Shown here: one piece after another, positions 1-64,000 of the stretch
Position numbering within the stretch: position 1 is the first letter of the stretch
How the letters are laid out: each line of letters starts with the position of its first letter
From: Candidatus Krumholzibacteriia bacterium
GTDB lineage: Bacteria > Krumholzibacteriota > Krumholzibacteriia > WVZY01 > JAKEHA01
DNA length: 64,000 nucleotides
Assembly: GCA_029865265.1 (NCBI GenBank)
Contig: JAOUHG010000001.1
Location: 93,213 to 157,212, forward strand
Direction of reading: 5' to 3'
Program-made: the position numbers and the translations under genes
Notes under the pieces: model-generated
What the model was told of the DNA's origin: nothing
What the model saw: the letters and a program-made list of their open reading frames with translations, nothing else
Databases searched by the model: none

Positions 1-468
1 AACACGCTGTACGACTACGGGCGGGGAAAGGCGACGGCGGCGCAACTCGACGCGGCCGTTGCGAAGACCATTGGACGTGCCGGGCTTGAGGACTTCGCGA
101 CGTTGACGTCGGAGAACATCATTGCCGACTCGCTGTACGCGCAGCAACCCTTCGGCGATCCCGCCTGGTTCCTCCATCTCGACCCGGACCGCGACGCGCT
201 GGAACCGTATCGACTCCTGCGCTGCCCGGTGCTGGTGGTGTACGGCCGCCTGGACTACACGGTGCCCGTGGAGGAGAGTGTCGTCGCCCTGGGCAGCGTG
301 TTTGCCCAACGGGGCCCCGCCGATTTTCATATGGCCGTGCTGGAACGGACCGGACATGGGATGCTGGTGATGGATCCCGAAGCACCGCAGAACCCCGCCC
401 TTCCGCTCTCGCTGGCGCTCGAGTACTTTGCCCTGCTGGAAGACTGGCTCTCCGCCCGCGGCTTCTGA
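1..468 (+). CDS. alpha/beta hydrolase family protein, C-terminal fragment (5' end lies outside the window)
   Basis: Frame 1 is open from nt 1 to the stop at 468; the C-terminal GHG-containing region (ERTGHGMLVMDPE) resembles the serine hydrolase fold around the catalytic His. Confidence 0.45.
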   Translation, partial: NTLYDYGRGKATAAQLDAAVAKTIGRAGLEDFATLTSENIIADSLYAQQPFGDPAWFLHLDPDRDALEPYRLLRCPVLVVYGRLDYTVPVEESVVALGSVFAQRGPADFHMAVLERTGHGMLVMDPEAPQNPALPLSLALEYFALLEDWLSARGF

Positions 469-474
469 TCCCTC

Positions 475-3210
475 TCACCGTTGCGCGGGCGCGGCATCCG
501 CGCGCCGAACGGGCGGCTTCCACGTATCCATCTTGCGCGTCCCCAGAACGGCGTCGGGCGATATCGAATAGTCGAGCTGAAAGTCGCGGTGTTTCATGAG
601 CTCGATCATGCGCGGATTGTCCGGTGTCGTTTCCGCGAACACCTTGCGGATGCCCTGCTCCTTCGCTATCTCCAGGCAGTAATCGGTGAGGAGCGAGCCC
701 AGGCCGGCTTCCTGGAAGGCGTCCGCCACCAGCACGGCGTACTCGGCGTCGGTGCGGTCCGCGTCGGCCACCAGGCGTCCCACACCGATCAGCCGCCGCC
801 GGTCGTTCTCCTCGAGTTCCGCCACGATGGCAATCTCGCGGTCGTAGTCGATGAAGCAGAAGCGCGTGGCCATTTCGTGCGTGGTCTGCTTGAAGAGATA
901 GCGGAAGCGAAACCAGATCGACTGCTGTGAGCAGCTCGCCAGCAACTCGTGCCACATGGGTTCGTCCTCCGGTTTGATGGGCCGGAGCAGAACACGGCGG
1001 CCGTCCTTGAGTTTTGCGATGCGCGTGTACTCCTCGGGGTAGGGCCGGATGGCCAGGTGCGAGTACGGTCGCACCGGGTGCAACAGCGACTCGTGATCCA
1101 GGATGATGCGTGCGTCGAGCGCGATGGCGTCCTGCGGTGTCACCAGCAGCGGGTTCACGTCCAGCTCCGCGATCTCCGGATAATCGGCCACCAGGTAGGA
1201 AAGCCGCATGAGAACTTCGATGAGGCGGTCGATGTTGACGGCGGGGCGTCCCCGGTAACCCTGCAACAGCGGCCACGAACGCAGCGACTCCAGCATGCGC
1301 CGCGCCAGCCGCTCGGAGAGCGGGGGCAGTTCCAGAGCGCGGTCCTTGAACACCTCAGCCGCCGTTCCACCCGTTCCCACCATCAGCACCGTTCCGAACA
1401 CCGGATCACGTTTGGCGCCCACGATGAGCTCGTAACCGGTGGGATGCGTGATCATGGGTTGGATGGTCACGCCCTCCACGTGCGCGTCGGGCCGCCTCTC
1501 GCGCGCGGTCGTCACGATCTCATGGTAGGCCGCATGCACCGCATCGTCGGTGGCGAGGCTCAACGCCACCCCGTTCACTTCGGTCTTGTGGGTAATGTCG
1601 GAGGACATCACCTTCATCGCCACCGGGTAGCCGATGCGCCGCGCAAACTGCACGGCATCTTCCACCGAGCGCGCCGCGAAGGGCTTGGCCACCGGTATCT
1701 CGTATGCCTCCAACAGCGCCTTGGAGGTGCTCTCGGTGAGGGTGTCGTGCCCCTCGCTGAGGATGGTGTTGAACACCGCGCGCAACTTGCCGCGGTCGAG
1801 TTTGAACTCCATGGGAATGTCACGCGGTGTTTCGTAGAGCACCTCGCGCGTGCGCGCGTATTCCACCATGTACATGAACGCGCGCACCGCCTGTTCCGGC
1901 GTCGAGTACGCGGGGATGCCCGCCTCGGTGAGCAGATCCACGCCCTGTGTCATGCTCACCCCGCCCATCCACGAGGCGAGCACCGGCTTGGGCGACGCCT
2001 TGGCCACCTTGATGACGGCACGGGCGCTGTCGGTGGGCTTGCTCACCGCCTGCGGCGCAAATACCACCAGTGCCGCGTCGACGCCCCCGTCGTCGAGAAC
2101 GCCGGTCAACGCCGTGGCAAGTCGTGCCGGGGAGGCATCCCCGATGACGTCGACGGGATTGCGGTGCGACCACGTCGGGGGCAGCGCCCCGTTGAGCGCG
2201 TCGATGGTCTTCTCGTCGAGTCTCGCGAGGACACCCTTTCGCTCCAACAGGGCGTCGGTTGCCATCACGCCGGGGCCGCCGGCGTTGGTGACGATGGCCA
2301 GGCGCGGACCACGTGGAAACTTCTCCCGCGCCAGCAACTCTGCGCAGTAGAACATGTCCGCCATCTCCAGGATGCGGACGACGCCGGCCCGCCGAAACGC
2401 GGCCTGGTAGACCGCGTCCACGCCGGCCATGGCGCCGGTATGTGATGCGGCCGCCTCCGCCGACTCGGCAAAGCGTCCCGCCTTGTAGGCGATGATGGGC
2501 TTCCGGCGCGCGAACGCGCGCGCCGCCGACATGAACTCGCGCGCTTCGGTAATGGACTCGACGTACAGAATGATGGACTTGGTGTGGGGGTCGTTGGCGA
2601 AGTAGTCGATCAGGTCACCCATGCCCACGTCGAGCATGTTGCCCACGGAGACAAAGTTGGAGAAACCAATCTTCTCCTTGGTCGCCCAGTCGAGCACCGC
2701 CGTGCACAGCGCGCCGGACTGCGAGAGGAACGCGATGTGACCCTTGGCGGGCGTCGCGTTGGCGAACGACGCGTTGAGCGAAGCGTGCGGCGCCATCAGG
2801 CCGAGACAGTTGGGTCCCAGGATGCGCAGGCCGTCGAACTTCTGCGCCTCCTGCCGGATCGCCTGCTCGAGTGCCTCTCCGTCGCTGCCGATCTCGCGAA
2901 AACCGGCAGACAGAATTACGAGCCCGAATATGCCGCGCTCGCCACACTGCCGTACCACGGCCGGCATGGTCTTCGCCGGTGTGCAGATGACGGCCAGGTC
3001 GGGCGCTTCGGGCAGATCGGCGATGCTCGCGAAGCACCGGGCGTTGCCGATGCGCTTGTACTTGGGATTGACCGGGTAGATTGGTCCGGTAAAGCCGCCC
3101 TCTTTGAGGTTGTGCAAGACCGTATACCCGAGACTGTTGGGCGTGCGGCTGGCACCGATGACGGTGATGCTCTTGGGACGGAAGATGTTACCGAGGTTGC
3201 GAACGGACAT
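475..3210 (-). CDS. Pat-like bifunctional protein: NDP-forming acyl-CoA synthetase (CoA-binding and ATP-grasp) domains fused to a C-terminal GNAT N-acetyltransferase (protein lysine acetyltransferase type)
   Basis: 911-aa ORF. N-terminus has a CoA-binding Rossmann region (ITVIGASRTPNSLGY...) and the succinyl-CoA synthetase-like alpha/beta architecture. The last ~180 aa form a GNAT fold (RLIGVGRLVADAD...VADAFQEAGLGSLL). The architecture matches Salmonella Pat. Confidence 0.75.
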   Translation of the reverse strand: MSVRNLGNIFRPKSITVIGASRTPNSLGYTVLHNLKEGGFTGPIYPVNPKYKRIGNARCFASIADLPEAPDLAVICTPAKTMPAVVRQCGERGIFGLVILSAGFREIGSDGEALEQAIRQEAQKFDGLRILGPNCLGLMAPHASLNASFANATPAKGHIAFLSQSGALCTAVLDWATKEKIGFSNFVSVGNMLDVGMGDLIDYFANDPHTKSIILYVESITEAREFMSAARAFARRKPIIAYKAGRFAESAEAAASHTGAMAGVDAVYQAAFRRAGVVRILEMADMFYCAELLAREKFPRGPRLAIVTNAGGPGVMATDALLERKGVLARLDEKTIDALNGALPPTWSHRNPVDVIGDASPARLATALTGVLDDGGVDAALVVFAPQAVSKPTDSARAVIKVAKASPKPVLASWMGGVSMTQGVDLLTEAGIPAYSTPEQAVRAFMYMVEYARTREVLYETPRDIPMEFKLDRGKLRAVFNTILSEGHDTLTESTSKALLEAYEIPVAKPFAARSVEDAVQFARRIGYPVAMKVMSSDITHKTEVNGVALSLATDDAVHAAYHEIVTTARERRPDAHVEGVTIQPMITHPTGYELIVGAKRDPVFGTVLMVGTGGTAAEVFKDRALELPPLSERLARRMLESLRSWPLLQGYRGRPAVNIDRLIEVLMRLSYLVADYPEIAELDVNPLLVTPQDAIALDARIILDHESLLHPVRPYSHLAIRPYPEEYTRIAKLKDGRRVLLRPIKPEDEPMWHELLASCSQQSIWFRFRYLFKQTTHEMATRFCFIDYDREIAIVAELEENDRRRLIGVGRLVADADRTDAEYAVLVADAFQEAGLGSLLTDYCLEIAKEQGIRKVFAETTPDNPRMIELMKHRDFQLDYSISPDAVLGTRKMDTWKPPVRRADAAPAQR

Positions 3211-3425
3211 GGGTGGACTCCGGTATTCGTGCGGCGCTCACCAAAAATAGCACGTGCACGCGCGCAATAAAAGGATACACAAGGTATCGCTGTGATCCCG
3301 GCCATCGGCATGTTCTGGTGTGATTCGGTGGGGATGGTGGACACCGGGGTGTGTCGATGGCAACCGTGGAAGGATCCGGTTTTTCGATTATGTTAGTCAC
3401 GGGTGGCGAACGTGAGGTGATAGAG

Positions 3426-3908
3426 ATGAGAATCGATGAAATCATGTCGAAGCCGGTCGTAACCTGCCGGCCCGGGGACTCCCTGGACAAGGTTGTTGCG
3501 ATCATGATCGAGTATGACTGTGGCGCGCTGCCGGTGATTGGCGCCGACGGGCACATTGCCGGCATCGTCACGGACCGCGACGTCTGCCTGGCCGCGCACA
3601 ACGAGCGGCTCCCCCTGGACGGGATCCGGGCGCAACAGGCCATGACAACGAAGATCGTGGCGGCGCGGCCGCGCGATTCCGTGGAGTCGGTGGAGAAGCT
3701 GATGGCGGATAACAAGATCCGTCGCGTACCGGTGATCGACGACCGGGGCCGCCCCGTGGGGATGGTCTCGTTCAACGACATCGTTCGTGCCGCCGCCCGG
3801 GCCCACGAGGACGACGTCCGCGTGGTGGACACCCTGGCGGCCATCTGCGAGCCGCGGCGCGGTTCGGCCAGCGCCCTGCTTCCGACCAGCCCCCGCAAGG
3901 GTCACTGA
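3426..3908 (+). CDS. CBS-domain pair protein
   Basis: Two CBS motifs (VVTCRPGDSLDKVVAIM...GALPVIG; KIVAARPRDSVESVEKLM...VPVID). The start is placed at the ATG preceded by GAGGTGA; the ORF-track start at 3351 is probably too far upstream. Confidence 0.7.
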   Translation: MRIDEIMSKPVVTCRPGDSLDKVVAIMIEYDCGALPVIGADGHIAGIVTDRDVCLAAHNERLPLDGIRAQQAMTTKIVAARPRDSVESVEKLMADNKIRRVPVIDDRGRPVGMVSFNDIVRAAARAHEDDVRVVDTLAAICEPRRGSASALLPTSPRKGH

Positions 3909-3969
3909 CGCGCACCGCGACGGCGGTCCGCCCGGTGGTTGCGGGGGGGGGTGGGTCGTGGAGCCCTGG

Positions 3970-5064
3970 CTACGCGAGGCTCTTCAGCAGTTCCTCGTTG
4001 GTGGGGTACTTCTCAAGTAGCTTGAGCATGCCCTCGATGGCCTGCGCGGGCGGCATGTCGATGGTGGTGCGCCTCAGCTTGTTGACCGCGTTGAGTTCCT
4101 CCGGGGAGAAGAGGAGGTCGTCGCGGCGCGTCCCGGTGGTGCGCAGGTTGATGGCGGGGAACACGCGGCTGTCGGCCAGTTGCCGGTCGAGAACGATCTC
4201 GCTGTTGCCCGTGCCCTTGAACTCCTCGAAGATCAGGTCGTCCATGCGCGAGCCGGTTTCGATGAGCGCGGTGGCCAGCACCGTCACCGAACCGCCGTCC
4301 TCCACGTTGCGCGCCATACCGAAGAACTTGCGTGGAATCTCCAGGGCCCGCGAATCCAGCCCGCCCGACATGGTGCGCCCCGACCCGGAGCCGTGCACGT
4401 TGAAGGCACGGCCCATGCGCGTGATGCTGTCCACCAGCACCACCACATGGTGACCGCATTCGATCTCGCAGCGTACCTGTGCCATGCACATGTTGACCAG
4501 CCGCACGTGTTCCTGGGTGGACTGGTCGCTGCTGCTCGCCAGGACCTCCGCCGGAACCTGGCGTCGGAAGTGCGTCACTTCTTCCGGCCGTTCGTCCACC
4601 AGCAGCACCACGATGCGAGCCTCGGGCGCGTCGTCGTGGATGGCGATGGTGAGCTCTTCCAGCAGGCGCGTCTTGCCGGTCTTGGGTGGCGCCACCACGA
4701 GTCCGCGTGTGCCGCGCCCCATGGGGGCGAACAGCTCCACGATGCGCATGGACGGGTTGCCCCCCTTGCCGATGTGAAAACGTCCGGCGGGATTGACCGC
4801 GAGCAGCTTCGCGAACGGCCTGCGCGCACGGAACTCCTCGGGCGTCTGGCCGCAGATGGTCTCGATGCCGGTGAGGCTTGGCCCCTTTCCGCCCGGCTGG
4901 ACGGTTCCGGTTATGGCGGCGCCGGTGACGAGGCCGAAGCGCGAAATCAGCTGCGGGGAAACAAAGGGATCGGTGCGGTCCGGTTGGAGCGAACGATCGG
5001 GATTGCGGAGGAATCCGCCCCGGCGTTCCATGATTTCGATCACACCACTGGCGGTGTTGGACAT
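3970..5064 (-). CDS. rho: transcription termination factor Rho, lacking the N-terminal helix-bundle subdomain
   Basis: Walker A (GKTRLL), RecA-like ATPase core, Q- and R-loops, and a CSD-like RNA-binding region (FGLVTGAAITG). 364 aa compared with ~419 in E. coli Rho. Confidence 0.85.
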   Translation of the reverse strand: MSNTASGVIEIMERRGGFLRNPDRSLQPDRTDPFVSPQLISRFGLVTGAAITGTVQPGGKGPSLTGIETICGQTPEEFRARRPFAKLLAVNPAGRFHIGKGGNPSMRIVELFAPMGRGTRGLVVAPPKTGKTRLLEELTIAIHDDAPEARIVVLLVDERPEEVTHFRRQVPAEVLASSSDQSTQEHVRLVNMCMAQVRCEIECGHHVVVLVDSITRMGRAFNVHGSGSGRTMSGGLDSRALEIPRKFFGMARNVEDGGSVTVLATALIETGSRMDDLIFEEFKGTGNSEIVLDRQLADSRVFPAINLRTTGTRRDDLLFSPEELNAVNKLRRTTIDMPPAQAIEGMLKLLEKYPTNEELLKSLA

Positions 5065-5310
5065 GCGTCTACTTTCTTCTGGATGTGAGATTTGTCTACG
5101 CGTGCACGGTCAAATACCCTGGGCACCGCCCGCACGCTGACACTGCGCTCCAGGTCGAGGATGAGTTGCCTCGAGGTCTTGACGTTACTGATTCACGAGG
5201 AGCGCTTTGGATGACCCGGGAGAGGGGTCGTCTCCAGGGCGATTCTAACACAGGCCACCCCCGAAAGCACGGGGCAGCTGTGCCACCCCCGGGCCCTCCG
5301 GTGGGGGGCC

Positions 5311-7341
5311 TCAGGCCTTGTCGTTGCGCTGCGCCGCCCACCACGTGTAGGCCACGAAGCCGGCGAACCCCACGGCCGAAACGGTCTGGGAGATCGGGTC
5401 GATGTCGAAGAACGGCGTCTTGATCCACGTCTCGGAGTACCCCGGAATCAACCGCATTGCCGCGCCCAGCACGCCGCCCAGCGCTCCGCCGGCCATCAGC
5501 CCGGAGGCGATGACGACACCGCGCTCGCGGATCGAGGCGCCACGGTGGCCCCCGACCTTGCCGGCGCGCCGGTTCAGGTAGTGCGCCAGAATGCCGCCCA
5601 CCAGGGCGGGGGAGTTGAGATACAGCGGCAGGTACATGCCCAGCGCAAAGATAAGCGCCGGCACGCCCAGCATCTCCATGATGACCGTCACCATGGCCCC
5701 GGCGAAGAACAGGATCACCGCCACCGGCTCGCGGCTCATGAAGCTGTGCACGAGTTCCTTCATGATCGCCGCCTGCGGCGATTCCAGAATGGGCCGCGCG
5801 TCGCCCGGCACCGCTTCTCCAAACACGAACACCTTGGCCAGCACCGCGATGGTGAGCGCCGCGGCAACCGCCGAGGCCAGAATGCCGATGAACTTGAAGC
5901 GTTCCTGCTGGTAGGGCGACGACCCCAGCCAGTACCCCGTCTTGAGGTCGGTGATGGCCTGGCCGGACACCGAAAGCGCGGTGCACACCATGCCCGCGAT
6001 CATCATGACGAAGAACATCCCCGTCGTCCCGGATAACCCGAACTGCAACAGCACCACCGAGGAGACGATGATGGTCAGCATGGTCATGCCCGATACCGGG
6101 TTGCGCGCCGTGGTGGCGATGCACAGCGCTGCCACCGAGGTAAAGAAGAACGAGAAGAACAAAGCGAGCAGGAGACCGATGATCACCACGACGGGAGACG
6201 TGCCGAGGGTGGCAAACAGAACCGCCACGCCGACCGCGCTGAGCACGACGCCGATGAGCTGCGCCATGATGGAGATATCCCGGTCGGTGCGCGCCAGCGC
6301 GGAGCCCTCGCCCCCGCGAAACGCCTTCAGTGCCACACCGATGGATCCCGCCACCACGCGCAGCGACTTGACGATGCCGAAGATGCCGGCGGTGGCGATG
6401 GCGCCGACACCGGCGAAGCGCGCGTAGGAACGGAATATCTGGGTCGCGTCCATTTCCGCGATGGGGACGGCGCCGGGGTGCACCAGCATCGCCGGGTTGT
6501 GTTGACCGATCATCCACACCAGCGGAACGATGACAAAATTGGACAGTACACCGCCCGCCACCAGGATCATGGACGAGCGCAGGCCCATTACGTAGCCGAG
6601 CCCGAGAATGAACGCCGTGGCATCGAAACTCACCGCCACCCGCGCACTGGTGGCGAGTTTCTCCACGACGGGGATGAATCGGAAGGTGAGGATCTCCTTC
6701 CACACGCTGAATGTCGTCACGAGGAAGTCGTACACGCCGGAGAGGAACGTGGCCTGCAGCAGGAGCTTCGCTTGCGAACCGCCCTTCTCACCGGTGACGA
6801 GCACCTCGGTGATGGCGGTGGCCTCCGGGTAGGGGTACTGGCCATGCATGTCGCGCACGAAGTAGCGGCGCAAGGGAATGAGAAACAGCATCCCCAGGCA
6901 GCCGCCCGCGAGGCAGATGAAAGTGGACTGCAACGGGTGTGGATCCAGGTTCAGGATGTACAGCGCGGGCAGGGTGAAAATGGCGCCCGCCACCACCGAA
7001 CCCGAGACACCGCCGATGCCGGTGATGATGACGTTCTCGAGAATGGTCGAGCGGCGCGGGAAGGCGCGCGCGATGCCGATGGCGAGAATGGAGATGGGAA
7101 TTGCCGCCTCCATCACCTGGCCCACCTTGAGGCCGGAATAGACCGACGCGACGGTGAAGACGATGCACAGGAGGGTGCCCCAGAGGACGCTGCGGAAGGT
7201 CACCTCGGGGATGACGGTCGTTGCGGGCACGACCGGCTTGTAGACCTCGCCCGGCGCGAGCGTGGTGTAGGCATTCTCCGGCAGCGATTTGGTTTCCACC
7301 GTTTGCACGGGTCCTCCTGGTTGGGGTGACCCTGGCCGCAC
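5311..7341 (-). CDS. OPT-family oligopeptide transporter
   Basis: 676-aa polytopic membrane protein with the typical OPT N-terminal region (VTFRSVLWGTLLCIVFTVASVYSGLKVGQ) and many TM helices. Confidence 0.8.
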   Translation of the reverse strand: MRPGSPQPGGPVQTVETKSLPENAYTTLAPGEVYKPVVPATTVIPEVTFRSVLWGTLLCIVFTVASVYSGLKVGQVMEAAIPISILAIGIARAFPRRSTILENVIITGIGGVSGSVVAGAIFTLPALYILNLDPHPLQSTFICLAGGCLGMLFLIPLRRYFVRDMHGQYPYPEATAITEVLVTGEKGGSQAKLLLQATFLSGVYDFLVTTFSVWKEILTFRFIPVVEKLATSARVAVSFDATAFILGLGYVMGLRSSMILVAGGVLSNFVIVPLVWMIGQHNPAMLVHPGAVPIAEMDATQIFRSYARFAGVGAIATAGIFGIVKSLRVVAGSIGVALKAFRGGEGSALARTDRDISIMAQLIGVVLSAVGVAVLFATLGTSPVVVIIGLLLALFFSFFFTSVAALCIATTARNPVSGMTMLTIIVSSVVLLQFGLSGTTGMFFVMMIAGMVCTALSVSGQAITDLKTGYWLGSSPYQQERFKFIGILASAVAAALTIAVLAKVFVFGEAVPGDARPILESPQAAIMKELVHSFMSREPVAVILFFAGAMVTVIMEMLGVPALIFALGMYLPLYLNSPALVGGILAHYLNRRAGKVGGHRGASIRERGVVIASGLMAGGALGGVLGAAMRLIPGYSETWIKTPFFDIDPISQTVSAVGFAGFVAYTWWAAQRNDKA

Positions 7342-7454
7342 CGGGCCAGGATCGCGGGATGATACATCGCCGGCGGGGGGGCGTACAGAGGGGACATGGC
7401 GTGCTGGGTGTTGCCACCGCGCTGCAACTGTTACCGGAATAACCCCGGCTTCCC

Positions 7455-8267
7455 ATGAAGGACCGCAAGATCGTCTCGGCTGCCCGCCGTCGCTGGCACG
7501 CGGGATGCATTGTCCGCCGGGCCGTTGCTGCCGCGCCCCGGGGACCGGGCCGCGGAGCCGGATGTGCCGTGGAGGCCCCCTTGGATCTCACGTTCAATCT
7601 ATTTCTGATCGTCTTAGTCGCCGGCCTGGTGCTGGCCATCGTCCGCACCATCCGCCGTTTCATGTCGGCCATGGTTCCGCCCCCGCGTGTGCACCTGGTT
7701 CCGGTGACGGCCAGTCGCCGGCACGCCGCGGACGTGAAGAAGTTCGCGCGTCCGCTGGAGGCGCACGGTTTCACCCGCATCGGTACCTATCGCGCGGATC
7801 CCATGAAGGGCGTGCTCCTGACGGCCTTCGGGCACACGCGCCACTCGCTGTGCGCGGTGGTCTACACGCACCCGCTCACGGCGAGCTTCATGGACATTGC
7901 TTCCATGAACGAGGCGGGGCACGGGTTCACCATCACCACCGCGCCGGCCGGACAGGAACTGGACCAGCGCGATGGTCACGAGAAGCTCTTCGTCACCGGC
8001 ATGCCGGTGGACAAGATGATCGAGACGGTTCTGCAGCGCCGCCCCCCCGAACCGCACGTGTCCTGGAACGCAACCAACTTCGTAACCAGGTTTGAGAAGG
8101 AATACGGCGACGAGATGGACTGGCGCGCGAGCCGGGGTGGTGTCACCGAAGATGAGGTGCGGCGCGCAGCGGACGCGACGGGACGTACGTTCTCGGATCG
8201 CGATGTTCGCAAGGCCACCCACCGCCTGCAGCGCCAGTACACGGCGTCGCGGCGCAACATGCGCTGA
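7455..8267 (+). CDS. hypothetical membrane-anchored protein
   Basis: ORF with one TM helix (FNLFLIVLVAGLVLAIV) and no recognisable family. The true start is probably downstream of 7455. Confidence 0.4.
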   Translation: MKDRKIVSAARRRWHAGCIVRRAVAAAPRGPGRGAGCAVEAPLDLTFNLFLIVLVAGLVLAIVRTIRRFMSAMVPPPRVHLVPVTASRRHAADVKKFARPLEAHGFTRIGTYRADPMKGVLLTAFGHTRHSLCAVVYTHPLTASFMDIASMNEAGHGFTITTAPAGQELDQRDGHEKLFVTGMPVDKMIETVLQRRPPEPHVSWNATNFVTRFEKEYGDEMDWRASRGGVTEDEVRRAADATGRTFSDRDVRKATHRLQRQYTASRRNMR

Positions 8268-8277
8268 CTTCTACCCC

Positions 8278-8308
8278 ACAGAAAAACAAGGGGGCGGGCT
8301 TGAGCCCC
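8278..8308. terminator. bidirectional GC-rich hairpin terminator between convergent genes
   Basis: GGGGGCGGGC-ttga-GCCCCGCCCCC palindrome lying between the stop at 8267 (+) and the stop at 8340 (-). Confidence 0.5.
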
Positions 8309-8339
8309 GCCCCCAGGTTGAAGCGAACAACACCGATGG

Positions 8340-8657
8340 CTACTTGTTAGTCGCCTTGTGGATCGTCGACGTCGCTACCTCCATGGTCTCGACGCGCGGT
8401 TTGCCATCGATCACGCTTGCCAGAAGTTTGGTTACTTCCGGGAAGCCGGCGCGATCGTACGCCTCGGCGCTCTCGGCCTTGTCCCACAGGCTGATCGCCT
8501 GGACATGCTTCTTATCCGGCGTTACCAGGGTGATCACGTCCTGGAAACCCTTCTGCCTGCGCAGAATGGGGACAATGTCGGCCTCCTGACGACGATTGAA
8601 GTCATTCAGGCTGTTCGGCTTCAAGTCGAATGAAACCTTCCGTCCGTACATTTCCAA
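8340..8657 (-). CDS. small hypothetical protein (possibly an alpha+beta barrel fold)
   Basis: 105-aa ORF followed by the convergent terminator; no confident family assignment. Confidence 0.4.
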   Translation of the reverse strand: MEMYGRKVSFDLKPNSLNDFNRRQEADIVPILRRQKGFQDVITLVTPDKKHVQAISLWDKAESAEAYDRAGFPEVTKLLASVIDGKPRVETMEVATSTIHKATNK

Positions 8658-8826
8658 TGTCTCCTTGTAAGGATACTGATTGATTGGGAGCCAGAGCCGC
8701 CCCCAGTGTCATTGCTCTGCAGCTTATCTCACCTCTACCCATAGTCATTGGCATCGCGCGGCGCCATGATGCATTGGCATCAAATGTCCCGGACCGGATC
8801 AAGTGCAGTGCAGCAGCAGGGTTGGA

Positions 8827-9594
8827 TCAGAAGGATACGTTGAGGGCGAGTCCGGCGTCCCCGAGCACCGCCGCGGGCTCGAGCGAAAGTCGATCGGACG
8901 GGTGCCGGTGCAACTCGGGTACCAGGTAACCGATCGCGGCGCCGACCACGTAGCCGGTGATCACGTCGGTGCGGAAATGCCGGCCGGAGTCAACGCGGAT
9001 ATAGCCCACCACGGCGGGGATGGCGGCGGCGCCGGTCCAGATGGCAATCCTGGCGCGTTTGCTGGAGATATAATCGGAGAAGACCCGCGCCGCGAAGAAG
9101 CAGTTCAGCGCCGCCCCGGTGGTGTGCCCGGAGTAGAACGAAAGGCGTGCGCTGCTGTCGGTTCGCTTGTCCAGTGGCGCGTTCGGGTCATACGCGTAGG
9201 GACGCGGGCGCTTCACGGTGGCCTTCACCACCCCGTCGATGCCCAGGTTGATCATGTTCGCTTCCACCCACATGAGTCCCAGCGTCCGCCAGTCCCGGCG
9301 CATGTCGTCGTTGGCGAGAAAGGTGAGGGGCAGCAAGTACGTGGTCGCCACCAGAACATCGCCCACGCTGCCGTCGTGATACGGGTGCATGCCGTTGCGG
9401 TCGAAGGAATTGATGTCGTTTACATCCAGGCGGTCCAGCTCGTCGACCGTGAACGGTTCAACCTGGCCCACCAGGATGACGCTCACCGCGTCGAGCAACG
9501 CACCGGTGCCAAGGAGCGTCCATTCCAACTTCGGATTGAGACTGTAGGGTGAGTCGGCGTGACACGGCGCGGCGGCGAGCAGGGCGGTCAGCAC
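8827..9594 (-). CDS. PAP2-family (type 2 phosphatidic acid phosphatase) membrane phosphatase
   Basis: Three PAP2 motifs are present: KxxxxRPRP (KATVKRPRP), SGH (SFYSGHTT) and RxxxxxHxxxD (RVDSGRHFRTDV). Confidence 0.7.
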   Translation of the reverse strand: MLTALLAAAPCHADSPYSLNPKLEWTLLGTGALLDAVSVILVGQVEPFTVDELDRLDVNDINSFDRNGMHPYHDGSVGDVLVATTYLLPLTFLANDDMRRDWRTLGLMWVEANMINLGIDGVVKATVKRPRPYAYDPNAPLDKRTDSSARLSFYSGHTTGAALNCFFAARVFSDYISSKRARIAIWTGAAAIPAVVGYIRVDSGRHFRTDVITGYVVGAAIGYLVPELHRHPSDRLSLEPAAVLGDAGLALNVSF

Positions 9595-9833
9595 AATGAT
9601 GGGGATGGCGCGCAGATGTCCTCCTTCGGGTGTCCCCGGAACCGGGAGGAAAACCCGCCGGGGGCCCTCCGGTCAACCCGCATGTCGCGCGCGACCGACC
9701 AAATCGACAATGACATGCGATTTGGAATCGCTCGGCGGCACGCGCCGCGTGATTGCGAAAGAAGTGAAGTTTTTCACACAGTCCGCTTCCATGCGTGACC
9801 GCCAGGGCATATACTGTGTGCGGGTGGCTGCAC

Positions 9834-10874
9834 GTGAATGATCGTTTCCTGAAAGCTTGCCGGCGACAGCCGGTCGACCGACCTCCCCTGTGGGTTATGC
9901 GCCAGGCGGGGCGCTATCTGCCGGAATACCGCGAACTCCGGCAACGGGTCGATTTCCTCACCCTGTGCAAGACCCCCGACCTCGCCGCCGAAGTCACGCT
10001 CCAGCCCATCCGCCGTTTTGGTTTCGACGCCGCCATCCTCTTCTCCGACATACTCATTCCGGTCGAGGCCATCGGCTGTCCGCTCAACTTCGATCCCGGG
10101 CCGCGGCTCGCGACGCCCATTCGCAGCCGCGCGCAGGTGGATGCCCTGTCCGCGGCGCCCATGGAAGAGGTCGTTCCCTATGTGGGGCAGGCACTGGCGC
10201 TGCTGCGCCGCGAGCTGGCGGGAAAGGTGCCGGTGATCGGTTTCTGCGGCGCGCCGTTCACGCTCGCCGCCTACATGGTGGAGGGCGAGGGACGCCAGGG
10301 CTTCGGCGAAGTGAAGAAGATGATGTTCCGCGAGCCCGCCACGCTGACCCATCTGCTCGAGAAACTCGCGGACGGGATGGCCGACTATCTCAACTTCCAG
10401 ATTCGCTCCGGCGCCCAGGCGTTACAGATTTTCGATTCGTGGGCGGGAATCCTTTCGCAGGCGGACTACCGCGCGTTTGCGCTCCCGGCTGTACAGCGGC
10501 TGGTCGGCCGTCTCGATCGCGGCGACGCCCCGCTGATCTACTTTGCCCCCGCCGCCGGCCATACGCTGGCCGACGCCGCGGCGACCGGCGCCGATGTGCT
10601 GGGCGTGTGCTGGCGCACGCCGATGGATCAGGCGCGCGCGATCACCGGCGGTAGCGTGGCGCTGCAGGGCAACCTCGACCCGCACGTGCTGTTCGCGTCG
10701 CCGGATGTGGTGCGCGAGAAGGCCGGCGCGGTACTGGACGCCGCGGGTCCGGCGCCCGGGCACATCATGAATCTCGGACACGGCATTCTGCCCGAGACAC
10801 CCATCGCGTCGGTGGAGGCGCTGGTGGAAACCGTAGCCGCGCGCGCCGCAGACTCCGTAAAGGACCGCGCATGA
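9834..10874 (+). CDS. hemE: uroporphyrinogen decarboxylase
   Basis: NDRFLKA...PVDRPPLWVMRQAGRYLPEY is the canonical HemE N-terminus. A GTG start is assumed at 9834; the ORF is open from 9795. Confidence 0.85.
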   Translation: MNDRFLKACRRQPVDRPPLWVMRQAGRYLPEYRELRQRVDFLTLCKTPDLAAEVTLQPIRRFGFDAAILFSDILIPVEAIGCPLNFDPGPRLATPIRSRAQVDALSAAPMEEVVPYVGQALALLRRELAGKVPVIGFCGAPFTLAAYMVEGEGRQGFGEVKKMMFREPATLTHLLEKLADGMADYLNFQIRSGAQALQIFDSWAGILSQADYRAFALPAVQRLVGRLDRGDAPLIYFAPAAGHTLADAAATGADVLGVCWRTPMDQARAITGGSVALQGNLDPHVLFASPDVVREKAGAVLDAAGPAPGHIMNLGHGILPETPIASVEALVETVAARAADSVKDRA

Positions 10875-12268
10875 GCGCGTCACCCGCACCCACCACCGCG
10901 GAACTGCTGGCCCGCTACGACAGGCCGGGACCGCGCTACACGTCTTATCCCACCGCGGTCGAGTTTCATCCCGGGTTCGCCGAAGCGGACTACCGCGAGC
11001 GGCTGGCCGCCGCGGATACGCAATCCGGACAGCCGCTGTCGATCTACGCGCACATGCCCTTCTGCGAGGAGCGTTGCTACTACTGCGGCTGCCACGTGGT
11101 CATCACCCGGCACCGCGACGTCGCGGCACGCTACCTCGACTACCTGGAGCGCGAGATTGCGCTGCTGGCCGAACACCTGCCCAACCGGCGCCGTGTTTCG
11201 CAGATGCACTGGGGCGGCGGCACGCCCACGTATTTTTCGCCGGAGCAACTGGAGCATGTGTTCCGCGCGTTCGCGGAGCGCTTCGAGTTCACGCCGGACG
11301 CCGAGATCAGCATCGAGGTGGATCCACGCGCCACGTCGCACGAGCATGTGAGCGTGCTGCGCGGGGCGGGGTTCAACCGCATCTCCCTGGGTGTGCAGGA
11401 CTTCGATCCCAAGGTGCAGGAGGCGGTCAACCGCGTGCAGAGCTACCAGATGACGCGGGCTCTGGTGGATCACGCGCGCACCGAGGGCTACGCCTCGGTC
11501 AACATCGACCTCATCTACGGCCTCCCGTACCAGAGTGTGGATGCGTTCCGCCACACGCTGGACGAGGTCATTGAAATGCGCCCCGAGCGGGTGGCGGCGT
11601 ATTCGTTTGCGTTCGTGCCCTGGATCAAGGGCCACATGAAGCACATCAGCAAGGACGCGCTCCCCGGCGCCACGCTCAAGCTGGAACTGCTGGGCCTCAC
11701 CATCGACGCCTTCACCGCCGCGGGCTACCGAACCATCGGGATGGATCACTTCGCGCTGCCCGGCGACGAACTCTCCCGCGCCATCGAGGGTCGCCGCCTG
11801 CACCGCAACTTCATGGGCTACACCGTGCAGAGCGCGCGCGACATGCTCGCGGTGGGCATTTCCGGCATCGGCGATGTGCAGGGCGCGTACGTCCAGAACG
11901 TCAAGAAGCTGCCTGCCTACTACCGCGCCCTGGACGAGAACCGCCTGCCGGTGGAACGCGGGGTGCGGCTGGACGAGGCCGACATCGTGCGCCGTCACGT
12001 CATCATGAATCTCATGTGCAACCTCTACCTCGACATTGCCGAGGTGGAGCAGAAATTCGGGTTGTCCTTCGCCGACACCTTCGCTCAGGAACTGTCCGAA
12101 CTCGATGGGCCGGGTTCACCGGTGGCGGACGGCCTGGTGCGCGTCACGCCGCAGGCCATCGAAGTGACGCCGCGCGGGCGTTTGTTCGTGCGCAACGTGT
12201 GCATGGTATTCGACCGCTACCTGCGCGGACGCTCGAGCGACAAGCCGGTCTTCAGCCGGACGGTATAG
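10871..12268 (+). CDS. hemN: oxygen-independent coproporphyrinogen-III oxidase (radical SAM)
   Basis: HemN-type N-terminus (RYDRPGPRYTSYPTA) and a CxxxCxxC radical-SAM motif (CEERCYYCGC); 465 aa. Its start overlaps the hemE stop (ATGA). Confidence 0.85.
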   Translation: MSASPAPTTAELLARYDRPGPRYTSYPTAVEFHPGFAEADYRERLAAADTQSGQPLSIYAHMPFCEERCYYCGCHVVITRHRDVAARYLDYLEREIALLAEHLPNRRRVSQMHWGGGTPTYFSPEQLEHVFRAFAERFEFTPDAEISIEVDPRATSHEHVSVLRGAGFNRISLGVQDFDPKVQEAVNRVQSYQMTRALVDHARTEGYASVNIDLIYGLPYQSVDAFRHTLDEVIEMRPERVAAYSFAFVPWIKGHMKHISKDALPGATLKLELLGLTIDAFTAAGYRTIGMDHFALPGDELSRAIEGRRLHRNFMGYTVQSARDMLAVGISGIGDVQGAYVQNVKKLPAYYRALDENRLPVERGVRLDEADIVRRHVIMNLMCNLYLDIAEVEQKFGLSFADTFAQELSELDGPGSPVADGLVRVTPQAIEVTPRGRLFVRNVCMVFDRYLRGRSSDKPVFSRTV

Positions 12269-12272
12269 GAAC

Positions 12273-13646
12273 ATGCGCATCGTCGTCATCGGGGCCGGCA
12301 TTACCGGGCTCACGTGTGCGGCGCACCTGCTGGAAGGCACGCGCGCGGCGGGTACGGATCTCACGCTCGACGTTCTGGAAGCACGGACCCGCACCGGCGG
12401 CCACGCCTGGACCGTGTACGAAGACGGCTTTCTGGTGGAGGGTGGCCCCAACGGATACCTGGACAAGGAGCGCGAACCGGAACCCGGGCGGCTGGTGCGC
12501 ATGCTCGGTCTCGAGTCGCGCGTCATCGAAGCCAATCCCGCCGCCAGGCGCCGATTCATACTTCGTGGGGGCAAGCTGCGCCTCGTCCCCGACGGCCCCG
12601 CCACCCTCATCAAGTCCGATGTCCTCTCCGCCGCGGGCAAACTGCGACTCATGATGGAACCGTGGGCGCGCAAGGCGCCGGCCGGCGAGGAGAGCGTTTT
12701 CCAGTTTGCCGAACGGCGCATCGGCCGCGAGGCAGCCGAGGTGCTGGTCGACGCCGCCGTGTCGGGAATTTCCGCCGGTGACAGCCGGGCGCTGTCGGTG
12801 GCATCGGCGTTTCCGATCATGAAGGAAATGGAGCGCGACCACGGAAGCCTGGTGCGCGCCATGATGGCGCGCCGCGGCCAGAAGCCGGCGCGGCTGGTGA
12901 GTTTCGACGGTGGCATGGAGGTGCTCATCGGCGCGCTGCGCGATCGCTGCGGTGCGAGTGTCCGGGTGGGCGTCGCCGTGCGGGGAATCGCAAACGACGG
13001 AGGGCAGTGGCACGTGGCGCTGGAGGACGGGACGGCGATTGCGGCGGACCGCGTGGTGCTCGCGCTTCCGGCCCGGGAGGCGACGCGTCTGGTGGACGCC
13101 CTGGACGCCGAACTCGCGCGGACCCTGGCCGCGTTCCCGTATTCCAGCCTGGCGGTGGTGGCGCTCGCGTACCACGCCTCGCACACCGGGCCACTCGAAG
13201 GTTACGGCTATCTCATCCCTGCGTTCGAGGATCTGCAGTCCATCGGGGTGCTGTGGGAGTCGTCCGTGTTCGCGGGACGCGCCCCCGAGGGGCACGCACT
13301 GCTGCGCATCATGATAGGCGGCGCGCGGCGGCCCGAAATCGCATCGCTCGAACCAGAGGAACTTGAACGACGCGCACGCGAGGAACTCGCGCGCGTCATG
13401 GGAATCACCGCGCCGCCCCTGCGCAGTTGGGTCCGGCGCTGGCCGCACGCCATCGCCCAGTACGATTTCGGGCACGCGGACCGGCTGCGTGAGGCGCGCG
13501 CGTGCGCGGCACGGCACCCCGGACTCGAGTTGTGCGGCAGTTCCTACGACGGAATCGCGTTCGGCGCGTCCATCGCATCCGGCGCCGCAGCCGCGCACCG
13601 GATACTGGCGGGGCTGGGTGTGGACACGGTGGCGGGTGTGGCATGA
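12273..13646 (+). CDS. hemY: protoporphyrinogen oxidase, FAD-dependent (HemY/PPOX family)
   Basis: N-terminal GxGxxG FAD fold (IVVIGAGITGL) and a 457-aa amine-oxidase-like protein sitting between hemN and a ferrochelatase-like gene. Confidence 0.8.
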   Translation: MRIVVIGAGITGLTCAAHLLEGTRAAGTDLTLDVLEARTRTGGHAWTVYEDGFLVEGGPNGYLDKEREPEPGRLVRMLGLESRVIEANPAARRRFILRGGKLRLVPDGPATLIKSDVLSAAGKLRLMMEPWARKAPAGEESVFQFAERRIGREAAEVLVDAAVSGISAGDSRALSVASAFPIMKEMERDHGSLVRAMMARRGQKPARLVSFDGGMEVLIGALRDRCGASVRVGVAVRGIANDGGQWHVALEDGTAIAADRVVLALPAREATRLVDALDAELARTLAAFPYSSLAVVALAYHASHTGPLEGYGYLIPAFEDLQSIGVLWESSVFAGRAPEGHALLRIMIGGARRPEIASLEPEELERRAREELARVMGITAPPLRSWVRRWPHAIAQYDFGHADRLREARACAARHPGLELCGSSYDGIAFGASIASGAAAAHRILAGLGVDTVAGVA

Positions 13647-14626
13647 CGGTGCGGCACGTCATTCTGCTGACCTACGGCGAGCCGCCGTCGCCCGACTACG
13701 GTGCGCAGCTCAAGTACTCGTGGCGTATCCTGCTGGGACTCACCCGGACCGTCGCGCCGATTCCGCGCCCCGTGCTCCCGATCATCGCGCTGGCGCGTGC
13801 GCGCTCGCGTCGCAGCCTGTGGCGTACGGAAGGCTACGCCTCGCCGCTGGAAGAGATTACCCGGGCGCAGGCCGGCGCACTGGAACGCGCCCTGGCCGAG
13901 AAGGGCGACGGCAGCGACTGGCGGGTGCACGTGGCATACGAGTTCCGCGATCCGTTGCTTACGGACGTGCTGGATGGTATCCCGGCCGGCGAAGCGGTGG
14001 ACGTGGTTCCGATGTACGTGGCGGATTCGTCCTTCACGCACGGCATCTCGCGCATGACGTTGCGCGACTGGGAGCGCCGCCGCGCTGCGCGCCCGGCGCC
14101 GGTGCGCGTGGTTCCACCGGTCGAGGAAGCGGACTTCGCCGCCATTGCTGCGGGTTTTGTGGAGCGCCGGCTCGACGAGAAGGGGATCGGCGGTCCGGAC
14201 TGGGCGCTGGTGCTGGCCGCGCACGGAACGCTGCTCGACCCGCGTCCGGGAATCGAGACCGGCCGCGCGGCCACCGAGTGCGTCGCGGCGGGGATCTCCC
14301 AGCGCCTCGCGGGGCGCTTCGGAATGGTCATCAACGCCTGGCTCAACCACAAGTTCGGTGGCCGCTGGACCGAACCGCCGGTGGAGGACGCGCTGGCCCG
14401 GGTGGCCGCGGCCGGGTACCAACGGGTGGTTTACGTCCCCTTCGGGTTCTACTCGGACAACGCGGAAAGCGAGCTCGAGGGCCGCATTGCCCTCCGCGGG
14501 CAGGCGTGGAAGGAGGCCGTCCACCTTCCCTGCCTCAACGAGGACCCCACCCTGGCCGAGGCGCTGGCCCGCCGCATTGCCGGCCGGCCGCCTGTATCTG
14601 TAACTGTCAATAAAGAAACAGGTTGA
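13643..14626 (+). CDS. hemH: ferrochelatase-like protein
   Basis: Start overlaps the hemY stop (ATGA). The N-terminus (VILLTYGEPPSP) matches the ferrochelatase fold in size (~327 aa), and the gene is positioned last in the hemE-N-Y operon. Family assignment is less certain than for the neighbouring genes. Confidence 0.55.
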   Translation: MTVRHVILLTYGEPPSPDYGAQLKYSWRILLGLTRTVAPIPRPVLPIIALARARSRRSLWRTEGYASPLEEITRAQAGALERALAEKGDGSDWRVHVAYEFRDPLLTDVLDGIPAGEAVDVVPMYVADSSFTHGISRMTLRDWERRRAARPAPVRVVPPVEEADFAAIAAGFVERRLDEKGIGGPDWALVLAAHGTLLDPRPGIETGRAATECVAAGISQRLAGRFGMVINAWLNHKFGGRWTEPPVEDALARVAAAGYQRVVYVPFGFYSDNAESELEGRIALRGQAWKEAVHLPCLNEDPTLAEALARRIAGRPPVSVTVNKETG

Positions 14627-14784
14627 CCGGATTCCCGGCCCCCGGGGCGCGCAAAAAATTTTTCCCGAACTTAGCTACGAATTTCACAAACGGGTAGACT
14701 TAGATAGTTTTGCTGCTATACTTGAATTACGGACTAACAACTCCCTTATTGTTATCCAACGTCTAAACAGGGTGGCATTCCAAC
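14627..14784 (+). promoter_or_regulatory. AT-rich intergenic island upstream of hemA (putative promoter or regulatory region)
   Basis: 158-nt stretch with GC far below the ~68% background. It contains A/T runs, TTGAAT and TATACT hexamers and a CTTAG...CTTAGATAG direct repeat. Confidence 0.4.
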
Positions 14785-16071
14785 ATGGTTAAACAAATCG
14801 TCTGTGTCGGGATCACGCACCGTACGGCGCCCGTCGAATACCGCGAGAAGTTTGACGGCAACCTCCCCGAGCGCTGCGGACAACTGCTGCCGCAGTTCCG
14901 CAAGGCGGATGCGCGCGACGGCGCGGCGCTGGATGAACTGGCGGTTCTTTCCACCTGCAATCGCGTTGAGTTCTTCGCGAAACTCTCCGGCGGTGCACCC
15001 GAGGATGCGCGGCGCGTCTTCGAGTTCCTCTCCGCTGCAACTGGTTTCAACCCCGACGACCTTGCGTCTCACGCCATCGTGCTGTGGGGACAGGATGCGA
15101 TTCGTCATCTGTGCAGGGTCGCTGCCGGGCTCGATTCACTGGTTCTGGGTGAACCGCAGATCCTCGGCCAGGTCTCCGACGCACTCGAGGTTGCCGACAC
15201 CCAAAAGACCGCCGGCCCCTCGCTGCACCGCGTGTTCCGGCGTGCCATTCGTTCGGGACGCCGCGCACGCAGTGAAACCGCCATCGGGCTAAATCCGGCC
15301 AGCGCGAGTTCGGTTGCCGTGTCACTCGCGCAGAGCGTGGTGGGGTCGTTGCGCGACCGGCGCGTCATGGTGCTGGGTCTGGGCGACATGGGATCGATCG
15401 CCGTCAAGGCGCTGCGCTCACGACAGGTCCGCGAAATCGCCATTGCCAACCGAACGCGCGAGCGTGCGGACGAAGTGGCCGTGCGCTGGGGGTGCCGGAC
15501 CTTCTCCATGGATGATCTGCCGGCGGCCATCGAATGGGCCGACGTGGTCATCAGCACCACGCGATGTCCGCACGTGATGGTGGACGCAGAAACGGTGGCA
15601 AGGGCAATGAAGGCGCGCGAACGCCGTCCGCTCGTGTTCGTGGATGTGGCCGTGCCGCGCGATGTCGATCCGGAGGTCAGGAAGATCCCCGGCGTGTTCC
15701 TGTTCGATGCCGACGATCTCGGCGGGCGTCTGGACGAGGGGCTCGCCGCGCGCCAGCAGGAGGTTCCAAAGGTTGAGGCCATCATCGAACAGGAACTCAC
15801 CTACATGGTGAAGGATCTGCGCGAACTCGAGGTGGAGCCGATCATCGAAGACATGCGCCGGCGCGCCGAGATGATCCGGCGCCGCGAGATCGAAAACGTC
15901 ATCGAGCGCATGGGCAACCCGGATCCGAACACGCGCGAACACCTCCACCTGCTTTCGCGCTCCATCGTCGACAACCTGCTGCGCGAACCGACGGTGCGCC
16001 TGAAGCAGATCGTCCAGGAGGACGACTGGAGTCAGCACGCCGGGGTGGTGCACGACCTCTTCGGGCACTGA
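14785..16071 (+). CDS. hemA: glutamyl-tRNA reductase
   Basis: N-terminus VCVGITHRTAPVEYREKF, a catalytic-Cys region (LSTCNRVEF) and an NADPH-binding GLGDMG motif. Confidence 0.85.
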   Translation: MVKQIVCVGITHRTAPVEYREKFDGNLPERCGQLLPQFRKADARDGAALDELAVLSTCNRVEFFAKLSGGAPEDARRVFEFLSAATGFNPDDLASHAIVLWGQDAIRHLCRVAAGLDSLVLGEPQILGQVSDALEVADTQKTAGPSLHRVFRRAIRSGRRARSETAIGLNPASASSVAVSLAQSVVGSLRDRRVMVLGLGDMGSIAVKALRSRQVREIAIANRTRERADEVAVRWGCRTFSMDDLPAAIEWADVVISTTRCPHVMVDAETVARAMKARERRPLVFVDVAVPRDVDPEVRKIPGVFLFDADDLGGRLDEGLAARQQEVPKVEAIIEQELTYMVKDLRELEVEPIIEDMRRRAEMIRRREIENVIERMGNPDPNTREHLHLLSRSIVDNLLREPTVRLKQIVQEDDWSQHAGVVHDLFGH

Positions 16072-16083
16072 CGGGGGTGTTTC

Positions 16084-17787
16084 ATGCGGCCGCGCCTCAA
16101 GAATCATCTCGTCGTGGGATCGCGAAAATCCGCGCTCGCGATGTGGCAGACCCATCATATCGTCGATTGTCTGAAGCGGTGCTGGCCGGATCTCTCCATT
16201 GAGATTCGGACCTACGTGACCGAGGGCGACCGCAACCTCGAGTCCGCCCTGCCCGAAATCGGAGGCAAGGGCGTCTTCACCGAGCAACTCGAACGCGCGC
16301 TCGAACTGCGAGAGATCGACCTTGCCGTGCACTCGCTCAAGGATCTGCCGGTGGAGTCCGGGACCGCCTTCACCATCGGCGCCATCGCCAGCCGCTCAGA
16401 CGTGCGTGATTGCGTCGTGGCTCGCAACGGATGGACCCTGGATACGCTGCCGCGCGGCGCGGTGGTGGGAACCAGCAGCATCCGGCGGCAGGCACAACTG
16501 CTGGCGCTGCGGCCGGACGTCACCGTGAAGCCCATTCGCGGCAAGGTGGAAACACGGGTGCGCAAGGTTCTCGAGGGACAGTACGACGCCGCCATCCTCG
16601 CCGCCACCGGGCTCGTGCGCCTGGACCTCGGCGGCCACATCACCCAGTTCCTGGACGCGGCCGTCTTTCTGCCCGCACCCGGTCAGGGTGCGCTGGGTGT
16701 GCAGTGTCGTGCGGGCGACGGGGAAACCCTGCAGCTTCTGGCCGCAATTGACGAGCCCGGGCTGCGCACCGCCGTCACCGCCGAGCGCGTGTTTCTACAG
16801 CGGCTGGGTGGCGGCTGTTCGGCGCCCATCGCCGCATACGCGGTGGCAAGCGGACAAGCGGTGCGAATGCTCGGCCTGGTGGGATCGCCGGACGGCGCCC
16901 GCATCGTGCGTGTGGAGGGCGAGGGGGTGGACGCAGACCAACTGGCGGCGAAGCTTGCGGAACGTGCGCTGGAGGACGGCGCCCGCGCCATCCTGGATTC
17001 CTTTCGCGCGGCATATCCGGCGGATACCACGCCGGCCCTGCGTGGACGCCGCGTGGTGGTGACGCGGCCACGTGAACAGGCCGCGGAGTTGTGTATGCGG
17101 TTGCAGGATCTGGGCGCGGTGCCCATCTGCGCACCTGCCATCCGTATCGAACACATGGCGGATCCCGCGCCAATGGAAGACGCGATTCGACGAATCGATT
17201 CCTTTGACTGGGTGGTGTTCACCAGCGCCAACGCCGTCGAGGTATTCTGCGAACGCTGCAGCAAGTTCGCGGCGAAGGTGGCGGCCATCGGGACCGCGAC
17301 GGCCCGCGCGCTGCGGGAGCGTGGCATTGAACCCGACTTCATGCCGGAGCAGTTCGTGGGTGACGCACTTGCCCGCGACCTTCCCCTCCAACCCGGGCAG
17401 CGCGTGCTGTTGCCGCGGGCGGAGATCGCGCGCAGGGAAACGGCGGAACTGCTGGAGCGCCGCGGCGCGCAGGTCACGGATCTGCCGGTTTATCGAACCG
17501 TTTCCGAGTCGATCAGTGCCGGCGTGATGGACGAAATGCGCCAGGGCGTCGACGCAATCCTCTTTACCAGTGAATCCACCGTCAGGTCCTTCCTGGAAGC
17601 AGTGCGGACACAGTTGCCCGGCTCCGCGCTCACCGAGCGCGCGTGCATCGCGTGCATCGGTCCGGTGACGGCACGTGCCGCGCGCGAACTTGGACTGCGC
17701 GTGGACGCGGTGGCCTCGGTTTACACAACCACAGGTCTTGTGGAATCTCTTACCGAAGCGTTCTTGAAAGGCGGTGCTCTCCGATGA
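16084..17787 (+). CDS. hemC/hemD: fused porphobilinogen deaminase / uroporphyrinogen-III synthase
   Basis: N-terminal ~300 aa are HemC (GSRKSALAMWQT, dipyrromethane-cofactor region). C-terminal ~250 aa are HemD-like (RVVVTRPREQAAEL...VVFTSANAV...ILFTSESTV). The whole is a single 567-aa ORF. Confidence 0.8.
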   Translation: MRPRLKNHLVVGSRKSALAMWQTHHIVDCLKRCWPDLSIEIRTYVTEGDRNLESALPEIGGKGVFTEQLERALELREIDLAVHSLKDLPVESGTAFTIGAIASRSDVRDCVVARNGWTLDTLPRGAVVGTSSIRRQAQLLALRPDVTVKPIRGKVETRVRKVLEGQYDAAILAATGLVRLDLGGHITQFLDAAVFLPAPGQGALGVQCRAGDGETLQLLAAIDEPGLRTAVTAERVFLQRLGGGCSAPIAAYAVASGQAVRMLGLVGSPDGARIVRVEGEGVDADQLAAKLAERALEDGARAILDSFRAAYPADTTPALRGRRVVVTRPREQAAELCMRLQDLGAVPICAPAIRIEHMADPAPMEDAIRRIDSFDWVVFTSANAVEVFCERCSKFAAKVAAIGTATARALRERGIEPDFMPEQFVGDALARDLPLQPGQRVLLPRAEIARRETAELLERRGAQVTDLPVYRTVSESISAGVMDEMRQGVDAILFTSESTVRSFLEAVRTQLPGSALTERACIACIGPVTARAARELGLRVDAVASVYTTTGLVESLTEAFLKGGALR

Positions 17788-18830
17788 TCAACGACATGCT
17801 GACCACCAGAAAAGCCAGTGCGCGCGTGATGACGCGCCGCGAACGACGCCTGCGCGCCACACCATCGTTGCGACGCATGGTGCGCGAAACCAGCGTGACC
17901 GCGGACGATTTCGTGTATCCGCTCTTTGTTACCCACGGGCGTGAGGTGAGAAAGCCCATCGGTTCCATGCCCGGGGTCTTCCAGTTGTCCGTGGACGAGG
18001 CGGTGCGCGAGGCGGAGAACGCCGCCCGAGTCGGCGTGCCGTCGGTGCTGCTCTTCGGAATTCCCGCTCACAAGGATCCAGTCGGCGAGGAGAATTTTGC
18101 CGAGGATGGCATCGTGCAACAGGCGGTGCGGGCCATCAAGCACGCGGTGCCCGAGATGGTGGTCGTGACCGACGTCTGCATGTGCGAGTACACCGACCAC
18201 GGCCACTGCGGCATCCTCAACATGGGTGGCGAGCAGCGCGCGCATGCCTCGTTGCCGGAAGGGTTCCTGTTGAATGACGAAACGCTGGAGATCCTGGATC
18301 GCGTGGCGTTGTCGCACGCGGCGGCCGGCGCGGACGTGGTGGCGCCGAGCGGGATGATCGACGGCATGGTGGACAGCATCCGCACCGCACTGGACACGGC
18401 CGACTTCAACAACGTGGCCATCATGTCGTACTCGGTCAAGTACGCATCGTCGTTCTATGGCCCCTTCCGCGACGCGGCTGAGGGCGCGCCCAAGTTCGGG
18501 GATCGCAAGACGCACCAGATGGATCCCGGCAACGCGCGCGAGGCGTTGCGCGAAGCCGAGCGCGATATCGAAGAGGGCGCCGACTTCCTGATGGTCAAAC
18601 CTGCGCTGGCCTACCTGGATGTGATCCGTATGCTGCGAGACCGCTTCGAGGGCTACCCGATTGCGGCCTACAACGTGAGCGGGGAGTACTCGATGATCAA
18701 GGCCGCGGCGGCGAATGGCTGGATGGACGAGCAGAAGGCGGTCATGGAGACACTCACCGCCATCAAGCGTGCCGGCGCGGATGTCATCATTTCCTACCAT
18801 GCAAAGGACGTGGCTGAATGGCTTCGCTGA
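17784..18830 (+). CDS. hemB: porphobilinogen synthase (delta-aminolevulinate dehydratase)
   Basis: [17 protein letters not shown]...FVYPLFV N-terminus, a metal-binding Cys cluster ([14 protein letters not shown]) and an active-site Lys region. Start overlaps the hemC/D stop. Confidence 0.85.
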
Positions 18831-20131
18831 CCGGAAACCGCGCCCGGAACACGGCGCGCTCCGAGACACTGTTCGCCGAGGCCATGACGCTGCTGCCCGG
18901 CGGGGTGAGTTCGCCCGTGCGTGCCTTCAAGGCGGTGGGCGGCAAGCCGCTGTTCATCGATCGCGGCGAGGGCGCCTACCTGGTGGACGTGGACGGCAAT
19001 CGCTACATCGACTACGTGCTCTCCTGGGGACCGCTCATCCTGGGCCACGCGCACCCGCGGGTGGTGGAGGCCATCCGCGAAACGGCGGGGCGCGGCACCA
19101 GTTTCGGCGCGCCGAGCCCGCTGGAAGTGGATCTCGCCCGCCGCATCACCGCCATGATGCCCAACGTCGAGCTGTTGCGTTTCGTCAATTCCGGAACGGA
19201 GGCGGCCATGTCCGCCATCCGCCTGGCGCGGGCCGCCACCGGCCGCGGCAAGGTGGTCAAGTTTCAGGGCGCCTATCACGGTCACGCGGACATGCTGCTG
19301 GTGCAGGCCGGGTCCGGGGCGGCCACGCTCGGGCTTCCCGATTCGCCGGGCGTCACGCGCGGTGCGGTATCGGACACGCTGATCGCGTCCTACAACGACA
19401 TCGAATCCGTGCGCGCCCTGTTCAAGGCGTTCCCGGAAGACGTGGCCGCGGTGATCGTCGAACCGGTGGTGGGGAACATGGGGCTGGTGCCGCCCCGCGA
19501 CGGGTTCCTGGCGGAACTGCGCGCGGTGACGGAGGAGTTCGGTTCTCTGTTGATCTTCGACGAGGTCATGACGGGTTTTCGTGTTCACCCCGGTGGCGCG
19601 CAGGCGCTGTACGGCATTCGTCCGGACCTCACCGTCCTGGGCAAGGTGGTGGGTGGTGGATTGCCGGTCGGTGTATACGGCGGGCGCCGCGACATCATGG
19701 AACTCGTTGCGCCGCAGGGACCGGTGTACCAGGCGGGAACGCTATCCGGCAATCCGCTGGCGATGGCGGCCGGGATCGCCGCGCTCGACGTGCTGCGTGA
19801 CCCATCGGCGTGGCAGAAGCTGCACCGCGCGGGCGACCGGCTGGTGGAAGGGCTCGGTGCGGCGGCGGCGGAAGCCGGCGTGCCGGTGCAGTGCCGCCGC
19901 GTGGGTGCAATGCTCGGGTTGTTCTTCGCCAAGAACCCGGTGACGGACTGGGAGAGCGCGGCCCGTTCGGATACCGCCCGCTTTGCGACCTATCACACGG
20001 CGATGCTCGATCGTGGCGTGTATCTTCCACCTTCGCAATTCGAAGCCGCGTTTCTCTCCACCGCACACGGTGAGGTGGAAATTGCGCGAACCCTCAATGC
20101 GGCGCGGGAAGCTTTTCGTCTCTGTCGTTAG
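18818..20131 (+). CDS. hemL: glutamate-1-semialdehyde 2,1-aminomutase
   Basis: [12 protein letters not shown] motif and the class-III aminotransferase fold with a PLP Lys region ([11 protein letters not shown]). Start overlaps the hemB stop. Confidence 0.85.
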
Positions 20132-20549
20132 CCGGGCGGGTATCGTGGGAGTCGATCGGTGTCAGTTCCGCGCGGGCAACACTCTGTCCGTTGTGCGGCG
20201 GCAATTCACGTTCTAGGCTGGTCACGGCTTCAGCTACGGAGTCGAAGGTTCTGAAGATGAGTGAGAGCTTTGTGACGTCGAGCACGTCGCGAATGCGCGT
20301 GCTCACCTCTGCCAGGACCAGATCAGCACCGGCGTTGCGGGCGCTCGTGTAGGCGCCGATCAGCATGCCGATGCCCTGGCTGTTGGCCCACGGGGCATCG
20401 CCCAGCGCAACCACGATACACTTGGTGCCCGCACGCAATGTTTCGCCGAAACAATCGTGGCACTTCTCCGAGTTCTCCAGACCACCCACGAGTTTCCCGT
20501 GAATGCTGATGACGGCAACGTCTCCCCAGTATTCCCGGGTGACAATCAT
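20094..20549 (-). CDS. STAS-domain protein (anti-sigma-factor antagonist, SpoIIAA-like)
   Basis: [13 protein letters not shown]...[19 protein letters not shown] is typical of STAS. No partner kinase or anti-sigma factor is adjacent. Its 3' end overlaps the hemL 3' end by ~38 nt on the opposite strand. Confidence 0.6.
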
Positions 20550-20659
20550 TTCATTTACCTCCTGCTTGTGAGACAGCGCCTGCGGCGCGCAGTCACGTTC
20601 TAAATACGCTCGGGACCCCAGAAAGTTTGAGATCCGGGGGGAGTTCTTGAATTTTTGTT

Positions 20660-21776
20660 TTGCGGGATGGCAGAATGGTGGCCGTGTTTCTGGCCAACCC
20701 CATAATCGCCATCGGGTTGCGGCTGTGGGTGGTCGCCGCGCTGCTGGCGACGCCGGCCCTGGCCGGGGACTGGCACCCGCCGGAGCCGGTCGCGGGCGGC
20801 AAGGACTGGGTGCAACTCGGTTCCGGGGAATGGGTTGGCGGAAACATCGACCTGTTTCGCGACCTCAGACTGTATCTCGACAGCGACGACCTGGATGATC
20901 TCGTCATCGATTGGGAGGACGTCGCCGCCTTCCGCTCGCCGCGCGTCCTCACGCTGGCCTTCACCGGCAACCGCGTTGCCACCGGCACTGTGTCCATGCG
21001 GGACGGCGTGATTCGGGTAACCACTGCCGCCGGCGAGATGGAGTTCCGGCGCCAGGAGCTGCTTTCGATCATCGAAGGGGAGCCGCGCGAGATCAACTTC
21101 TGGTCGGCGAAGGCAAGCGCCGGGTTCACCGGCCGTTCCGGCAACACGAACCAGAGCGACATGAACGCGTTGGTGAAGATCCGGCGCGAGGCAACCCTGT
21201 CCCAGCTCAATCTGGGATACACCGGCAACTTTGGCGAAATATCCCGGTCACAGACCACCAACAACCACCGCGGCACCACAGACTTCAACATCTTCCTGAG
21301 CCGCAAGTTCTACATTACGTTGCTTGGCCTGGAAGCGTACGCGGACAAGTTCCAGAACATCGCGTTGCGTACGACGGTTGGCGCCGGCGTGGGCTACTAT
21401 TTCTACCGCACCGGCGACCTGGAGTGGTCGGTGGGACTCGGCGGGTCGTACCGCAAGACGCGTTTCGAGTCAGTCGAACCGGGAGCCGCTGGCAGTCAGG
21501 AGACCGGGTCGGTGGTGCCCGACACCCGTTTCGACGCAGATATCCGACGATATCGAACTGTCGGCGAGCTACTCCGCCCAGATCGGCGTGCCGGACGCGA
21601 AGCAGAGCACCCAGCACGCCGAGGCGCTTTTCACCGTTGACCTGGTGGGGGATATCTTCGAGTTGTCGGCGTCGCTCGCCTGGGACCGGGTGGAAGACCC
21701 GCGCCGAGACGCCGACGGGGTCGTACCCAGCCGCGATGACTTCAGGTTGTCGTTGGGATTCTCCGTTGATCTCTGA
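20660..21776 (+). pseudogene. DUF481-family outer-membrane beta-barrel protein, interrupted by a +1 frameshift near 21545-21565
   Basis: The N-terminal 295 aa read in frame A (20660..21545). The C-terminal ~75 aa (ISDDIELSASYSAQIGVPDAKQ...RLSLGFSVDL) read in frame B, ending at 21776. Removing the 10-nt sequence CCGACGATAT, which forms a tandem GATATC duplication, restores one continuous ORF (…RFDADIELSASYS…). Confidence 0.5.
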
Positions 21777-21777
21777 G

Positions 21778-21975
21778 TCAGGCGACCTTGCAGGACATAT
21801 CCTGACCGCAGCACATTGGCGACTTGACCTTACCGTGGCCTTCCGGGCACTCGGAAACGTGCACGGAGGTTCCATCCGGTTTGCTCAGCGTCTTGTGCAC
21901 CAGGTCCTTGCCACACTTTCCGCACGTCATGGTCCCGATGCTCATTCCGCACTTCTCGCAGGCGTACACAGCCAT
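21778..21975 (-). CDS. small cysteine-rich protein (65 aa, zinc-ribbon-like with two CxxCG knuckles plus a CC pair)
   Basis: MAVYACEKCGMSIGTMTCGKCGKD...SECPEGHG...PMCCGQDMSCKVA. GGAGAG lies 5 nt upstream of the ATG. It is the last gene of the PKS operon. Confidence 0.5.
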   Translation of the reverse strand: MAVYACEKCGMSIGTMTCGKCGKDLVHKTLSKPDGTSVHVSECPEGHGKVKSPMCCGQDMSCKVA

Positions 21976-22048
21976 GAATGCTCTCCTTCGATGGGGTGAA
22001 TAATCGTCGGTCTTCATCCTACACGAAACCTGGGGGCGTTGTCGAATG

Positions 22049-22573
22049 CTACGCGTGCCCGTCTCCGCGCAGCGCTGCGTTCTCCTGGCGGATGCGGGTT
22101 CGCAGCGCAAGCGCATTCAATATGGACACCAATAGCGCTGTTCGCCAGGCGCCGAAGATGAGCGGCGCGGACACCAGTTCCGCCACGATCGCCACGTAGT
22201 TGGGGTGATTCAGGAACCGGTAGGGACCGCTTGCGACCGGTGGTACGCCCGGCTCCACGATGATGCGAACGTTCCAGCGATCCCCCAGCGCCCGAATGGA
22301 GGCGTAGCGCAACGCCTGCGCGCCCAGCCATATCGCCAGCCACAGCGGCCACGACACGCCGGGCCGCTCACCCAGCACCAGCACCTCGCCCGCCATGCCG
22401 AGGATGAAGAGGACATGAACCCCCACCAGCCAGGGGAAATGACCGGCGCCGTACTCCCGCCCACCGCGGCCCATCACGCGACGTGCGTTTCGCGCCGCAA
22501 GAACGAGCTCCGAGAGTCGTTGCAGGATGACAAACGCCAGGAATGCAATGAACCAACGGGTTGCGGACTCCAC
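22049..22573 (-). CDS. isoprenylcysteine-carboxyl-methyltransferase (ICMT)-family membrane O-methyltransferase
   Basis: Polytopic 174-aa protein with the ICMT/phospholipid-methyltransferase C-terminal signature (RFLNHPNYVAIVAELVSAPLIFGAW). Its start abuts the stop of the type III PKS. Confidence 0.7.
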   Translation of the reverse strand: MESATRWFIAFLAFVILQRLSELVLAARNARRVMGRGGREYGAGHFPWLVGVHVLFILGMAGEVLVLGERPGVSWPLWLAIWLGAQALRYASIRALGDRWNVRIIVEPGVPPVASGPYRFLNHPNYVAIVAELVSAPLIFGAWRTALLVSILNALALRTRIRQENAALRGDGHA

Positions 22574-23662
22574 CTATGCCACCGCCCCGCGCGCAAGCAC
22601 ATACTCGGCTGAAAAGCCCGGGCCCAGCGCCGCTACCACGGCGTGATCTCCCGTGGCGATGTCGCGCGCCGAAAGAAAACGCTCCAGCACGAACAGGCAC
22701 GATGGCGACGACATGTTCCCGAACTCGCGCAGAACATCGCGCGCGTGCGCGAAGCGTTCGGGTTCCACACCCAGTGCATCGGCGTAGGCGCGCAGAACCT
22801 TCATACCGCCGGGGTGGGTGACGATGTGGGCGACGTCTCCCATGGAGAGACCGTTCGCGGAGAGAAACGACTCGAGGCTGGGGCGTACCTTCTCCTGCAC
22901 GATGGCGGGGATGTCGCGCGAAAAGACCACGTGCAGACCGTCGCCGTCCACCGTCCACCCCATGACATCGAGCGTGTCCGGCCACAGGATGCTGCGCGAA
23001 GCGATGAGTTCCAACGGCACGTGGGGTGGGTTGGTGACGGGCGGCACGCCGGCTCCGGCCACGAGCGCGGCCGCCGCGCCGTCGCCGAACAACGATGCCG
23101 CCACCAGGTTCCTCTTGGAGAGATCGCTGCGCTGGAAGGTCATGCTGCACAGTTCGAGGGCGATGAGCAGCACTCGCGCCGACGGATCGGCGAGGGCGAG
23201 ATCCCTTGCCAGCGCCAGGCCCGCCGCGCCGCCGGCGCACCCGAGACCCCACACCGGTGTGCGCCGTGAATCGGTGCGAAGGCCGACCTCGTTGGCCAGG
23301 AGTGCATCGAGACTGGGGGTGGCGATTCCGGTGGAGGTTACGAAGACGACGTGGTCGACGTCGTGCGCCTCCAGGTGTGCGCGGTGCAGTGCCGCGCGCG
23401 TAACATCCGCGGCCAGTGGCACCGCGTGCGCGACGAAGTGATCGTTTCGCTCCTGGAAAGAATGGTGGGTTGCGAGCCAGTCGAGCGGCACGCACAGGCG
23501 GCGCTCATCGATCTGCGCGTTGTCGAAGATCTCCAGCAGACGCGGGTCGGAACCCACCGTGTCGGAGAAGATCGCCTCCGCGAAACGCTTCACCGCCGTC
23601 TGGGGCACGACGTGGGGCGGCGTCGCCGTGGCCAGGGCGACTATTCTGGGATGAGCCGTCAC
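22574..23662 (-). CDS. type III polyketide synthase (chalcone/stilbene synthase superfamily)
   Basis: Catalytic Cys loop (WGLGCAGGAAGL), His (IVTHPGGMKVL), Asn (FGNMSSPSCLFVLE) and a C-terminal GPGFS motif; 362 aa. Confidence 0.85.
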   Translation of the reverse strand: MTAHPRIVALATATPPHVVPQTAVKRFAEAIFSDTVGSDPRLLEIFDNAQIDERRLCVPLDWLATHHSFQERNDHFVAHAVPLAADVTRAALHRAHLEAHDVDHVVFVTSTGIATPSLDALLANEVGLRTDSRRTPVWGLGCAGGAAGLALARDLALADPSARVLLIALELCSMTFQRSDLSKRNLVAASLFGDGAAAALVAGAGVPPVTNPPHVPLELIASRSILWPDTLDVMGWTVDGDGLHVVFSRDIPAIVQEKVRPSLESFLSANGLSMGDVAHIVTHPGGMKVLRAYADALGVEPERFAHARDVLREFGNMSSPSCLFVLERFLSARDIATGDHAVVAALGPGFSAEYVLARGAVA

Positions 23663-23784
23663 GACCGGAGCTTACCACCGGACGGATGCGGGCGGGCGCC
23701 AATTGATGGACTGCCCGTGGCGATGCGCGTTGCGCCAGCAACGGCAAACCCACTATAATGAGAGACGTCCCGGCCGCGGTTCCC

Positions 23785-25842
23785 ATGCAACACGTATCCC
23801 ATCGTGCCATATTGCTCCTCGCGACAGCGCTCGTGTTGTCGTCTTCGACGATTGCCCATGCGCAGAGGGTTCGGCCGGCGCGTATCCCGCCCACGGCCGG
23901 TGACGGTGCCGCCGGTTGTGCCGAGGCCAAGTCTGCGTTCGCGCTGTCCCCGGCGCGGGTGGTTGCGTCGCAGGCGAGCACCAATCTGGACATCACCTAT
24001 TACCATCTTGATTTGACGCCGGATCTGGTGGCGAGCACCGTGGCGGGAACGGTACGCGTGGAAGGCAAGGTGGTGGGATCCGCGCTCACGGTTCTTTCGC
24101 TCGATCTGGCCGCGTCCATGATCGTGTCGGCCGTGGCGCTGGCGGATGCGACGCCGCTTGTCTTTGCGCACCCGGGCGATGTGTTGAACATCACCCTGCC
24201 CGCACCGCTTGTTGCGGGTTCGCAGGTCGCCGTCGATATAACGTACAGTGGCACACCGGTCGTGTCCGGCTACGGCAATTTTGTGTTCGGGACGCGCGCA
24301 TCGGAGCGCTTTGGCTGGAGCCTGTCAGAGCCCTACGGCGCGCGCGAGTGGTGGCCGTGCAAGGATCACCCATCGGACAAGGCGGATTCCGTGCGGGTGA
24401 CGGTAACGGTTCCCGATGGTTACCGCGTGGGCTCGCAGGGAATCCTGGAAAGCGAAACCTCCGCGGCCGGAATGACCACCTACGAGTGGGTCTCCCGCTA
24501 TCCCATATCGAACTATCTGGTATCGGTTGCCATCGGTGACTACGTGCGCTACCTGGACAGCTACGATCGCCCCGCGATACTCGCCGCCCGTTATGGTCCG
24601 CTGTCGTTGCCACTCGAGCACCTGCTTTACAACGACAGCAACTCCGATCTGCCCGACGGCTGGAAGAACGTGACCGACGGTCTCGCCGTGTTCGAGGACT
24701 GGTTTGGCCCCTACCCGTTCGCCGGCGAGAAGTACGGACACGCCGAATTCACCTTTGGCGGCGGGATGGAACACCAGACCATGAGTTCCATGGGTGGCTC
24801 GGGGCCGGGGCTGGTGGCCCACGAGCTGGCGCACCAGTGGTACGGTGACAGCATCTCGCCCAAACGGTGGCCGCACCTGTGGCTCAACGAGGGCTTTGCC
24901 ACCTACGCCGAATACATCTACTGGAGCAACTGCAACGCAGAGTGCGATTCGCTCTACGCCGGCACCGCCGAGATCGTGCTGGCGTCGCGCTACCGGACGG
25001 CGCTGCGCGCGCCCGGCACGCTGGTGCTGGCGGACACGTCGAGCGTGAACGACATGTTCGATCCCACCCGCGTGTATGCCAAGGGGTCGGTGGTGTTGCA
25101 CATGCTGCGCTACGTGGTGGGCGAGACCGCGTTTCGGGACATTCTCACCGCGTGGGCGGCGGATCCGTCGGTCGAGTACGGCGTGGCGGAGACTGCCGAT
25201 TTTCAGCGCGTCGCGGAAACTGTCTCCGGCATGGACCTCGATAGATTCTTCCGGCAGTGGGTCGCCGACGGCACGGGCTACCCGGCGTACAGTTTCAGCG
25301 CGTACTGGAAGGCGGAGGGGTCGCAGTACCGGGTGTGGGTGACGTTGTCGCAGACACAGAAGCTCCCGGAATCAAATGTGGCGCTGTTCGAGATGCCCAT
25401 CGAGATTGCGGTGCAGACCATGGTAGATACCGTGCAGGTGCGCACGCGAGTCCTGAACAACCAGCAGAATCAGCTGATCGACTTCCTGGTGCCCGCGAGG
25501 CCCAGGTGGGTCACGCTGGATCCGGACCACTGGATCCTGCGCGCGGACGTCGACACGGTCTCCAGTGCCGCGGTGCCGTCGTATCCGAGCATCCTGGCCA
25601 TTGCCCCCAACCCGACGCGCGACTCGTTCTCGCTGCAGTACTCCATCGGGGGTAGCGGCACAACCACGCTGCTGATCTACGATGTGCAGGGCCGGCGTGT
25701 GTCCTCACAGAGTGTCTCCAACGCGGACAACGGTATTGCCTTCGAGACGGTGGACACGTCGCAACTCGCGTCGGGTGTGTACTTCCTGCGTATCTCGAAC
25801 AGTGGTGGACAGGCTACGCGCAAGTTCGTCGTGCTGCGCTGA
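23785..25842 (+). CDS. M1-family zinc aminopeptidase with signal peptide and T9SS-like C-terminal sorting domain
   Basis: GGMEHQ exopeptidase motif, HELAHQWYG zinc motif with a downstream E, and a signal peptide ([26 protein letters not shown]). The last ~75 aa ([15 protein letters not shown]...[11 protein letters not shown]...[10 protein letters not shown]) match the Por-secretion-tail pattern. Confidence 0.8.
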
Positions 25843-25847
25843 AGCCG

Positions 25848-26945
25848 GTGGAAATGGAGAAGCCCGCCATCATGAACAGCGAAACCGAACGCCGCCTGCT
25901 CGGGTTGAGCCGCCTGGTGGGAAACACGCCGCTGCTGGCGCTGGAGTTCCGCTTCCGCGGTGAGCGGCGCGTTATTTACGCCAAGGCCGAGAACCTCAAC
26001 ATGACCGGCAGCATCAAGGACCGCATGGCGCTGCACATCATCCGCCGCGCCTACGAATCCGGGCGGCTCGCGCCCGGCGATCCCATCATCGAGGCCACCA
26101 GCGGCAACACCGGCATCGCTTTTGCGGGGATCGGCCGCGCGCTGGGGCACCCGGTGCAGATCTTCATGCCGGACTGGATGAGCGAGGAGCGCAAGAACCT
26201 GATCCGCGCCTACGGGGCCACCATTCACCTGGTGACCCGGGAGGAGGGTGGCTTCCTGGGCAGCATCGAAAAGGCGGAAGCGCTCGCCGAGGCGACGCCA
26301 AACGCGTTTCTCCCGCGCCAGTTCTCCAACGAGCACAACACGGAGGCGCATGCGGTGGGTACCGGTCCCGAAATCTGGTTCCAGCTGGAAGCGCACAATC
26401 TGCGGCCCGCGGCCATCGTCGCCGGTGTCGGCACGGGTGGGACCATCATGGGCGTCGGCCGCTATCTCAAGCACCACAACCCGGCCGTCAAGGTCCACCC
26501 GCTCGAGCCCGCCAATTCCCCCACGCTGTCCACCGGGCACAAGGTGGGCAAGCATCGCATCCAGGGAATTTCCGATGAGTTCATCCCGGCCATCGTCGAC
26601 CTGACCGAACTGGACGAGGTCGTGGGTGTCGACGATGGAGACTCCATCATCATGGCGCGCAAGCTTGCCAGCGAGGTGGGATTGGGTGTGGGGATCTCTT
26701 CCGGCGCCAACTTCCTCGGCGCAGTCAAACTTCAGAACGAGATGGGTGCGGATGCGGTGGTAGCCACGATCCTGTGCGACGACAACAAGAAGTACCTGAG
26801 CACCGATCTCCTGCGCGACGAACCCGTGAAGGACGGATTCCTCTCGCCGGACGTGGAACTCACCGGTTTCCGCGCCTTCAACCGCGTGTGCAACGTCTGC
26901 TTCGATGCAAAGGAGCAGACACAGACGGACCCGCTGGGCGCGTGA
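25848..26945 (+). CDS. PLP-dependent cysteine synthase / cystathionine-beta-synthase family enzyme
   Basis: PLP-Lys motif ([13 protein letters not shown]), TSGNTGIA loop and GTGGT PLP phosphate loop. Confidence 0.75.
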
Positions 26946-26951
26946 CGGATA

Positions 26952-29639
26952 TCAGCGGCCCTTCAGCAGGGCCGGCCAATCGTGGACCAAATAGATCAGC
27001 GAATTGGCGTTGTCGTCGGCGGTGACGGCGGCAAAGTAGCGCTTGCCGTCGCCGGTGAGCGTGCCGATGCGGTTGCGGGAGATGCGCATCTGCGGCACCG
27101 GTGTTCCCGCCCTGAAACTCGGGGTGTAATCCACCGGCACCCGCATCATGGTGGCACCGTCGGCGGCTTCGTAGAGCAGTTCACGCCCGCCCTTGTTCCA
27201 GAACACCGCAAACAGATCGCCATAGGATCCGGCGCCGTTGACGGACACGCGATACTTCTCCTGCAGGTCGGGGAACGACACCACGTACGTTTCGAACGAG
27301 CCCGACTCGTCTGAGTGATAGGCGAGATAGCGCCCGTCCGGGGAAACGGCGCCGCCCTTTTCATTGAATCGGGTCACGATGAAGGGCTTCGCCTCTCCCT
27401 TTCCATCCGTGGGAACCGTCCAGATGTCATAGCCGGTGTCGCGCGAGAGCGTGTGATAGACGATGGTTCCGCCGTCCGGTGTCCACGCGTTTGGGCGCAC
27501 AAACAGTTGATCGCGGCGGGTAAGCAGCGGGGTTTCCTCGCCCGCGCCACTGGCGTTCTTCACGTAGATGCCCTCGTTGCCGCCGCGGTTGCTGGCAAAG
27601 GCGATGCGCCGCCCATCCGGCGACCAGATCATGCTGCCGTTGATCGATGGATCGAAGGTCACCCGCGAGGCTGCGCCCCGGCTCAGCTCGATGATGAAGA
27701 TATCGCTGGTGTTCTCGGCGTTGGTGGCGCTCAGCCGCGACGCCGCCAGCCGGGTTCCGTCGGGGGAAAGAGCGACGTCGAGGTACATGCCGTCATCGAC
27801 GCGAACCTTGCCGCGCTGCACACCCGAGGCGTCCCACTCCGGGATGAATGACGACTGAACGGCGGACGTGGTGCGCACGATGACACCGTTGTCGGACACC
27901 GAGAGATTGGGGGAACCGCTCCATCCTCCGCTGGAACCGGGCGGCTCGCCCAGCGGGATCAGCGGGCCCGCCGCCTCCAGCTTCTTCGTGTCGAAACGCT
28001 GCGCGACCAGCGATTGCTCGCGGCCGTAAAGCACGAAACCCGGTTCCGCGTAAACCGCGGCCCCGCGCGCGTTGACCGCGAGCTTGCGGTCGAACGAATC
28101 AATGGACCCGACGAACGTGTCGAAGGTGCCGTTCTGCGCCGGCAACGACACGTACAGGAAGTGCTTTCCGTCGGGGAGGAAGCACGGAAAGCGGTGCGCC
28201 TGTTCGCCGCGGGTCGAATCCAGCTGGGTGACCTGCACCGGCACGCCGCCGTCGGCGGAAACCTTGAACAAAGGTCCGCCCGACGAGGGTGCAAACACGA
28301 TCACGCCATCGCGGTTCCAGGTCCCGCCCCGCCCGTCGGGGGCCGCGCATACCACCTGCGGGGTGCCGCCACCGGCCGGCATGCGCATCAGCTTGCCCGC
28401 GGCCGAGAAGAACGCGATGTTCCTGCTGTCGGCCGACCAGAAGGGCAGGCCGGAGTCTTCGGTGCCGGGGAGCGGCCGCGCCTGGCGGTCGTCGAGGTGA
28501 AGCGTCCACAGCCGATAGGTCCCGAGCGTGTCCGTCGCCAGGAACACAATGGAGCGTCCGTCCGGGGAGATCTTGATCTGGGCTTGCGACGCCGCGATGC
28601 TGTTGGCCCGGTCCAGCGGCTCCACCGCGAAGCGGCTGACCTCCAGGGTCTGCTTCGGGCGCATGAGTGTCGAGGTGGCGAGAGCGATTGCCGCGGCGCC
28701 GAACACCGCGGCTGTGATCCACGCGGTGCGCTCGCGGCTCCGGCGCCGTGCGCGCACCGGGGCGGCCACGCCTGCCTGCGACCCGGCGTCGCGGATCCAG
28801 GTGAGTTCCAGCATGAGGTCGCGCGCGGTCTGCCAGCGATCGTCCGGCTTCTTCTCCAGGCAGCGGTGCACCACGCGCTCGAACGCGGGCGGCGTAAGCG
28901 GCTGCAGTTCGGCGATGGCGCGCGGCTGGTCTTTCAGAATGGACGCGATGAGCGAGGCCTGGGTGTCTCCCTGAAACGCGCGACGCCCGGTGGCCATCTC
29001 GTAGAGTACGGCGCCGAACGAGAAGATGTCGGTACGCGCGTCGGCGGGGCGGCCTTCCAGCTGCTCGGGCGCCATATACTGGAAGGTGCCGATGATGGCG
29101 CCCTCAGCGGTGAGCGATCGCGCCATGGTGGGCGACTGGGTCAGGTCGCCGCCGGCGCCGAGTTCGGCGCTGCGCGCGAGGCCGAAGTCCAGCAGCTTGG
29201 CGCCCGACGGGGTGAGCATGATGTTGCCGGGCTTGAGATCGCGATGGATCAGGTTCTGGCGGTGCGCCCGATCCAGCGCGTCAGCAATCTGAATGCCGAT
29301 GACAAGGAGTTCGCGCATGGGGATAGCACCGCGCGCGATGCGGTCCTGCAGCGACTCGCCCTCGATGTACTCGAGCACCAGAAAGTCCACGCCGTCCTCG
29401 TGACCCACGTCGTGCAGCGTGCAGATGTTGGGATGGTTGAGGCTGGAGACTGCCCGCGCCTCGCGCTCGAAGCGCTGGCGCACCTCGGGCGATGCGGTCA
29501 GGTGGCCGGCGAGCACCTTGATGGCGACGTCGCGGTCCAGGCGCGTGTCGCGCGCGCGGTACACCTCACCCATGCCGCCCGCGCCGATGGGGGAGACGAT
29601 TTCGTACGGGCCGAGCCGTGTGCCGGGGTTGATCTGCAT
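26952..29639 (-). CDS. Ser/Thr protein kinase fused to a TolB-like beta-propeller (WD40-like) domain
   Basis: Hanks kinase motifs (GAGGMGEVY, AIK, HRDLKPGNIML, DFGLA, APE), a TM segment and ~550 aa of TolB-type repeats. Confidence 0.8.
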   Translation of the reverse strand: MQINPGTRLGPYEIVSPIGAGGMGEVYRARDTRLDRDVAIKVLAGHLTASPEVRQRFEREARAVSSLNHPNICTLHDVGHEDGVDFLVLEYIEGESLQDRIARGAIPMRELLVIGIQIADALDRAHRQNLIHRDLKPGNIMLTPSGAKLLDFGLARSAELGAGGDLTQSPTMARSLTAEGAIIGTFQYMAPEQLEGRPADARTDIFSFGAVLYEMATGRRAFQGDTQASLIASILKDQPRAIAELQPLTPPAFERVVHRCLEKKPDDRWQTARDLMLELTWIRDAGSQAGVAAPVRARRRSRERTAWITAAVFGAAAIALATSTLMRPKQTLEVSRFAVEPLDRANSIAASQAQIKISPDGRSIVFLATDTLGTYRLWTLHLDDRQARPLPGTEDSGLPFWSADSRNIAFFSAAGKLMRMPAGGGTPQVVCAAPDGRGGTWNRDGVIVFAPSSGGPLFKVSADGGVPVQVTQLDSTRGEQAHRFPCFLPDGKHFLYVSLPAQNGTFDTFVGSIDSFDRKLAVNARGAAVYAEPGFVLYGREQSLVAQRFDTKKLEAAGPLIPLGEPPGSSGGWSGSPNLSVSDNGVIVRTTSAVQSSFIPEWDASGVQRGKVRVDDGMYLDVALSPDGTRLAASRLSATNAENTSDIFIIELSRGAASRVTFDPSINGSMIWSPDGRRIAFASNRGGNEGIYVKNASGAGEETPLLTRRDQLFVRPNAWTPDGGTIVYHTLSRDTGYDIWTVPTDGKGEAKPFIVTRFNEKGGAVSPDGRYLAYHSDESGSFETYVVSFPDLQEKYRVSVNGAGSYGDLFAVFWNKGGRELLYEAADGATMMRVPVDYTPSFRAGTPVPQMRISRNRIGTLTGDGKRYFAAVTADDNANSLIYLVHDWPALLKGR

Positions 29640-29671
29640 GCCGGGGAACTCCTGTCTGGGAATGAAATGAC

Positions 29672-29697
29672 GCGGCCATTCTAGCGGGAATGGCCGC
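29672..29697 (-). terminator. perfect 10-11 bp GC-rich hairpin downstream of msrA
   Basis: GCGGCCATTC-tagcgg-GAATGGCCGC between msrA (3' end at 29749) and the kinase start at 29639. Confidence 0.4.
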
Positions 29698-29748
29698 GCC
29701 GATCAAAGCTGGATTGTCCGCACGGATGCCGGAATTCCGGACCGGAGA

Positions 29749-30348
29749 CTACTTCTCGAGCGGTGACGTTTCCTTGAGATCGTCGGCGAAGAGCTTGCGC
29801 ACCTTGTCCACCTTGGGGAGCGCCACCGCGCGCACGTAGCCCTGGTTGGGGTTGGTGCACACGTAATTCTGATGGTAGATCTCCGCGGGGTAGAACTCCT
29901 TGAGCGGTTCCAGCGTGGTCACGATGGGGCGCGGGTACTTGTGCTCTTTCGTCAACTCCGCGATGTAGTCCGCCGCCGCCTTCTTCTCCGCGTCGTTGGC
30001 GTAGAAGATCGCCGACCGGTACTGGGTGCCGTGATCATTGCCCTGGCGGTTGGGCGTGGTGGGGTCGTGGGTGGCAAAATGCACCACCAGCAGCTTCTGG
30101 AAGCTGATCTTCGAGGGGTCGTAGATGATCTTCACGGCCTCGGCGTGGCCGGTGGTGCCGGTGCACACAGCCTCGTAGTTGGCGGTCTCCGCGGAGCCGC
30201 CGGTGTAGCCGGAGACGGCGTCGATCACGCCGTCGAGTTCCTCAAAAACGGCCTCGACGCACCAGAAGCACCCGCCGGCAAAGACGGCGGTGGCGTGCTC
30301 GGCGGCGGGCGGCTGTGGCGGTGGTGTGGCAGGTGTCATGGGTATCAT
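29749..30348 (-). CDS. msrA: peptide methionine-S-sulfoxide reductase
   Basis: GCFWCVE active-site motif and the MsrA fold. The start is uncertain; the ORF is open to 30417. Confidence 0.8.
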   Translation of the reverse strand: MIPMTPATPPPQPPAAEHATAVFAGGCFWCVEAVFEELDGVIDAVSGYTGGSAETANYEAVCTGTTGHAEAVKIIYDPSKISFQKLLVVHFATHDPTTPNRQGNDHGTQYRSAIFYANDAEKKAAADYIAELTKEHKYPRPIVTTLEPLKEFYPAEIYHQNYVCTNPNQGYVRAVALPKVDKVRKLFADDLKETSPLEK

Positions 30349-30466
30349 GATAGCAGAAACGTAATCAGCGGGCGTTTGGATGTCAAAAGTACGCCGGGGC
30401 ATCGAATGCCTTGACACAACGGGCCACGTAAGCCTTCATTTGAGCACAGGATAGCCGCTTTCACGC

Positions 30467-31786
30467 ATGCGCCGTTACTTACCTATTGTTCCTCTTCTCA
30501 TCGCGATCCTCGCGGGCTGCGCGGGCAATCCGCCGGAGCCGACCACAGGTGTGGGCGATCCCTGCCGCGTGTCCGGACCGCACGATGGCACGGGGCCCGA
30601 CACGGTGTGGATTGCTGCCTCGCCGACAGAATGGGGCGCCAATGATTACATGCGGCTATTTATCGTGAATCGGTTTCCCACGCTGATCACAGTCGATTGC
30701 AATGGAGACATCCGCCCTGGGCTCGCAGAGATCGAGAGTGGTGCCGAAAGGCGTTGGGTATTGAAGATTCGCAACGACATCCGGTTCGCAAACGGCGAGA
30801 TTGCCGGGCCCGGCGATGTCGTCGACTCCTGGCGGCAGGCCATCGCCCTTGGGGCGGGCGTGGATTCCGTTGTGGCGCTCGATAACAGGCGCGTGGAAGT
30901 GTTTCTGGAGAGGCCGGGAATCGAAGCGTTGGCGTCGCCGGATCTGATGGTGCGTTCTTCGCGGGATTCTGCTGCTCCTCTGAAGGGGGCGCCGGGATTC
31001 ACGTTTGGTGCCCCCGAGGATCCACGCGACATGCTGGCGCGAACGTCCATCCTGCTGTCCAGAGACCCCGGTCTCGTCGCATACGCGGAGGAGAGGGGCA
31101 TGGTAGTGTTCGAGCTCCCATACGATCGAACGTACATGCTCCTCGCACCGTCACGCGTGAGAGATGTTTCAGCTGCTGCCGGCCCCGCGCATCCGAGTCC
31201 GGATCTTCGCCGCGACCTTGCGGCGGCTGTTCGCGAAGGGGAGGTTCGAGCCGCCGGGAGGGCGAACTGGTGGACCGATCTCCTCGATGGCTGTGGCCCG
31301 CTGGTACCCGTTCCCGCGTCAATGGCGGGCCTGCCGGACATCGACGGTTCCGTGGAGACGATCTTCTATGACGAGGAGGACGCCGTCGCGCGCGATCTAT
31401 CCGAGAGAATCGTCGCACTCACCGCCACCGACACGTTGCAGTCCCGGCCGGCCCGGGATCTCTTCCGCAGCCTGCCGGCGATTCGCCCGGGGAACGTGGT
31501 CGCGCGAGGGATAAGCGCGGAAGTGCTTCAGGGGTACCTTGAGGCCGGCAAGGCATTCGCCTTCGTCACCAGCGTCCGCAACCCGGTGGAAGACACGTGC
31601 GGATCCGCGCGTGACCTCTTCCGCCGTGCGCCGTGGCTGGCCGCTGGCGGCGCAGATTTACGCGACGTCGTGCTGGAGCTGGTAGATTTGTCGTCATATG
31701 TGATTCTTACCAACAGCAACGTTACCGTCACGTGGGACATCTACGGCAACGTACGTATCGTACCGCCGCCTGCGGAGCTGCCATGA
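30467..31786 (+). CDS. lipoprotein with a solute-binding-protein (family 5, DppA-like)-type region
   Basis: Lipobox (LIAILAGCAG) and a segment resembling the family-5 SBP signature (IRFANGEIAGPGDVVDSWRQ). Its stop overlaps the start of the downstream histidine kinase (ATGA). Confidence 0.45.
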   Translation: MRRYLPIVPLLIAILAGCAGNPPEPTTGVGDPCRVSGPHDGTGPDTVWIAASPTEWGANDYMRLFIVNRFPTLITVDCNGDIRPGLAEIESGAERRWVLKIRNDIRFANGEIAGPGDVVDSWRQAIALGAGVDSVVALDNRRVEVFLERPGIEALASPDLMVRSSRDSAAPLKGAPGFTFGAPEDPRDMLARTSILLSRDPGLVAYAEERGMVVFELPYDRTYMLLAPSRVRDVSAAAGPAHPSPDLRRDLAAAVREGEVRAAGRANWWTDLLDGCGPLVPVPASMAGLPDIDGSVETIFYDEEDAVARDLSERIVALTATDTLQSRPARDLFRSLPAIRPGNVVARGISAEVLQGYLEAGKAFAFVTSVRNPVEDTCGSARDLFRRAPWLAAGGADLRDVVLELVDLSSYVILTNSNVTVTWDIYGNVRIVPPPAELP

Positions 31787-33450
31787 GTTTTCGTGCGAGG
31801 CTCACGCTTGGCTTTCTCGCCGTTGCGATCGTGCCGATGCTGGTGCTCGGGGCTTTCGTGCGGCGAGAGATGACGGGCCGCCTGTCGGCGCAGTTCGAGC
31901 GCCGGGTGGAAGCGCTGACGGGCGTGGTGGAACGCGACCTGGCCGCGGAGCGGGACGCCATCCACGCCGCCCTTGCGCCCATCGCCGACCGCATGACCGA
32001 CGACACCCGCTTTCGCCGCGCCGCGGTGGACGGTGCTACCGACGAGCGTCGCTACCTGCTCGACTACGCCGGCGTCGCCATGCGCCTGGCGGGTCTGTCC
32101 ATGTTGCAGATCCAGGACGCGGACGGCCGCGTCATCAGTTCCGGGCACTTTCGCAACGACTACGACCGCGTGGACGCGCAGCTGCCGGTGCTGCTCTCCC
32201 GCGCCCCCGGTGGCGTGGCTTTGGTTCGCGCGCGCACTCCCGAGACCTCGTTTCTCGCCTTGGCGGGCGCGGACTCGGTGATGGTGGGGCGCAAGCACTT
32301 CTGGCTGGTCGGCGGCATCGAGGCGGAGTCGCGCCTGCTGGGGCGGCTGTCGCGCGGAGAGGACATGCGGGTGACACTGGTGCTGCCCGGTGACTCGGCC
32401 GCTGCAGGGGATGCGGTGGCGCGAACACTCACGGTTCCTGTTATCGGCGAAGCCGGCATGCAGATGGCTTCCATTCGTGTGGCGCACGACGTGAGCGAAT
32501 TGCACGCGCTGCGCGCCAGCATCGACCGCTGGATCCTGATCGCCGTGCTCTTGACCGGCGTGGCCGCGGTGCTCCTGGCCGGGATCATCGCCGCGCGCAT
32601 GGGCCAGCCCATCGTTGAGCTGGCGCGGCGGGCCGAGAGCGTCGATCTCGATCGCCTCGACGCGGATTTTGCCAGCGAACGCCGTGACGAAGTGGGTGTG
32701 CTGCAGCGATCGCTCGGTGCCATGGTTTCGAGGTTGCGTGAGAGTGCTTCCGCGCTGCGTGACGCCGAGCGCCGCGCCACCCTCGGAGAGATCGCGCGCC
32801 AGGTGAACCACGACATCAAGAACGGTCTTACACCCATTCGCAACGTGTTCCGTCACCTCGACGAGCAGGCCACCGTGGAGCCCACCTCGTTGCCGCGTGT
32901 GTATGGCGAGCGCCGCGAGACCATCGACGCCTCCATCGCATACCTGGAGACGCTTGCGTCGAATTATGCAAAACTGGCCCGGCGGGGTGGGAAGCCGCGC
33001 ACCAACCTCGGAGACGTGGTGCGTGGCGTGGTGAGCAGCCGCTCGGGGGCACCTGCTTTGAAACTGCGTGCCGAAGGGCCCGACGTGTTCGTGAATGCCG
33101 ACCCGGTTGCGCTGCGCCGCATTGTGGAGAACCTGGTGAGCAACGCCATCGACAGCATCCATAACGGAGACGGGCAGGTGACGGTGTCCACCGCGGCGGT
33201 GGGGGATGTGCGCACCGGGCGCGTGCGGCTGGCCGTCACCGACACCGGCAGCGGCATCGCGCCGGAACTGCAGGAGAAGATCTTCGGCGACTTCTACACC
33301 ACCAAACCCGACGGCACCGGTCTGGGCCTCTCCATTGTGCGGCGCATGGTCATGGACCTCGATGGCACCATCGCGCTGGATAGCGAACCCGGCAAGGGAA
33401 GCCGTTTTGTTGTCGAATTGCCCGCGGCCGCACCGGAGGTGAAGGAATGA
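31785..33450 (+). CDS. sensor histidine kinase (two TM helices, periplasmic domain, HAMP, HisKA, HATPase_c)
   Basis: TM1 (LTLGFLAVAIVPMLVLGAFV), a periplasmic segment, TM2 (WILIAVLLTGVAAVLLAGIIAA), an H-box (LGEIARQVNHDIKNGLTPI), N box, and G1/G2 boxes (VTDTGSGI...GTGLGLS). Confidence 0.75.
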
Positions 33451-34802
33451 TCCGCGTGCTCATCGTGGACGACGTCAGGAACCTGGCCGACCAGTACGCC
33501 TATGACCTCAAGCGCATGGGCGGCTTCGAGACGCGCGTGGCCACATCGGGCAAGGAGGCGCTGGATCTCATCGCCTGGGATCCGGTGGACTGCGTGATCC
33601 TGGACCTGGAGATGCCTGGCATCGACGGGTTCGAGGTGCTGCGCACCATGGACCGCGAGGGCCATGGTATCCCCGTGATCGTATACACCGGCACCGGCAA
33701 CTACGACCGCTGCGTGCAGGCGGTTCGCTTGGGTGCCGCCGGCTTCATCGACAAGTCGGAACCCATGGCGCGGGTGGTGCATGAGGTGGAGACGGCGCTG
33801 GAGCGCGCACGGCTGCGCGAAGAAGTAAAGAGCCTGCGCGGCGACGCCGACACGGCCCTCATCGGCACCAGCGCACCGGCGCGGGCACTGGCGCAGCATA
33901 TTGCGCGCGTGGCTGCCATTCCCAGCACGGTGCTGATCGTGGGCGAGAGCGGCACCGGCAAGGAAGTGGTGGCGCGCGAGCTGCACCGCCTGGGACCGCA
34001 CCCGGAGGGGCCGTTCGTGGCGGTGAACAGCGCCGCACTCCCCGACAACCTGGTGGAGAGCGAGCTGTTCGGGCACGAACGCGGCGCGTTCACCGGCGCC
34101 AATCGCACCCACCGCGGCGCCTTCGAGCGCGCGTCGGGCGGAACGCTGTTCCTGGATGAAATCGGCGAGTTGCCGGCAGCGGTGCAGGCCAAACTGTTGC
34201 GCGTGCTGGAGCAGAACGAGATTACGCGCGTGGGTGGTGAGCAGAGCATCAAGGTGGCCGCGCGGGTCATCGCGGCCACGCACCGCGATCTCGAGGCGGA
34301 CGTGGACGCAGGGCGCTTCCGGCGCGATCTGTTCTTTCGCATCAACGTGCACCTGCTGCCCGTTCCGCCGCTCGCCGACCGGCGCTCCGACATTCCGGAA
34401 CTCGCCAACCATTTTCTCACCGCGACCTGTGCCAGCTTCAAGACCCGGCGCAAGCACCTCGATCGGGAGGCGCTCGAAGCGCTCATGGCGTACGACTGGC
34501 ACCGCAACAACGTGCGCGAATTGCGCAATGCCGTGGAGCGCATGGTGCTGGCAACCGACGGCGCGGTGATCACCCTCGCGGACGTGCCCGCCGACATCCG
34601 GCCGCCAACCGATGCCGCGAGCCCGCCGTCGGGTGCCACCAGTTTCCGCGACCGGAAGCTCGAGGCCGAGCGGCAGATCGTGGTGGGTGCGCTGGAGGCG
34701 GCGGAATGGAACGTCACCCGCGCTGCCGCCGACCTGGGCCTGGCCGACCACGCCAGCCTGCAGAAGATCATGCGCCGTCTGGGCATCCGGCGGCCGCGCT
34801 AG
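33447..34802 (+). CDS. sigma-54-dependent response regulator (NtrC family): REC + AAA+ + Fis-type HTH
   Basis: Receiver domain (VLIVDD...DCVILDLEMPGIDG), Walker A (GESGTGKE), a GAFTGA-like loop (RGAFTGA), ESELFGHE, and a C-terminal HTH (NVTRAAADLGLADHASLQKIMRRLGI). Confidence 0.85.
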   Translation: MIRVLIVDDVRNLADQYAYDLKRMGGFETRVATSGKEALDLIAWDPVDCVILDLEMPGIDGFEVLRTMDREGHGIPVIVYTGTGNYDRCVQAVRLGAAGFIDKSEPMARVVHEVETALERARLREEVKSLRGDADTALIGTSAPARALAQHIARVAAIPSTVLIVGESGTGKEVVARELHRLGPHPEGPFVAVNSAALPDNLVESELFGHERGAFTGANRTHRGAFERASGGTLFLDEIGELPAAVQAKLLRVLEQNEITRVGGEQSIKVAARVIAATHRDLEADVDAGRFRRDLFFRINVHLLPVPPLADRRSDIPELANHFLTATCASFKTRRKHLDREALEALMAYDWHRNNVRELRNAVERMVLATDGAVITLADVPADIRPPTDAASPPSGATSFRDRKLEAERQIVVGALEAAEWNVTRAAADLGLADHASLQKIMRRLGIRRPR

Positions 34803-34803
34803 C

Positions 34804-34855
34804 TGTGTCCTCTCGGACACAAGCCATCCCACGGGCTGTGTGTCCAGCCAGACAC
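34804..34855 (+). promoter_or_regulatory. two tandem inverted repeats sharing GTGTC/GACAC half-sites (candidate enhancer/UAS for the NtrC-type regulator)
   Basis: TGTGTCC-tctc-GGACACA (34804-34821) and GTGTC-cagcca-GACAC (34840-34855), ~90-130 bp upstream of the -24/-12 element. Confidence 0.4.
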
Positions 34856-34931
34856 TAGCCCGCCGCCGACCCATCCCACCGTTCTCGGTAACTAGTTGTA
34901 AAATAAAGCTATTAAAGAGACAGCCGCCCCC

Positions 34932-34947
34932 TGGCGGCGCGCTTGCG
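34932..34947 (+). promoter_or_regulatory. sigma-54 (-24/-12) promoter candidate
   Basis: TGGCGGCGCGCTTGCG has GG and GC at the canonical spacing of the TGGCAC-N5-TTGC consensus, ~45 nt upstream of the ATG at 34992 and followed by an AGGAGG RBS. Confidence 0.5.
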
Positions 34948-34991
34948 ATATCCCCTCCCCGGAGCCGAACAACGGCCCAGGAGGTAAGACC

Positions 34992-36026
34992 ATGTTGAAA
35001 GAACAGAAGTTCATGAGTCCCGTAGCATTGTTTGCGGCCGCGGCCGCACTCGCCGTGTTCGCCGCAGGGTGCGGCACCGACGAGGAAACGTTTCAGAGCA
35101 AGAACACCGTCAAGACCACCCCTGCGCCCCCGGCCCATGTGGCGACCACGCCGCCGGCGCGCACGCCGCTGGTCACCGTGCCGGAAGTTCCGGAGCCGCC
35201 GCGCGAGGTGACCTACGAAGAGGCGGAGGCGGCGTACAACGCGAAGCGCTACGACGAGGCGTGCGATCTTTTCATGCGTTACAGCGAGCGCAAGCCCGAC
35301 AATCCGTGGGGGCACTATATGCTGGGGCTCTCCGCGTGGAAGGCCGGCGCGCTCGAAACCGCCGAGACCGAGTTCAGGCGCACCATCGCGCTCGACACGA
35401 CGCACGTGAAGAGCTACGTCAACCTGGCGCGCGTGCTGCTGGACGCCGGACGTCCGGGCGAGGCGTACACCAATGCCGACAACGCGCTCATCATCGACGC
35501 GTCCTCGGTGGCGGCGTGGCGCGTGAAGGGCCGCGTGTGCCACACACTGGGACGCACCGACGAAGCCGTGGGTGCGTATCGCAACGCGATCCGGCTGGAC
35601 CCCGAAGACGCGTGGTCGATGAACAACCTCGCGTTCATCTGGATCGAGCAGGAGCGATTCGAGGAGGCGCTGGGGCCACTGGCGCGCGCCATCGAGTTGC
35701 GTGGCGACGTGGCCGTGTTCCACAACAACCTCGGTATGGCATTGGAGCGAAGCGGCCACCCGTTGGCCGCGGAGGCCGAGTATGTCGCCGCGACCAACGC
35801 CGACCCGTTGTACGAAAAGGCCGCGTTGAATGGCGAACGCATCGCCCAGGTTTTGAAGGGTCCCGACGAAGTACCGGTGGATCTTGCGGGCCTCGCGCGC
35901 GACTTCGTCACCGGGATCGATGGAACGGACGAACCCGCGCTGGCGACCGCGACACCGGACCGCGCAGAGGTGCCGCCCGTGACATCGTCCGCGCCGGACT
36001 CCACGTTGGCCGACTCGAAGCGCTGA
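34992..36026 (+). CDS. TPR-repeat lipoprotein
   Basis: Signal plus lipobox (VALFAAAAALAVFAAGCG) followed by 5-6 TPR units (WGHYMLGLSAWKAG..., YVNLARVLLDAG..., WSMNNLAFIWIEQ...). Confidence 0.7.
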   Translation: MLKEQKFMSPVALFAAAAALAVFAAGCGTDEETFQSKNTVKTTPAPPAHVATTPPARTPLVTVPEVPEPPREVTYEEAEAAYNAKRYDEACDLFMRYSERKPDNPWGHYMLGLSAWKAGALETAETEFRRTIALDTTHVKSYVNLARVLLDAGRPGEAYTNADNALIIDASSVAAWRVKGRVCHTLGRTDEAVGAYRNAIRLDPEDAWSMNNLAFIWIEQERFEEALGPLARAIELRGDVAVFHNNLGMALERSGHPLAAEAEYVAATNADPLYEKAALNGERIAQVLKGPDEVPVDLAGLARDFVTGIDGTDEPALATATPDRAEVPPVTSSAPDSTLADSKR

Positions 36027-36047
36027 CGCCGATGCCGTCCATTATCA

Positions 36048-36078
36048 CAGCCCCGTCCCGCACGCCGGGACGGGGCTG
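36048..36078 (+). terminator. 13-bp perfect GC-rich hairpin after the TPR gene (terminator or attenuator; no T-run)
   Basis: CAGCCCCGTCCCG-cacgc-CGGGACGGGGCTG. Confidence 0.35.
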
Positions 36079-36107
36079 TTGCCCGGTGGGGGAGAGCTAA
36101 CCCGTTA

Positions 36108-37262
36108 TTGCTCAAGGTTGTAAGCCAGTCGCCAACCGTGCTAGAATGGATGCTTGCGGCGCGGTCCCCGCGCCCAACCACCTGGAGCACAGCCTTTTTG
36201 CGGACCCTCTATTCCATCACCGAAGCGACCGGCATCAACCGGTTGTTCGCACACCTCAACCGGACCCAACCCATCGTGCTCGCCTTCCACGGGGTAACCG
36301 CGGAAGCGCCCGGCAACCTGTGCAACCACGAGGGCAAGCACCTGTATCTGCCCATCTTTGAGCGGCTCATGGAACACGTGGCCCGCAACTATGCGGTGGT
36401 GCCCCTGGCGCAGGTGGCGGACTGGGTGGATGGCCGCGCAAAGCTGCCCGAGAACGCGGTTGCACTCACGTTCGATGATGGCTACCGCAACGTGTTCACC
36501 AACGCGGCCCCGGTTCTGAAACGGCTCGGCATGCCTTCGACATTGTTCGTGGTAACGGACTTCGTGTTCCACCAGCGTATGCTGTGGCCGGATCGTCTCA
36601 TGAGTGCGATTGCCATGACCCACGCGCCGCGCGTGTCGGTACCGGCAAGCGGCGGGCAACTGGAACTCCCCCTGGGTGACGACCGCGAGAGGCGCGCGGC
36701 CGACGCTTACATCTGCGCGCTGTGCAAGCGCATGCCCGAGAAGGACAAGCAGAGCTTCCTGGACTACGTCATCGGGGAGATGCACGTTCCTGAGCAGGAG
36801 ATCATCGGTGCGTGGCAGGATCACGCCCCCATCCAGCCAGACGAACTGAGGGAACTGAAGGAGTACGGCATGGAAATCGGGTCGCACACCTGCAGCCACG
36901 GTATTGTGACGCGTTTCACGCCGGACGCAATGACGCACGAACTCGCCGTCTCCAAACTGCTGCTGGAGCAGGTTACCGGCCGCCCGTGCGCGGAGTTCAG
37001 CTACCCGAACGGGGCCATCGGCGATTTCAACGATGAGAGCCGCACCCACGTGACCAGGGCCGGTTACCGTTGTGCGGTGACCACGGTGAAGCGTCGCGTC
37101 GCACGCGGCGACGATCGTTACCAGATTCCAAGGTGTATCCTCACCCACAATCAAATTACGACCGCGGAGTTCTCCGCCCATGTCAGCGGCTTGCCGGCCT
37201 TTCTGCGCGCGGTTCGAGCGCGTGTAACCGGGGCGGGCCCGGCGCAGGAAACCGCGGCGTGA
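36108..37262 (+). CDS. polysaccharide deacetylase (NodB-homology, carbohydrate esterase 4 family)
   Basis: NodB motifs TFDDGY (motif 1) and later His-containing motifs; resembles the PEP-CTERM-locus type deacetylases. Confidence 0.7.
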   Translation: MLKVVSQSPTVLEWMLAARSPRPTTWSTAFLRTLYSITEATGINRLFAHLNRTQPIVLAFHGVTAEAPGNLCNHEGKHLYLPIFERLMEHVARNYAVVPLAQVADWVDGRAKLPENAVALTFDDGYRNVFTNAAPVLKRLGMPSTLFVVTDFVFHQRMLWPDRLMSAIAMTHAPRVSVPASGGQLELPLGDDRERRAADAYICALCKRMPEKDKQSFLDYVIGEMHVPEQEIIGAWQDHAPIQPDELRELKEYGMEIGSHTCSHGIVTRFTPDAMTHELAVSKLLLEQVTGRPCAEFSYPNGAIGDFNDESRTHVTRAGYRCAVTTVKRRVARGDDRYQIPRCILTHNQITTAEFSAHVSGLPAFLRAVRARVTGAGPAQETAA

Positions 37263-37290
37263 GACCCTGTTGGCAAGGAACTGGCCGCCC

Positions 37291-38379
37291 ATGAACAAGC
37301 ACACGCTGCCCATCGTCGCCTACCAGCCCGATCAGCACGCCGAGGCGCTGTTCCGATTCATCGAAAAGGTCCTGGGCAAGGAGATGTGCGAGCGCCGCCG
37401 CCGCGTCATCGAGACCATGCATACCACCATGCCCGGTCACGATCGCTTTCCGCTGCGCCACGTCATCGTGGACGGCGACCGCATCGCGGGAACGCTGGGT
37501 TACATGCCGGCGGACTTCTGGGTGAACGGCAAGCGGGTGGCGGTGCGCTTCACCCACGACCTGCTGGTGGACCCGGACTACCGTGGCGCGGGACTGGGCC
37601 GGTTGATCGTGGACAACGCGCGCGCGCTGGGGGACTTCTTTCCGGGGGGCATGTGGATGACGGATCCGTGCCGCAAGATCCATGTGGATTGCGGCTTCAA
37701 GGATGCAACTCCCCTGGTGACATACAGCCTGGTGCTGGACCCGGTGGCGTTCGTGGTGCGCAAGAGCATGTCGGGGCTCAAGGGTCTTGCCAGCCGCACG
37801 GCGCTTTCCGCAAGCCGGACGTTCGCGCTGGCGCGGGCGCGGAGGCTGGCGTCACACACTTCGCTGCGCGAGGTAGAGCGCTTCGATCCGTCAATGGATG
37901 GCGCATGGGAAACCCTCGCGCGCGGCTATGGCATCACCCGTGTGCGCGACGCCGCCTATCTCAACTGGAAGTACTCGGACCATCCCTCGCTGGACTACCA
38001 CAATCTCGTCGCGATGCGTGCCGACACGCCCACCGGCTTCCTGGTGTGGCGGCTCGCGCCGCCGGGCGCGGAGGAGAAGCGGGCGGTGGCGGTCGATTTC
38101 CTCACCGCCCGCGGCGATGCGCAGACGTTGCGCCGGTTGATTGCGCGCGTGGTGGTGGAAGCGCACGCGGCGGGTATGGAATCGGTCTCGGTGTTGACCA
38201 CCCAGACATGGGCGGCGAGCACCCTGCGCGGCCTGGGCTTCATGCCGCGCGCGGCCCGCAACACCTGGGTAGTGGCCGGGTGGGAGAAGGTCATTCCTTA
38301 CGAGTGGCTTTCCGACACCACCGCCTGGCACGTGTGCCTGGGCGATTCCGACGGAGACATGTGGACGGGGAGCATCTAG
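37291..38379 (+). CDS. GNAT-fold acyltransferase of the FemAB/BioF2-like type
   Basis: ~360 aa with a GNAT core (LLVDPDYRGAGLGRLIVDNA) and a long C-terminal extension; follows the deacetylase by 8-30 nt. Confidence 0.5.
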   Translation: MNKHTLPIVAYQPDQHAEALFRFIEKVLGKEMCERRRRVIETMHTTMPGHDRFPLRHVIVDGDRIAGTLGYMPADFWVNGKRVAVRFTHDLLVDPDYRGAGLGRLIVDNARALGDFFPGGMWMTDPCRKIHVDCGFKDATPLVTYSLVLDPVAFVVRKSMSGLKGLASRTALSASRTFALARARRLASHTSLREVERFDPSMDGAWETLARGYGITRVRDAAYLNWKYSDHPSLDYHNLVAMRADTPTGFLVWRLAPPGAEEKRAVAVDFLTARGDAQTLRRLIARVVVEAHAAGMESVSVLTTQTWAASTLRGLGFMPRAARNTWVVAGWEKVIPYEWLSDTTAWHVCLGDSDGDMWTGSI

Positions 38380-38390
38380 CGCCGCGGGGT

Positions 38391-39440
38391 CTAGTGCTGC
38401 GTCGGGAAGACCGCGTTCCAGTCGTCCCGCATGTCCACCACCAGCCAGTGCTTTGCGCGCGCCTCATCGAGCGCCTTGTCCAGCCGTCCTATCGGTGACT
38501 CGCGATCGTAGGCCCATTCACGTCCGTCGTCGGTGTGATGGATGAGCGCCGCGAGCCGCGGTCCGGGTCCACCGGCGGTCCACTGCAGCATCTGCAGGTC
38601 GCCGTCTGAGTTTCCGAACGCGATGACCGGCCGCCGCCCGATGAAGCGCTGGATGCCGATCGGCTTTTCTTCCTTGTCGTCGATGAACTCGAGCTCGGGA
38701 AGACGCGTCAGGACCGGCGTTCCGTCCTTGCGAATCTCGAACCTGGTCTTGATCTGGCTTCCGATGACCTGCTCGGGGGGAATGCCATACACGCCTTCGG
38801 TCCAGGGACGCATGAAGTCGATGCCGCCGCCGGACACGATGTAGGTCTTGTAGCCGCGCTCGCGCAGGTAAGACAACAGTTCCAGCATGGGCTGATACGC
38901 GCACTGGATGTACGCCCTGTCCAGCGTGGGATGCGACGACACCGCCACCCAGTCCTTCACGATCTCCGCAAACTCATCCGTGGTCATGCCCGCGTGCGTT
39001 GCCATGACGATCTCCGCGATGGCCTTGTGTCCGCCGGCGAGTGCGCCTCTCGTGTCGCCCGCCAGCAGGGAGCGGAATGGCTCGCGGTTGCGCCACTCGG
39101 GATGTTGGGGGGCGAGGACCTTCACACGGTCGATCGCGAACGCGAGCTGGATGTACATGGGCTGCTCGGCCCACAGCGTGCCGTCGTTGTCGAATACCGC
39201 GACTCGTTCACGCTCTGGAACGAACTCGGGGTCGCCCGGCGAGGACGTGTGGCGCACGAAGTCCAGGATGGCCGTCTTTACCGGGCCGTCGTTCCACGAG
39301 GGGAGCGGGTCGGTGGCCACGGCGGACGCGGTCGCTTCTTCCTGCGAATCGTTGGACGATCGCGAGCATCCCCACACGAACACCGCGCTGGCGGTGAGTA
39401 CGACGAGCCACAAGCATGAAAACTTCTCAATCAGACGCAT
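38391..39440 (-). CDS. secreted HAD-superfamily hydrolase (acid-phosphatase-like)
   Basis: Lipoprotein-type signal (LWLVVLTASAVFVWGCS), HAD motif I (VFDNDGTLW) and motif IV (GNSDGD). Start is set at the ATG preceded by GGGAGG. Confidence 0.65.
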   Translation of the reverse strand: MRLIEKFSCLWLVVLTASAVFVWGCSRSSNDSQEEATASAVATDPLPSWNDGPVKTAILDFVRHTSSPGDPEFVPERERVAVFDNDGTLWAEQPMYIQLAFAIDRVKVLAPQHPEWRNREPFRSLLAGDTRGALAGGHKAIAEIVMATHAGMTTDEFAEIVKDWVAVSSHPTLDRAYIQCAYQPMLELLSYLRERGYKTYIVSGGGIDFMRPWTEGVYGIPPEQVIGSQIKTRFEIRKDGTPVLTRLPELEFIDDKEEKPIGIQRFIGRRPVIAFGNSDGDLQMLQWTAGGPGPRLAALIHHTDDGREWAYDRESPIGRLDKALDEARAKHWLVVDMRDDWNAVFPTQH

Positions 39441-39506
39441 TGTTTTCCTCCCTGCGCGCAGTATACCACCGTGCAGGAGGTGCGTCACCAATCGGGGCAA
39501 ATCGCG

Positions 39507-41006
39507 TCAGCGGGCGGGAGTGGCGGGCGACGCGGACGAACCGAGCGTGGCGAGCTGCGCCAGTTCCGCGGCGACGTCTGCCATGCGCGCGGGGCGCTGG
39601 TCCGGCGACTTTGCCAGCATGCGCGACACGAGTGCATCGAGCGCGGGAGGAACCGGCTCGCGCGTTGCGCGTGAGGCAAGCGGTGGCGCGGGCCTGCGGA
39701 CGTGCTGGGCGAGCACGCTCGCCAGTTCTCCGGTGAAGGGCACCGAGCCCGCGATCATCTGGTGCAGGATGATGCCGAGCGCGTAGACGTCGGTGCGGTG
39801 ATCGACGGCGTTGCCGTCGGCCTGCTCGGGGCTCATATAGTGGGGCGATCCCATCACCGCGCCCTCCAGGGTGTGCGCGGTTCCGGTCGCAATCTTGGCC
39901 AGGCCGAAGTCGGTCACCTTGGGCGTGCGCGCGTCGGCCATGAGGACGTTGGCGGGTTTGAGATCGCGGTGAACGACGCCGCGCTCGTGCGCGTATTCAA
40001 GCGCGTCCGCAATGCGCGCTGCCAGCGCGACCGCGTCCGCGACGGCCATCGGCCCGCTCTGCTTGAGCAGCGCGGCGAGATCCCCCCGCTCCACCAGTTC
40101 CATCGCCATCCACAGGTGGCCGTTATGCTCGACCAGGTCGAATACCTGGACGATGTGCGGGTGCGAAAGCATCGCGAGCACGCGCGCCTCGCGCTGGAAG
40201 CGCGCGATTTCCTCCTCCGTTCCGGAAAGGGGAAGCTGTTTGAGTGCCACGTCGCGCTGTAGAACCTCATCGGTCGCGCGGAATACGACGCCGTAACCGC
40301 CGCGACCAATACGCTGGGAGACCGAGTAGCGCCCACCGACGAGCGGGGTCGTGCCGTCCTGTTGGGACAGCGCCGCGCCTCCGATCCGCGGTACAGATGT
40401 TTCCTCGCGGATGGTGGCGACGTTGTGGGCGTCGTCGTTGTGATCCGCCAGTTGCTGGTCGATCTCGAGAACGCGCTGGTTGAGGGCAGACTCGCGCGCA
40501 GGATCACAGGTCAGGTCCAGCGCTGAACGGTACATCTCCGCGCTTCTCAGCGGCGAGTGCAGTCGCACGGTGTCGGCGTCACGTTCGCGCCGCGAGCTCT
40601 CCGCCTCCGCCCGCTCGACCGCCACCGGGAGGTGCGCGAGCAGGAGCAGGAGTACCAGTCCGCCGCCGGCACAAGTGGCCAGCGCGTCCAGCGTGAACGC
40701 AGCGCGCTTGCGCTGCACGTCCGAACGACTGGATCCGCTGAACACGCCGGTGATGTGTTGACCCAGGCTCTTGCGGGGACCCACGGCATCCAGCACTGCA
40801 TCACGACCGTGGGGATGAACGAAGGCCAGAAACAGAATGACCGCTGCGAGTGTCGCTTGTGCCACCCACGCGGTCATGAGCCAGCGCACCAGGATGCGTG
40901 GTTTTCGCTTCATCGCCGGTAGAAACGCGGATGAACTCCGCGCGCGCCCGACCACGCCGGAGGTGGTGGTGATCACCGGCCGGACAAACCGCCACTGCGC
41001 GATCAT
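39507..41006 (-). CDS. membrane-anchored Ser/Thr protein kinase
   Basis: N-terminal TM region, a coiled/linker segment and a C-terminal Hanks kinase (GRGGYGVVF, ALK, HRDLKPANVLM, DFGLAK, SPEQ). Confidence 0.8.
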   Translation of the reverse strand: MIAQWRFVRPVITTTSGVVGRARSSSAFLPAMKRKPRILVRWLMTAWVAQATLAAVILFLAFVHPHGRDAVLDAVGPRKSLGQHITGVFSGSSRSDVQRKRAAFTLDALATCAGGGLVLLLLLAHLPVAVERAEAESSRRERDADTVRLHSPLRSAEMYRSALDLTCDPARESALNQRVLEIDQQLADHNDDAHNVATIREETSVPRIGGAALSQQDGTTPLVGGRYSVSQRIGRGGYGVVFRATDEVLQRDVALKQLPLSGTEEEIARFQREARVLAMLSHPHIVQVFDLVEHNGHLWMAMELVERGDLAALLKQSGPMAVADAVALAARIADALEYAHERGVVHRDLKPANVLMADARTPKVTDFGLAKIATGTAHTLEGAVMGSPHYMSPEQADGNAVDHRTDVYALGIILHQMIAGSVPFTGELASVLAQHVRRPAPPLASRATREPVPPALDALVSRMLAKSPDQRPARMADVAAELAQLATLGSSASPATPAR

Positions 41007-41701
41007 GGATCGACGGAAACGCCCGTGTGTTGCGTGAAGGAGAATGAGAAATCACCGATCACAATGGCGCAGCCGTCGGACAGCTCGCGGTCCTTCACCG
41101 CCTCGCCGTCCACCTTGACGCGCGTCCTTCCATCCAGATGGCGGATCGAGTAATGCCCGCCAAGAAAGCGAATCTCGGCGTGATAGGGCGCGATGCCACG
41201 GCCGCGAATGATGATGTCGGCCGCTTCGTCACTGCCGATGATCATGAGCCCGCGATCCAGTGAGTAGGTCCGCTCGCGGTCCGGTGAGGTTTCGGTGAGC
41301 GTGGCCGGGTTGGTGATGGGGCCGGGCTGGTTATCGGCGCCGGCGAGCAGGGTGGACTCGAACAGCACTGGGTCCGCGGCGACGCTCCCGTCCGGCGCGG
41401 CGACGCGGCAGATGATGTTGTGCTTGCCGATGGTGATGATGTCCCCATGCGACAGTCTCGCATGATCGACGTGCACGCCGTTGACGCGCGTGCCGTTGGC
41501 ACTCTCGTGGTCGCGGATGATGAGGCCGTCCGGTGACATTTCAATGGTGGCGTGCAGTCGCGACACGGACAGGTTGTCGATCACGATGTGGTTGTCGGCC
41601 GTGCGACCGATCTTGATGGCGGTTTCTCCCACCGGCCACCGCCCGAGTTCGCTGCCCTTGAACTCCAGCGAAAGGATGTAGCCGTGCGATGGCTGGCTCA
41701 T
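41003..41701 (-). CDS. protein with two FHA (forkhead-associated) domains
   Basis: Two FHA cores (IKIGRTADNHIVIDNLSVSRLHATI...GTRVNG and MIIGSDEAADIIIRGRGIAPYHAEI...RTRVKVDG). Overlaps the kinase gene start by 4 nt. Confidence 0.75.
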   Translation of the reverse strand: MSQPSHGYILSLEFKGSELGRWPVGETAIKIGRTADNHIVIDNLSVSRLHATIEMSPDGLIIRDHESANGTRVNGVHVDHARLSHGDIITIGKHNIICRVAAPDGSVAADPVLFESTLLAGADNQPGPITNPATLTETSPDRERTYSLDRGLMIIGSDEAADIIIRGRGIAPYHAEIRFLGGHYSIRHLDGRTRVKVDGEAVKDRELSDGCAIVIGDFSFSFTQHTGVSVDP

Positions 41702-41876
41702 GCGTCGTCTCCCGCGGGGATGCGCGTAACGTGTTGTAAGACAATTGAATAAAAGTGCCGGCTGCCAGGGGGAGAGGTGCAAAAAGCATGCCGGGGACAC
41801 CCGCCCCGGGGGCCACGCCGCGCGGCCCTATGCCACCGTCAGCTATTGATCGGCTGGCGCGCCGGGATCGCGGCGC

Positions 41877-42767
41877 CTACATGGCTCGAAACGCAATCGC
41901 GAGCACCTCTTTGGCGAAGTCCTCGAAGCGCGTCGGGGTGGTGTTGTGCGCGTTGCGGCCCTGGGTGCTCACCACGAGACCCTCGTTGATGCCGCGCGAC
42001 ATCTCGACGTACAGCGACGCTATGCTTTCCGAGAGCCCCATTGCCTTCATGCCCTCCAGCGCCGCGTCGTAGGGGAACTGCATGTACTGCAAATCGGGGT
42101 GCTCGATGGCCTCGCCGATGATGTGTGTGACCCGTTCCATGGTGAGGTCTGCGGCGCCCAGCGCTTCGCGCACCGTCGGTCCCTTGAAGTCGAGCTTCAT
42201 GAGCGCCGCTGCCGCCGCCTCACCCACGTCGTGGGATGCGATCATCGGGATGGGTACATCGCCCCGAATTGCCGAACCGTTGATGCCCTGCTGCTTGATC
42301 AGACCCAGCGTGGGAAAGTGGTTCTCGAAAAAGTACCCCGCGCGCAGGAACGCGGCATTCAACCCGTTGATGCTCTTGAAGCGTTCCTCCTGCTCGTGCA
42401 ACCCCGCAATCGGGCCCGTCCCCTGCTTGTGCTGCGCACCGACGCTGCTCAAAAAGACGATGTTCTTGACACCGCTCTTGCGCACGGCTTCGGTGATGGC
42501 TTCCCCCACCCGGGTCTGGTGCGCGCGGTAGTCGGGCGCGGCCAGGTCGGGCGGAATCATTGTGTATACTGCTTCGCTGCCCTGAAATGCGCGGGCAAGG
42601 AAGGCGGTGTCGGTGGCATCCCCCGCCATGGCTTCGGCACCACGGTTGACGAGGGGCTGCAGGCGTTCGCCGGAACGCCCGAGGACCCGGACCTTCTTGC
42701 CCGCGTCCAGCAGCGAGCTGGCCGCGACGCGGCCCGTGTTTCCAGTGGCTCCCATGATTGTAATCAT
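41877..42767 (-). CDS. NmrA-like NAD(P)-binding oxidoreductase (atypical SDR)
   Basis: N-terminal Rossmann motif (IMGATGNTGRVAA) and the NmrA/isoflavone-reductase-like fold; ~296 aa. Confidence 0.75.
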   Translation of the reverse strand: MITIMGATGNTGRVAASSLLDAGKKVRVLGRSGERLQPLVNRGAEAMAGDATDTAFLARAFQGSEAVYTMIPPDLAAPDYRAHQTRVGEAITEAVRKSGVKNIVFLSSVGAQHKQGTGPIAGLHEQEERFKSINGLNAAFLRAGYFFENHFPTLGLIKQQGINGSAIRGDVPIPMIASHDVGEAAAAALMKLDFKGPTVREALGAADLTMERVTHIIGEAIEHPDLQYMQFPYDAALEGMKAMGLSESIASLYVEMSRGINEGLVVSTQGRNAHNTTPTRFEDFAKEVLAIAFRAM

Positions 42768-42925
42768 CCGAGGTCTCCTTCTGCTGCGTATTGATCAGGG
42801 CAAACATACCGCACACGGCGGCCGTTTTCAAATCTCAAGGCCGTTGACCCCGGCGCGCGGCGGACGTACCTTGTGTGCTGTCCTTTCCGTCCCGCCCGTA
42901 ACGACGCCCTAAAGGGAGGCCGAAC

Positions 42926-43270
42926 GTGTCCGACGATCGCGAAAACTACTACCACGAGGCCGACCTGGCCCGCTTTGGTGAGATGGGCGAGAACGTGCCC
43001 GAGCTGGCGAAGAAGTTCTTCGACTGGTACGGCGCGGTATTCGCCGATGGCGCGCTTTCGGCGCGCGAGAAGTCACTCATCGCCCTGGCGGTGGCGCACG
43101 CCGTCCAGTGTCCGTATTGCATCGACGCCTACAGCAAGGACTCGCTGGAGAAGGGCGCCGACCTGGACCAGATGACCGAGGCGGTCCACGTTGCGGCCGC
43201 CATTCGTGGGGGCGCGTCGCTGGTGCACGGTGTGCAGATGAGGAATCACGCCCTCAAGATCGGCATGTAA
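42926..43270 (+). CDS. AhpD-like (carboxymuconolactone decarboxylase family) peroxidase-like protein of the arsenosugar-biosynthesis-associated type
   Basis: 114 aa with the CxxC AhpD core (AHAVQCPYCIDAYS); lies 4 nt upstream of an ArsS-type radical SAM gene. Confidence 0.65.
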   Translation: MSDDRENYYHEADLARFGEMGENVPELAKKFFDWYGAVFADGALSAREKSLIALAVAHAVQCPYCIDAYSKDSLEKGADLDQMTEAVHVAAAIRGGASLVHGVQMRNHALKIGM

Positions 43271-43274
43271 TCCG

Positions 43275-44318
43275 TTGAAGACTTCTCCCTCATTGAAGTC
43301 CCGCGGGGCCGCACTCGCGTCCAGCGATGCGCAACTGCAGGCGCTCGCGGAACTCCCGCTCACGCGTGAATTTCCGGAAGCGCTGGCATCGGCGGGGCTG
43401 CACCCGCTCAAACCCACCGGCATCGAAATAATGCAGATCAATGTCGGGAAGCTGTGCAATCAGACCTGCCGCCACTGCCACGTGGACGCCGGCCCCGACC
43501 GGCGCGAGAGCATGACGCGCGAAACCATGCAGCTGTGCCTGGATGCGCTGTCGCGAACCTCCATTCCCGTCGTTGACATCACCGGTGGGGCGCCCGAACT
43601 CAACCCGGACTTTCGCTGGCTGGTGGAGCGTTGTCGCGAACTGGGCCGTCATGTGATGGACCGCTGCAATCTCACCATCCTCGAGGTTCCCTCGCAGCGC
43701 GACACGCCCGAGTTTCTCGCCCGGCACAACGTGGAGGTGGTGTGCTCGCTGCCGCACTACCGCGCGGCCGGCACCGACCGCCAGCGCGGCGACGGCGTGT
43801 TCGAAAAGTCGATTGCGGCGCTCAGGCGCCTCAACCAGCTGGGATACGGGGACGGGGTGTCGGGCCTGCGCCTGGTGCTGGTTACCAATCCGGTGGGCGC
43901 GTTCATCCCGGGGGCGCAGGCGTCGTTGGAACGCGAATGGAAGCGGGAACTGCTGCGCCTGCACGGCGTGCGCTTCGATGCGCTGTACTGCATCACCAAC
44001 ATGCCCATCAGCCGCTACCTGGAGTGGCTGATTACCTCTGAGAATCTCGAGGGGTACATGGAGCGGCTGGTCAACGCGTTCAACCCGGTTGCCGCGCGCG
44101 GCGTGATGTGCCGCAACACCATCTCGGTCGGTTGGGATGGCGTCGTCTACGACTGCGACTTCAACCAGATGCTGGATCTTCCGGTGGCGCCGGTGGGTGT
44201 GCGCCACATCCGCGACTTCGATGTCGACGCGCTCAACGCGCGTTCCATCGTTACCGACCGCCACTGCTTCGGCTGCACCGCCGGCGCCGGGTCGAGTTGC
44301 GGTGGCGTAACCTCGTGA
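43275..44318 (+). CDS. arsS: radical SAM protein of the arsenosugar biosynthesis ArsS type
   Basis: CxxxCxxC cluster (CNQTCRHC) near the N-terminus and a C-terminal Cys-rich tail (HCFGCTAGAGSSCGG). The size and the pairing with the AhpD-like gene are characteristic of ArsS. Confidence 0.65.
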   Translation: MKTSPSLKSRGAALASSDAQLQALAELPLTREFPEALASAGLHPLKPTGIEIMQINVGKLCNQTCRHCHVDAGPDRRESMTRETMQLCLDALSRTSIPVVDITGGAPELNPDFRWLVERCRELGRHVMDRCNLTILEVPSQRDTPEFLARHNVEVVCSLPHYRAAGTDRQRGDGVFEKSIAALRRLNQLGYGDGVSGLRLVLVTNPVGAFIPGAQASLEREWKRELLRLHGVRFDALYCITNMPISRYLEWLITSENLEGYMERLVNAFNPVAARGVMCRNTISVGWDGVVYDCDFNQMLDLPVAPVGVRHIRDFDVDALNARSIVTDRHCFGCTAGAGSSCGGVTS

Positions 44319-44331
44319 GCTTCCGCGGACT

Positions 44332-45279
44332 CTAGCCCTTCCCTGGGGCGGCTTTGGTGGTCGCGGCGGTGCCCGTCTGAATCACGATGGCGGCACGCTC
44401 CGCGCCACCCGAATCCACCAGCGTCGTGGTGGTGACCCGCGAGCCTTCGCCGCGCAGGAGCGGCCGCAGGCTGTTGGCGATTTCATCCGCAATCGACTTG
44501 GCCAGCGCAAAGGTGGGCGCGGTGACTTCCACGCGCACCGCGCGGTTGGCATCCCCGCTCTCGTTGATGCGCGAGGCGGCTTCCTGGACGTAGGCCGCTG
44601 GCACCGACGCGGCGTCGGTCGCGATGGCAAACGACATGCGCACGTCGGAGCCCTTCTCGTCCAGGTAGGGCGGAATCTGGAACGACTCACCCACGAAGCT
44701 GCGCTTGTTGCCGGCCTTGTCCATGGCGTTCAGCACGTACGAGTAGGTAAGGTCCGTCCGTGCCGGAGTGCCATCCAGGGTGGCTCCGTCCCACGCGATT
44801 TCGGTGGGCGGCTTTCCCTTGCCTTCGAATGCCGCCACGCGGCCGCCGCGCGAATCCGCCACTTCCAGGGACCAGCGCTCGACGCCGCTCACCTGGGGAC
44901 GGAAACTCGCCACCGGTCCGGTGCGGAAGCCGTCGAACCACGGCTGCGGCGTGTACCACGCGCGGTCGAACGCGGAGCGCGCCAGCAACGGTCCGGTGAA
45001 GTCGAACGACTCGGGTGCGAGCACGATCATCAGGCTTTCCCAGTCGAGGCCCGGTGCCGTTGACGGATCCAGCGTGAGTTCCAGGGGAGGGCGTACGAAC
45101 TGGACGCGCACGCGGTCCTCGCCCTCCACGGTGATGCTTTCCAGCGTCTTGCCCTTGCTGCCGCCCGGAATCGTCATCGAGGTGTCGGTCGGCGCGGCGC
45201 TCTGCTCCGCGGCGTTCGCGGTGGCGGCGAGCGTGGTAAGGGCCAGGGCGCACGCGGTGATGCCGAGTCTGCTGATCAT
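44332..45279 (-). CDS. hypothetical secreted protein (last gene of the TonB-complex operon)
   Basis: Signal peptide (ITACALALTTLAATANA); no recognisable family. Confidence 0.45.
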   Translation of the reverse strand: MISRLGITACALALTTLAATANAAEQSAAPTDTSMTIPGGSKGKTLESITVEGEDRVRVQFVRPPLELTLDPSTAPGLDWESLMIVLAPESFDFTGPLLARSAFDRAWYTPQPWFDGFRTGPVASFRPQVSGVERWSLEVADSRGGRVAAFEGKGKPPTEIAWDGATLDGTPARTDLTYSYVLNAMDKAGNKRSFVGESFQIPPYLDEKGSDVRMSFAIATDAASVPAAYVQEAASRINESGDANRAVRVEVTAPTFALAKSIADEIANSLRPLLRGEGSRVTTTTLVDSGGAERAAIVIQTGTAATTKAAPGKG

Positions 45280-45296
45280 GAGAAACCTGCCTCCGG

Positions 45297-46247
45297 TTAC
45301 TGTGCGTCACTCAACCGGTAGTTGAACGTGATTCGTCCCCACTGCTCTCCCGAGCCGGGCAACGCCTGAAACTTCCATTGGCGCAGTGCCGCCACGGCGC
45401 CGGTATCAAAGTCTGAGAAGCCGCTGGTGCGCTCCACCACGATGTTCTCCTTGATGCGTCCATCGGGGAGAACATAGAAGTACAGCGTCACGGATCCTTC
45501 CACACCGTCGCGCTTGGCCCATTCGGGGTAGCGCGGAACCTCGTACGAGACCAGGGGCCGGCTGGCCACCGGTCCCACCAGTTGCGCCCCGGCCAGGTTG
45601 CGCGACGCGGTGCTGGTGGTAGACGCGGACGGTCCGGGCCTGGCGACATCCGGCTTCGCGACCGGGACCGCCGCCACCGGGGTTCCCGCGCGAGCGTCGG
45701 TTCGTTGCAGCGCCACCGGTGGTCCGGACGCCGGCTTGGCGTCGCGCGACAGCGCGGACGGATTGCTCGCGGGCCGCGCCTCCGCGGTTGTCACGCCGGC
45801 GAGTGTCGGGGTGCCCACCTTGGGCGGCGGCACCAGCGACGCGATGCGCGTGCGGTCGGTGCTGCCGTTCTGTTCCATTGCGTCGATCTTGTCGGAGAGA
45901 ATGTCCGCGACGGCGCGCGTCTGCGGCCGCGGCGCCACTTCCGCGCGCTGCAGCGGACGCTCGAAGTGTTCGGGCGTCTCGGCGGGGTTCGCCGCCTTCT
46001 GTTTGACCTCTTCCACGGGCGCGCTCTTTGTCTCCTCGCGCGCCACCGGGGGAGCAGCCTGTTCCGCGGCCAGCGTGGCCGCGTCGATCCAGGTGATTTC
46101 GGTCAGCCCCGCCGACTCCGATGCCGCCTTGTGCGAGAAGATCAGCAGCAGCAGGATGGCGGCGTGGACGGCCGTGCTGATGGCCATCGATCGCCGTGTC
46201 GAGCGTTCGATGGCATTGAACTCGAGGGTGAGAAATTTCTCGTTCAT
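45297..46247 (-). CDS. TonB-family energy transducer (C-terminal TonB domain)
   Basis: N-terminal TM anchor (AVHAAILLLLIF), a Pro/Ala-rich spacer and a C-terminal TonB fold (YPEWAKRDGVEGSVTLYFYVLPDGRI...AVAALRQWKFQAL). Confidence 0.7.
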   Translation of the reverse strand: MNEKFLTLEFNAIERSTRRSMAISTAVHAAILLLLIFSHKAASESAGLTEITWIDAATLAAEQAAPPVAREETKSAPVEEVKQKAANPAETPEHFERPLQRAEVAPRPQTRAVADILSDKIDAMEQNGSTDRTRIASLVPPPKVGTPTLAGVTTAEARPASNPSALSRDAKPASGPPVALQRTDARAGTPVAAVPVAKPDVARPGPSASTTSTASRNLAGAQLVGPVASRPLVSYEVPRYPEWAKRDGVEGSVTLYFYVLPDGRIKENIVVERTSGFSDFDTGAVAALRQWKFQALPGSGEQWGRITFNYRLSDAQ

Positions 46248-46660
46248 CGCTGGCTGCCTCGCTGGGTGGTCGCGATGGCGATGCGTTTTGCACCGGCGGA
46301 CTTGGCTTCGGAGATCAATGCCTGCACGGTGGCGTAGGGAACCCCCTCGTCTGCGCGAACCACGAGCAGATTGTCCTCTTTGTTCCTCAACTTTTTGTCC
46401 AGGAACGAGGCCACCTGTCCGTAGCCCACCTTGGTGTCGTCGATGGCGATCTCACCCGTTCGGCCGATGGTCAGCGTGACGCGCTGGGAGCTGGCCATGC
46501 TCCGCGTCTCGGCGGGCGGAAGCCTGATCTCCATGTCGGACAGTGCAATCATCGGCGCCGTGACCATGAGGATGATGACCAGCACCAGTGCCACGTCGAT
46601 GATCGGTGTCACGTTGATCTTGGCAACCGTGGATGTATGCTCGATGAAGGGTCGGTTCAT
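46244..46660 (-). CDS. ExbD/TolR-family biopolymer transport protein (copy 2)
   Basis: INVTPIIDVALVLVIILMV signature TM; its stop overlaps the TonB start. Confidence 0.75.
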   Translation of the reverse strand: MNRPFIEHTSTVAKINVTPIIDVALVLVIILMVTAPMIALSDMEIRLPPAETRSMASSQRVTLTIGRTGEIAIDDTKVGYGQVASFLDKKLRNKEDNLLVVRADEGVPYATVQALISEAKSAGAKRIAIATTQRGSQR

Positions 46661-46673
46661 GTGTTGCCTCGGT

Positions 46674-47087
46674 CTACTTTTCGACGACGGCGATCTCACC
46701 CGCGCCGCATTGCTTCGCCTGGTCGAGAACATTGACGAACGCCCCGTGGCTGACCCCGCTTCGGCAGCTGATAACGACACCGCGCTCCTTGGCGGTGTCG
46801 ATGAGGGGCCGCAGCGTCTCGCTCAGGTCGGCGCGCATGAGCGCGGTGCGGTTGACCAGCACGGTCGAGTCCGAGAGGAGGACGATCTCGACCCGCGGGT
46901 CACGCTCCTGCTTTTTGGCGCTCTTGGCGGCCTGGGCCGCGCTGCGCACGTCGATGCTCGACTCGAACGCCAGCGGCGTTGTGAGCAGCAGCATCACCAC
47001 CAGCACCAGCGAGACGTCGATCAACGGCGTCACGTTGACTTCGTGGTTGGACCCGTCGGGTCCGTCTTGTCTGCGGAAGAAGCGCAA
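46674..47087 (-). CDS. ExbD/TolR-family biopolymer transport protein (copy 1)
   Basis: VNVTPLIDVSLVLVVMLLL signature TM. Confidence 0.75.
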   Translation of the reverse strand: MRFFRRQDGPDGSNHEVNVTPLIDVSLVLVVMLLLTTPLAFESSIDVRSAAQAAKSAKKQERDPRVEIVLLSDSTVLVNRTALMRADLSETLRPLIDTAKERGVVISCRSGVSHGAFVNVLDQAKQCGAGEIAVVEK

Positions 47088-47102
47088 GCTTGTTCCTCCT
47101 GG

Positions 47103-47813
47103 TCAACCCACGCTGACCGGCTGCGGTGCGGGCATGCTCTGGGTGGCCGATTCGCGCACACCGTCGGTCGGACGCGGACTCGACGGTCCGGAACCACTGC
47201 GCCGGGCCAGCCACGCGCGGATGGTGCGGGCGTGGTTCTCCGACATGGTGAGCATGACGGTGGAGCGCCGGATGAAATGGTTGTACAGGATGAGCGCGGG
47301 CACGGCGACGACGAGTCCCACCGCCGTCGTGACGAGCGCCTCGGCGATACCCGCGGCCACAACCGTCGGGGCCGCCGACCCCACGCGCGCCATGTCGTGG
47401 AAGGCACGCATGATGCCCCACACGGTTCCGAGCAGTCCCACCAGCGGGGCGGCACCGGCCATGGTTCCCAGCACGTTGAGGTTGCGCTCCAGCAGCAGCT
47501 TCTGCCTGCTCAGCTCCACGTAGATCTTCTCGTCGAGATCCGCGACTTCCTCGCTCTGCGCGCCGACGACGATCTCGAGCACCGGGCCCACCGGGTGCGT
47601 GCACTTGCCACAGCTCCACAGGGCTTCCTTGACCTCGCCCTTCTTGAGCCGCTGCGAAACCTCGTGCGCCATGGTGTCGGGATTGCCGCGGCGGCGCCAG
47701 AAGTAGATGGCCCGCTCGACCGCCACGCCAAGCGTGACGATGCTGAACAGGATCAGGATGATCATCGACGGACTCTCGGCCGTCAGCTTCAACCAGTCGA
47801 ACTCGCTGAACAT
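47103..47813 (-). CDS. MotA/TolQ/ExbB-family proton channel
   Basis: Three TM helices and the conserved C-terminal region (APLVGLLGTVWGIMRAFHDM...GIAEALVTTAVGLVVAVPA). The ATG is preceded by AGGAGG. Confidence 0.8.
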   Translation of the reverse strand: MFSEFDWLKLTAESPSMIILILFSIVTLGVAVERAIYFWRRRGNPDTMAHEVSQRLKKGEVKEALWSCGKCTHPVGPVLEIVVGAQSEEVADLDEKIYVELSRQKLLLERNLNVLGTMAGAAPLVGLLGTVWGIMRAFHDMARVGSAAPTVVAAGIAEALVTTAVGLVVAVPALILYNHFIRRSTVMLTMSENHARTIRAWLARRSGSGPSSPRPTDGVRESATQSMPAPQPVSVG

Positions 47814-47835
47814 CGGGATGCCTCCTCTTTGGCCG

Positions 47836-50800
47836 TTACCGGCGGGACTCGAGCTCGGTCGCACGTTCCTTGGCCGCGACGACGAGCTCCGGATCCGTCG
47901 CGTTCTTGATGAGATCGCGATAGGCGGTGAGCGCCTTCCCGAACTCCTGGTTTCTCTCGTGCACTGCGGCACTGCGCGCCAGGGCCGAGAGACGGTATGG
48001 ATTGGACTTGTCGCCGCACTTCGCGGCAGCCGCGTAGGAAGAGAGCGCGGCCTTCTCGTCGCCTGACTGTTCCTCGCAGTAACCGGCCCGGAACTGCACC
48101 TCGACGCGCAGATCGGTTTCGAGACTCGCCGCCAGGGCCGCGTTGTACTCGCGCGCTGCCTCGGCGTAACGGCCCGCGTCCTCGTTGATGGCACCGAGCT
48201 GGAATGCGACTTGGCCGGCACGACGGTCGCGCGGATAGTCCGCCCGGTACTGCTCGAGCAGGGCCTGTGCGGCATCTACGTCGCCGAGCATGCGCTGGCA
48301 CAGGGCCAGGTTGTAGCGGGCGGCGGATCTGAGTTCAGCCGGGACGCTGTCGGAGAGTACGGCGGTGAAGTCCACCGCCGCGCGCATGTAGTCGCCCTCT
48401 GCGAAACGGCTGGCGCCCAGTTGCAACTGCACGGTCGGACGCAGCTCGCTCGCCGGGAAGAACGTGACGAACTGTTCCCACGCACCGCGCGCCTCGGCTT
48501 CGCGACCGGAACGGCTGTACGAGTCGCCCATCAGGTAGAGTGAGCGGTCGCCGGCCGAGTAGGAGGGGAACTGGCTGACGACACGGCGGAACGCCTCCGC
48601 GGCGCCCTCGAAGTCATCCGCCTGGTAGCGCCGCAGTGCGATCTCATACTGGGCATCCGCGGCGAAGCTGCTGGAGGGGAAGCGCTCCACCAGTTCGGCC
48701 AGCACTTCCTCGCCGTTCTCTTTCTGGCCCAGCTGATACAGGGCCAGCTCGATGCCGCGTTTCGCATCCTCAGCCACCGCGTGGTTGGGGAAGCGCTCGA
48801 TGACCATGGAGTAGGCCTCGATGGACTCCGGATAGTGGCCGGCGTTGTAGTCGCACTGCGCGATGCGCAGCGTTCCCACCGCCGACGAGCGGCTGTCCGC
48901 AAAATTGGTGGTGAGGCTCAGGTAACAGGCCTTCGCCTCTTCGTAGTGGCCCGCGGTGAAATAGACGTCACCCGCCCGCACCAGCGACTTCTCCGCGATG
49001 GGGGCGGTGGGGTCCATCCGCGCGACTTCCTCCCAGCGGTCCACGGCGTCGCCGTCCTGTCCCAGGCGCAGGTAGCACATGCCGGCCTGGTAGAGGGCCT
49101 GCGCACGGTCGGGGTGCGACGGGAAGCTGGCGAGGAACGATTCATAGGCCTTGGCGGCCTCTTTGTAGTGCTTCTCGTTGAAGAGAATGTGCGCCTTGTT
49201 GAGATAGGCGAAGCTCATGTCGCTCGACGCGCCGCTGGACGCGTAGCGGGCCAGCATGCGGTCCTGCGTCTGCATGGCCAGGTCGAGCTCGCCTTCCTGC
49301 GAGTAGGACCACGCCAGCAGCCGGTACGCGGGTACCGCGACGTCGGGGGTGGTGAACTCGGCGAGCAACTGCGTCAGCATCTGCTGCGCCTCGTCCTGCC
49401 GGCCCTGTGCGGCCAGAGCGTCAGCGTCGATCAGGAGTGCATTCGCGCGCCACAGCGACTTGCTGGGCGGCATGCGCTGCAGCAGCAGGTGGGGAATGCC
49501 CGAGAGCAGCCCCAGGTTTCCGGCGCGGTGGTAGGAGAGTTCCAGCAGGCACAGTGACGCCTCCACCAGTTCCTGCTTCTCCGGCGTTTCGAATTCGATG
49601 GTGCCCTCGCCGCGCACGGGCGCATAACGATCGAGCACGACGCGGAAGTAGGGCGCGGCCGCCGCGTAGCGGTTCTGCGACAGCAGTCCCGCGCCGGCCA
49701 GGTAGGCCGCGGCGGGTGCCTCGCGCGACGTCGGGTATCCGGAAACGACCGCCTGGTACGCACCCGTTGCCTCGGCGGGCCGGCCCAGGGCGTCGAGACT
49801 GCGCGCCACGCGGTACTGCGCCAGCGAGGCCAGGCCATGCTGGAAGTAGCGCGTCAGCACCTTGTTGAACTCGACGATGGCGGCCTCGTACTGCTCCGCC
49901 GAAAACAGCACCTCGCCCAGAACAATCTGTGCGCGTGCGGCGATCGTCGTGCCGGCGTACTCGGAGGCGACGGCACGCAACTGCGCCGTGCCTTCGTCGA
50001 ATTCGCCGGCCAGAACCGTGGATGCTGCTCCGCGCAGGCGCGCCTCGGCGCGGACCTCATCGGAGTTCACCGCGGCAACGACTTTGGCGAACTCCTCCGC
50101 CGCGCTCGCGTAGGCGCCGCTCTTGAAGAAGACATTGGCCTTGGCCAGTCTGGCGACGTCGCGCAGGCGCGGATCGTCGTAGCGGTCCGCGACTTCCTGG
50201 TAACGGGCGGCCGCCTTGAGCGGTTTGCCGGTGGCCTCGTCGGTGAGCGCGCGCAGGTACACGCACGCCGGATCCAGCGACGTCCCGCTCGGCTCCACCT
50301 TCACGTCGGAATAGCGACCCTCCAGGAACGCCGTGGTTCCCTCGGCCAGCGTCAAGCGGGCGTCATTGGCGAGCCACGGGAACTCGCGTCGGGTCTGCGC
50401 GAGTATAGAGACGGCCAGACCGACGCTGTCGCGGCGAATGGCGTTCCACGCGCGCGCCAGCATTGCCTCGCTGCGCGCGGGAGAGTTCGGGTTGTCTCGC
50501 AGCCACTTCACCCACTCCTTCTCCGCGTCCTCGTCGCGTCCCGTCGCTTCCAGAGTCTGGATGGCGGCGAGGCTCGCGTCGTCCACGAGGGGCGTCCTCT
50601 TTGCGTCCTTGCCAGCCTCGCGGTACGTCTTGTTGGCCTGGTCGTACTGCCCGAGCGCAAACAGGATCTCGCCGGCCAGGAAACGCGCCGCGGCCTTCTG
50701 CTCCTTCGGCACATCACCATCCAGGAACAGGCTCATGCGGCGGTCGAGATCCACGATGGCGGCGGTTCTTTCCGGCGCCGGCAGGTGCTGCGCCGCGTCG

Positions 50801-50946
50801 AACGCCAGCCCGATGTCGGAAAGTGGCTCCACCGGTGCACCCGCGCGCGCAGCTGCAGACACGGCAATCGTGCCGAGCGCGAGCAGTGCCAGCGCGGCGC
50901 CCTGGCGGCGCATGCGTTCGGCCATGAGAGTCAACTGGTTGCGCAT
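47836..50946 (-). CDS. large (1036 aa) TPR-repeat protein with signal peptide
   Basis: N-terminal signal (ALALLALGTIAVSAAARA) followed by >20 TPR-like units. It sits 22 nt upstream of ExbB on the same strand. Confidence 0.7.
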   Translation of the reverse strand: MRNQLTLMAERMRRQGAALALLALGTIAVSAAARAGAPVEPLSDIGLAFDAAQHLPAPERTAAIVDLDRRMSLFLDGDVPKEQKAAARFLAGEILFALGQYDQANKTYREAGKDAKRTPLVDDASLAAIQTLEATGRDEDAEKEWVKWLRDNPNSPARSEAMLARAWNAIRRDSVGLAVSILAQTRREFPWLANDARLTLAEGTTAFLEGRYSDVKVEPSGTSLDPACVYLRALTDEATGKPLKAAARYQEVADRYDDPRLRDVARLAKANVFFKSGAYASAAEEFAKVVAAVNSDEVRAEARLRGAASTVLAGEFDEGTAQLRAVASEYAGTTIAARAQIVLGEVLFSAEQYEAAIVEFNKVLTRYFQHGLASLAQYRVARSLDALGRPAEATGAYQAVVSGYPTSREAPAAAYLAGAGLLSQNRYAAAAPYFRVVLDRYAPVRGEGTIEFETPEKQELVEASLCLLELSYHRAGNLGLLSGIPHLLLQRMPPSKSLWRANALLIDADALAAQGRQDEAQQMLTQLLAEFTTPDVAVPAYRLLAWSYSQEGELDLAMQTQDRMLARYASSGASSDMSFAYLNKAHILFNEKHYKEAAKAYESFLASFPSHPDRAQALYQAGMCYLRLGQDGDAVDRWEEVARMDPTAPIAEKSLVRAGDVYFTAGHYEEAKACYLSLTTNFADSRSSAVGTLRIAQCDYNAGHYPESIEAYSMVIERFPNHAVAEDAKRGIELALYQLGQKENGEEVLAELVERFPSSSFAADAQYEIALRRYQADDFEGAAEAFRRVVSQFPSYSAGDRSLYLMGDSYSRSGREAEARGAWEQFVTFFPASELRPTVQLQLGASRFAEGDYMRAAVDFTAVLSDSVPAELRSAARYNLALCQRMLGDVDAAQALLEQYRADYPRDRRAGQVAFQLGAINEDAGRYAEAAREYNAALAASLETDLRVEVQFRAGYCEEQSGDEKAALSSYAAAAKCGDKSNPYRLSALARSAAVHERNQEFGKALTAYRDLIKNATDPELVVAAKERATELESRR

Positions 50947-50959
50947 GTCCTTCTCCTCG

Positions 50960-52246
50960 TCAGTGAACGATCACCGGAACGCTGCCCTGCGGACCCGACG
51001 TTGTGATCTCGACGGTCTTGTTCTCGGTACGCAGCACCCGTCCCTCGTCGTCGGTGACGGTCATGCGGTAGTGGTAGATGCCGTCGGGAAGGGTCATGCC
51101 GTTCTCGTCCTTGCCGTCCCACATGACGTGCGCGGGCGGAACACCCAGACCGCCGAACGAACGCACGGTTTCGCCGTGCTTGTCGACGATCGCCAGGTGC
51201 CATTCCCGGGTTTCGGCCTTGGTGCGCGCCTTGATCTCAAACTTGGTCACGGAGTTCTCGCCCAGCGGAGAGAACACCTGCGGTGTCGCCGTCGACGTGG
51301 CAAAGAAGCCGCCGAAACGGTACGAGAGCGCCACGCGGTGGATGATGCCGAGGTCGTGGTCCGACATGCCGTAGTCGAACTGCAGGCCCTGGTTGAGGCG
51401 GTAACTGAAGCCACCCGCGGGCTCGCTCTCAAAGAATCCGGCGCGCAGGCCGAAGGCCTCGTAGAGCCACACTTCGGTGCCGGCGCGGAACGTCGTGCCG
51501 GGGCCATCGCGGTGGTCGACTTCCAGCGAGAGCAGGCCCTTGCCGTTCAGGTATCCGAGCCCCAGGCCGCCGCGCACTTCGAGCGGGAAGGACTCTTCGA
51601 CATCGCGCGCGGTCAGGGTGGGACCACCGATGTTGAGCACCGACGCGCCCAGGCGAACCCGGGGCGTGATGCCGTACATGAGGCCCATGTCGAAGCCGAC
51701 GCCGGAGGCGTCGGCGTCTTCCACCTGCTGACGGATGATCTTGATGTTGGCACCCACCGAAAAGCGCGGAGAGAACGCCTTGGATCCCGAAATCAGGAAT
51801 GCCATGTCGCTCTGCTTGAACTCGCCCAGCGATTCGTTCAACTCGTTGGTGCGTTCGAAGTCACCCGAGTTGAGCGCCAGCATGGTGAAGCCGATGGTGG
51901 GGAGCGTTCGCGCCGGGACGGTGAAGCTGAACGCGTTGACGGACGTGCCCTCGAAGTAACGCGCGGTCTCCAGCGCGAACGCGTTCTGCGACTGCAAAAC
52001 CAGCCCGGCCGGGTTCCACACCGCGCCCAGCGGGTCGTCCGCCGCGGCCACGAAGGCGCCACCCAGGCCGACCGCACGCGCCGAGACATAGTCCGACAGC
52101 CAGTCGCCGGGAACGCCGTAGCTGGCGTCCTGGGCCGCCGCCGGCGCGGGCATGACGGCGGCGATCAACGCCGCTGCCAGCACCAGCCGGGTTGCGTGGC
52201 CGCTCATCGTGGTCAAAATGGATCGTGATAGTCCGTTGCGTTTCAT
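50960..52246 (-). CDS. FadL/PorV-like outer-membrane beta-barrel with an NPAG hatch motif, fused to a C-terminal FlgD-Ig-like domain
   Basis: Signal peptide, an N-terminal AVWNPAGLV motif, alternating-hydrophobic beta-strands ending in the aromatic ALSYRF, then an FlgD-Ig-like segment (HVMWDGKDENGMTLPDGIYHYRMTV). Confidence 0.5.
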   Translation of the reverse strand: MKRNGLSRSILTTMSGHATRLVLAAALIAAVMPAPAAAQDASYGVPGDWLSDYVSARAVGLGGAFVAAADDPLGAVWNPAGLVLQSQNAFALETARYFEGTSVNAFSFTVPARTLPTIGFTMLALNSGDFERTNELNESLGEFKQSDMAFLISGSKAFSPRFSVGANIKIIRQQVEDADASGVGFDMGLMYGITPRVRLGASVLNIGGPTLTARDVEESFPLEVRGGLGLGYLNGKGLLSLEVDHRDGPGTTFRAGTEVWLYEAFGLRAGFFESEPAGGFSYRLNQGLQFDYGMSDHDLGIIHRVALSYRFGGFFATSTATPQVFSPLGENSVTKFEIKARTKAETREWHLAIVDKHGETVRSFGGLGVPPAHVMWDGKDENGMTLPDGIYHYRMTVTDDEGRVLRTENKTVEITTSGPQGSVPVIVH

Positions 52247-52260
52247 GTCTGTTCCTCCGC

Positions 52261-55200
52261 TCAGCGAACGACCGCGATCTTGCGGCGCATGGAATGAAGC
52301 GTTTCGCCGTTACCGTTGGCCTGGATGTAGACGATGTAGCCACCCGTGGCAACGGTCTTGCCGTCCCCGTTCTTTCCATCCCAGACGAACTCATTCAATC
52401 CGGCCGTCCCTCCCTGTTGTCCGGAGGCAAACGTCTTCTCGAAGACGAGACCGCCGGTGAGGGTGAAGATGCGCATGCTGACGGTCGCGTTGTCCGAGAG
52501 CTTGTAGGCGATCGTCGTCGGCGTCTCACCCGGGTGGAACGGATTGGGGTAGTTGGATATGTAGCCGCCATCCGCGTTGGGATCGACGAGGGCGGTCTGG
52601 ATGTCGAGCTCTGCGGCGAGTGCGCCGGCCACCGCGCGCACGCGGCTGGTCTGCGGCTCGCGTGGCGAGTGGAAGTCGCAGCGCGCGGACCCGTTGGCCT
52701 GCGTGAGCGAGTCGATGGGTGTCAGCGTTCCACCGCCCAGCAGGAGCGAGAAGGCGGTGGCCTGGCCCGGGACGCCATTCTGATAGGCGTCGACCACGCG
52801 CGCGCTGACCGTCGCATGCTTGTTGCCGCCCACCCAGGACGGGCTGCTCGACATCACGATGTCCGTGGGCGCGCCCGGCGACACGGTGATTACTTCCGAT
52901 GCGGCGGGAGCGTTGCCGGCGTCGTCGCGCACGATGAGCACGATCGGTTCCGCGAAGGTGTAGGTCTCCGCCATCGCGCGCTGGCCCTGCAGGAGCTGGA
53001 ACTGCGTGTTGAGCAGTGTCCCGCGCCCCGCGGCCTGCGTGGAGGCGTTCTGCACCTCGACGGTGACGAAGGAGTTGATCTCCTGGATGACGCTGCCGGC
53101 GTCGTTGGTCACCTTCACGGTGAGGGTGAACTGCTCGCCGGCCTGCACGTTGAGCGGCGTGACTTCCGCCTCGAGGTGGAAGCCGCTCGAGATGGCGCGC
53201 ACCTGCGTGGTGCTCACCGGCATCGAGGGCTGGTTCACGTTGGAGGCGGTGATCTGCTGGAATCCGCCCGTCGACAGGCGGATGTTCATTGTCGCCACGC
53301 CGTCGACCATTGCCTGGTCGGCGGGAAGTTGCGCCAGGGGATCGCCCGACGTGATGCGGATGACGTCCGTCGCGCCGGTGACCGGGTTGTACCACTGGTC
53401 GGTGGCGTAGATGGTGAGGTTGAACGAATAGTTGATCGACTGGTCGGTCGCCGTTCCGGCGCGTCCCTCCGGGGTTCCCGGCGCAATCGTCTCACCCGGG
53501 CACAACAGCACGATGCGGCTGTAGGGGCCACCGGTCACGTACACCTGGCTCGAGGTGTGGGGCAGGATGGCCGAGTTGGTGGCGTGCGTTGCGGTGATGC
53601 GCTGGTACCCGGATCGGTACAGCGTCACGGACTGCACGAGTTCGCCGTTAACGAGCGTCACCGTTCCCGGCATGCCCGCGAACAGGTCGGTGGACGTCAG
53701 GTCGACATTGTCGTTGATGCCGGGCACGCGGTTCCAGAACTGATCGACCGCGCGAATGGTGGCGTTGAACGGCGTTCCCGCCTGCTGATCCGTTGGCGTG
53801 CCCGTGAAGCCGATGGCGGTGCCACCCGCGGGCGTCTGGCCGGGGAGCAACACCTGCAGCTTGGCCATGGGGCCCGCATTCACGACGAAAGCATTGCTGG
53901 TTCCGGTGTGCGGGGGCGCGGAGAAGTCGGAACAGGTAACCGACACCGAGCCGCCGGCACCGCGGAAGACCATGGAGCCCGTCCACACACCGTTGGTGAA
54001 CACGATTGCCTCGGGCGAAATGCTGCCGGGACCCGTGTTCGCGATCAGGATGGCGTTGCCGGCGTAGCCGGGGACGGTGTTGCCGCCCGCGTCGGTGGCA
54101 CGAACCGTCACCGGAACCGCCTGGCCGGCCGTCACCGGGCCGGTAATGGGGTCGAACTCGAAGTGGTGCGCGCCGCTCGCCATCACCATGATGCCGGCCG
54201 ATGTCATGCTCTGGATGGAGCCGTTGCTCTGGTCGTTGACGGTGAGGGTCTGCGTGCCCACCGTGTTGAGCGTGAAGGTGAAGCTGCGGAAGCCATTGGT
54301 GAGTGCTCCGGTGACGGGCGTCGCGCCGGCGTCGCTGGAGGTGATGCGCACGTTGTCGCCGCTCGGAACCGGGTTCCAGTAGGCGTCGGTGGCGTAGACG
54401 TCCACCGAGAATGCGACGGCCGCCGTCTGCGACGCCGGGCTCCCCAGCAGTCCCGCCACGCTGCCCGGCAGGGGGTCCTGACCGGGAGCGATCACCTGCA
54501 GGCGGTTGAAGGGGCCGGGATGCACGGTGAACGGATCGCTGGTTCCGTTGATGGAAGGATCCGCCGCCAGGTAGGCAACAATGTTCACGTTGCCGCGGTT
54601 GATGCTGGTCTGGTCGGCGCGGTACATGGTAACGCTGCCCGACCAGGTTCCGCCCGACAGGGTCACGGTCGCGGGGCTGATGCGGCCGTCGCCGTAGCTC
54701 GTTACCTCGTTCAGGCTGATGGGGCCACTATAAGGAACGGTGCTGCCGCCGGGGTCCACCGCGGTGATGGAAATGGACATCGGCTGGCCGGCGTACTGGT
54801 TCTTCTGGTTGATGCGCGAGAACTCGAACCCCTGCAGCAGGTACGACGACACGCTGGAAGACGTCGCCAGCGGAATGGTCGGGTCCGATTGGTCATCCGC
54901 GCTGAACGTGTAACTCCCAGCGGCATTGAGCGTTACCTGCACCGTCGCGGTGCCGCCCGCAAGGCTGAAGGCCGACGGCAGCGATGCGCTCGCGTCGGTC
55001 GACGTCAGCGATACCGAGTTTGTGATTGATGTCACGAGGTTCCAGGACGCGTCGCACGCGCGTACGGTCACCGTAAAGGGAACCCCGACAGTCTGGCTCA
55101 CGGGGGCACCGGACTTGCCGGTCCCCGTTCCCGGCGCGGGAGACTCGCCTGGCAGGATCACCTGCAGGTTTGTATACGACTGCGCGGCCGCGTCATGTGC

Positions 55201-55263
55201 CGGCAGTCCCACCCCGGCGACGACCACCAACATGCAGACAAGAGACGTCAACGCCTTTCGCAC
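52261..55263 (-). CDS. ~1000-aa secreted cell-surface protein with tandem Ig-like/BIG-type repeats and a T9SS-like C-terminal sorting domain
   Basis: GTG start preceded by AAGGAG, signal peptide (LVCMLVVVAGVGLPAHDAAAQ), repeated ~100-aa Thr/Ser/Gly-rich beta-repeat modules, and a tail (YPNPFHPGETPTTIAYKL...FVWDGKNGDGKTVATGGYIVYIQA). Confidence 0.6.
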   Translation of the reverse strand: MRKALTSLVCMLVVVAGVGLPAHDAAAQSYTNLQVILPGESPAPGTGTGKSGAPVSQTVGVPFTVTVRACDASWNLVTSITNSVSLTSTDASASLPSAFSLAGGTATVQVTLNAAGSYTFSADDQSDPTIPLATSSSVSSYLLQGFEFSRINQKNQYAGQPMSISITAVDPGGSTVPYSGPISLNEVTSYGDGRISPATVTLSGGTWSGSVTMYRADQTSINRGNVNIVAYLAADPSINGTSDPFTVHPGPFNRLQVIAPGQDPLPGSVAGLLGSPASQTAAVAFSVDVYATDAYWNPVPSGDNVRITSSDAGATPVTGALTNGFRSFTFTLNTVGTQTLTVNDQSNGSIQSMTSAGIMVMASGAHHFEFDPITGPVTAGQAVPVTVRATDAGGNTVPGYAGNAILIANTGPGSISPEAIVFTNGVWTGSMVFRGAGGSVSVTCSDFSAPPHTGTSNAFVVNAGPMAKLQVLLPGQTPAGGTAIGFTGTPTDQQAGTPFNATIRAVDQFWNRVPGINDNVDLTSTDLFAGMPGTVTLVNGELVQSVTLYRSGYQRITATHATNSAILPHTSSQVYVTGGPYSRIVLLCPGETIAPGTPEGRAGTATDQSINYSFNLTIYATDQWYNPVTGATDVIRITSGDPLAQLPADQAMVDGVATMNIRLSTGGFQQITASNVNQPSMPVSTTQVRAISSGFHLEAEVTPLNVQAGEQFTLTVKVTNDAGSVIQEINSFVTVEVQNASTQAAGRGTLLNTQFQLLQGQRAMAETYTFAEPIVLIVRDDAGNAPAASEVITVSPGAPTDIVMSSSPSWVGGNKHATVSARVVDAYQNGVPGQATAFSLLLGGGTLTPIDSLTQANGSARCDFHSPREPQTSRVRAVAGALAAELDIQTALVDPNADGGYISNYPNPFHPGETPTTIAYKLSDNATVSMRIFTLTGGLVFEKTFASGQQGGTAGLNEFVWDGKNGDGKTVATGGYIVYIQANGNGETLHSMRRKIAVVR

Positions 55264-55404
55264 GCGTATCACTCCTTGAACAATCGGGCACGATGAGGAC
55301 GTGCGCTCCCTTAGCGGGAGCGGCGTACCCATCCACCGCCACAATCGGCAACCAGGTAACGTTAGAATCAGATTCTGTTCAGCAAGTGACGTACCAGCCC
55401 CCAC

Positions 55405-56358
55405 ATGGCATCCGGAGACATGGTGCGAAGGCGCTGGCGTGGCCCTTGCTCTTCCCGGTCTCTTGATCTTTCCCCGCCAGGAAATGGCCGTGGGATTCAA
55501 CGTGGGTGCGTTGTTCACAGGAGGGACGTATTGGCAACGGTGAGCTGGAAGCGTGGACAATTCAGAATTGCCGGTCATCCCGTCAGTGACGAAATGTTCG
55601 ACCAGTGGGTGGTGGGTGAGGGACGTAGCGCGTTGCGGGAAGCATTGCGAACTACGCACCTACAATGGTGGTTTGGCAACACCCGTGCCCGGCGTCGCCT
55701 GCGGCGCGCGGTTCGAAACGCCTTCCGCCCCGGCGGAACCTTCTGCGCCGCCACGGTGAAGCAGCTCGGTCAACTGCCCAGGGTGGTTCGGGGCTGCGCC
55801 ATCGGCATCCAGCGAACCGGCCACCGGCAGCTCTGCACCTTCGACCCCACCGCGGCCATCGTGGTGGTGCCGCGCGGCGTGGTGCGCAACGACATCAAGG
55901 TGCTGCTGGTGCGCGAGCTGGCCGGGCTGGCGCAGGTTCGCGACTTCAACGGGCTAACCGAGCGCGTGCTCTCCTGGGCTGCGATCGGTGCCGAGACCGC
56001 ACTCTTCGACTACATTGCGCGCGGCAAGCAGCACGTGGACGAGAGCGGGCGCGGCATCATTCTGGGCGGGGACAGCGACTTTCGCTGGAACATCAACGCC
56101 ACCAATGGCCACTACTACTACGCCGCGTCACTGGAGGAGCGCGTCGACCTCACCGGCAGCCGCGAACGCCGCCGCTTCCTCGCCGGCATCCGCGAGCTCT
56201 ACCAGGGACAGACCGTGCACCTCAAGCGCATGCGCGCCGAAGAGGCGCGCGAAACGGCGGAGGCCTTCCGCCTCCTGCAGAAAATGGACCCCCGCGCCCG
56301 CGAGACCGCCGCGGACCGCGCGCGCCGCATCCGCGAACCCGCCGGCATGCAGTACTAG
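55405..56358 (+). CDS. hypothetical protein
   Basis: Open frame with no recognisable family. The real start is probably internal (GTG near 55540 or the ATG of MFDQWVVGE). Divergent from the giant surface protein gene. Confidence 0.35.
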   Translation: MASGDMVRRRWRGPCSSRSLDLSPPGNGRGIQRGCVVHRRDVLATVSWKRGQFRIAGHPVSDEMFDQWVVGEGRSALREALRTTHLQWWFGNTRARRRLRRAVRNAFRPGGTFCAATVKQLGQLPRVVRGCAIGIQRTGHRQLCTFDPTAAIVVVPRGVVRNDIKVLLVRELAGLAQVRDFNGLTERVLSWAAIGAETALFDYIARGKQHVDESGRGIILGGDSDFRWNINATNGHYYYAASLEERVDLTGSRERRRFLAGIRELYQGQTVHLKRMRAEEARETAEAFRLLQKMDPRARETAADRARRIREPAGMQY

Positions 56359-56473
56359 CTCAGGCCCGCACTTCACCCCGGCTTCGTCTCCAGGCGGCGC
56401 AAATATGCTATACTGGCGCCCGATTGTGCGCTGAGGGCAAGCTCGCCGGGTCCCGGGCAACGGACCCCGCAAC

Positions 56474-57658
56474 ATGTCGATTCGCGATTCCATCCTCTCG
56501 TCCGCCGGACGGGCCAACGCGCTCGTGCTGCTGGTGACGGTGTTCGTGCTGCTCGTGGGTGCGGAGATCGCCCTGCGCATTACCTACCACCCCGAGAACC
56601 TCGGCACGGTCATTCGCTACGACGACCTGCTCGGCTGGAGTCTTGTCCCCAACGCCATGCTCATCAGCAACGACACCGGCCGTGGCCTGCACTACCGCAT
56701 GGACATCAACTCCATCGGCCTGCGCGAGGACGAGGTGGACCTGCCCAAGCCGAAGGGCCGCAAGCGCGTGCTCATCCTGGGCGACTCGATTGCGTTCGGC
56801 AGCGGGGTGCAGGGCAACGAGCGCTTCTCGGATCACCTCAAGGGTGAGCTTCCCGGGGACGTCGACATCGTGAACGCGGGGGTTCCGGGGTGGGGAACAG
56901 ACCAGGAGCTGCTCTTCTACGAGCGCGACCTGCGCCGCCTGGAAGCGGACATCGTGGTGCTCGAGTTCACCGCCAACAACGATGTGGTCAACAACGAGCT
57001 GCGCGGCCCGCTCATCGAGGACGGCACCAAGCCGCGATTCCGCTGCAACGACGGTGTGCTGACGCTGGAGCCCCCCAACCGGCCGGCCGTGGTGGCCACC
57101 ACGGCGAAGGCGCGCGTAAAAAGCGTGCTGCGCAAGAGCAGGCTGCTGCTCTTCGTCAAGCGCCGCCTGGAAATGCGCCACTACAAGCAGCACGCGCGGG
57201 AGGATCCCTCGCTGGCCCACGCCGGCTACGAGGCCGACCGCCACCTCTCCCACTGGTCGGTGTACGACACGCGCGGTGGCGTCGCCATCGAGACGGCGTG
57301 GAGCGTCACGGAGTGCATCTTCGCCCAGCTCGCGCACGACTGCCGCGAGGATTCGGTGCGCCTCATCGTCTTTGCGTTCCCGCTCAAGATCGAAGTGGAC
57401 GTGCCCTGGCGCGACGACCTGATCCAGCGCACCCAGACCGACCCGCAGTACCTCGACTACATGCGTCCCTACCGGCGCATGGAGGCGATCTGTGCGCGCG
57501 AGGGAATCGAGTTCGTGTATCCGCTGGACGCGTTTCGGCACGCCCTCGCGGAGGGCCCTTTGTACTTCGAACACGACAGCCACCCCAATGCGCACGCGCA
57601 CGCCGTGGCCGCGGGGGCCCTGCGCGACGTGCTGGTGCCGGCCGTGTCCCGCCGCTGA
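56474..57658 (+). CDS. membrane-anchored SGNH/GDSL-family hydrolase (polysaccharide O-acyl transferase/esterase-like)
   Basis: N-terminal TM (ALVLLVTVFVLLVGAEIAL), GDS block (VLILGDSIAFGSG), a Gly block (NAGVPGWG) and a C-terminal DxxH block. Confidence 0.65.
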   Translation: MSIRDSILSSAGRANALVLLVTVFVLLVGAEIALRITYHPENLGTVIRYDDLLGWSLVPNAMLISNDTGRGLHYRMDINSIGLREDEVDLPKPKGRKRVLILGDSIAFGSGVQGNERFSDHLKGELPGDVDIVNAGVPGWGTDQELLFYERDLRRLEADIVVLEFTANNDVVNNELRGPLIEDGTKPRFRCNDGVLTLEPPNRPAVVATTAKARVKSVLRKSRLLLFVKRRLEMRHYKQHAREDPSLAHAGYEADRHLSHWSVYDTRGGVAIETAWSVTECIFAQLAHDCREDSVRLIVFAFPLKIEVDVPWRDDLIQRTQTDPQYLDYMRPYRRMEAICAREGIEFVYPLDAFRHALAEGPLYFEHDSHPNAHAHAVAAGALRDVLVPAVSRR

Positions 57659-57738
57659 GCCGTGTTTGCGCCTCCGTTGCGTGGCACATCCTGTGCAGTC
57701 TCACCCGTGCGTGGAGTAACCGACCGAGGGAGGACATC

Positions 57739-58983
57739 ATGAGGAACTACCGCGACCGAAGCGCCTGGCCGAATCGGGCCAATATGCGCGCCGCCCTTGC
57801 GGGCGCGATGATTCTTTCCAGCCTGCTCGCGTGGGGCGATGCCAGGGCCCAGTGTGCCATGCAGCAGTTTCAAAACTACACCGGTGGCGGGACCACGGCG
57901 TGCCCCTGCTTTGTCTCCGGTGAACAGGCGGGTGCGGTGTTCAACCTGCCCGCTTCCGAGTATCCCATCGAGATCCTGCGCGTGGGCGTAGGCTGGGGGT
58001 CCGCCTTCGGAGGGTCGGGACAGACGCTGGAACAGGCCATCCACATTTATACCGGCAGCATCCCCAACCCGGGTCTGCCGCTGTTCTCGCTGGTGGGCCC
58101 GCAGCTCACCGACGGCGCCATCAACGAGTTCAACCTGGAGCCGCTGCCGGGAGAAATCCGCATCGAGTCCGGTTCGTTCATGGTGACGCTCGAGTTCATG
58201 AACACCAATCAGAATGACTTCTTTGCCGGCACCGTGGTGTCCGACGGCAACGGTTGCCAGCCCGGCAAGAACGTGATCTACGCGATACCCGGCGGCTGGG
58301 GCGATGCCTGCTCGGCGGGCGTGAGCGGCGACTGGGTGTTCTTTGTGAAGTATCGCTCGCTCAAGGTAACCGCGGGTGCGAGTCCGGTGTCGGTTGCGTT
58401 CAGCGGTGTTCCGTTCAATCAGACCACGTGTGACACGGTCTACGTGTCCAACACCGGCTGTGACACGCTCATGATCGACGGCATCCTGGGGTGCGGCACA
58501 TCGCCATTCTCCCTCGACACCACCATGACGTCGCACTCGGTGCCGCCCGGTGGTCAGACGCCGATCACGGTGTGCGTCACGCCCACCAGTGCCGCCACGG
58601 ATAATTGCACCATCACCGTGGTGAGCAATGCCGGCAACGGCCCCACCATGATCCCGGTTTCGCTGGATGGCGTGACCGCGGTGTCGGGTCCGCCGGTGGA
58701 CAACGGATTCGGCATTCTCAGTGTCGCGCCCAACCCGTTCAATCCCCAGACCACCATCCGCTTTGTCATTCCGAGAGCGCTGCCGGTGACGGCGGAGGTG
58801 TGGGCGGTGGACGGATCGCACGTTCGCACGCTGGCGCGTGAACAGAATTTCCCCGCCGGCGACAACGCCCTGGTGTGGGATGGACGCAGCGACGGCGGAC
58901 AGTCCGTGGTCTCCGGCGTGTACTTCCTGAGCGTGAAGACGGCGCTGGGACGCCGCGTAACCCGGGCCGTGCTGCTGGAATAG
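57739..58983 (+). CDS. hypothetical secreted Cys-rich protein with T9SS-like C-terminal sorting domain
   Basis: GAGGGAGG RBS, signal peptide (ALAGAMILSSLLAWGDARA), and a tail (APNPFNPQTTIRFVI...LVWDGRSDGGQSVVSGVYFLSVK). Confidence 0.55.
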   Translation: MRNYRDRSAWPNRANMRAALAGAMILSSLLAWGDARAQCAMQQFQNYTGGGTTACPCFVSGEQAGAVFNLPASEYPIEILRVGVGWGSAFGGSGQTLEQAIHIYTGSIPNPGLPLFSLVGPQLTDGAINEFNLEPLPGEIRIESGSFMVTLEFMNTNQNDFFAGTVVSDGNGCQPGKNVIYAIPGGWGDACSAGVSGDWVFFVKYRSLKVTAGASPVSVAFSGVPFNQTTCDTVYVSNTGCDTLMIDGILGCGTSPFSLDTTMTSHSVPPGGQTPITVCVTPTSAATDNCTITVVSNAGNGPTMIPVSLDGVTAVSGPPVDNGFGILSVAPNPFNPQTTIRFVIPRALPVTAEVWAVDGSHVRTLAREQNFPAGDNALVWDGRSDGGQSVVSGVYFLSVKTALGRRVTRAVLLE

Positions 58984-59040
58984 CGGGGAGAAGAATGTTG
59001 GATTTTTTTCTTGTCTGGTGCCGCTGCGAGTGCGTAACGT

Positions 59041-59275
59041 AACGGCATGAGGTTCGCGACCGAGTCGCGACGGCTCCGACCGACCTGGGCGGTACGGGGG
59101 GCCGGGCGAGGTGGGTCTCGCCGATCATTGGGCACGCCCGAAGGAGGTGATCCAGTGAGTACAGAAAGATGCGGCTTAGTGGAGGTGGCGTCCCCGTAGG
59201 GGAAACTTCCACGAAACGTGGCTTCTGTAGGTCACCCCTTCAAGCGGGGGGAACCCAACGCCACCGAAACTGATC
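59041..59275 (+). ncRNA. candidate structured leader / small RNA with embedded 14-codon ORF
   Basis: Putative TTGTCT-N18-TAACGT promoter at 59011-59040. AAGGAGGTGATCC (59141-59153) is a perfect 13-nt complement of the 16S rRNA 3' tail, followed 1-2 nt later by GTG and 14 codons (VSTERCGLVEVASP*). Several perfect hairpins follow (CCACG-aaa-CGTGG; CCCC-gta-GGGG; CCCC-ttcaagc-GGGG), plus long-range complementarity GGTGGCGT / ACGCCACC and a TGATCCAG direct repeat. Confidence 0.3.
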
Positions 59276-59315
59276 CAGCCGGGGCCTCGCCGCATGCGGG
59301 GTCCCGGTTTTTTTC
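59276..59315 (+). terminator. intrinsic terminator: GC-rich hairpin plus a run of 7 T residues
   Basis: CCGGGGCC-TCGCCGCATGCGG-GGTCCCGG followed by TTTTTTT (59308-59314), 34 nt upstream of the DUF302 start codon. Confidence 0.5.
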
Positions 59316-59348
59316 AGCGAAGACTTTCTTATGGCCAGGGAGAAGGAA

Positions 59349-59736
59349 CATGAACATCGGCATCAAGAAGAACCTCTCCATCTCGTTTGACGAGGCACTC
59401 GCCGCCGTCCCGGAGGCGCTGAAGGCGGAGGGTTTTGGAATCCTCACCGAAATCGACGTGCAGAAGACGCTGGACGAGAAACTCCACGTCCCCTTCCGCC
59501 GCTATCGCATCCTCGGCGCCTGCAATCCGCCGCTGGCGCACCGGGTTCTGACCGCGGAGACGGACGCGGGGGTCATGCTGCCTTGCAACGTCATCGTCTA
59601 CGAGGGCGACGATGGGCGTGCGGTGGTTACGGCCGTGGACCCCATGCAGACGCTGGCCCGCGAGCACCCCGTGCTCGAGCCGGTGGCGCGCGAGGTGCAG
59701 GAAAAGCTGACGCGCGTGGTCGAAAAGCTGCGCTGA
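59349..59736 (+). CDS. DUF302-family protein
   Basis: 129 aa (MNIGIKKNLSISFDEALAAV...ILGACNP...VIVYEGDDG) with GGAGAAGGAA upstream. GC is lower than in the flanking genes. Confidence 0.6.
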
Positions 59737-59863
59737 GCCCCCGGCGCCGGGAAAATCCCGCGATCCCGCCGCGGGGCCGGTTCTGTTATAATGGCGCCGC
59801 CCGGTTTACCCCCGGACCTGCGCGGCGTTTCTCTCTCGAATTCAACCGGAGGATATCGACGTC

Positions 59864-60430
59864 ATGAAGCGTTTTGTGCCCCTGCTGCTCATTGCAATGG
59901 TTGCCGCCCTCGGTGTCTCGTGCTCGCAACGCAACTTCCAGAATACGCTCGAGATTGAGAGCCGCACCATCCCGGGTATCGACTTCAGTCAATACCACAA
60001 TTGGAAGTTCGCCCGCGAGGAGGAGTATCCGATGACCAACATCCCGGTTCTCGACGACCCGGGCTTCAGAAACTCGGTGGGGCTCTCCATGATAGAAGAC
60101 ATGAATAAGCTCGGATACACCAAGGTCGACAGCCTTCAGGACTTCGTCATGATGATTCACGTGGTAGTGGAGGACAAGTTTGACCAGCAGAAGATGAATG
60201 ACATCTACCAGGGCTACGACATGGCCTGGGCGCAGATGAGCGCCGATGACTACTGGAAAGAGGGGGAGTTGCTGCTCTTCGCCATGGACGCAAAAACCGG
60301 CAAGCAGATATGGAGCGCGGCCGCCCACGCCAGGCTCGACAAGGAACCTGCCAAGGCCGAGACCACCAAGAAGCGCATCAAGAGCATCATTTCCACGATG
60401 CTCGAGGATTTCCCCAGGGCGATGAAGTAG
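59864..60430 (+). CDS. putative lipoprotein (possibly DUF4136-like), lower-GC gene
   Basis: Signal plus lipobox (LLIAMVAALGVSCS); ~57% GC against the ~68% background. Confidence 0.45.
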   Translation: MKRFVPLLLIAMVAALGVSCSQRNFQNTLEIESRTIPGIDFSQYHNWKFAREEEYPMTNIPVLDDPGFRNSVGLSMIEDMNKLGYTKVDSLQDFVMMIHVVVEDKFDQQKMNDIYQGYDMAWAQMSADDYWKEGELLLFAMDAKTGKQIWSAAAHARLDKEPAKAETTKKRIKSIISTMLEDFPRAMK

Positions 60431-60435
60431 GACGC

Positions 60436-62532
60436 CTACTCGCGGGCGTGCATACGCACGATGCGTCGTGCCGCCGCACCGTCCGCCGACAGCACGCGCA
60501 CAAAATAGACACCGGGCGCCACAGGGCGTCCGGTGTCGTCTTTTCCGTCCCACAGGAACTGGTTTGCGTTCGCGCCCGGCGGAGAGAGGCGGCGCACGCG
60601 CCGTCCTCGCGCGTCGTGGATGGTGATCATGGCCGGTGATCTTCCGGACAGCACGATGGTGGTCACGCCCCGCGATGGATTGGGGAAGACCGACCGGATG
60701 ATACCGCCACCAGCACCGCCGGGAGGCGTGCGCAGCGGGACCACGCTGGCCACCACCGGGTCGTGATCGCTGGCCGCGTTCGCAGACCCGCTGCACACGT
60801 GGACGATATCCACCGCGGCGCCCGCAACCAGCGCCGGGCTCACGAGGATACGATCGTAGGCGTGGGCGTTGCCCTCGTAGACATACGAGTAGCGCTCTTC
60901 CTCGCTGAGCCGCCAGTGCAGGTCGAAGAGCGCGGTCGATGACGACAGCGGCGCCAGCGCACCGGAGAAGACGTCGTCGTTGAAATCGCCCGCCACGATC
61001 ACGCGCGCGTCCGGATCCAGGCGCAGAATCGACTGCACGAAGTCGCGCACGATTTCCGCCTGCGCAAAGCGCTTGCCGGAGCGCGGATCGAAGGGCGGCT
61101 GCACGGAGCCGAATTCCGGCGTGGTGCCGCTGCGCGAGGAGAAATGGCACGCCACCAGGAACAGCGGCACCGCGCCCACACGGAACTCCGCGGCCAGCGG
61201 CTTGCGCGCCGCTTCCCACGCCGCGTTGGCCGGATCCACGCGCCCCGGGCTCAGCGTGAGCATCACGCTGTCGCCGGCCGGAACCGCCGACGTTCCCGTG
61301 TTCGCATCTGCTGCCCCGCGATCCACAAAGGAAATGCGCGTGGAATCGAACAATACTGCCACGCGGATGTTGCCGCCGGGAACACCACCGTCCGCGCCGT
61401 CGGCGGGTGCCACTTCGCGCGCGGCGTAGGTTGGACCCCCCGCGCGGCGTATGGCGGCGGCCAGCGTGTCGAGGGTGGCGGTGGCGCCTGCAGTGCCGTC
61501 GTCCACCGGTCCGCTCGAGTCCTGGATCTCCTGCATGACGAGGATGGCGGGCGCGCCGAGAGAGCGAACGACGATCTCCGCGAGGCGCGGCACGCGATCG
61601 GTGTCGGCGGGCGAGAGGTTGCGCACATTGAAGCTGGCGATGCTAAGCCGTTCGCGCCCGCCCGGGAGCGACACGGACGCCGGCGCGGGCGCGGCCGAAA
61701 CCGCCGCCGGCGACGCCCCGGGCAACACTTCGTAGCAGCCAAAGCGATAGTCCACCACGCCCACCACGTCCGCCATGACGTCGCCGGTGTCGAACGCCGG
61801 CATGGGTGCGGGCAGGAGCGCGTCGTCGATCTGGACCCGCTCCGGGTTGGCGTCGCGCAGCGTGGCGGTGAGGGCGCCGCCAGCACTCATGCCGCTGAAG
61901 CCGTTGTCGACCGCCACCCACACCTCGCCAAACGCGTTGGTGGGACCCACCACGCGTGGCGCCACCAGCCGCACGCGCATGCCTTCCAGACTCTCCCAGA
62001 AGTCGATGCCGTCGTGCGACGGTTCGAAGATGGTGAGGGCGTCGTCGTCCATGATGTCCCCGGGTGGAATCCGGCCCGAACCGCCGATCACGACCGCAAT
62101 GGGCAGCGGCCGCTGGCGCGCCAGGATGCGCACCGACGAGGGGTGGATCTCGGTGATGCTGAGATTCTCCGGGTCGCCGCCCGGGAGAAATTCCACCACG
62201 GTGCCGGCAACTTCGACCTCGTCACCCGATGAAACGCCCGGCGCGGTGCCGGTGTAGGTAAAGACGCCATCGGCGGTCGCGTTGTCGCCGTCGCCGGTTG
62301 GGTCCTGGAGGTAGAACCCGTTGTGGACGACGGTGGTCACGATACCGCGCGTGGTTACGTCTTCTCCGCGGAACGGTGAAACGTGCGCGCGACCCTGGAT
62401 GTCTGCGATGGGCGTGGATGCTGCAAGCGCGAGTGCGCCGGTGGCGATGAAGGTGGTGAGCACGAGCGGAAGCCTCCCTGGGAGGAGGAATGTGTCGTCA
62501 TCGCGGGAGGGAACCGGGAGGACGCAAAGCAT
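60436..62532 (-). CDS. extracellular endonuclease/exonuclease/phosphatase (EEP)-family nuclease with T9SS-like C-terminal sorting domain
   Basis: EEP catalytic blocks (SFNVRNL; VMQEIQD; GDFND; SDHDPV), an N-terminal signal-like region, and a tail (SVFPNPSRGVTTIVL...FLWDGKDDTGRPVAPGVYFVRV). Start is uncertain; the ORF is open to 62598. Confidence 0.6.
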   Translation of the reverse strand: MLCVLPVPSRDDDTFLLPGRLPLVLTTFIATGALALAASTPIADIQGRAHVSPFRGEDVTTRGIVTTVVHNGFYLQDPTGDGDNATADGVFTYTGTAPGVSSGDEVEVAGTVVEFLPGGDPENLSITEIHPSSVRILARQRPLPIAVVIGGSGRIPPGDIMDDDALTIFEPSHDGIDFWESLEGMRVRLVAPRVVGPTNAFGEVWVAVDNGFSGMSAGGALTATLRDANPERVQIDDALLPAPMPAFDTGDVMADVVGVVDYRFGCYEVLPGASPAAVSAAPAPASVSLPGGRERLSIASFNVRNLSPADTDRVPRLAEIVVRSLGAPAILVMQEIQDSSGPVDDGTAGATATLDTLAAAIRRAGGPTYAAREVAPADGADGGVPGGNIRVAVLFDSTRISFVDRGAADANTGTSAVPAGDSVMLTLSPGRVDPANAAWEAARKPLAAEFRVGAVPLFLVACHFSSRSGTTPEFGSVQPPFDPRSGKRFAQAEIVRDFVQSILRLDPDARVIVAGDFNDDVFSGALAPLSSSTALFDLHWRLSEEERYSYVYEGNAHAYDRILVSPALVAGAAVDIVHVCSGSANAASDHDPVVASVVPLRTPPGGAGGGIIRSVFPNPSRGVTTIVLSGRSPAMITIHDARGRRVRRLSPPGANANQFLWDGKDDTGRPVAPGVYFVRVLSADGAAARRIVRMHARE

Positions 62533-62596
62533 AAGGCATGATCGCGGTGGAGGCAAGGCGCGCGCACGTGCTAGTGTCGCCGCACAAGGAGAAACC

Positions 62597-63208
62597 ATGC
62601 CTGAGCGTCCGCCCGATATCCGCAGCCAGTTTGACCGCGCGTTCTTCGAGCGCTTCTACCAGCGGTCGTCCACGGCGGTGATATCCGCGGACGACGTCTA
62701 CCGCCGTGCGCGCTTCGTGCTCGCCTACCTGGCGCACCTGCAACTGGAGGTTCACTCCGTGCTCGACGCGGGCTGCGGCACCGGGCTGTGGAAGAAGGCG
62801 CTGCGGCGGGTGGACCGCGACATCGCGTACACCGGCATCGATCCCAGCGAGTACCTGTGCCGCCGCTATGGCTGGACGCAGACGGCCATCGCCGACTTCG
62901 CGCCGCGGCGCACGTTCGACCTGGTGGTGTGCCAGGACGTGCTGCAGTACGTGGACGACACCGGCGTGCGCCGCAGCATCGCGGCCATGAAGCGCGCCTG
63001 CGCCGGCGCGCTCTACTTCGACGTGCCCACCACCGACGACATCGACGACGGCCTGCTGGACATGAAACTCACCGACCGCGCGATCCACGTGCGCGGCGCC
63101 GAGTGGTACCGCAGGCTGCTGCGCAAGAGCTTCGTCAACGCGGGCGGGGGCGTGTTCCTCAAGAAGAACGCCAGCGCGGTGATCCTGGCCCTGGAACGTC
63201 TGGGGTGA
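62597..63208 (+). CDS. class I SAM-dependent methyltransferase
   Basis: Motif I (VLDAGCGTGLW) and an acidic post-I loop (YTGIDPS); 203 aa. Confidence 0.7.
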   Translation: MPERPPDIRSQFDRAFFERFYQRSSTAVISADDVYRRARFVLAYLAHLQLEVHSVLDAGCGTGLWKKALRRVDRDIAYTGIDPSEYLCRRYGWTQTAIADFAPRRTFDLVVCQDVLQYVDDTGVRRSIAAMKRACAGALYFDVPTTDDIDDGLLDMKLTDRAIHVRGAEWYRRLLRKSFVNAGGGVFLKKNASAVILALERLG

Positions 63209-63225
63209 CCCCGCAATGAAGACCG

Positions 63226-64000
63226 ATCCTGTCTGCGGCATGACGGTCGCGGACGACGCCCCGCTCCAGTTCACCCACGATGGCATTGATTACCGCTTTT
63301 GCAGCGCGGGTTGCCGCGAGAAGTTCGCGCGCGATCCCGCGGCCTACCTGAACAAGACCGATACCGGCAAGCCCGCCCCGCAACCCCCCGTGCAAGCCGG
63401 CGCCGCGGCGGAGTGGACCTGTCCCATGCACCCCGAGGTGGTGCGTGGCGAGCCGGGATCGTGTCCCATCTGCGGCATGGCCCTCGAACCGCGCATGCCA
63501 TCGGCCGGTGACACCGAAAACCCCGAGCTCCAGGACATGTCGCGGCGCTTCAAGGTGGCGGTGGCACTGGCGGTGCCGCTCCTGTTTGTCGCCATGGGCG
63601 ACATGCTTCCGGGCCAGCCCGTTTCGAAGCTTCTCTCGCCGCGGCTTCGGGTATGGATCGAACTCCTGCTGGCGACGCCGGTGTGCGTGTGGGCGGCGTG
63701 GCCCTTCCACGAGCGCGCGTACCAGTCCCTGCGCACGCGCAATCTCAACATGTTCACGCTCATCGGCCTGGGGGTGAGCGTGGCCTGCCTGTTCAGTCTG
63801 GTCGCGGTCATCGCACCGGGTCTGTTTCCGGACGCGATGCGCCACCACGGCGGCGTGCCGGTGTATTTCGAAGCCGCGGCGGTGATCACGGCACTGGTCC
63901 TGATGGGCCAGGTGCTGGAGCTGCGTGCGCGCCACCAGACCGGAGAAGCCATCCGCCGGCTCCTGGGCATGGCGCCCACGACCGCGCGCCGTATTGGCGC
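63226..64000 (+). CDS. heavy-metal (Cu/Ag-type) translocating P-type ATPase, N-terminal part (3' end lies outside the window)
   Basis: Open frame with no stop to the window end. N-terminal YHS/TRASH-like DPVCGM...YRFCSAGC, a second Cys pair (WTCPMH...GSCPICGM), then the first TM helices of P1B-ATPases. Confidence 0.75.

What the first reader, a model, noticed from the sequence alone, without database searches (positions are those of the whole stretch)
42926..44318. Arsenosugar-type gene pair: AhpD-like protein plus ArsS-type radical SAM enzyme, without an adjacent arsM
Seen in sequence:
- A 114-aa CPYC AhpD-fold protein lies 4 nt upstream of a 347-aa radical SAM protein.
- The radical SAM protein has an N-terminal CNQTCRHC cluster and a C-terminal Cys-rich tail.

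Established knowledge:
- This pairing is the hallmark of the arsenosugar biosynthesis ArsS module described in cyanobacteria.
- ArsS transfers a 5'-deoxyadenosyl group to dimethylarsenite made by ArsM.

Inference:
- This organism may make 5'-deoxy-5'-dimethylarsinoyl-adenosine or a related organo-arsenical or organo-chalcogen compound.
- The only methyltransferase candidate in the window (62597..63208) is 19 kb away, so the source of the substrate is unclear.
Basis: partly seen in the sequence, partly recalled or inferred. Interest (0 to 1): 0.55.

Follow-up and report, generated by a model that had tools for sequence, protein, structure and literature searches.

The report
Annotated ArsS arsenic-adenosylating gene pair
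This is an ordinary, already-annotated two-gene unit: a small thiol-redox protein plus the radical SAM enzyme ArsS, which attaches adenosine to dimethylarsenite. It sits in an uncultured Krumholzibacteria genome, and standing alone without an arsenic methyltransferase nearby is the commonest layout for this pair.

Summary
A 114-aa CPYC AhpD/CMD-fold gene (42926-43270) lies 4 nt upstream of a 347-aa radical SAM gene (43275-44318) with a CNQTCRHC motif and a Cys-rich DUF3641 C-terminus.

Both proteins exceed the curated NCBIfam cut-offs for the arsenosugar-associated peroxidase-like protein (TIGR04169, 184.6 vs 120 bits) and ArsS (TIGR04167, 428.9 vs 300 bits). The AhpD-like protein is identical to a GenBank entry, and ArsS matches one at 100% over a 341-aa call. 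Both entries carry exactly these names, from Candidatus Krumholzibacteria MAGs.

In 80 species genomes from at least 10 phyla, the AhpD-like gene sits directly upstream of arsS in 64. An ArsM-like gene lies within 10 kb in only 17. The bare pair seen here is the most frequent layout (38 of 80).

About 80 kb of the source contig holds no ArsM, ArsR or TIGR04282/TIGR04283 gene.

The enzyme most likely makes 5'-deoxy-5'-dimethylarsinoyl-adenosine. The source of its substrate and the fate of its product are not encoded locally. The partner protein's role is unknown family-wide. Verdict: already known, low interest.

The parts
42912..42919 (+). Shine-Dalgarno sequence AAGGGAGG, 6 nt upstream of the GTG start of the AhpD-like gene
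   Evidence: Read directly from the sequence.
42926..43270 (+). AhpD/CMD-fold 114-aa protein, family TIGR04169 'arsenosugar biosynthesis-associated peroxidase-like protein'
   Evidence: TIGR04169 scores 184.6 bits against a cut-off of 120, covering profile positions 1-109 of 109. Pfam CMD scores 64.2 bits. The identical protein is named this way in GenBank, e.g. MDH4036284.1.
43109..43120 (+). CPYC redox motif (C62-P-Y-C65) of the AhpD-like protein
   Evidence: Invariant in all 65 partner proteins aligned. E48, K49 and H88 are also invariant.
43275..44318 (+). ArsS, a 347-aa radical SAM enzyme (the alternative start TTG 43293 gives 341 aa)
   Evidence: TIGR04167 scores 428.9 bits against a cut-off of 300, covering profile positions 2-302 of 303. 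Pfam finds Radical_SAM plus DUF3641. The 100%-identical protein P0002 is named ArsS in GenBank, MDH4036285.1. N-terminal conservation supports the 43275 start.
43455..43478 (+). CX3CX2C radical SAM [4Fe-4S]-binding motif (C61, C65, C68)
   Evidence: Invariant in 81 of 81 family members.
43905..44306 (+). DUF3641 C-terminal domain (residues 211-344) with invariant C279, C294, C331, C334 and C342
   Evidence: PF12345 scores 171.7 bits. All five Cys are invariant in 81 of 81 sequences.
44265..44300 (+). C-terminal CFGCTAGAGSSC motif. C342 lies at the end of GSSC, a GxxC that fits the GxxU motif listed for selenoprotein members of the family. Here it is a TGC Cys codon.
   Evidence: Sequence. The GxxU motif for TIGR04167 is listed in PMC13188914. 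Assigning C342 as the Sec position is my inference from that motif.

Best explanation
This is a two-gene operon encoding a true ArsS-family radical SAM enzyme and its conserved small CxxC AhpD/CMD-fold partner. ArsS binds a [4Fe-4S] cluster through C61, C65 and C68 and reductively cleaves SAM. The resulting 5'-deoxyadenosyl radical adds to the arsenic of dimethylarsenite, DMAs(III). The As-centred radical then returns the electron to the cluster, giving 5'-deoxy-5'-dimethylarsinoyl-adenosine (DDMAA), the first committed intermediate of arsenosugar biosynthesis. That chemistry was shown for ArsS elsewhere and is inferred here from orthology. The five invariant C-terminal cysteines probably hold an auxiliary Fe-S cluster and/or bind the arsenical as a thiolate (inference). 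The CPYC partner probably keeps those thiols or the arsenical reduced, or hands over DMAs(III) (inference; no function has been shown for it). The substrate must come from an unlinked arsM elsewhere in the genome or from methylarsenicals made by neighbouring organisms. No local gene converts DDMAA into arsenosugars.
For: Both genes exceed the curated family cut-offs over their full length. The radical SAM motif and all five C-terminal Cys are invariant across 81 homologues. ArsS is 59% identical over its full length to the ArsS of a cultured cyanobacterium. In an NJ tree it shares a major branch with a cyanobacterial arsM-ahpD-arsS locus. The AhpD-like gene is directly upstream in 64 of 80 species genomes across at least 10 phyla. 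In other lineages arsS is linked to arsR-arsM (Nitrospira), to arsM (cyanobacteria), and to the TIGR04282/TIGR04283 'arsenosugar glycosyltransferases'. These links tie the whole family to arsenic. The literature records that ArsS adenosylates DMAs(III) to DDMAA in a redox-neutral reaction, and that Synechocystis arsS is co-transcribed with arsM. The pair is retained as a unit in relatives at 95% and 80% identity even where the flanking genes differ. Another Krumholzibacteria MAG is reported to carry arsM, arsC, arsB and arsR.
Against: No ArsM-like, ArsR-like, TIGR04282 or TIGR04283 gene occurs in the 64-kb window, and no ArsM-like, ArsR-like or TIGR04282/TIGR04283 gene occurs in about 80 kb of the contig. 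Pfam and NCBIfam scans of the window's ORFs found no arsenic transporter or other ars gene either. No member of this particular clade has been assayed, as far as the papers I could read show. The sequence of the characterised Synechocystis enzyme itself was not available for comparison. The partner protein's function is unknown. The structure model is only moderately confident (pLDDT 70.5) and is poor around the Cys motifs.
Confidence: 0.78

Rival explanations
1. The chemistry is the same but the biological role differs. The stand-alone AhpD-ArsS pair is an oxygen-independent detoxification device for trivalent methylarsenicals made by other community members. It converts toxic DMAs(III) into harmless pentavalent DDMAA and is not the start of an arsenosugar pathway. 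The CxxC partner would reduce DMAs(V) or deliver thiol-bound DMAs(III).
For: The bare pair, with no arsM or glycosyltransferase-like gene within 10 kb, is the commonest layout: 38 of 80 loci, and 21 of the 43 loci with at least 5 kb on both sides. About 80 kb around this pair has no arsM and no downstream genes. The reaction needs no external reductant or O2.
Against: The evidence is purely contextual, because an arsM may simply lie elsewhere in the genome. An arsS mutant of Synechocystis is reported not to be arsenite-sensitive. No arsR-type regulation was found here.
Confidence: 0.15
2. The clade carrying bare pairs has a different substrate. It would be another soft nucleophile, such as a methylated antimony, selenium or sulfur species, adenosylated by the same radical mechanism.
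For: There is no linked arsenic gene locally. The family includes selenoprotein members and a redox partner of unknown role.
Against: Conservation is very high: 55-75% identity across phyla, with every Cys and many motifs invariant. Arsenic-linked and bare loci are interleaved in the tree, apart from a separate Nitrospira arsM-linked clade. No evidence for any non-arsenic substrate was found in the literature I could read.
Confidence: 0.05
3. The equivalog name is over-propagated, and the pair has an unrelated function that is still unknown.
For: Only one experimentally anchored system, Synechocystis ArsS, appears in the papers I could read. The partner model is only a 'hypothetical equivalog'.
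Against: The scores are far above the cut-offs. There is recurrent linkage to arsM and arsR in several phyla. Identity to cyanobacterial ArsS is 59%.
Confidence: 0.02

Closest known systems
ArsS (DDMAA synthase) of Synechocystis sp. PCC 6803 and other cyanobacteria; NCBIfam TIGR04167
   Same: The architecture is the same: a CX3CX2C radical SAM core plus DUF3641 with five conserved Cys. It matches the family HMM over its full length at 429 bits and is 59% identical to a cultured cyanobacterium's ArsS. A cyanobacterial locus (L073) also has the AhpD-like gene directly upstream.
   Different: In cyanobacteria arsS lies next to arsM and is co-transcribed with it. Here no arsM lies within about 80 kb. 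The host is an uncultured, non-photosynthetic Krumholzibacteria lineage.
TIGR04169 arsenosugar biosynthesis-associated peroxidase-like protein (small AhpD/CMD-fold CxxC protein)
   Same: It gives a full-length match at 184.6 bits, has the invariant CPYC, and occupies the family's typical position directly upstream of arsS.
   Different: Nothing differs from the family. It is not a classical AhpD, however: TIGR00777 scores 18.5 bits against a cut-off of 192. Its closest solved relatives are small CMD proteins of unknown or peroxidase-like function, 3bey and 5dik.
Bacteroidota-type arsenosugar cassette (AhpD-like, ArsS, TIGR04282 DUF2064 protein, TIGR04283 GT2, with or without ArsM)
   Same: It shares the first two genes in the same order and orientation.
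   Different: The window lacks the two glycosyltransferase-like genes and ArsM.
Nitrospira-type arsR-arsM-arsS operon
   Same: It has an orthologous ArsS at 61-64% identity.
   Different: The Nitrospira loci have ArsR and ArsM but no AhpD-like gene, often with a PHO4-family transporter. The window has the opposite combination.
SPASM/twitch-type radical SAM enzymes with solved structures (SkfB, BlsE, EpeE, DesII, PqqE, SuiB, anSME)
   Same: These are the best fold matches to the AlphaFold model (Foldseek E-values from 3e-8 down to about 1e-4, TM about 0.45-0.52). This suggests a partial TIM-barrel core followed by a Cys-bearing C-terminal extension.
   Different: Sequence identity is only 13-19%, and no PDB chain is detectable by sequence. 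The chemistries differ. No ArsS structure has been solved.

Membership tests
ArsS, TIGR04167 (arsenosugar biosynthesis radical SAM (seleno)protein) | Full-length match to the equivalog HMM above the curated cut-off | tested here: met
   428.9 bits against a cut-off of 300; residues 45-345 align to profile positions 2-302 of 303.
ArsS, TIGR04167 | CX3CX2C radical SAM cluster motif | tested here: met
   C61, C65 and C68 (CNQTCRHC) are invariant in 81 of 81 homologues.
ArsS, TIGR04167 | C-terminal DUF3641 Cys-rich domain, including the Cys/Sec position | tested here: met
   PF12345 scores 171.7 bits. C279, C294, C331, C334 and C342 are invariant. The presumed Sec position is Cys (TGC) here.
ArsS, TIGR04167 | Orthology with cyanobacterial ArsS rather than a separate paralogous clade | tested here: met
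   59% identity over the full length to Thermocoleostomius sinensis ArsS. In the NJ tree it shares a major branch with the arsM-linked cyanobacterial locus L073. The tree is crude and has no bootstrap support. The Synechocystis sequence itself was not available.
ArsS, TIGR04167 | Catalysis: DMAs(III) + SAM gives DDMAA | not testable with these tools
   This needs an enzyme assay. The activity is known for ArsS from the literature.
ArsS, TIGR04167 | Linkage to arsM (seen in the characterised cyanobacterial system; not universal in the family) | tested here: not met
   No ArsM-like ORF was found in six-frame HMM searches of the window and of the contig extensions, about 80 kb in all. Only 17 of 80 family loci have ArsM within 10 kb, so this is not a defining feature.
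TIGR04169 peroxidase-like partner | HMM score above the cut-off, a conserved CxxC, and a position directly upstream of arsS | tested here: met
   184.6 bits against 120. CPYC is invariant in 65 of 65. A 4-nt gap on the same strand, the arrangement found in 64 of 80 genomes.
Classical AhpD alkylhydroperoxidase (TIGR00777) | Match to the AhpD subfamily model above the cut-off | tested here: not met
   18.5 bits against a cut-off of 191.95. Only the generic AhpD core/CMD domain is matched.
Complete arsenosugar cassette (ArsM + ArsS + TIGR04282 + TIGR04283) | Presence of the methyltransferase and both glycosyltransferase-like genes near arsS | tested here: not met
   None was detected in the window or in about 80 kb of the contig. 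They may lie elsewhere in the genome, which could not be searched.
ArsM (for the methyltransferase at 62597-63208) | Match to the ArsM models NF008823, NF038099 or NF040538 | tested here: not met
   No ArsM model hit at E <= 1e-4. It scores -1.6 bits against an ArsM-like HMM built from arsS-linked genes.

The most novel reading that the evidence does not exclude
The stand-alone AhpD-like/ArsS pair is widespread in soil and sediment phyla without a linked arsM or glycosyltransferase. It could be an oxygen-independent resistance or scavenging module for trivalent methylarsenicals released by other microbes, rather than a biosynthetic entry step. The CxxC partner would act as a dimethylarsenate reductase or as a carrier of thiol-bound DMAs(III).
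Probability: 0.15. Interest if true: 0.55.

Novelty: already known. Interest (0 to 1): 0.15.

Why it matters
It adds little beyond existing annotation. GenBank already carries both proteins under these names (the AhpD-like protein identical, ArsS identical over the 341-aa call), and the family is recognised in many phyla. The useful residue is contextual. In a sample of 80 species genomes the commonest arrangement is the bare AhpD-like/ArsS pair without arsM or downstream genes. The conserved partner still has no demonstrated function. These two points raise modest open questions: where the methylated arsenic substrate comes from, and whether the product in such organisms is an arsenosugar at all. 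That bears on how widely non-phototrophic bacteria contribute to organoarsenic cycling.

Tried and rejected
1. I looked for arsM, arsR, TIGR04282 and TIGR04283 with HMMs built from arsS-linked genes. I searched the window in six frames and two 10-kb contig extensions, and found nothing. One look-up for the right-hand extension failed because my start codon differed from the called gene. A second look-up worked.

2. It is a generic class I methyltransferase, not ArsM.

3. Rfam over the whole window gave no riboswitch or other RNA family. The promoter/terminator scan around the pair gave nothing useful on the + strand.

4. I checked whether loci 'lacking' the AhpD-like gene hide a TGA (Sec) version split by my ORF caller. 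tblastn found only a contig-edge fragment in L007. The Nitrospira loci genuinely lack it.

5. I tried to read the primary papers (Xue 2019 ES&T; Cheng 2021 Angew). Neither is held. A search seeded with a cyanobacterial ArsS did not list the Synechocystis PCC 6803 protein by name, so I used another cultured cyanobacterium's ArsS instead.

6. A sequence search of the PDB with ArsS gave no hits. The fold search gave only generic SPASM/twitch radical SAM relatives.

7. I considered the divergent NmrA-like gene (41877-42767) as a possible third component. I rejected it because the 80%-identical relative L085 lacks it and no such cluster recurs across loci.

Full report
**Observation**

ORF 42926..43270 (+, GTG start, 114 aa) carries CPYC at residues 62-65. 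ORF 43275..44318 (+, TTG start, 347 aa) carries CNQTCRHC at residues 61-68 and ends in RHCFGCTAGAGSSCGG. The first gene is preceded by a strong Shine-Dalgarno sequence, AAGGGAGG, 6 nt upstream. The second gene starts 4 nt after the first gene's stop codon, which suggests translational coupling.

Public gene calls start the second gene 18 nt later, giving 341 aa. Residues before that start are conserved in homologues (L7 nearly invariant; R10 and L14 invariant).

**Family assignment**

- The small protein matches TIGR04169, 'arsenosugar biosynthesis-associated peroxidase-like protein', at 184.6 bits against a cut-off of 120, across the whole profile.
- The large protein matches TIGR04167, 'arsenosugar biosynthesis radical SAM (seleno)protein ArsS', at 428.9 bits against a cut-off of 300, over profile positions 2-302 of 303.
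- The next best radical SAM model reaches only 40 bits.
- Pfam sees CMD in the small protein, and Radical_SAM plus DUF3641 in the large one.
- The AhpD-like protein is identical to a GenBank entry, and ArsS matches one at 100% over the 341-aa call. Both are from Candidatus Krumholzibacteria MAGs, carry consecutive accessions (MDH4036284.1 and MDH4036285.1, plus three further pairs), and have exactly these names.
- The window corresponds to a 313-kb metagenomic contig.

So the finding matches existing public annotation.

**Family anatomy**

The best 80 were kept. They span Acidobacteriota, Myxococcota, Bacteroidota, Nitrospirota, Planctomycetota, Gemmatimonadota, Verrucomicrobiota, Chloroflexota, Ignavibacteriota, Pseudomonadota, Cyanobacteriota and candidate phyla, at 54-75% identity to the window protein.

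Across all 81 sequences, the three radical SAM cysteines and five C-terminal cysteines (C279, C294, C331, C334, C342) are invariant. A review lists TIGR04167 as a selenoprotein family with a GxxU motif. By inference that corresponds to GSSC342 here, which is encoded by TGC.

The window protein is 59% identical over its full length to the ArsS of the cultured cyanobacterium Thermocoleostomius sinensis. In a neighbour-joining tree it groups with Vicinamibacterales and Myxococcota sequences. It shares a major branch with a cyanobacterial homologue whose locus reads arsM-ahpD-arsS. That tree is crude and has no bootstrap support. Still, it gives no sign that proteins from bare pairs form a separate paralogue.

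**Gene context**

I clustered all ORFs within 10 kb of arsS in the 80 loci and annotated the recurrent clusters.

| Neighbour of arsS | Loci out of 80 | Note |
|---|---|---|
| AhpD-like gene directly upstream, same strand | 64 | One more (L007) is cut by a contig edge |
| ArsM-like methyltransferase within 10 kb | 17 | Ten are Nitrospira loci carrying arsM next to arsS (six with arsR upstream, several with a PHO4-family transporter), all lacking the AhpD-like gene |
| TIGR04282 (DUF2064) and/or TIGR04283 (GT2) 'arsenosugar biosynthesis glycosyltransferases' | 24 | Mostly Bacteroidota |
| Bare AhpD-like/ArsS pair with none of these | 38 | The commonest layout; 21 of the 43 loci with at least 5 kb on both sides |

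Annotated plasmid records show further variants:

- Pseudanabaena: arsM-TVP38-arsS.
- Hymenobacter: GT-epimerase-SDR-arsS.
- Burkholderia glumae: arsS alongside an MTA phosphorylase, TIGR04283, thioredoxin/CcdA and a second radical SAM gene.

The linkage to arsM and arsR in several phyla ties the family to arsenic. The lack of an adjacent arsM in the window is therefore typical, not anomalous.

**This locus**

The pair is flanked by a divergent NmrA-like NAD(P)-binding gene (41877-42767, -). On the other side is a convergent secreted protein of unknown family (44332-45279, -), which ends a TPR-ExbB-ExbD-ExbD-TonB operon.

Relatives at 95% and 80% ArsS identity keep the pair. The 80% relative has different neighbours. 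So only the two genes form the conserved unit.

Six-frame HMM searches found no ArsM-like, ArsR-like, TIGR04282 or TIGR04283 ORF in the 64-kb window. Two extensions bring the surveyed stretch to about 80 kb of the contig, and they also have none.

It hits no ArsM model and scores -1.6 bits against an ArsM HMM. It sits directly upstream of a YHS/HMBD P-type ATPase.

The rest of the window holds a heme-biosynthesis cluster and housekeeping genes, and no arsenic genes. Rfam finds nothing. The rest of the MAG could not be searched. A different Krumholzibacteria MAG is reported to carry arsM, arsC, arsB and arsR, so an unlinked arsM is plausible.

**Mechanism**

The literature available here establishes two things.

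- Synechocystis ArsS acts after ArsM and is co-transcribed with it (Xue et al. 2019, as cited).
- ArsS adenosylates DMAs(III) to 5'-deoxy-5'-dimethylarsinoyl-adenosine in a redox-neutral radical reaction. The As-centred radical re-reduces the cluster (Cheng et al. 2021, as summarised).

From my own recollection of the Cheng et al. abstract, homologues from other phyla were also found to be active. I could not verify this here.

By orthology I assign the same reaction to the window enzyme, with confidence about 0.78.

The AlphaFold model is moderate (pLDDT 70.5, pTM 0.75) and is weak around the Cys loops. Its best structural neighbours are SPASM/twitch-type radical SAM enzymes: SkfB, BlsE, EpeE, DesII, PqqE, SuiB and anSME, at TM about 0.5. 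This is compatible with an auxiliary-cluster or substrate-binding role for the Cys-rich C-terminus, but does not prove it.

The partner is a small CMD/AhpD-core protein, closest to hexameric proteins such as 3bey and 5dik. It is not a classical AhpD: TIGR00777 scores 18.5 bits against a cut-off of 192. Its CPYC, E48, K49 and H88 are invariant. A thiol-redox or arsenical-handling role is inference only. ArsM/AhpD-domain fusion selenoproteins exist (NF041537), which weakly supports a functional link between AhpD-type domains and methylarsenic chemistry.

**Alternatives**

- The same chemistry could serve detoxification or scavenging of exogenous methylarsenicals rather than biosynthesis. This is favoured by the frequency of bare pairs, but rests on context alone (about 0.15).
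- The clade could have a different substrate. The extreme conservation and the interleaving of arsenic-linked and bare loci in the tree count against this (about 0.05).
- The annotation could be over-propagated (about 0.02).

**Verdict**

The feature is already known and already annotated. What remains open applies to the whole family and is not specific to this window: the partner's function, the source of the substrate, and the fate of the product in genomes with bare pairs. Interest is low.

Noticed in passing
window 9795-20131 (+): A near-complete heme biosynthesis cluster: URO-D (hemE), HemN-like radical SAM, a protoporphyrinogen-oxidase-like amine oxidase, ferrochelatase, glutamyl-tRNA reductase, a fused porphobilinogen deaminase/uroporphyrinogen-III synthase (567 aa), ALA dehydratase and a class-III aminotransferase (hemL-like).
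   Followed up: partly
window 22049-23662 (-): A type III polyketide synthase (chalcone/stilbene synthase family) is followed immediately by an ICMT-family membrane methyltransferase. This resembles an alkylresorcinol-type pair.
   Followed up: no
window 62597-63208 (+) and onward; L087 12734-15662: The 203-aa generic class I methyltransferase lies 8 nt upstream of a 769-aa P-type ATPase with YHS and HMBD heavy-metal-binding domains. This suggests a metal-related operon unrelated to ArsM.
   Followed up: partly
L014, L024, L040, L041, L045, L047, L049, L050, L066, L079 (Nitrospira/Nitrospiraceae): Nitrospira loci carry arsM directly next to arsS, six of them with arsR upstream and several with a PHO4-family transporter. 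All lack the AhpD-like gene. tblastn found no split (Sec) version. This is the opposite combination to the window.
   Followed up: partly
L090 (Burkholderia glumae plasmid NZ_CP100267.1): Here arsS (48% identity) lies in a larger plasmid-borne cluster. The cluster includes an S-methyl-5'-thioadenosine phosphorylase (a plausible DDMAA-cleaving step), TIGR04283, thioredoxin/CcdA, a second radical SAM gene, DUF547 and an ECF sigma/anti-sigma pair. It occurs on 49 Burkholderia plasmids.
   Followed up: no
window 44332-50946 (-): An operon encoding a 1036-aa TPR protein, ExbB, two ExbD and TonB ends with a 315-aa signal-peptide protein. That protein has no Pfam or NCBIfam match and is convergent with arsS, 13 nt from its stop.
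   Followed up: no
window 43275 vs 43293: There is a start-codon discrepancy for arsS. Public calls use TTG 43293 (341 aa), whereas homologue conservation supports TTG 43275 (347 aa).
   Followed up: yes
window 39507-41800 (-): A double-FHA-domain protein is followed by a Ser/Thr protein kinase with overlapping stop and start codons. A second kinase with PD40 repeats lies at 26952-29639.
   Followed up: no

Follow-up and report, generated by a model that had tools for sequence, protein, structure and literature searches.

A conserved eight-gene operon in a Krumholzibacteria genome combines a Ton-type motor with an outer-membrane barrel, the probable anchor of a long Ig-domain protein

In the T9SS attachment complex of Porphyromonas gingivalis, PorQ anchors PorZ and PorV anchors PorU, both of which retain their C-terminal domains (CTDs) (PMC10947112). 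In the Bacteroidota BAM complex, a FadL-type barrel also anchors a surface protein (BamG-BamH), and the C-terminal tail of BamG contacts periplasmic BamD (PMC12611786). The general TonB locus of Bacteroidota combines ExbB, ExbD, a TolR-like ExbD and TonB and is described as energizing SusC-type receptors (bioRxiv 10.1101/2025.11.18.689179). Fibrobacter succinogenes, from the FCB group, carries genes for OmpA, two large TPR proteins, ExbB, ExbD, ExbD and TonB (FSU_2396-FSU_2403), whose products were recovered with the cell envelope and in cellulose-bound fractions. In Myxococcus, the Ton/Tol-type motor of the Agl-Glt machinery drives surface work, not import. The operon analyzed here brings together a proton-driven motor of the inner membrane and a barrel of the outer membrane, which probably holds a long Ig-domain protein at the cell surface.

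The operon occupies positions 44332-55263 of a 64,000-nucleotide stretch (the window) of a Krumholzibacteria MAG and comprises eight open reading frames, g1 to g8, all on the minus strand at the coordinates given in the earlier note. The intergenic spacers measure, in order, 14, 13, 22, 15 and 13 nt, followed by a 4-nt overlap (46244-46247) and a spacer of 17 nt, in agreement with the earlier note, which had described eight co-oriented minus-strand genes separated by 13-22 nt or overlapping. No terminator was found on the minus strand between the genes, the sole minus-strand match being weak and located inside g2. The block is bordered by a convergent radical-SAM gene (43275-44318, plus strand) and a divergent gene (55405-56358, plus strand), and the 141-nt divergent intergenic region at 55264-55404 is the presumed promoter candidate, although it contains no sigma-70-like match. 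No Fur box was matched anywhere in the window, this region included, and no Plug or TonB-dependent-receptor domain was detected among the approximately 50 window ORFs scanned or in six related loci with precomputed Pfam calls. The earlier observation that neither a TonB-dependent receptor nor a Fur box lies near the block extends to every locus examined.

For comparison, 68 distinct related loci were drawn from Krumholzibacteriota, Latescibacterota, Eisenbacteria and relatives, and a gene was scored only where the flank was long enough. Under this rule, g1 was detected in 47 of 49 loci, g3 in 44 of 47, g4 and g5 each in 44 of 45, g6 in 43 of 44, g7 in 37 of 39 and g8 in 36 of 37. Order and strand of g1-g8 were unchanged throughout (median gaps of -4 to 36 nt); the flanks vary and contain unrelated genes, and no ninth conserved neighbor was found in them. 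Exceptions were one genome without g1 beside the barrel gene (L032) and one contig that breaks inside g3 (L044). All eight profiles also matched in order in four distant loci, of which at least one is WOR-3-like; g1/g2 and g8 stay linked with the motor genes even where barrel identity has fallen to approximately 25-35% and the length of g1 differs tenfold. The eight genes are one deeply conserved unit, co-inherited nearly everywhere assessable. The synteny that the earlier note had proposed to look for in related genomes (barrel, TPR protein, exbBDD and tonB) is kept in several candidate phyla and includes g1 and g8, and co-occurrence of the giant protein and the barrel with the Ton genes was seen in 36-47 of 37-49 assessable loci. 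Such deep conservation as one unit argues that barrel, Ig protein and TPR protein are coupled to the Ton-type motor, physically or functionally, and a linkage that outlives barrel divergence and changes in g1 length would be difficult to account for if the parts were not physically coupled.

The first gene, g1 (52261-55263, minus strand), starts with GTG at 55263, downstream of AAGGAG, and encodes a secreted protein of 1000 aa with about nine Ig-like domains and a C-terminal sorting domain. Pfam recognizes Big_1 (aa 805-879) and FlgD_ig (aa 912-984), the AF2 model is all-beta (pLDDT 84.7, pTM 0.39), and fold matches in the PDB were restricted to generic Ig-repeat proteins. Orthologs of approximately 1000 aa are 63-100% identical; nearly all are unnamed or 'hypothetical' and a few are annotated as 'FlgD immunoglobulin-like domain containing protein'. 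The CTD (aa 904-1000; 52264-52554, minus strand) is T9SS type-A-like, with the C-termini of PorZ (E 1.2e-8) and PorU as best NCBIfam matches. With TIGR04183 (cut-off 23 bits), the window copy falls short at 16.8 bits, and a 210-aa ortholog (L075_g1) passes with 33.3 bits. The sorting tail assigned earlier to the giant protein is of the same T9SS type as that of other cargo in the window, which encodes at least three further CTD proteins, one passing Por_Secre_tail; the pattern PNPF...WDG...G.Y...R is common to the g1 tail and three other cargo tails. The designation as 'giant cargo' fits less well. Mean pairwise identity of g1 (0.59) is on the level of ExbB (0.535), the same CTD is always kept in distant lineages at lengths from 210 to 2252 aa, and with 24 of 97 residues invariant over 28 genomes it is the region richest in invariant residues. 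Motor-level conservation and a CTD kept across all lengths indicate that g1 looks like a built-in stalk subunit rather than a fast-evolving, variable adhesin or a passenger. Its location is probably the cell surface; as 59% identity across phyla is unusual for a surface protein, g1 could also be non-exposed.

The barrel gene g2 (50960-52246, minus strand) encodes a PorV/PorQ-family outer-membrane protein with a C-terminal Ig domain. It scores 115.6 bits against the NCBIfam model PorV_fam (cut-off 90) and misses both equivalogs (PorQ, 97 bits with a cut-off of 220; PorV, 41 with 250). Its AF2 model (pLDDT 78.7) was matched by Foldseek to PorV with an E-value of 1e-9, followed by FadL and TodX as next-best folds. 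The barrel thus belongs with PorV/PorQ and not with PorP/SprF, the other identity considered earlier, for which no match was obtained at E <= 0.01 among NCBIfam models. Accordingly, the SprB/SprF precedent is better replaced by PorQ-PorZ and PorV-PorU, in which the surface protein retains its CTD and is anchored through the barrel. In the model, an N-terminal hatch (aa 39-87) precedes a 14-strand barrel (aa 88-311; together 51314-52132, minus strand). The hatch motif W77 N78 P79 A80 G81 is invariant among 13 orthologs, and its first four residues remain so among 32. The beta3-beta4 loop (aa 127-144) is long and conserved; in PorV, this loop is the one that enters the SprA gate. The C-terminal FlgD-type Ig domain (aa 322-415; 51002-51283, minus strand; Pfam FlgD_ig 31.8 bits, CHU_C 27.7 bits) is predicted to be periplasmic because it comes after strand 14 of an even-stranded barrel. 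Among relatives of the barrel are fusions with Ig and OmpA_C (P0494) and with TPR (P0502).

Four genes, g4 to g7, encode the motor. g4 (47103-47813, minus strand; 236 aa) is an ExbB/TolQ-type proton channel (Pfam MotA_ExbB, 112 bits) that scores below the equivalog cut-offs of both tolQ (107.9 bits) and exbB (100.8 bits). Two ExbD paralogs follow, g5 (46674-47087, minus strand; 137 aa, TTG start; Pfam ExbD 73.9 bits) and the TolR-like g6 (46244-46660, minus strand; 138 aa; Pfam ExbD 100.8 bits; NCBIfam tolR 86 versus ExbD 64), which stay distinct in the distant loci. The transducer g7 (45297-46247, minus strand; 316 aa) consists of a transmembrane helix with an S-x3-H motif, a Pro/Ala-rich linker and a TonB_C domain with a YP motif (aa 238-312; 45312-45536, minus strand; Pfam TonB_C 54.3 bits, TIGR01352 60.4 bits). 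Across 28 genomes, S24, H28 and the P.YP.WA motif do not vary, and by its S-x3-H and YP motifs g7 is a canonical TonB. With these motifs and the invariant transmembrane Asp of both ExbDs (PLIDV in g5), the motor appears competent as judged by sequence.

Two further secreted proteins complete the set. g3 (47836-50946, minus strand) encodes an all-TPR protein of 1036 aa with CpoB/YbgF- and BamD-like repeats (Pfam TPR_6, TPR_16, YfiO), a signal-like N-terminus without lipobox, and orthologs of 819-1108 aa in every locus. NCBIfam scores are 228.6 bits over eight stretches for tol_pal_ybgF, 151.6 for OM_YfiO and 111.5 for PorW/SprE (cut-off 250). g8 (44332-45279, minus strand; 315 aa) has a signal-peptide-like N-terminus, a conserved N-terminal strand, a FlgD-type Ig domain (aa 132-198) and a C-terminal alpha/beta domain of no known family; a sequence search of the PDB with g8 gave no match, and orthologs occur in all distant loci. 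FlgD_ig was recognized in 13 of 14 orthologs (best E 1.3e-8), the window copy being without a match. The Ig domains of g2 and g8 are paralogous, the profile of each matching the other with E-values of 1e-10 to 1e-15, whereas the g1 tail was not matched. The strand at aa 47-61 of g8 (ESITVEGEDRVRVQF; 45097-45141, minus strand) resembles a TonB box and may function as one: G53 and E54 are invariant, E52, F61, R63, P64 and L66 are conserved to at least 90%, and distant orthologs carry LPDVVVKAK or LPEIFVEAQ at the same position.

Starting from this parts list, the family or fold of each part and the co-inheritance of the eight genes, we infer contacts between the subunits and a use for the work performed. 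With a probability of about one half, g1-g8 encode a single trans-envelope complex in which the barrel holds the CTD of the stalk and the Ton motor acts via periplasmic parts. In the inner membrane, an ExbB pentamer and an ExbD1/ExbD2 heterodimer would turn proton flow into force on g7. In the outer membrane, the 14-strand barrel would grip the uncleaved CTD of g1, which would thus stand on the cell surface as a stalk, comparable to PorQ-PorZ and PorV-PorU. The Ig domain of g2 and its paralog in g8 would lie in the periplasm together with the approximately 1000-aa TPR scaffold g3, and TonB would dock on this periplasmic side, most likely at the conserved N-terminal strand of g8. Barrel relatives fused to Ig and OmpA_C or to TPR, and the contact of the BamG C-tail with BamD, support this periplasmic side. 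The output would be mechanical work on the barrel-stalk unit driven by the proton-motive force, in the form of gating, release or movement, and a role in adhesion or motility would be purely speculative. We found no published description of such a motor-barrel-stalk machine.

The earlier note had suggested adhesion or surface motility 'rather than nutrient import', which goes beyond the evidence: g7 has the motifs of a canonical TonB, the motor half shares its layout with the general TonB locus of Bacteroidota, and the motor may therefore serve ordinary receptors encoded elsewhere in the genome. According to this less probable but serious alternative, g4-g7 are housekeeping genes, and g1-g3 and g8 are co-transcribed without being motor-driven, equivalent to the extra genes of the seven-gene Bacteroidota TonB locus. 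Every TonB hallmark is present in g7, housekeeping genes flank the block, and the pair of ExbD and TolR-like ExbD is as in P. gingivalis PG0785, Bacteroides fragilis TonB3 and B. thetaiotaomicron TonB4 (bioRxiv 10.1101/2025.11.18.689179). The Fibrobacter arrangement OmpA-TPR-TPR-...-ExbB-ExbD-ExbD-TonB (PMC6851124, PMC4619616) and the presence of Plug-domain proteins in Latescibacteria genomes (PMC4454575) are likewise in line with a general-purpose system. However, a receptor adjoins the block in no locus examined, and the linkage of g1/g2 and g8 with the motor genes, kept despite barrel divergence, argues against it. A general-purpose Ton system and the trans-envelope complex are not mutually exclusive.

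It is unlikely that the block serves envelope integrity in the manner of Tol-Pal, with TolQ/TolR/TolR/TolA-like proteins and a giant CpoB-like TPR protein tethering or stabilizing the outer membrane and with barrel, g8 and Ig protein replacing TolB and Pal. The slightly higher score of g4 for tolQ than for exbB, the proximity of g6 to tolR, a weak TolA match at the g7 N-terminus, the eight tol_pal_ybgF repeats of g3, the OmpA/Pal-like peptidoglycan-binding domain of the barrel relative P0494 and the apparently single-copy, core nature of the module would fit. Nevertheless, membership in Tol-Pal was rejected, because the TolB beta-propeller and the Pal lipoprotein are absent in and beside the block in all loci examined and the C-domain of g7 is TonB_C with a YP motif instead of TolA_C; g3 moreover lacks a lipobox and is four times as large as CpoB. 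Similarly doubtful is an alternative T9SS engine or attachment module of non-Bacteroidota FCB phyla that would serve all CTD cargo, with ExbB-ExbD-ExbD-TonB in place of PorLM, the TPR protein as PorW/PorKN scaffold, g2 as PorV/PorQ and g1 as a PorZ-like protein. The other CTD proteins in the window, the family of g2, the PorZ-like g1 tail and the PorW/SprE score of g3 agree with it, and ExbBD and PorLM are both 5:2-type motors; yet every T9SS-specific equivalog cut-off was missed, and the TPR matches are at the level of repeats, not orthology. Very improbable is a TonB-energized FadL-type channel that takes up a hydrophobic or polymeric substrate captured at the surface by the Ig protein, since no TonB requirement is known for FadL-type transport, known members of the PorV/PorQ family bind protein CTDs and no catabolic or transport genes are co-inherited with the block, even though g2 keeps a FadL-type hatch with an invariant NPA motif, FadL and TodX are its next-best folds, and Bacteroidota uptake systems are accompanied by Ig-repeat surface proteins.

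Compared with known systems, the block has in common with Tol-Pal and CpoB a TolQ/TolR-like motor, a periplasm-spanning transducer and CpoB-type TPR repeats, but differs in its TonB_C transducer, its non-lipoprotein TPR protein and the lack of TolB and Pal. Agl-Glt likewise combines one TolQ-like and two TolR-like proteins with TonB-C-like transducers, TPR proteins, outer-membrane barrels and a surface adhesin; its outer-membrane parts differ from g1/g2, Glt has no T9SS-type tail, and the likeness drawn earlier does not amount to orthology, which was rejected on scores of 22.7 bits for GltC (cut-off 450) and 21.9 for the AgmX/PglI tail (cut-off 40). In Fibrobacter, compared by description, very large TPR genes lie directly upstream of exbB-exbD-exbD-tonB as in g3-g7, but the outer-membrane partner is of the OmpA family and not PorV-like, and an Ig-stalk gene is not reported. 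The general TonB locus of Bacteroidota is also a conserved multi-gene locus and has the same order of ExbB, ExbD plus TolR-like ExbD and canonical TonB; to our knowledge, neither a PorV-like barrel nor a CTD protein has been reported in it, whereas here barrel and stalk are co-inherited with the motor. BamH is a lipoprotein and not a CTD protein, motor genes are not reported alongside BamG-BamH, and g2 belongs to the PorV/PorQ sequence family, unlike BamG. PorQ-PorZ and PorV-PorU are, like g1/g2, pairs of a FadL-like 14-strand barrel and a CTD-keeping surface protein, and the tails of PorZ and PorU gave the best scores with the g1 tail. In contrast to PorQ and PorV, g2 stays below the equivalog cut-offs and has an additional Ig domain on the presumed periplasmic side; g1 is an Ig-repeat rod, whereas PorZ is a beta-propeller protein and PorU a sortase; and in comparison with porQ/porZ, only the g1/g2 pair is tied to a Ton-type motor, a giant TPR protein and g8.

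A TonB set that is canonical as judged from its sequence is genetically locked to an outer-membrane barrel of the PorV/PorQ type and to a protein whose tail resembles type IX sorting domains, and this lock spans several phyla without cultured members. The interest of the locus comes from the depth of this conservation and from the unexpected outer-membrane partner. ORF calls and translations confirmed that the eight genes proposed in an earlier note on this DNA are real and all on the minus strand. In transcription order, they encode an Ig-repeat 'stalk' (g1, 52261-55263), the barrel (g2, 50960-52246), a TPR protein (g3, 47836-50946), ExbB (g4, 47103-47813), two ExbD paralogues (ExbD1, g5, 46674-47087; ExbD2, g6, 46244-46660), TonB (g7, 45297-46247) and a secreted protein (g8, 44332-45279). 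The spacers measure 14, 13, 22, 15 and 13 nt, followed by a 4-nt overlap and a final spacer of 17 nt. AAGGAG precedes the GTG start codon of g1 at position 55263. A promoter and terminator scan detected no terminator-like sites between g1 and g8 on the minus strand and gave no useful promoter predictions for the window, which has a G+C content of 65% and no match to Rfam families. Proteins of the window have identical counterparts (P0001 and P0121) in a Candidatus Krumholzibacteria MAG. The module is bordered by a convergent radical-SAM gene on one side and a divergent gene on the other. A CMD-family gene and a DUF3641 radical-SAM gene (42926-44318, plus strand) converge on the operon end, with stop codons 13 nt apart.

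A search with the barrel alignment, in which each species was represented by a single genome, yielded 68 loci from Krumholzibacteriia, Latescibacterota, Eisenbacteria, one 'Zixibacteria' bin, UBP1 and other MAGs. Among the genomes with the module, CP070631.1, CP070677.1, CP070763.1, OY970173.1, OY970342.1 and OZ245046.1 are complete. Gene presence was scored by tblastn with the eight window proteins, counting for each gene the loci with enough flanking sequence: g1 was present in 47 of 49 loci, g3 in 44 of 47, g4 and g5 each in 44 of 45, g6 in 43 of 44, g7 in 37 of 39 and g8 in 36 of 37. Gene order and strand were constant across all loci on long enough contigs, with median spacers between -4 and 36 nt. 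Most absences were caused by frameshift-split genes in long-read MAGs, and true synteny breaks were found at two loci alone. In an Eisenbacteria locus (L032, OY970342.1), g1 is absent beside the barrel and a Ser/Thr kinase is found in its place, with a possible remnant of the tail just upstream. In the other (L044, CAWFAD010000006.1), the contig turns to unrelated genes past residue 284 of the TPR protein, which is due to either a rearrangement or a mis-assembly. The flanks are unrelated between loci (ribosomal genes in one, glycosyltransferases in another), and clustering of all flank ORFs added no further conserved gene to the eight. Its largest cluster was spurious: truncated g1 copies had been joined, via their tails, to unrelated proteins with type IX C-terminal sorting domains, and a histidine kinase upstream of g1 was dismissed as conserved neighbour because it occurs in just three loci. 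A library-wide profile search retrieved further distant full-length proteins consisting of barrel and Ig domain. All eight genes recur in unchanged order on four of the contigs encoding them, which include at least one WOR-3/Stahlbacteria-like contig; each of the eight profiles matches the expected gene there, and the orthology of ExbD1 and ExbD2 stays distinct. The parts list and the co-inheritance of the eight genes are direct observations: the arrangement of barrel, TPR protein, exbB, both exbD genes and tonB is conserved in relatives (36-47 of 37-49 assessable loci, plus the four distant ones), which supports the general idea of the earlier note that an envelope-spanning apparatus driven by proton-motive force is tied to the Ig protein. 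One distant locus (L073) has two small PDDEXK_3 genes between g1 and g2, the coordinates given for the inserts being 9498-9891 and 14283-14897 of that locus, and an additional gene for a 204-aa lipoprotein-like protein between the TPR gene and exbB. A full module with 40-62% identity was found on a contig labelled Candidatus Saccharimonadaceae (L053, DATJGS010000019.1). As a Gram-negative envelope machine is unexpected in this lineage of CPR/Patescibacteria, the bin label is probably wrong.

The g2 protein passed the NCBIfam model for the PorV/PorQ family and has the FadL-like 14-strand fold, with scores below the equivalog cut-offs for PorQ (97.3 vs 220), PorV (40.6 vs 250) and PorV2 (72.1 vs 325). 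In its structural model (pLDDT 78.7), the barrel of 14 strands is preceded by an N-terminal hatch, whose WNPAG motif is invariant, and followed by an Ig domain at the C-terminus. PorV was the common answer of Foldseek and a PDB profile search, so that the choice between FadL/PorV and PorP/SprF falls on a PorV-like fold within the PorV/PorQ family. The PorP/SprF model TIGR03519 did not match g2 at E <= 0.01 and reached 21.2 vs a cut-off of 90.55 with a distant orthologue. The SprB/SprF logic of the earlier note is therefore based on the wrong barrel family, and PorQ-PorZ is the right T9SS precedent. An identity of the pair with BamG-BamH was rejected as well, because g1 is not a lipoprotein and the g2 sequence belongs to the PorV/PorQ family. 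The β3-β4 loop, which in PorV reaches into the SprA gate, is long and conserved in g2. Even-stranded barrels have their C-terminal end in the periplasm. In library searches, one PorV/PorQ-family barrel (P0494) was fused to Ig and OmpA peptidoglycan-binding domains, and others (P0502, P0493 and P0521, from candidate division GN15 and others) carried a C-terminal TPR fusion; neither architecture seems to have been described. In the BAM complex of Bacteroidota, a surface protein is anchored by a FadL-type barrel, and the C-tail of BamG contacts periplasmic BamD (PMC12611786). By analogy to the even-stranded barrel end, the BamG C-tail and the fused relatives, the C-terminal Ig domain of g2 lies almost certainly in the periplasm, and the barrel-TPR fusions provide a Rosetta-stone precedent for contact between barrel and TPR protein. 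The Ig domain of g2 and that of g8 match each other's profiles with E values of 1e-10 to 1e-15, and the g1 tail does not. The FlgD-type Ig domain of the barrel also occurs in 8-29 tandem copies in hundreds of metagenome proteins of 1000-4000 aa, among them P0241 (4065 aa, 29 copies), P0249, P0270 and many others. Such proteins swamped the barrel-profile search of representatives, which yet gave distant full-length orthologues.

The stalk protein g1 is secreted, comprises 1000 aa and has Pfam matches to Big_1 and a terminal FlgD_ig domain (33 bits vs a cut-off of 27). The assignment of domain types relied on the sequence and on an all-beta AF2 model (pLDDT 84.7) that shows about nine Ig-like domains and whose low pTM is expected from the beads-on-a-string architecture. 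A self-BLAST for repeats and a PDB sequence search found nothing, and Foldseek returned generic Ig-repeat proteins alone (hydin, Nup210, alpha-2-macroglobulin) at uninformative TM values below 0.2. Within the group of Krumholzibacteriia, Latescibacterota and Eisenbacteria, the length of g1 is nearly constant and its mean pairwise identity is 0.59, compared to 0.54 for the barrel, 0.535 for ExbB, 0.51 for the TPR protein and 0.40 for TonB. Conservation is much the same in all Ig domains, and invariant residues are most numerous in the tail. Orthologues in the distant loci have 210, 448, 2161 or 2252 aa, with the same domain types and always the same terminal tail. This constancy and the shared tail indicate a built-in subunit with lineage-specific stalk length instead of a fast-evolving adhesin or passenger, so that the view of the Ig protein as cargo, taken in the earlier note, was not borne out.

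With the sorting-domain model TIGR04183, the tail of the window g1 scored 16.8 bits vs a cut-off of 23, and the 210-aa orthologue (L075_g1) scored 33.3 bits, above the cut-off for type-A sorting domains. The best scores of the g1 tail were obtained with the tails of PorZ and PorU. Alignment by eye revealed the pattern PNPF...WDG...G.Y...basic end, which is also present in tails of cargo proteins in the window. Three more secreted proteins with T9SS-type tails are encoded there (23758-25842, plus; 56890-58983, plus; 60436-62598, minus): an M1 peptidase, which as comparison cargo passes PF18962 (Por_Secre_tail) with 47.8 bits, an ASH-domain protein and an endonuclease/exonuclease/phosphatase-family protein; FlgD_ig tails are found on two window proteins besides the peptidase. 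These three proteins suggest that type IX-style sorting operates in the organism. One FlgD_ig-tailed ORF (56890-58983, plus) overlaps a GDSL-lipase-like ORF (56474-57658, plus) by about 770 nt in a different frame, so that at least one start or call must be wrong. Among T9SS substrates, the tails of PorZ and PorU stay uncleaved, and PorQ and PorV serve as surface anchors (PMC10947112). From the cargo in the window, the PorZ/PorU-like tail, the PorQ/PorV and BAM precedents and the β3-β4 loop of g2, we infer that g1 may be exported by the T9SS of the organism and then held by g2 through its retained tail.

The 1036-aa g3 protein consists of TPRs from end to end, with repeat matches of CpoB/YbgF, BamD and PorW type and no equivalog-level membership in any of these families. 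CpoB/YbgF is a TPR protein of about 260 aa, and the 228.6 bits of g3 against tol_pal_ybgF come as eight separate repeat matches, indicating similarity of repeat type and not equivalence. Besides a signal peptide, the g8 protein contains a conserved N-terminal strand, an Ig domain of FlgD type (in 13 of 14 orthologues) and a C-terminal domain without detectable relatives; a PDB sequence search with g8 was empty. The strand follows the signal peptide and a variable linker; its sequence is ESITVEGEDRVRVQF in the window copy and, for orthologues from distant loci, LPDVVVKAK or LPEIFVEAQ. It resembles a TonB box and is, tentatively, a candidate docking site for TonB.

Other parts of the window encode a near-complete haem biosynthesis cluster (9795-20131, plus), with uroporphyrinogen decarboxylase, a HemN-type radical SAM oxidase, an amine-oxidase-type protoporphyrinogen oxidase, ferrochelatase, glutamyl-tRNA reductase, a fused porphobilinogen deaminase/uroporphyrinogen-III synthase, ALA dehydratase and a class-III aminotransferase. 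A type III polyketide synthase (chalcone-synthase-like) adjoins an ICMT-family membrane methyltransferase (22049-23662, minus), a pairing typical of phenolic-lipid biosynthesis. Two minus-strand regions (39507-41800 and 26952-29639) encode a Ser/Thr kinase and, after it, a protein containing two FHA domains, as well as a second Ser/Thr kinase fused to PD40 beta-propeller repeats. In a 911-aa fusion protein (475-3210, minus), a region similar to ADP-forming acyl-CoA synthetases (CoA_binding, Succ_CoA_lig, ATP-grasp_5) is joined to a GNAT acetyltransferase at the C-terminus, which is the architecture of Pat-type protein acetyltransferases.

In the motor part, g4 is an ExbB/TolQ channel (Pfam MotA_ExbB, 112 bits), and g5 and g6 are ExbD paralogues (Pfam ExbD, 73.9 and 100.8 bits), of which g6 is nearer to TolR. 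The transmembrane Asp of both paralogues is invariant in 28 genomes, as are S24 and H28 (S-x3-H) in the membrane helix of g7 and the P.YP.WA motif in its C-domain (TonB_C, 54.3 bits; TIGR01352, 60.4 bits). The locus thereby contains an ExbB channel, the ExbD Asp and a TonB with S-x3-H, Pro-rich linker and YP-containing TonB_C, all characteristic of a Ton system. The ExbB channel and an ExbD1/ExbD2 heterodimer would drive TonB, and TonB would pull on a periplasmic assembly of g8, the Ig domain of g2 and the TPR scaffold, thus acting on the outer-membrane unit of barrel and stalk. We infer this wiring, and the output could be gating, release, movement or secretion. The most far-reaching, and improbable, interpretation would be that Krumholzibacteriota, Latescibacterota, Eisenbacteria, WOR-3 and relatives possess a self-contained outer-membrane machine driven by protons, in which a Ton-type motor replaces PorLM/GldLM and which serves as type IX-style secretion engine and attachment station or moves a surface stalk; we assign it a probability of roughly one in eight.

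The strongest alternative is that the motor half may be the general Ton system of the organism. The combination of ExbB, ExbD, a TolR-like ExbD and TonB is also the organisation of P. gingivalis PG0785, B. fragilis TonB3 and B. thetaiotaomicron TonB4, which serve SusC-type receptors (bioRxiv 10.1101/2025.11.18.689179). Moreover, large TPR genes are located upstream of the same four motor genes in Fibrobacter (PMC6851124, PMC4619616), and Plug-domain proteins occur in Latescibacteria (PMC4454575). The earlier note had argued for surface functions rather than nutrient import, which needs revision, as a general Ton system may serve import. However, such a role leaves unexplained why g1, g2 and g8 stay linked to the motor across so much divergence; it can also coexist with a machine acting on barrel and stalk. 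An iron-uptake operon was rejected, since no 22-strand plug-barrel receptor with a TonB box was found among the window ORFs scanned or in six annotated related loci, and the window contains no Fur box. A Tol-Pal-like system would share the ExbB/TolQ and ExbD/TolR-type components, but TolB and Pal are lacking: neither the window nor the six annotated loci have a PD40/TolB or OmpA/Pal gene within the block. Least supported is TonB-energised uptake through the FadL-type barrel itself.

Every part of the module comes from a known family, and we found no description of the combination in the literature on the T9SS of Krumholzibacteria/Latescibacteria or on PorV or FadL barrels with Ton genes. A survey of TonB/TolA-type transducers contains other TPR-TolQ-TolR-TolR clusters with different transducers, and not this module (PMC12204202). 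If the coupling between motor and barrel-stalk pair is physical, it would represent a new class of outer-membrane clients for TonB and join the Ton system to T9SS attachment, two systems studied apart so far, and structural work would gain a defined set of eight proteins, whose smallest natural form is the WOR-3-like one with a stalk of 210 aa. If the locus is merely a general Ton locus, the strict co-inheritance of the barrel-stalk pair still wants an explanation. Ton and Tol motors power receptor-mediated import and the mobilisation of Pal, and related motors drive gliding (Agl-Glt) and type IX secretion (PorLM). The parallel to Agl-Glt suggested in the earlier note did not hold at the level of orthology, with scores of 22.7 vs 450 for GltC and 21.9 vs 40 for myxo_SS_tail (AgmX/PglI-type). 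Should the module indeed be a Ton-driven machine of barrel and stalk, its TonB would be the first to act on a PorV/FadL-type barrel instead of a 22-strand receptor.

What the first reader, a model, noticed from the sequence alone, without database searches (positions are those of the whole stretch)
59011..59348. Structured ~270-nt leader or small RNA with a perfect anti-16S sequence, a 14-codon ORF and an intrinsic terminator upstream of DUF302
Seen in sequence:
- Between two T-runs (59004-59010 and 59308-59314) lies a GC-rich transcript-like unit.
- A 13-nt AAGGAGGTGATCC is exactly complementary to the 3' end of 16S rRNA, far stronger than any SD in the window.
- It is followed, 1-2 nt after the end of the complement, by a GTG-initiated 14-codon ORF (VSTERCGLVEVASP), with an alternative 34-codon ATG frame.
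- Four perfect short hairpins follow, along with an 8-nt long-range pairing (GGTGGCGT with ACGCCACC) that could compete with them.
- The TGATCCAG box occurs once inside the SD and again just before the terminator.
- The unit ends in a hairpin plus a run of 7 T residues terminator.

Inference:
- A leader-peptide attenuator or riboswitch could control the lower-GC DUF302 and lipoprotein genes.
- Alternatively it is an independent small RNA or small protein.
- I could not match it to any riboswitch consensus I know (SAM, TPP, FMN, glycine, ZTP, fluoride, Mn, guanidine or c-di-GMP).
Basis: seen in the sequence. Interest (0 to 1): 0.6.

Follow-up and report, generated by a model that had tools for sequence, protein, structure and literature searches.

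The report
Free-standing small RNA with ribosome-bait mini-ORF
This is not a leader for the DUF302 gene but a self-contained gene for a ~268-nt folded RNA; it carries a perfect ribosome-docking site and a 14-codon reading frame kept intact in dozens of relatives, a design shared by small RNAs of unknown function in several bacterial phyla.

Summary
AAGGAGGTGATCC (59141-59153, 15 nt with the following AG) is an exact complement of the 16S 3' tail. It is followed by GTG (59155), a 14-codon ORF ending at TAG 59197-99, hairpins, the GGTGGCGT/ACGCCACC pairing and a strong terminator (59277-59314).

- **Independent gene.** A sigma-70-type promoter sits at a fixed distance in 52 of 66 relatives. DUF302 lies downstream in only 7 of 62 loci, and flanking genes are otherwise unrelated.
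- **New RNA family.** There are 76 distinct sequences (Krumholzibacteria and Fibrobacteraceae- and Acidobacteria-labelled MAGs; metagenomes), scoring 90-254 bits on my covariance model. No Rfam family reaches threshold.
- **Structure.** Six helices covary: 86.7% of cells paired versus 50% or less when partners are slid.
- **Mini-ORF.** It is always 42 or 45 nt and uses all three stop codons, while flanking segments vary freely in length modulo 3. The peptide itself is poorly conserved, and its codons form strands of core helices.
- **Wider class.** The same 17-mer, a GTG and a fixed-length mini-ORF recur in Rfam CC2171, a Methylomirabilis Ms_IGR-5 match, and Rhodobacterales, Acidobacteriota and Planctomycetota RNAs.

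Best reading: a translated, ribosome-engaging small RNA. Its biological output is unknown.

The parts
59011..59040 (+). Sigma-70-type promoter: -35 TTGTCT (59011-16), 18-nt spacer, -10 TAACGT (59035-40). The inferred transcription start is near 59047. The T-run 59003-09 lies just upstream and may act as an UP element.
   Evidence: In 52 of 66 family members the best -35/-10 match ends 8-13 nt before the covariance-model start. Many members have a perfect TTGACA. Mean score is 10.5 versus 8.5 for shuffles. The box sequences are conserved in syntenic loci while their surroundings vary. The start site itself is inferred, not shown.
59047..59314 (+). The inferred RNA, about 268 nt, running from the promoter-predicted start to the end of the terminator U-run.
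   Evidence: Covariance model R1 matches 59051-59313 at 235.5 bits. This is the only copy in the window. There is no Rfam family at gathering score and no tRNA or tmRNA.
59054..59122 (+). 5' domain of three helices. P1 is 59054-59/59065-70. P2 is 59071-77/59098-104, with the conserved CUGGGCGG at 59085-92 in its loop. P3 is 59105-10/59117-22, with loop GUGGGU at 59111-16.
   Evidence: Cells paired are 93.6%, 94.4% and 98.7%. Pairs with compensatory changes number 5 of 6, 5 of 7 and 4 of 6. Example: P3 has A-U in 47 sequences and G-C in 29.
59141..59155 (+). SD1: AAGGAGGUGAUCCAG, a 15-nt perfect complement of the single-stranded 3' tail of 16S rRNA.
   Evidence: Read and the only exact copy in the window. 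It is identical in syntenic loci found through the DUF302 protein. The same 17-mer, including the GTG, occurs in at least 120 genome loci from several phyla.
59155..59199 (+). Mini-ORF: GUG start, 14 codons (VSTERCGLVEVASP) and UAG stop at 59197-99.
   Evidence: The GUG-to-stop length is 42 nt (54 sequences) or 45 nt (14 sequences) in 68 of 68 members. Flanking segment lengths are spread evenly over the mod-3 classes: 23/22/21 downstream and 24/23/21 upstream. Stops are TAG 41, TAA 25 and TGA 10. The other two frames have scattered lengths.
59156..59178 (+). Ha, the start-codon hairpin: UGAGU (59156-60) pairs with GCUUA (59174-78) and covers the U and G of the start codon.
   Evidence: 91.8% of cells are paired. 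One pair is G-C in 40 sequences and A-U in 20. Another is A-U in 51, G-U in 17 and G-C in 8.
59161..59228 (+). Hb: ACAGAA (59161-66, codons 3-4) pairs with UUCUGU (59223-28). It crosses Ha and Hc, so it is either a pseudoknot or an alternative pairing.
   Evidence: Variants seen are GACAG/CUGUC, CGAUAG/CUAUCG, CUGACAG/CUUGUCAG and ACAGAA/UUCUGU. Cognate duplexes are more stable than non-cognate ones (mean -7.9 versus -6.5 kcal/mol). The signal is clear only in the clade nearest the window.
59181..59188 (+). SD2: GGAGGUGG, read in frame as Glu-Val. Eleven nucleotides separate GGAGG (59181-85) from the stop codon.
   Evidence: Read. The best anti-SD binding site inside the ORF ends 8 nt before the stop in 9 of 11 sequences and 11 nt before it in 2. 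Its invariance across the set is partly forced by the scan pattern.
59184..59265 (+). Hc, the long-range helix GGUGGCGU (59184-91) / ACGCCACC (59258-65) that closes the 3' domain.
   Evidence: 98.5% of cells are paired and 4 of 8 pairs show compensatory changes. Examples: L105 has GGTGGCGA/TCGCCACC and L023 has GGTGGTGT/ATGCCACC.
59192..59202 (+). Stop-codon hairpin CCCC-GUA-GGGG. The stop codon lies in or at the loop.
   Evidence: Loop sequence and length vary (GUA, GUAA, UUA, GCGUUGA, GCGCUGAC, GCAUUAA), yet the first in-frame stop lies in this hairpin in every sequence inspected and ORF length is 14 or 15 codons in all 76. An alternative nested pairing, CCCC with GGGG at 59246-51, is also possible; L070 has 7 bp CCCUGCA/UGCAGGG.
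59206..59221 (+). CUUCC (59206-10), an internal look-alike of the ribosomal anti-SD that is complementary to SD2, overlapping hairpin He CCACG/CGUGG (59209-13/59217-21).
   Evidence: A CYUCC-like motif occurs within 22 nt after the stop in 55 of 68 members. The partition function pairs SD2 with this region about 30% of the time. The He loop varies while its stem is kept in close relatives.
59230..59251 (+). GGUCACC (59230-36), a look-alike of the 16S tail GGAUCACC that can pair with SD1, overlapping hairpin Hg CCCC (59235-38) / GGGG (59246-49).
   Evidence: GGAUCACC occurs in the sense orientation in 13 members. The partition function pairs SD1 with this region about 21-24% of the time and with the upstream ACGCCC linker about 27-32%. 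L007 has a 5-nt loop deletion in Hg with the stem kept.
59252..59259 (+). Conserved internal loop AACCCAAC. ACCCA (59253-57) is complementary to the P3 loop UGGGU (59112-16), giving a candidate tertiary contact.
   Evidence: 98.6% of cells are paired, but the four core columns show no change on both sides, so they say nothing either way. My reading of the rows: GGGG with CCCC in L105 and L194, and A with U in L090 and L169. At the flanking pair itself, 20 of about 70 sequences are mismatched.
59277..59314 (+). Intrinsic terminator: a 14-bp G+C-rich stem with a 5-nt loop (59277-59309), then a run of 7 U (59308-14).
   Evidence: Found by the consensus scan. 97.8% of cells are paired and 10 of 11 pairs show compensatory changes across the family.

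Best explanation
The locus is a self-contained gene for a ~268-nt structured small RNA with its own promoter and intrinsic terminator. It belongs to an RNA family that is not in Rfam.

Anatomy:
- A 5' three-helix domain is followed by a translation start built for the tightest possible docking of the 30S subunit: 15 nt complementary to the whole single-stranded 16S tail, with a GUG placed 7 nt after GGAGG.
- The start codon lies in a covarying hairpin (Ha).
- The 14-15 codons supply strands of core helices: both strands of Ha and the 5' strands of Hb and Hc.
- The frame ends in a hairpin loop, 11 nt after a second SD-like GGAGG.

Shown:
- It is an independent transcription unit.
- The fold covaries.
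- The reading frame, though not the peptide, is conserved.

Inferred mechanism:
- In the resting fold, SD1, the GUG and SD2 are masked by internal look-alikes of the ribosomal anti-SD.
- When a 30S subunit wins SD1, the ribosome translates the mini-ORF and must melt Ha, Hb and Hc. It then pauses at the stop with its anti-SD paired to SD2.
- On this reading the RNA works as a translation-coupled conformational switch and/or a high-affinity trap for free ribosomes, and the peptide is a by-product.
- What the switch controls in trans is unknown.
For: Independent gene:
- The promoter sits at a fixed distance in 52 of 66 members.
- The terminator is 97.8% paired with 10 of 11 covarying pairs.
- DUF302 is downstream in only 7 of 62 loci, and neighbours are otherwise unrelated.
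- Only one copy exists in the window, and there is no plasmid or phage match.

Structured RNA family:
- Members score 90-254 bits on model R1, versus 33 bits or less for other RNAs carrying the same 17-mer.
- 86.7% of cells are paired versus 50% or less with slid partners. The covariation score is 0.26 versus 0.083 or less, and 0 of 500 shuffles reach it.

Translated frame:
- ORF length is 42 or 45 nt in 68 of 68 members, while flanking lengths are evenly spread modulo 3.
- All three stop codons are used (41/25/10), and a 3-nt insertion or a 3-nt stop shift each recurs in several sequences.
- The N-terminal nine residues are variable, and S-to-D at codon 2 tracks compensatory changes in Ha.

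Masking:
- The predicted unpaired probability of SD1 is about 0.3, split between two partner regions.

Same design elsewhere:
- Family-specific fixed ORF lengths with mixed stop codons occur in Rhodobacterales (18 codons, 25 of 25), a Bradyrhizobium-type family (14 codons, 9 of 9) and Acidobacteriota (6 codons, 8 of 8).
- An SD-like element lies 5-10 nt before the stop in several of these families.
Against: - No expression, ribosome-profiling or binding data exist for this RNA, so translation and 30S capture are inferred from sequence alone.
- The invariance of SD1, GUG and GGAGGUGG across most of the set is forced by my scan patterns. Only the close syntenic relatives L004-L012 were found independently.
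- A 15-bp SD duplex is expected to hinder the ribosome from leaving the start (established knowledge about over-long SDs). Efficient translation is therefore not guaranteed.
- The C-terminal EVAS(P/S) is conserved. I attribute this to RNA constraints, but it could reflect a functional peptide.
- Hb and the internal 16S look-alikes are clear only in part of the family.
- The predicted masking rests on thermodynamic models without pseudoknots.
- No trans target or protein partner is identified.
Confidence: 0.5

Rival explanations
1. It is the mRNA for a functional 14-15-residue peptide with consensus V-x5-G-L-V-E-V-A-S-P. The conserved RNA fold, possibly a ligand- or temperature-sensing 5' domain, only regulates when the peptide is made.
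For: - The frame is conserved with all three stop codons.
- The C-terminal EVAS(P/S) is nearly invariant and G-L is common at positions 7-8.
- GGC UUA and GGU CUG both encode Gly-Leu while they covary with codon 2.
- SD1 is predicted to be masked, as in translational riboswitches.
Against: - Residues 2-9 vary freely, for example VSTERCGL, VDSHRHGL, VDDASTCP and VASDRSGS.
- The conserved C-terminus coincides exactly with SD2 and the Hc strand, which are constrained as RNA.
- Sister families with the same 17-mer encode unrelated peptides of 6 to 27 residues.
- No modifying enzyme, exporter or receptor gene is conserved nearby.
Confidence: 0.2
2. It is a purely non-coding, base-pairing or protein-binding small RNA. 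The SD-like and C-rich stretches are structural elements or seeds, and the apparent ORF is a by-product of RNA constraints.
For: - There is strong covariation in six helices, together with its own promoter and terminator.
- The RNA has several C-rich stretches (CCCC twice, CUUCC, ACCCAAC, GCCACC). These resemble the SD-targeting seeds of known small RNAs (my knowledge of RsaE/RoxS and CcsR).
- The peptide is poorly conserved.
Against: - It does not explain why the GUG-to-stop length is a multiple of 3 in 68 of 68 members while neighbouring segments are not.
- It does not explain why the stop moves by exactly one codon when the loop is enlarged, or why all three stop codons but never UGG occupy that place.
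- It does not explain why unrelated families keep their own fixed ORF lengths.
Confidence: 0.15
3. It is a cis-acting leader (ribosome-mediated attenuator or riboswitch) controlling DUF302 and DUF4136 in this lineage.
For: - A short ORF plus hairpins plus a terminator lies 35 nt upstream of DUF302 on the same strand.
- The adjacency is kept in 7 loci, including L011 where the upstream neighbour differs.
- The U-run is weaker in L011.
Against: - 55 of 62 family loci have other genes downstream, often on the opposite strand.
- There are no runs of a regulatory codon.
- No conserved antiterminator pairing was found.
- The terminator is very stable and covaries as a terminator.
- In this window the next ORF, DUF302, carries its own GGGAGAAGGA ahead of the ATG.
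Confidence: 0.07
4. It acts on the small subunit outside translation. It could be an antisense or decoy RNA that pairs with the 3' tail of 16S or pre-16S rRNA. Alternatively, its h45- and tail-like segments could titrate factors that recognise that region, such as Era, KsgA/RsmA, YbeY or toxins that cut the tail.
For: - The 15-nt complement covers the whole free tail, far more than initiation needs.
- Sense-strand identities to 16S h45 (CCGUAGGGGAACCU, 14 nt in 6 members and 11 nt in the window) and to GGAUCACC (13 members) exceed shuffles; none of 1360 shuffles reaches 14 nt.
Against: - It does not explain the conserved start codon spacing and reading frame.
- The 16S-like sense segments are present in only part of the family.
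- The 16S sequence used is from memory, not from this organism.
Confidence: 0.08

Closest known systems
Rfam RF01867, CC2171 (Caulobacter / alphaproteobacterial small RNA; function not identified according to 10.1101/2022.01.24.477521)
   Same: - The identical stretch GAAGGAGGUGAUCCAGUG lies at the 5' side.
- Both have a helix that begins right after the GUG and closes a multi-hairpin domain, and a terminator at the 3' end.
- Alphaproteobacterial members also carry an ORF from that GUG (21-27 codons, mixed stop codons), often ending E-V-x-x-x-stop.
   Different: - The window scores 17.1 bits against a gathering score of 75 (E = 0.26).
- My model gives at most about 26 bits on the CC2171-type loci I recognise by sequence.
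- The alphaproteobacterial RNAs show only an unstructured CAACAA-type leader before the SD (by eye), so I see no equivalent of the three-helix 5' domain.
- ORF length, peptide and phylum all differ.
Rfam RF02471, Ms_IGR-5 (Actinobacteria small RNA, found in Mycobacterium smegmatis; expressed in Streptomyces per PMC8079986 and PMC8780764)
   Same: - Its consensus has AAGGAGGUGGUCC, then about 30 nt, then GUGAGGUGGCUGCC.
- A UAG lies three codons after GAG GUG.
- A long-range partner GCAGUCACC is followed by a terminator. This is the same order of parts as SD1, spacer, GAGGUGGCGUCC, UAG, ACGCCACC and terminator here.
- The Methylomirabilis locus L129 matches it (67.7 bits), carries the exact 17-mer, and has a 15-codon ORF ending C-E-V-I-V-T-stop.
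   Different: - There is no match to the window even at E = 10 or less with permissive filters.
- My model R1 does not hit L129.
- The 5' domain and the interior hairpins differ.
Leader-peptide transcription attenuators and the trans-acting attenuator RNA rnTrpL with its peptide peTrpL of Sinorhizobium (from my knowledge)
   Same: A short translated frame of about 14 codons is embedded in hairpins and ends at an intrinsic terminator. The released short RNA can have a life of its own.
   Different: There are no regulatory codon runs, no conserved downstream operon and no recognisable terminator/antiterminator alternative.
Dual-function small RNAs such as SgrS/SgrT, RNAIII/hld and SR1/SR1P (from my knowledge)
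   Same: A free-standing small-RNA gene with its own promoter and terminator that also contains a translated small frame.
   Different: In those RNAs the peptide is 26 or more residues long and conserved as a protein. Here the frame is conserved but the sequence is not, and the frame overlaps the core helices. No base-pairing target is known.
6S RNA (an analogy of mechanism only, from my knowledge)
   Same: It is a decoy that mimics the natural nucleic-acid ligand of a central machine, is bound very tightly, and is itself used as a template for a short product. 6S makes a 14-20-nt pRNA; here the product would be a 14-15-residue peptide.
   Different: The machine would be the ribosome, not RNA polymerase. 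There is no sequence or fold relation, and no Rfam 6S match. Nothing of this has been tested.

Membership tests
Rfam RF01867 CC2171 | Covariance-model score at or above the curated gathering score (75 bits) | tested here: not met
   17.1 bits, E = 0.26, at 59133-59255. Nothing reaches gathering score in the whole window. Bona fide alphaproteobacterial loci score 76.7-120.2 bits.
Rfam RF01867 CC2171 | Conserved 5' motif GAAAGGAGGUGAUCCAGUG followed by a closing helix and a 3' terminator hairpin | tested here: met
   The 18-nt GAAGGAGGUGAUCCAGUG is identical to the model consensus in the alignment. A post-GUG helix and the terminator are present.
Rfam RF02471 Ms_IGR-5 | Covariance-model score at or above the gathering score (45 bits) | tested here: not met
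   It is not listed for 58850-59500 even at E = 10 or less. The positive control L129 scores 67.7 bits.
Leader-peptide transcription attenuator | Short ORF with a ribosome-binding site upstream of a terminator | tested here: met
   SD1, GUG and 14 codons, with the terminator at 59277-59314.
Leader-peptide transcription attenuator | Conserved downstream operon whose expression it gates | tested here: not met
   DUF302 lies downstream in 7 of 62 loci. 58 different Pfam families are found downstream.
Leader-peptide transcription attenuator | Regulatory codons (runs of one amino acid) and mutually exclusive antiterminator/terminator pairings | tested here: not met
   No repeated codon occurs in any of the 76 peptides. 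No covarying pairing competes with the terminator stem in the RNAalifold or all-against-all column scans. Those scans are noisy in G+C-rich sequence.
Riboswitch (any Rfam class) | Match to a known aptamer model; association with a coherent set of downstream genes | tested here: not met
   There are no Rfam matches and no coherent downstream gene set. A new ligand-binding role for the 5' domain is not excluded.
Free-standing small-RNA gene | Own promoter, own terminator, variable genomic context, conserved sequence and structure | tested here: met
Dual-function (coding) small RNA | Reading frame under selection | tested here: met
   ORF length is a multiple of 3 in 68 of 68 members versus an even mod-3 spread in the flanks. 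Three stop codons are used.
Dual-function (coding) small RNA | Demonstrated translation and a demonstrated base-pairing target | not testable with these tools
   This needs ribosome profiling or toeprinting and target capture. No such data are available for this organism.
tmRNA / tRNA-like RNA | tRNA-like domain detected by ARAGORN or Rfam | tested here: not met
   No genes were found in 58800-59500, and there is no Rfam match.

The most novel reading that the evidence does not exclude
The window's RNA, Rfam CC2171, Ms_IGR-5 and at least four uncatalogued families (Rhodobacterales, Bradyrhizobium-type, Acidobacteriota, Planctomycetota/Phycisphaerae) may be one ancient, multi-phylum class of 'ribosome-bait' RNAs.

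Each member would combine:
- a perfect 15-17-nt complement of the 16S tail;
- a GUG;
- a mini-ORF of family-specific fixed length;
- in several of the families, an SD-like element a few nucleotides before the stop;
- a terminator.

On this reading they would act on ribosomes as 6S RNA acts on RNA polymerase. They would capture free 30S subunits with maximal affinity, and be released or remodelled by templated synthesis of a short, otherwise meaningless peptide. That would let them sense or buffer translational capacity.
Probability: 0.15. Interest if true: 0.9.

Novelty: new variant of a known kind. Interest (0 to 1): 0.72.

Why it matters
If the reading is right, this is a widely distributed RNA gene built around the tightest possible grip on the ribosome's mRNA-docking tail. 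Its short frame would matter because it is translated, not because of what it encodes.

Why that would be useful:
- It would give a function-level lead for two orphan Rfam families, CC2171 and Ms_IGR-5, which are expressed in Caulobacter, Methylorubrum, Mycobacterium and Streptomyces.
- It would link them to uncatalogued relatives in at least four further lineages.
- The idea is directly testable in tractable bacteria by deletion, SD or GUG mutants, 30S binding and polysome profiles.
- Even on the conservative reading, it adds a well-supported new structured RNA family: six covarying helices and 76 distinct sequences. It also shows that the apparent DUF302 'leader' should not be annotated as cis-regulatory.

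Tried and rejected
- **Rfam.** The whole window at gathering thresholds gave nothing. A permissive scan gave only the sub-threshold CC2171 hit plus chance hits to HCV_SLVII, M23 and SOX2OT.
- **cis leader for DUF302.** Rejected by context statistics.
- **The 34-codon ATG frame (59169-59273) and the long minus-strand ORFs across the region.** The ATG frame is rejected because L007 has a 5-nt loop deletion inside it and that frame has scattered lengths across the family. The many indels of non-multiple-of-3 length across the region also argue against any long frame.
- **Mobile element or repeat.** There is a single copy in the window and no plasmid or phage similarity.
- **tRNA or tmRNA.** None found.
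- **Second TGATCCAG box as a family feature.** It is conserved only near the window (CUGAUCC). Elsewhere the position reads CUGAACC, CUGAAGC, ACGGACA and so on.
- **P3-loop: ACCCA tertiary pair.** The sequences are complementary but almost invariant, so the test is uninformative.
- **Deciding between two local hairpins (C1:G1, C2:G2) and the nested alternative (C1:G2, G1:C2).** Both are compatible with the sequences and it remains unresolved.
- **Literature.** Searches for the 13-, 15- and 17-mers, CC2171, Ms_IGR-5 and 'ribosome sponge/decoy' terms found no functional study. The original Caulobacter paper is not held.
Full report
**1. What is in the sequence.**
- AAGGAGGTGATCC lies at 59141-59153. 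With the next AG it forms a 15-nt complement of the 16S 3' tail ...CUGGAUCACCUCCUU (16S sequence from my own knowledge).
- GTG lies at 59155-57, and a 14-codon frame (VSTERCGLVEVASP) runs to TAG at 59197-99.
- TGATCCAG occurs at 59148-55 and again at 59271-78.
- GGTGGCGT (59184-91) is complementary to ACGCCACC (59258-65).
- The terminator is a 14-bp G+C-rich stem at 59277-59309 followed by seven T at 59308-14.
- The 13-mer is the only exact copy in the window. The 310-nt stretch folds better than all 100 shuffles, with z = -3.65.

**2. Organism and syntenic relatives.**
- The downstream protein is a DUF302 protein. Its identical copy is named by NCBI as coming from a Candidatus Krumholzibacteria MAG.
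- Contigs encoding DUF302 proteins of 77-89% identity keep the gene order GDSL lipase, ASH/FlgD_ig protein, a gap of about 340-370 nt, DUF302, DUF4136.
- In that gap, the stretch from CGGCATGAGG (59043) to the terminator is about 97% identical, while both edges diverge.
- The few differences fall in hairpin loops. One example is a 5-nt deletion in the loop of CCCC...GGGG in L007. Others are wobble or compensatory changes in stems.
- L011 and L012 carry the element next to DUF302 but with a different, divergently oriented upstream neighbour, a Ribosomal_S30AE/HPF gene.

**3. Known RNA families.**
- No Rfam 15 family reaches its gathering score anywhere in the window.
- A permissive scan gives one suggestive sub-threshold hit: RF01867 CC2171, a Caulobacter small RNA, at 17.1 bits against a threshold of 75 (E = 0.26).
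- In that alignment the stretch GAAGGAGGUGAUCCAGUG is identical to the model consensus.
- According to a 2022 preprint, CC2171 is expressed in Caulobacter and Methylorubrum but its function is not identified (10.1101/2022.01.24.477521).

**4. The 17-mer is a cross-phylum signature.**
Inspection and Rfam sort them into groups:
- bona fide CC2171 in Alphaproteobacteria, scoring 76.7-120.2 bits;
- several groups that no Rfam model recognises: a Rhodobacterales type, a Bradyrhizobium type, an Acidobacteriota type and a Phycisphaerae/Planctomycetota type;
- loci that resemble the window: L070 and L105 (Krumholzibacteriia), L023 (a Fibrobacteraceae MAG) and L090 (an Acidobacteria-labelled MAG);
- L129 (Methylomirabilis), which matches RF02471 Ms_IGR-5, an 'Actinobacteria' small RNA. 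That consensus has the same order of parts: AAGGAGGUGGUCC, a spacer, GUGAGGUGGCUGCC, a UAG three codons after GAG GUG, a long-range partner GCAGUCACC and a terminator.

The papers that mention Ms_IGR-5 only record its expression.

**5. The window's own family.**
- A metagenome scan for the 17-mer followed 22-32 nt later by GGAGGTGG returned 75 loci. With the genome loci this gives 76 distinct sequences.
- A covariance model built from 58 of them (R1, 269 positions) scores members at 90-254 bits. The window scores 235.5 bits at 59051-59313.
- All other 17-mer-bearing RNAs searched score 33 bits or less. L127 and L129 are not hit.
- It is therefore a distinct family that sits inside a looser class.

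**6. Structure.**
RNAalifold on the MAFFT alignment predicts 51 pairs, 28 of them with compensatory changes.

On the model-guided alignment, my annotated structure is 86.7% paired versus 50% or less when partners are slid by 1-3 columns. The covariation score is 0.26 versus 0.083 or less, and none of 500 shuffles reach the observed values.

| Helix | Window coordinates | Note |
|---|---|---|
| P1 | 59054-59 / 59065-70 | well supported |
| P2 | 59071-77 / 59098-104 | well supported |
| P3 | 59105-10 / 59117-22 | well supported |
| Ha | 59156-60 / 59174-78 | includes the U and G of the start codon |
| Terminator | 59281-91 / 59295-305 | well supported |

- A further pairing, Hb (59161-66 with 59223-28), crosses Ha and Hc. 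Matched variants (GACAG/CUGUC, CGAUAG/CUAUCG, CUGACAG/CUUGUCAG) and a cognate-versus-non-cognate duplex test support it, but only in the clade nearest the window.
- The interior of Hc can fold either as two local hairpins or as a nested alternative. The data do not decide between them.
- A possible contact between the P3 loop UGGGU and ACCCA (59253-57) is complementary but invariant, so it is untested.

**7. Independent transcription unit.**
- The best sigma-70-type -35/-10 pair upstream of each member ends 8-13 nt before the model start in 52 of 66 sequences, and many have a perfect TTGACA.
- In the window this is TTGTCT (59011-16), an 18-nt spacer and TAACGT (59035-40). That implies a start near 59047 and an RNA of about 268 nt.
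- DUF302 is found downstream in only 7 of 62 loci, all close relatives of the window.
- ORFs downstream and upstream hit 58 and 52 different Pfam families, with no enrichment beyond that clade.
- There is one copy in the window, no plasmid or phage similarity, and no tRNA or tmRNA.
- The cis-leader interpretation is therefore not supported.

**8. The mini-ORF.**
- In 76 distinct sequences the spacer between GTG and GGAGGTGG is 23 nt (72 sequences) or 26 nt (4 sequences), although 22-32 nt was allowed.
- The frame is 14 codons (62 sequences) or 15 codons (14 sequences).
- The stop is TAG 41 times, TAA 25 times and TGA 10 times. The other two frames have scattered lengths.
- On 68 full-length members the GUG-to-stop distance is 42 or 45 nt in all. 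The segment after the stop ranges from 29 to 67 nt, split 23/22/21 over the mod-3 classes. The 5' domain is split 24/23/21.
- When the loop that holds the stop is enlarged, the stop moves by exactly one codon.
- This is the signature of a frame that is read. The peptide itself is not well conserved: residues 2-9 vary widely.
- The Ser/Asp alternation at codon 2 follows the compensatory changes in Ha. The constant C-terminus E-V-A-S-P/S coincides with SD2 and the Hc strand.
- I conclude that translation of the frame, rather than its product, is what is selected.
- Caveat: SD1, GTG and GGAGGTGG are fixed by my search patterns everywhere except in L004-L012.

**9. Internal anti-SD look-alikes.**
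- SD2 (GGAGG, 59181-85) is complementary to CUUCC (59206-10). A CYUCC-like motif follows the stop in 55 of 68 members.
- GGUCACC (59230-36; GGAUCACC in 13 members) copies the 16S tail and can pair with SD1.
- Partition-function folding of 67 members predicts SD1 to be about 70% paired. Its partners are split between the upstream ACGCCC linker and this downstream look-alike. The stop codon is mostly unpaired.
- These are model predictions without pseudoknots.

**10. The same design in sister families.**

| Family | Sequences | Codons | Stops (TAG/TAA/TGA) |
|---|---|---|---|
| Rhodobacterales | 25 | 18 in all 25 | 16/5/4 |
| Bradyrhizobium-type | 9 | 14 in all 9 | 3/3/3 |
| Acidobacteriota | 8 | 6 in all 8 | 1/2/5 |
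| Planctomycetota/Phycisphaerae | 11 | 9-16 | 4/5/2 |
| CC2171-like | 47 | 21-27 | 12/10/25 |

- By eye in the sequences, the Rhodobacterales frames show third-position changes that keep the amino acid.
- In the Krumholzi-type, Rhodobacterales and Planctomycetota families and many CC2171 loci, the strongest anti-SD binding site inside the frame ends 5-10 nt before the stop.
- CC2171-type, Ms_IGR-5-type and Krumholzi-type frames often end E-V-x-x-x-stop.

**11. Interpretation.**
Shown:
- a free-standing, promoter-to-terminator small-RNA gene;
- a new covarying family;
- a frame under length and stop selection;
- membership of a wider class defined by a perfect 16S-tail complement plus GUG.

Inferred:
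- The RNA docks 30S subunits through SD1.
- The ribosome translates the mini-ORF and thereby melts Ha, Hb and Hc.
- It terminates in a hairpin loop with its anti-SD able to re-pair with SD2, 8 nt ahead of the P-site codon.
- The RNA would thus be a translation-coupled switch and/or a high-affinity ribosome trap. What it controls is unknown.

Rival readings are a functional peptide, a purely non-coding RNA, a lineage-specific leader, or action on 16S maturation factors. They are weighed in their own sections.

**12. Novelty.**
Literature searches for the motif, for the two Rfam names and for ribosome-decoy concepts found no functional description. I rate it a new variant of a known kind: orphan small RNAs of the CC2171 / Ms_IGR-5 type. 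It carries a speculative but testable possibility that the whole class is a ribosome-directed counterpart of 6S RNA.

Noticed in passing
L013-L132 (genome loci): The exact 17-mer AAGGAGGTGATCCAGTG heads terminator-ended intergenic units in many lineages. These include Alphaproteobacteria (CC2171-type, Rhodobacterales-type and Bradyrhizobium-type), Acidobacteriota, Phycisphaerae/Planctomycetota, Krumholzibacteriia, a Fibrobacteraceae MAG, Lujinxingiaceae and Methylomirabilis. Each group has its own fixed mini-ORF length (6, 11-12, 14, 18 or 21-27 codons) and uses mixed stop codons. Only the CC2171-type and L129 are recognised by Rfam.
   Followed up: partly
L013-L132; window 59181-59199: In several of these families the strongest anti-SD-binding (G-rich, SD-like) site inside the mini-ORF ends 5-10 nt before the stop codon. 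Many frames end E-V-x-x-x-stop, with GAG GUN serving as the SD-like element. This suggests that the terminating ribosome is meant to re-pair with the RNA.
   Followed up: partly
window 59194-59204 and 59230-59236; family members in A7: There is sense-strand identity to the 3' end of 16S rRNA. CCGUAGGGGAA (11 nt; 14 nt CCGUAGGGGAACCU in 6 members) equals the 5' strand and GGAA loop of helix 45. GG(A)UCACC equals the start of the 3' tail. None of 1360 shuffles reached 14 nt. Only part of the family shows this, and the 16S sequence used is from memory.
   Followed up: partly
L129:1663-1865 (-): A Methylomirabilis MAG carries a 67.7-bit match to RF02471 Ms_IGR-5, a family described as actinobacterial. 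It contains the exact 17-mer and a 15-codon frame. The family therefore reaches beyond Actinobacteria.
   Followed up: partly
L011:1970-2365 and L012:612-1007: In one lineage the gene divergently upstream of the RNA encodes a Ribosomal_S30AE (hibernation-promoting-factor) protein followed by a CBS-domain protein. This ribosome-related neighbour is seen only once, so it may be coincidence.
   Followed up: no
window 59003-59016 and homologous positions: In the sequences, by eye, many members have an A/T-rich tract (such as AAATTTTTCT or GATTTTTTT) immediately upstream of the -35 box, resembling an UP element.
   Followed up: partly
window 60508-60537: A 13-bp G+C-rich hairpin with T-rich tails on both strands lies where the plus-strand DUF4136 gene (ends 60430) and the minus-strand Exo_endo_phos/FlgD_ig gene converge. 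The longest minus-strand ORF runs to 60436, so the hairpin lies inside its 3' end. It is probably a terminator for the plus-strand DUF302-DUF4136 unit.
   Followed up: no
window 56890-58983 and 60436-62598: Both large neighbouring proteins end in FlgD_ig / Por_Secre_tail-type C-terminal domains (type IX secretion sorting signals). This fits an FCB-group organism. The longest-ORF start at 56890 overlaps the GDSL lipase gene, and public gene calls start the protein about 840 nt later, giving 414 aa.
   Followed up: no
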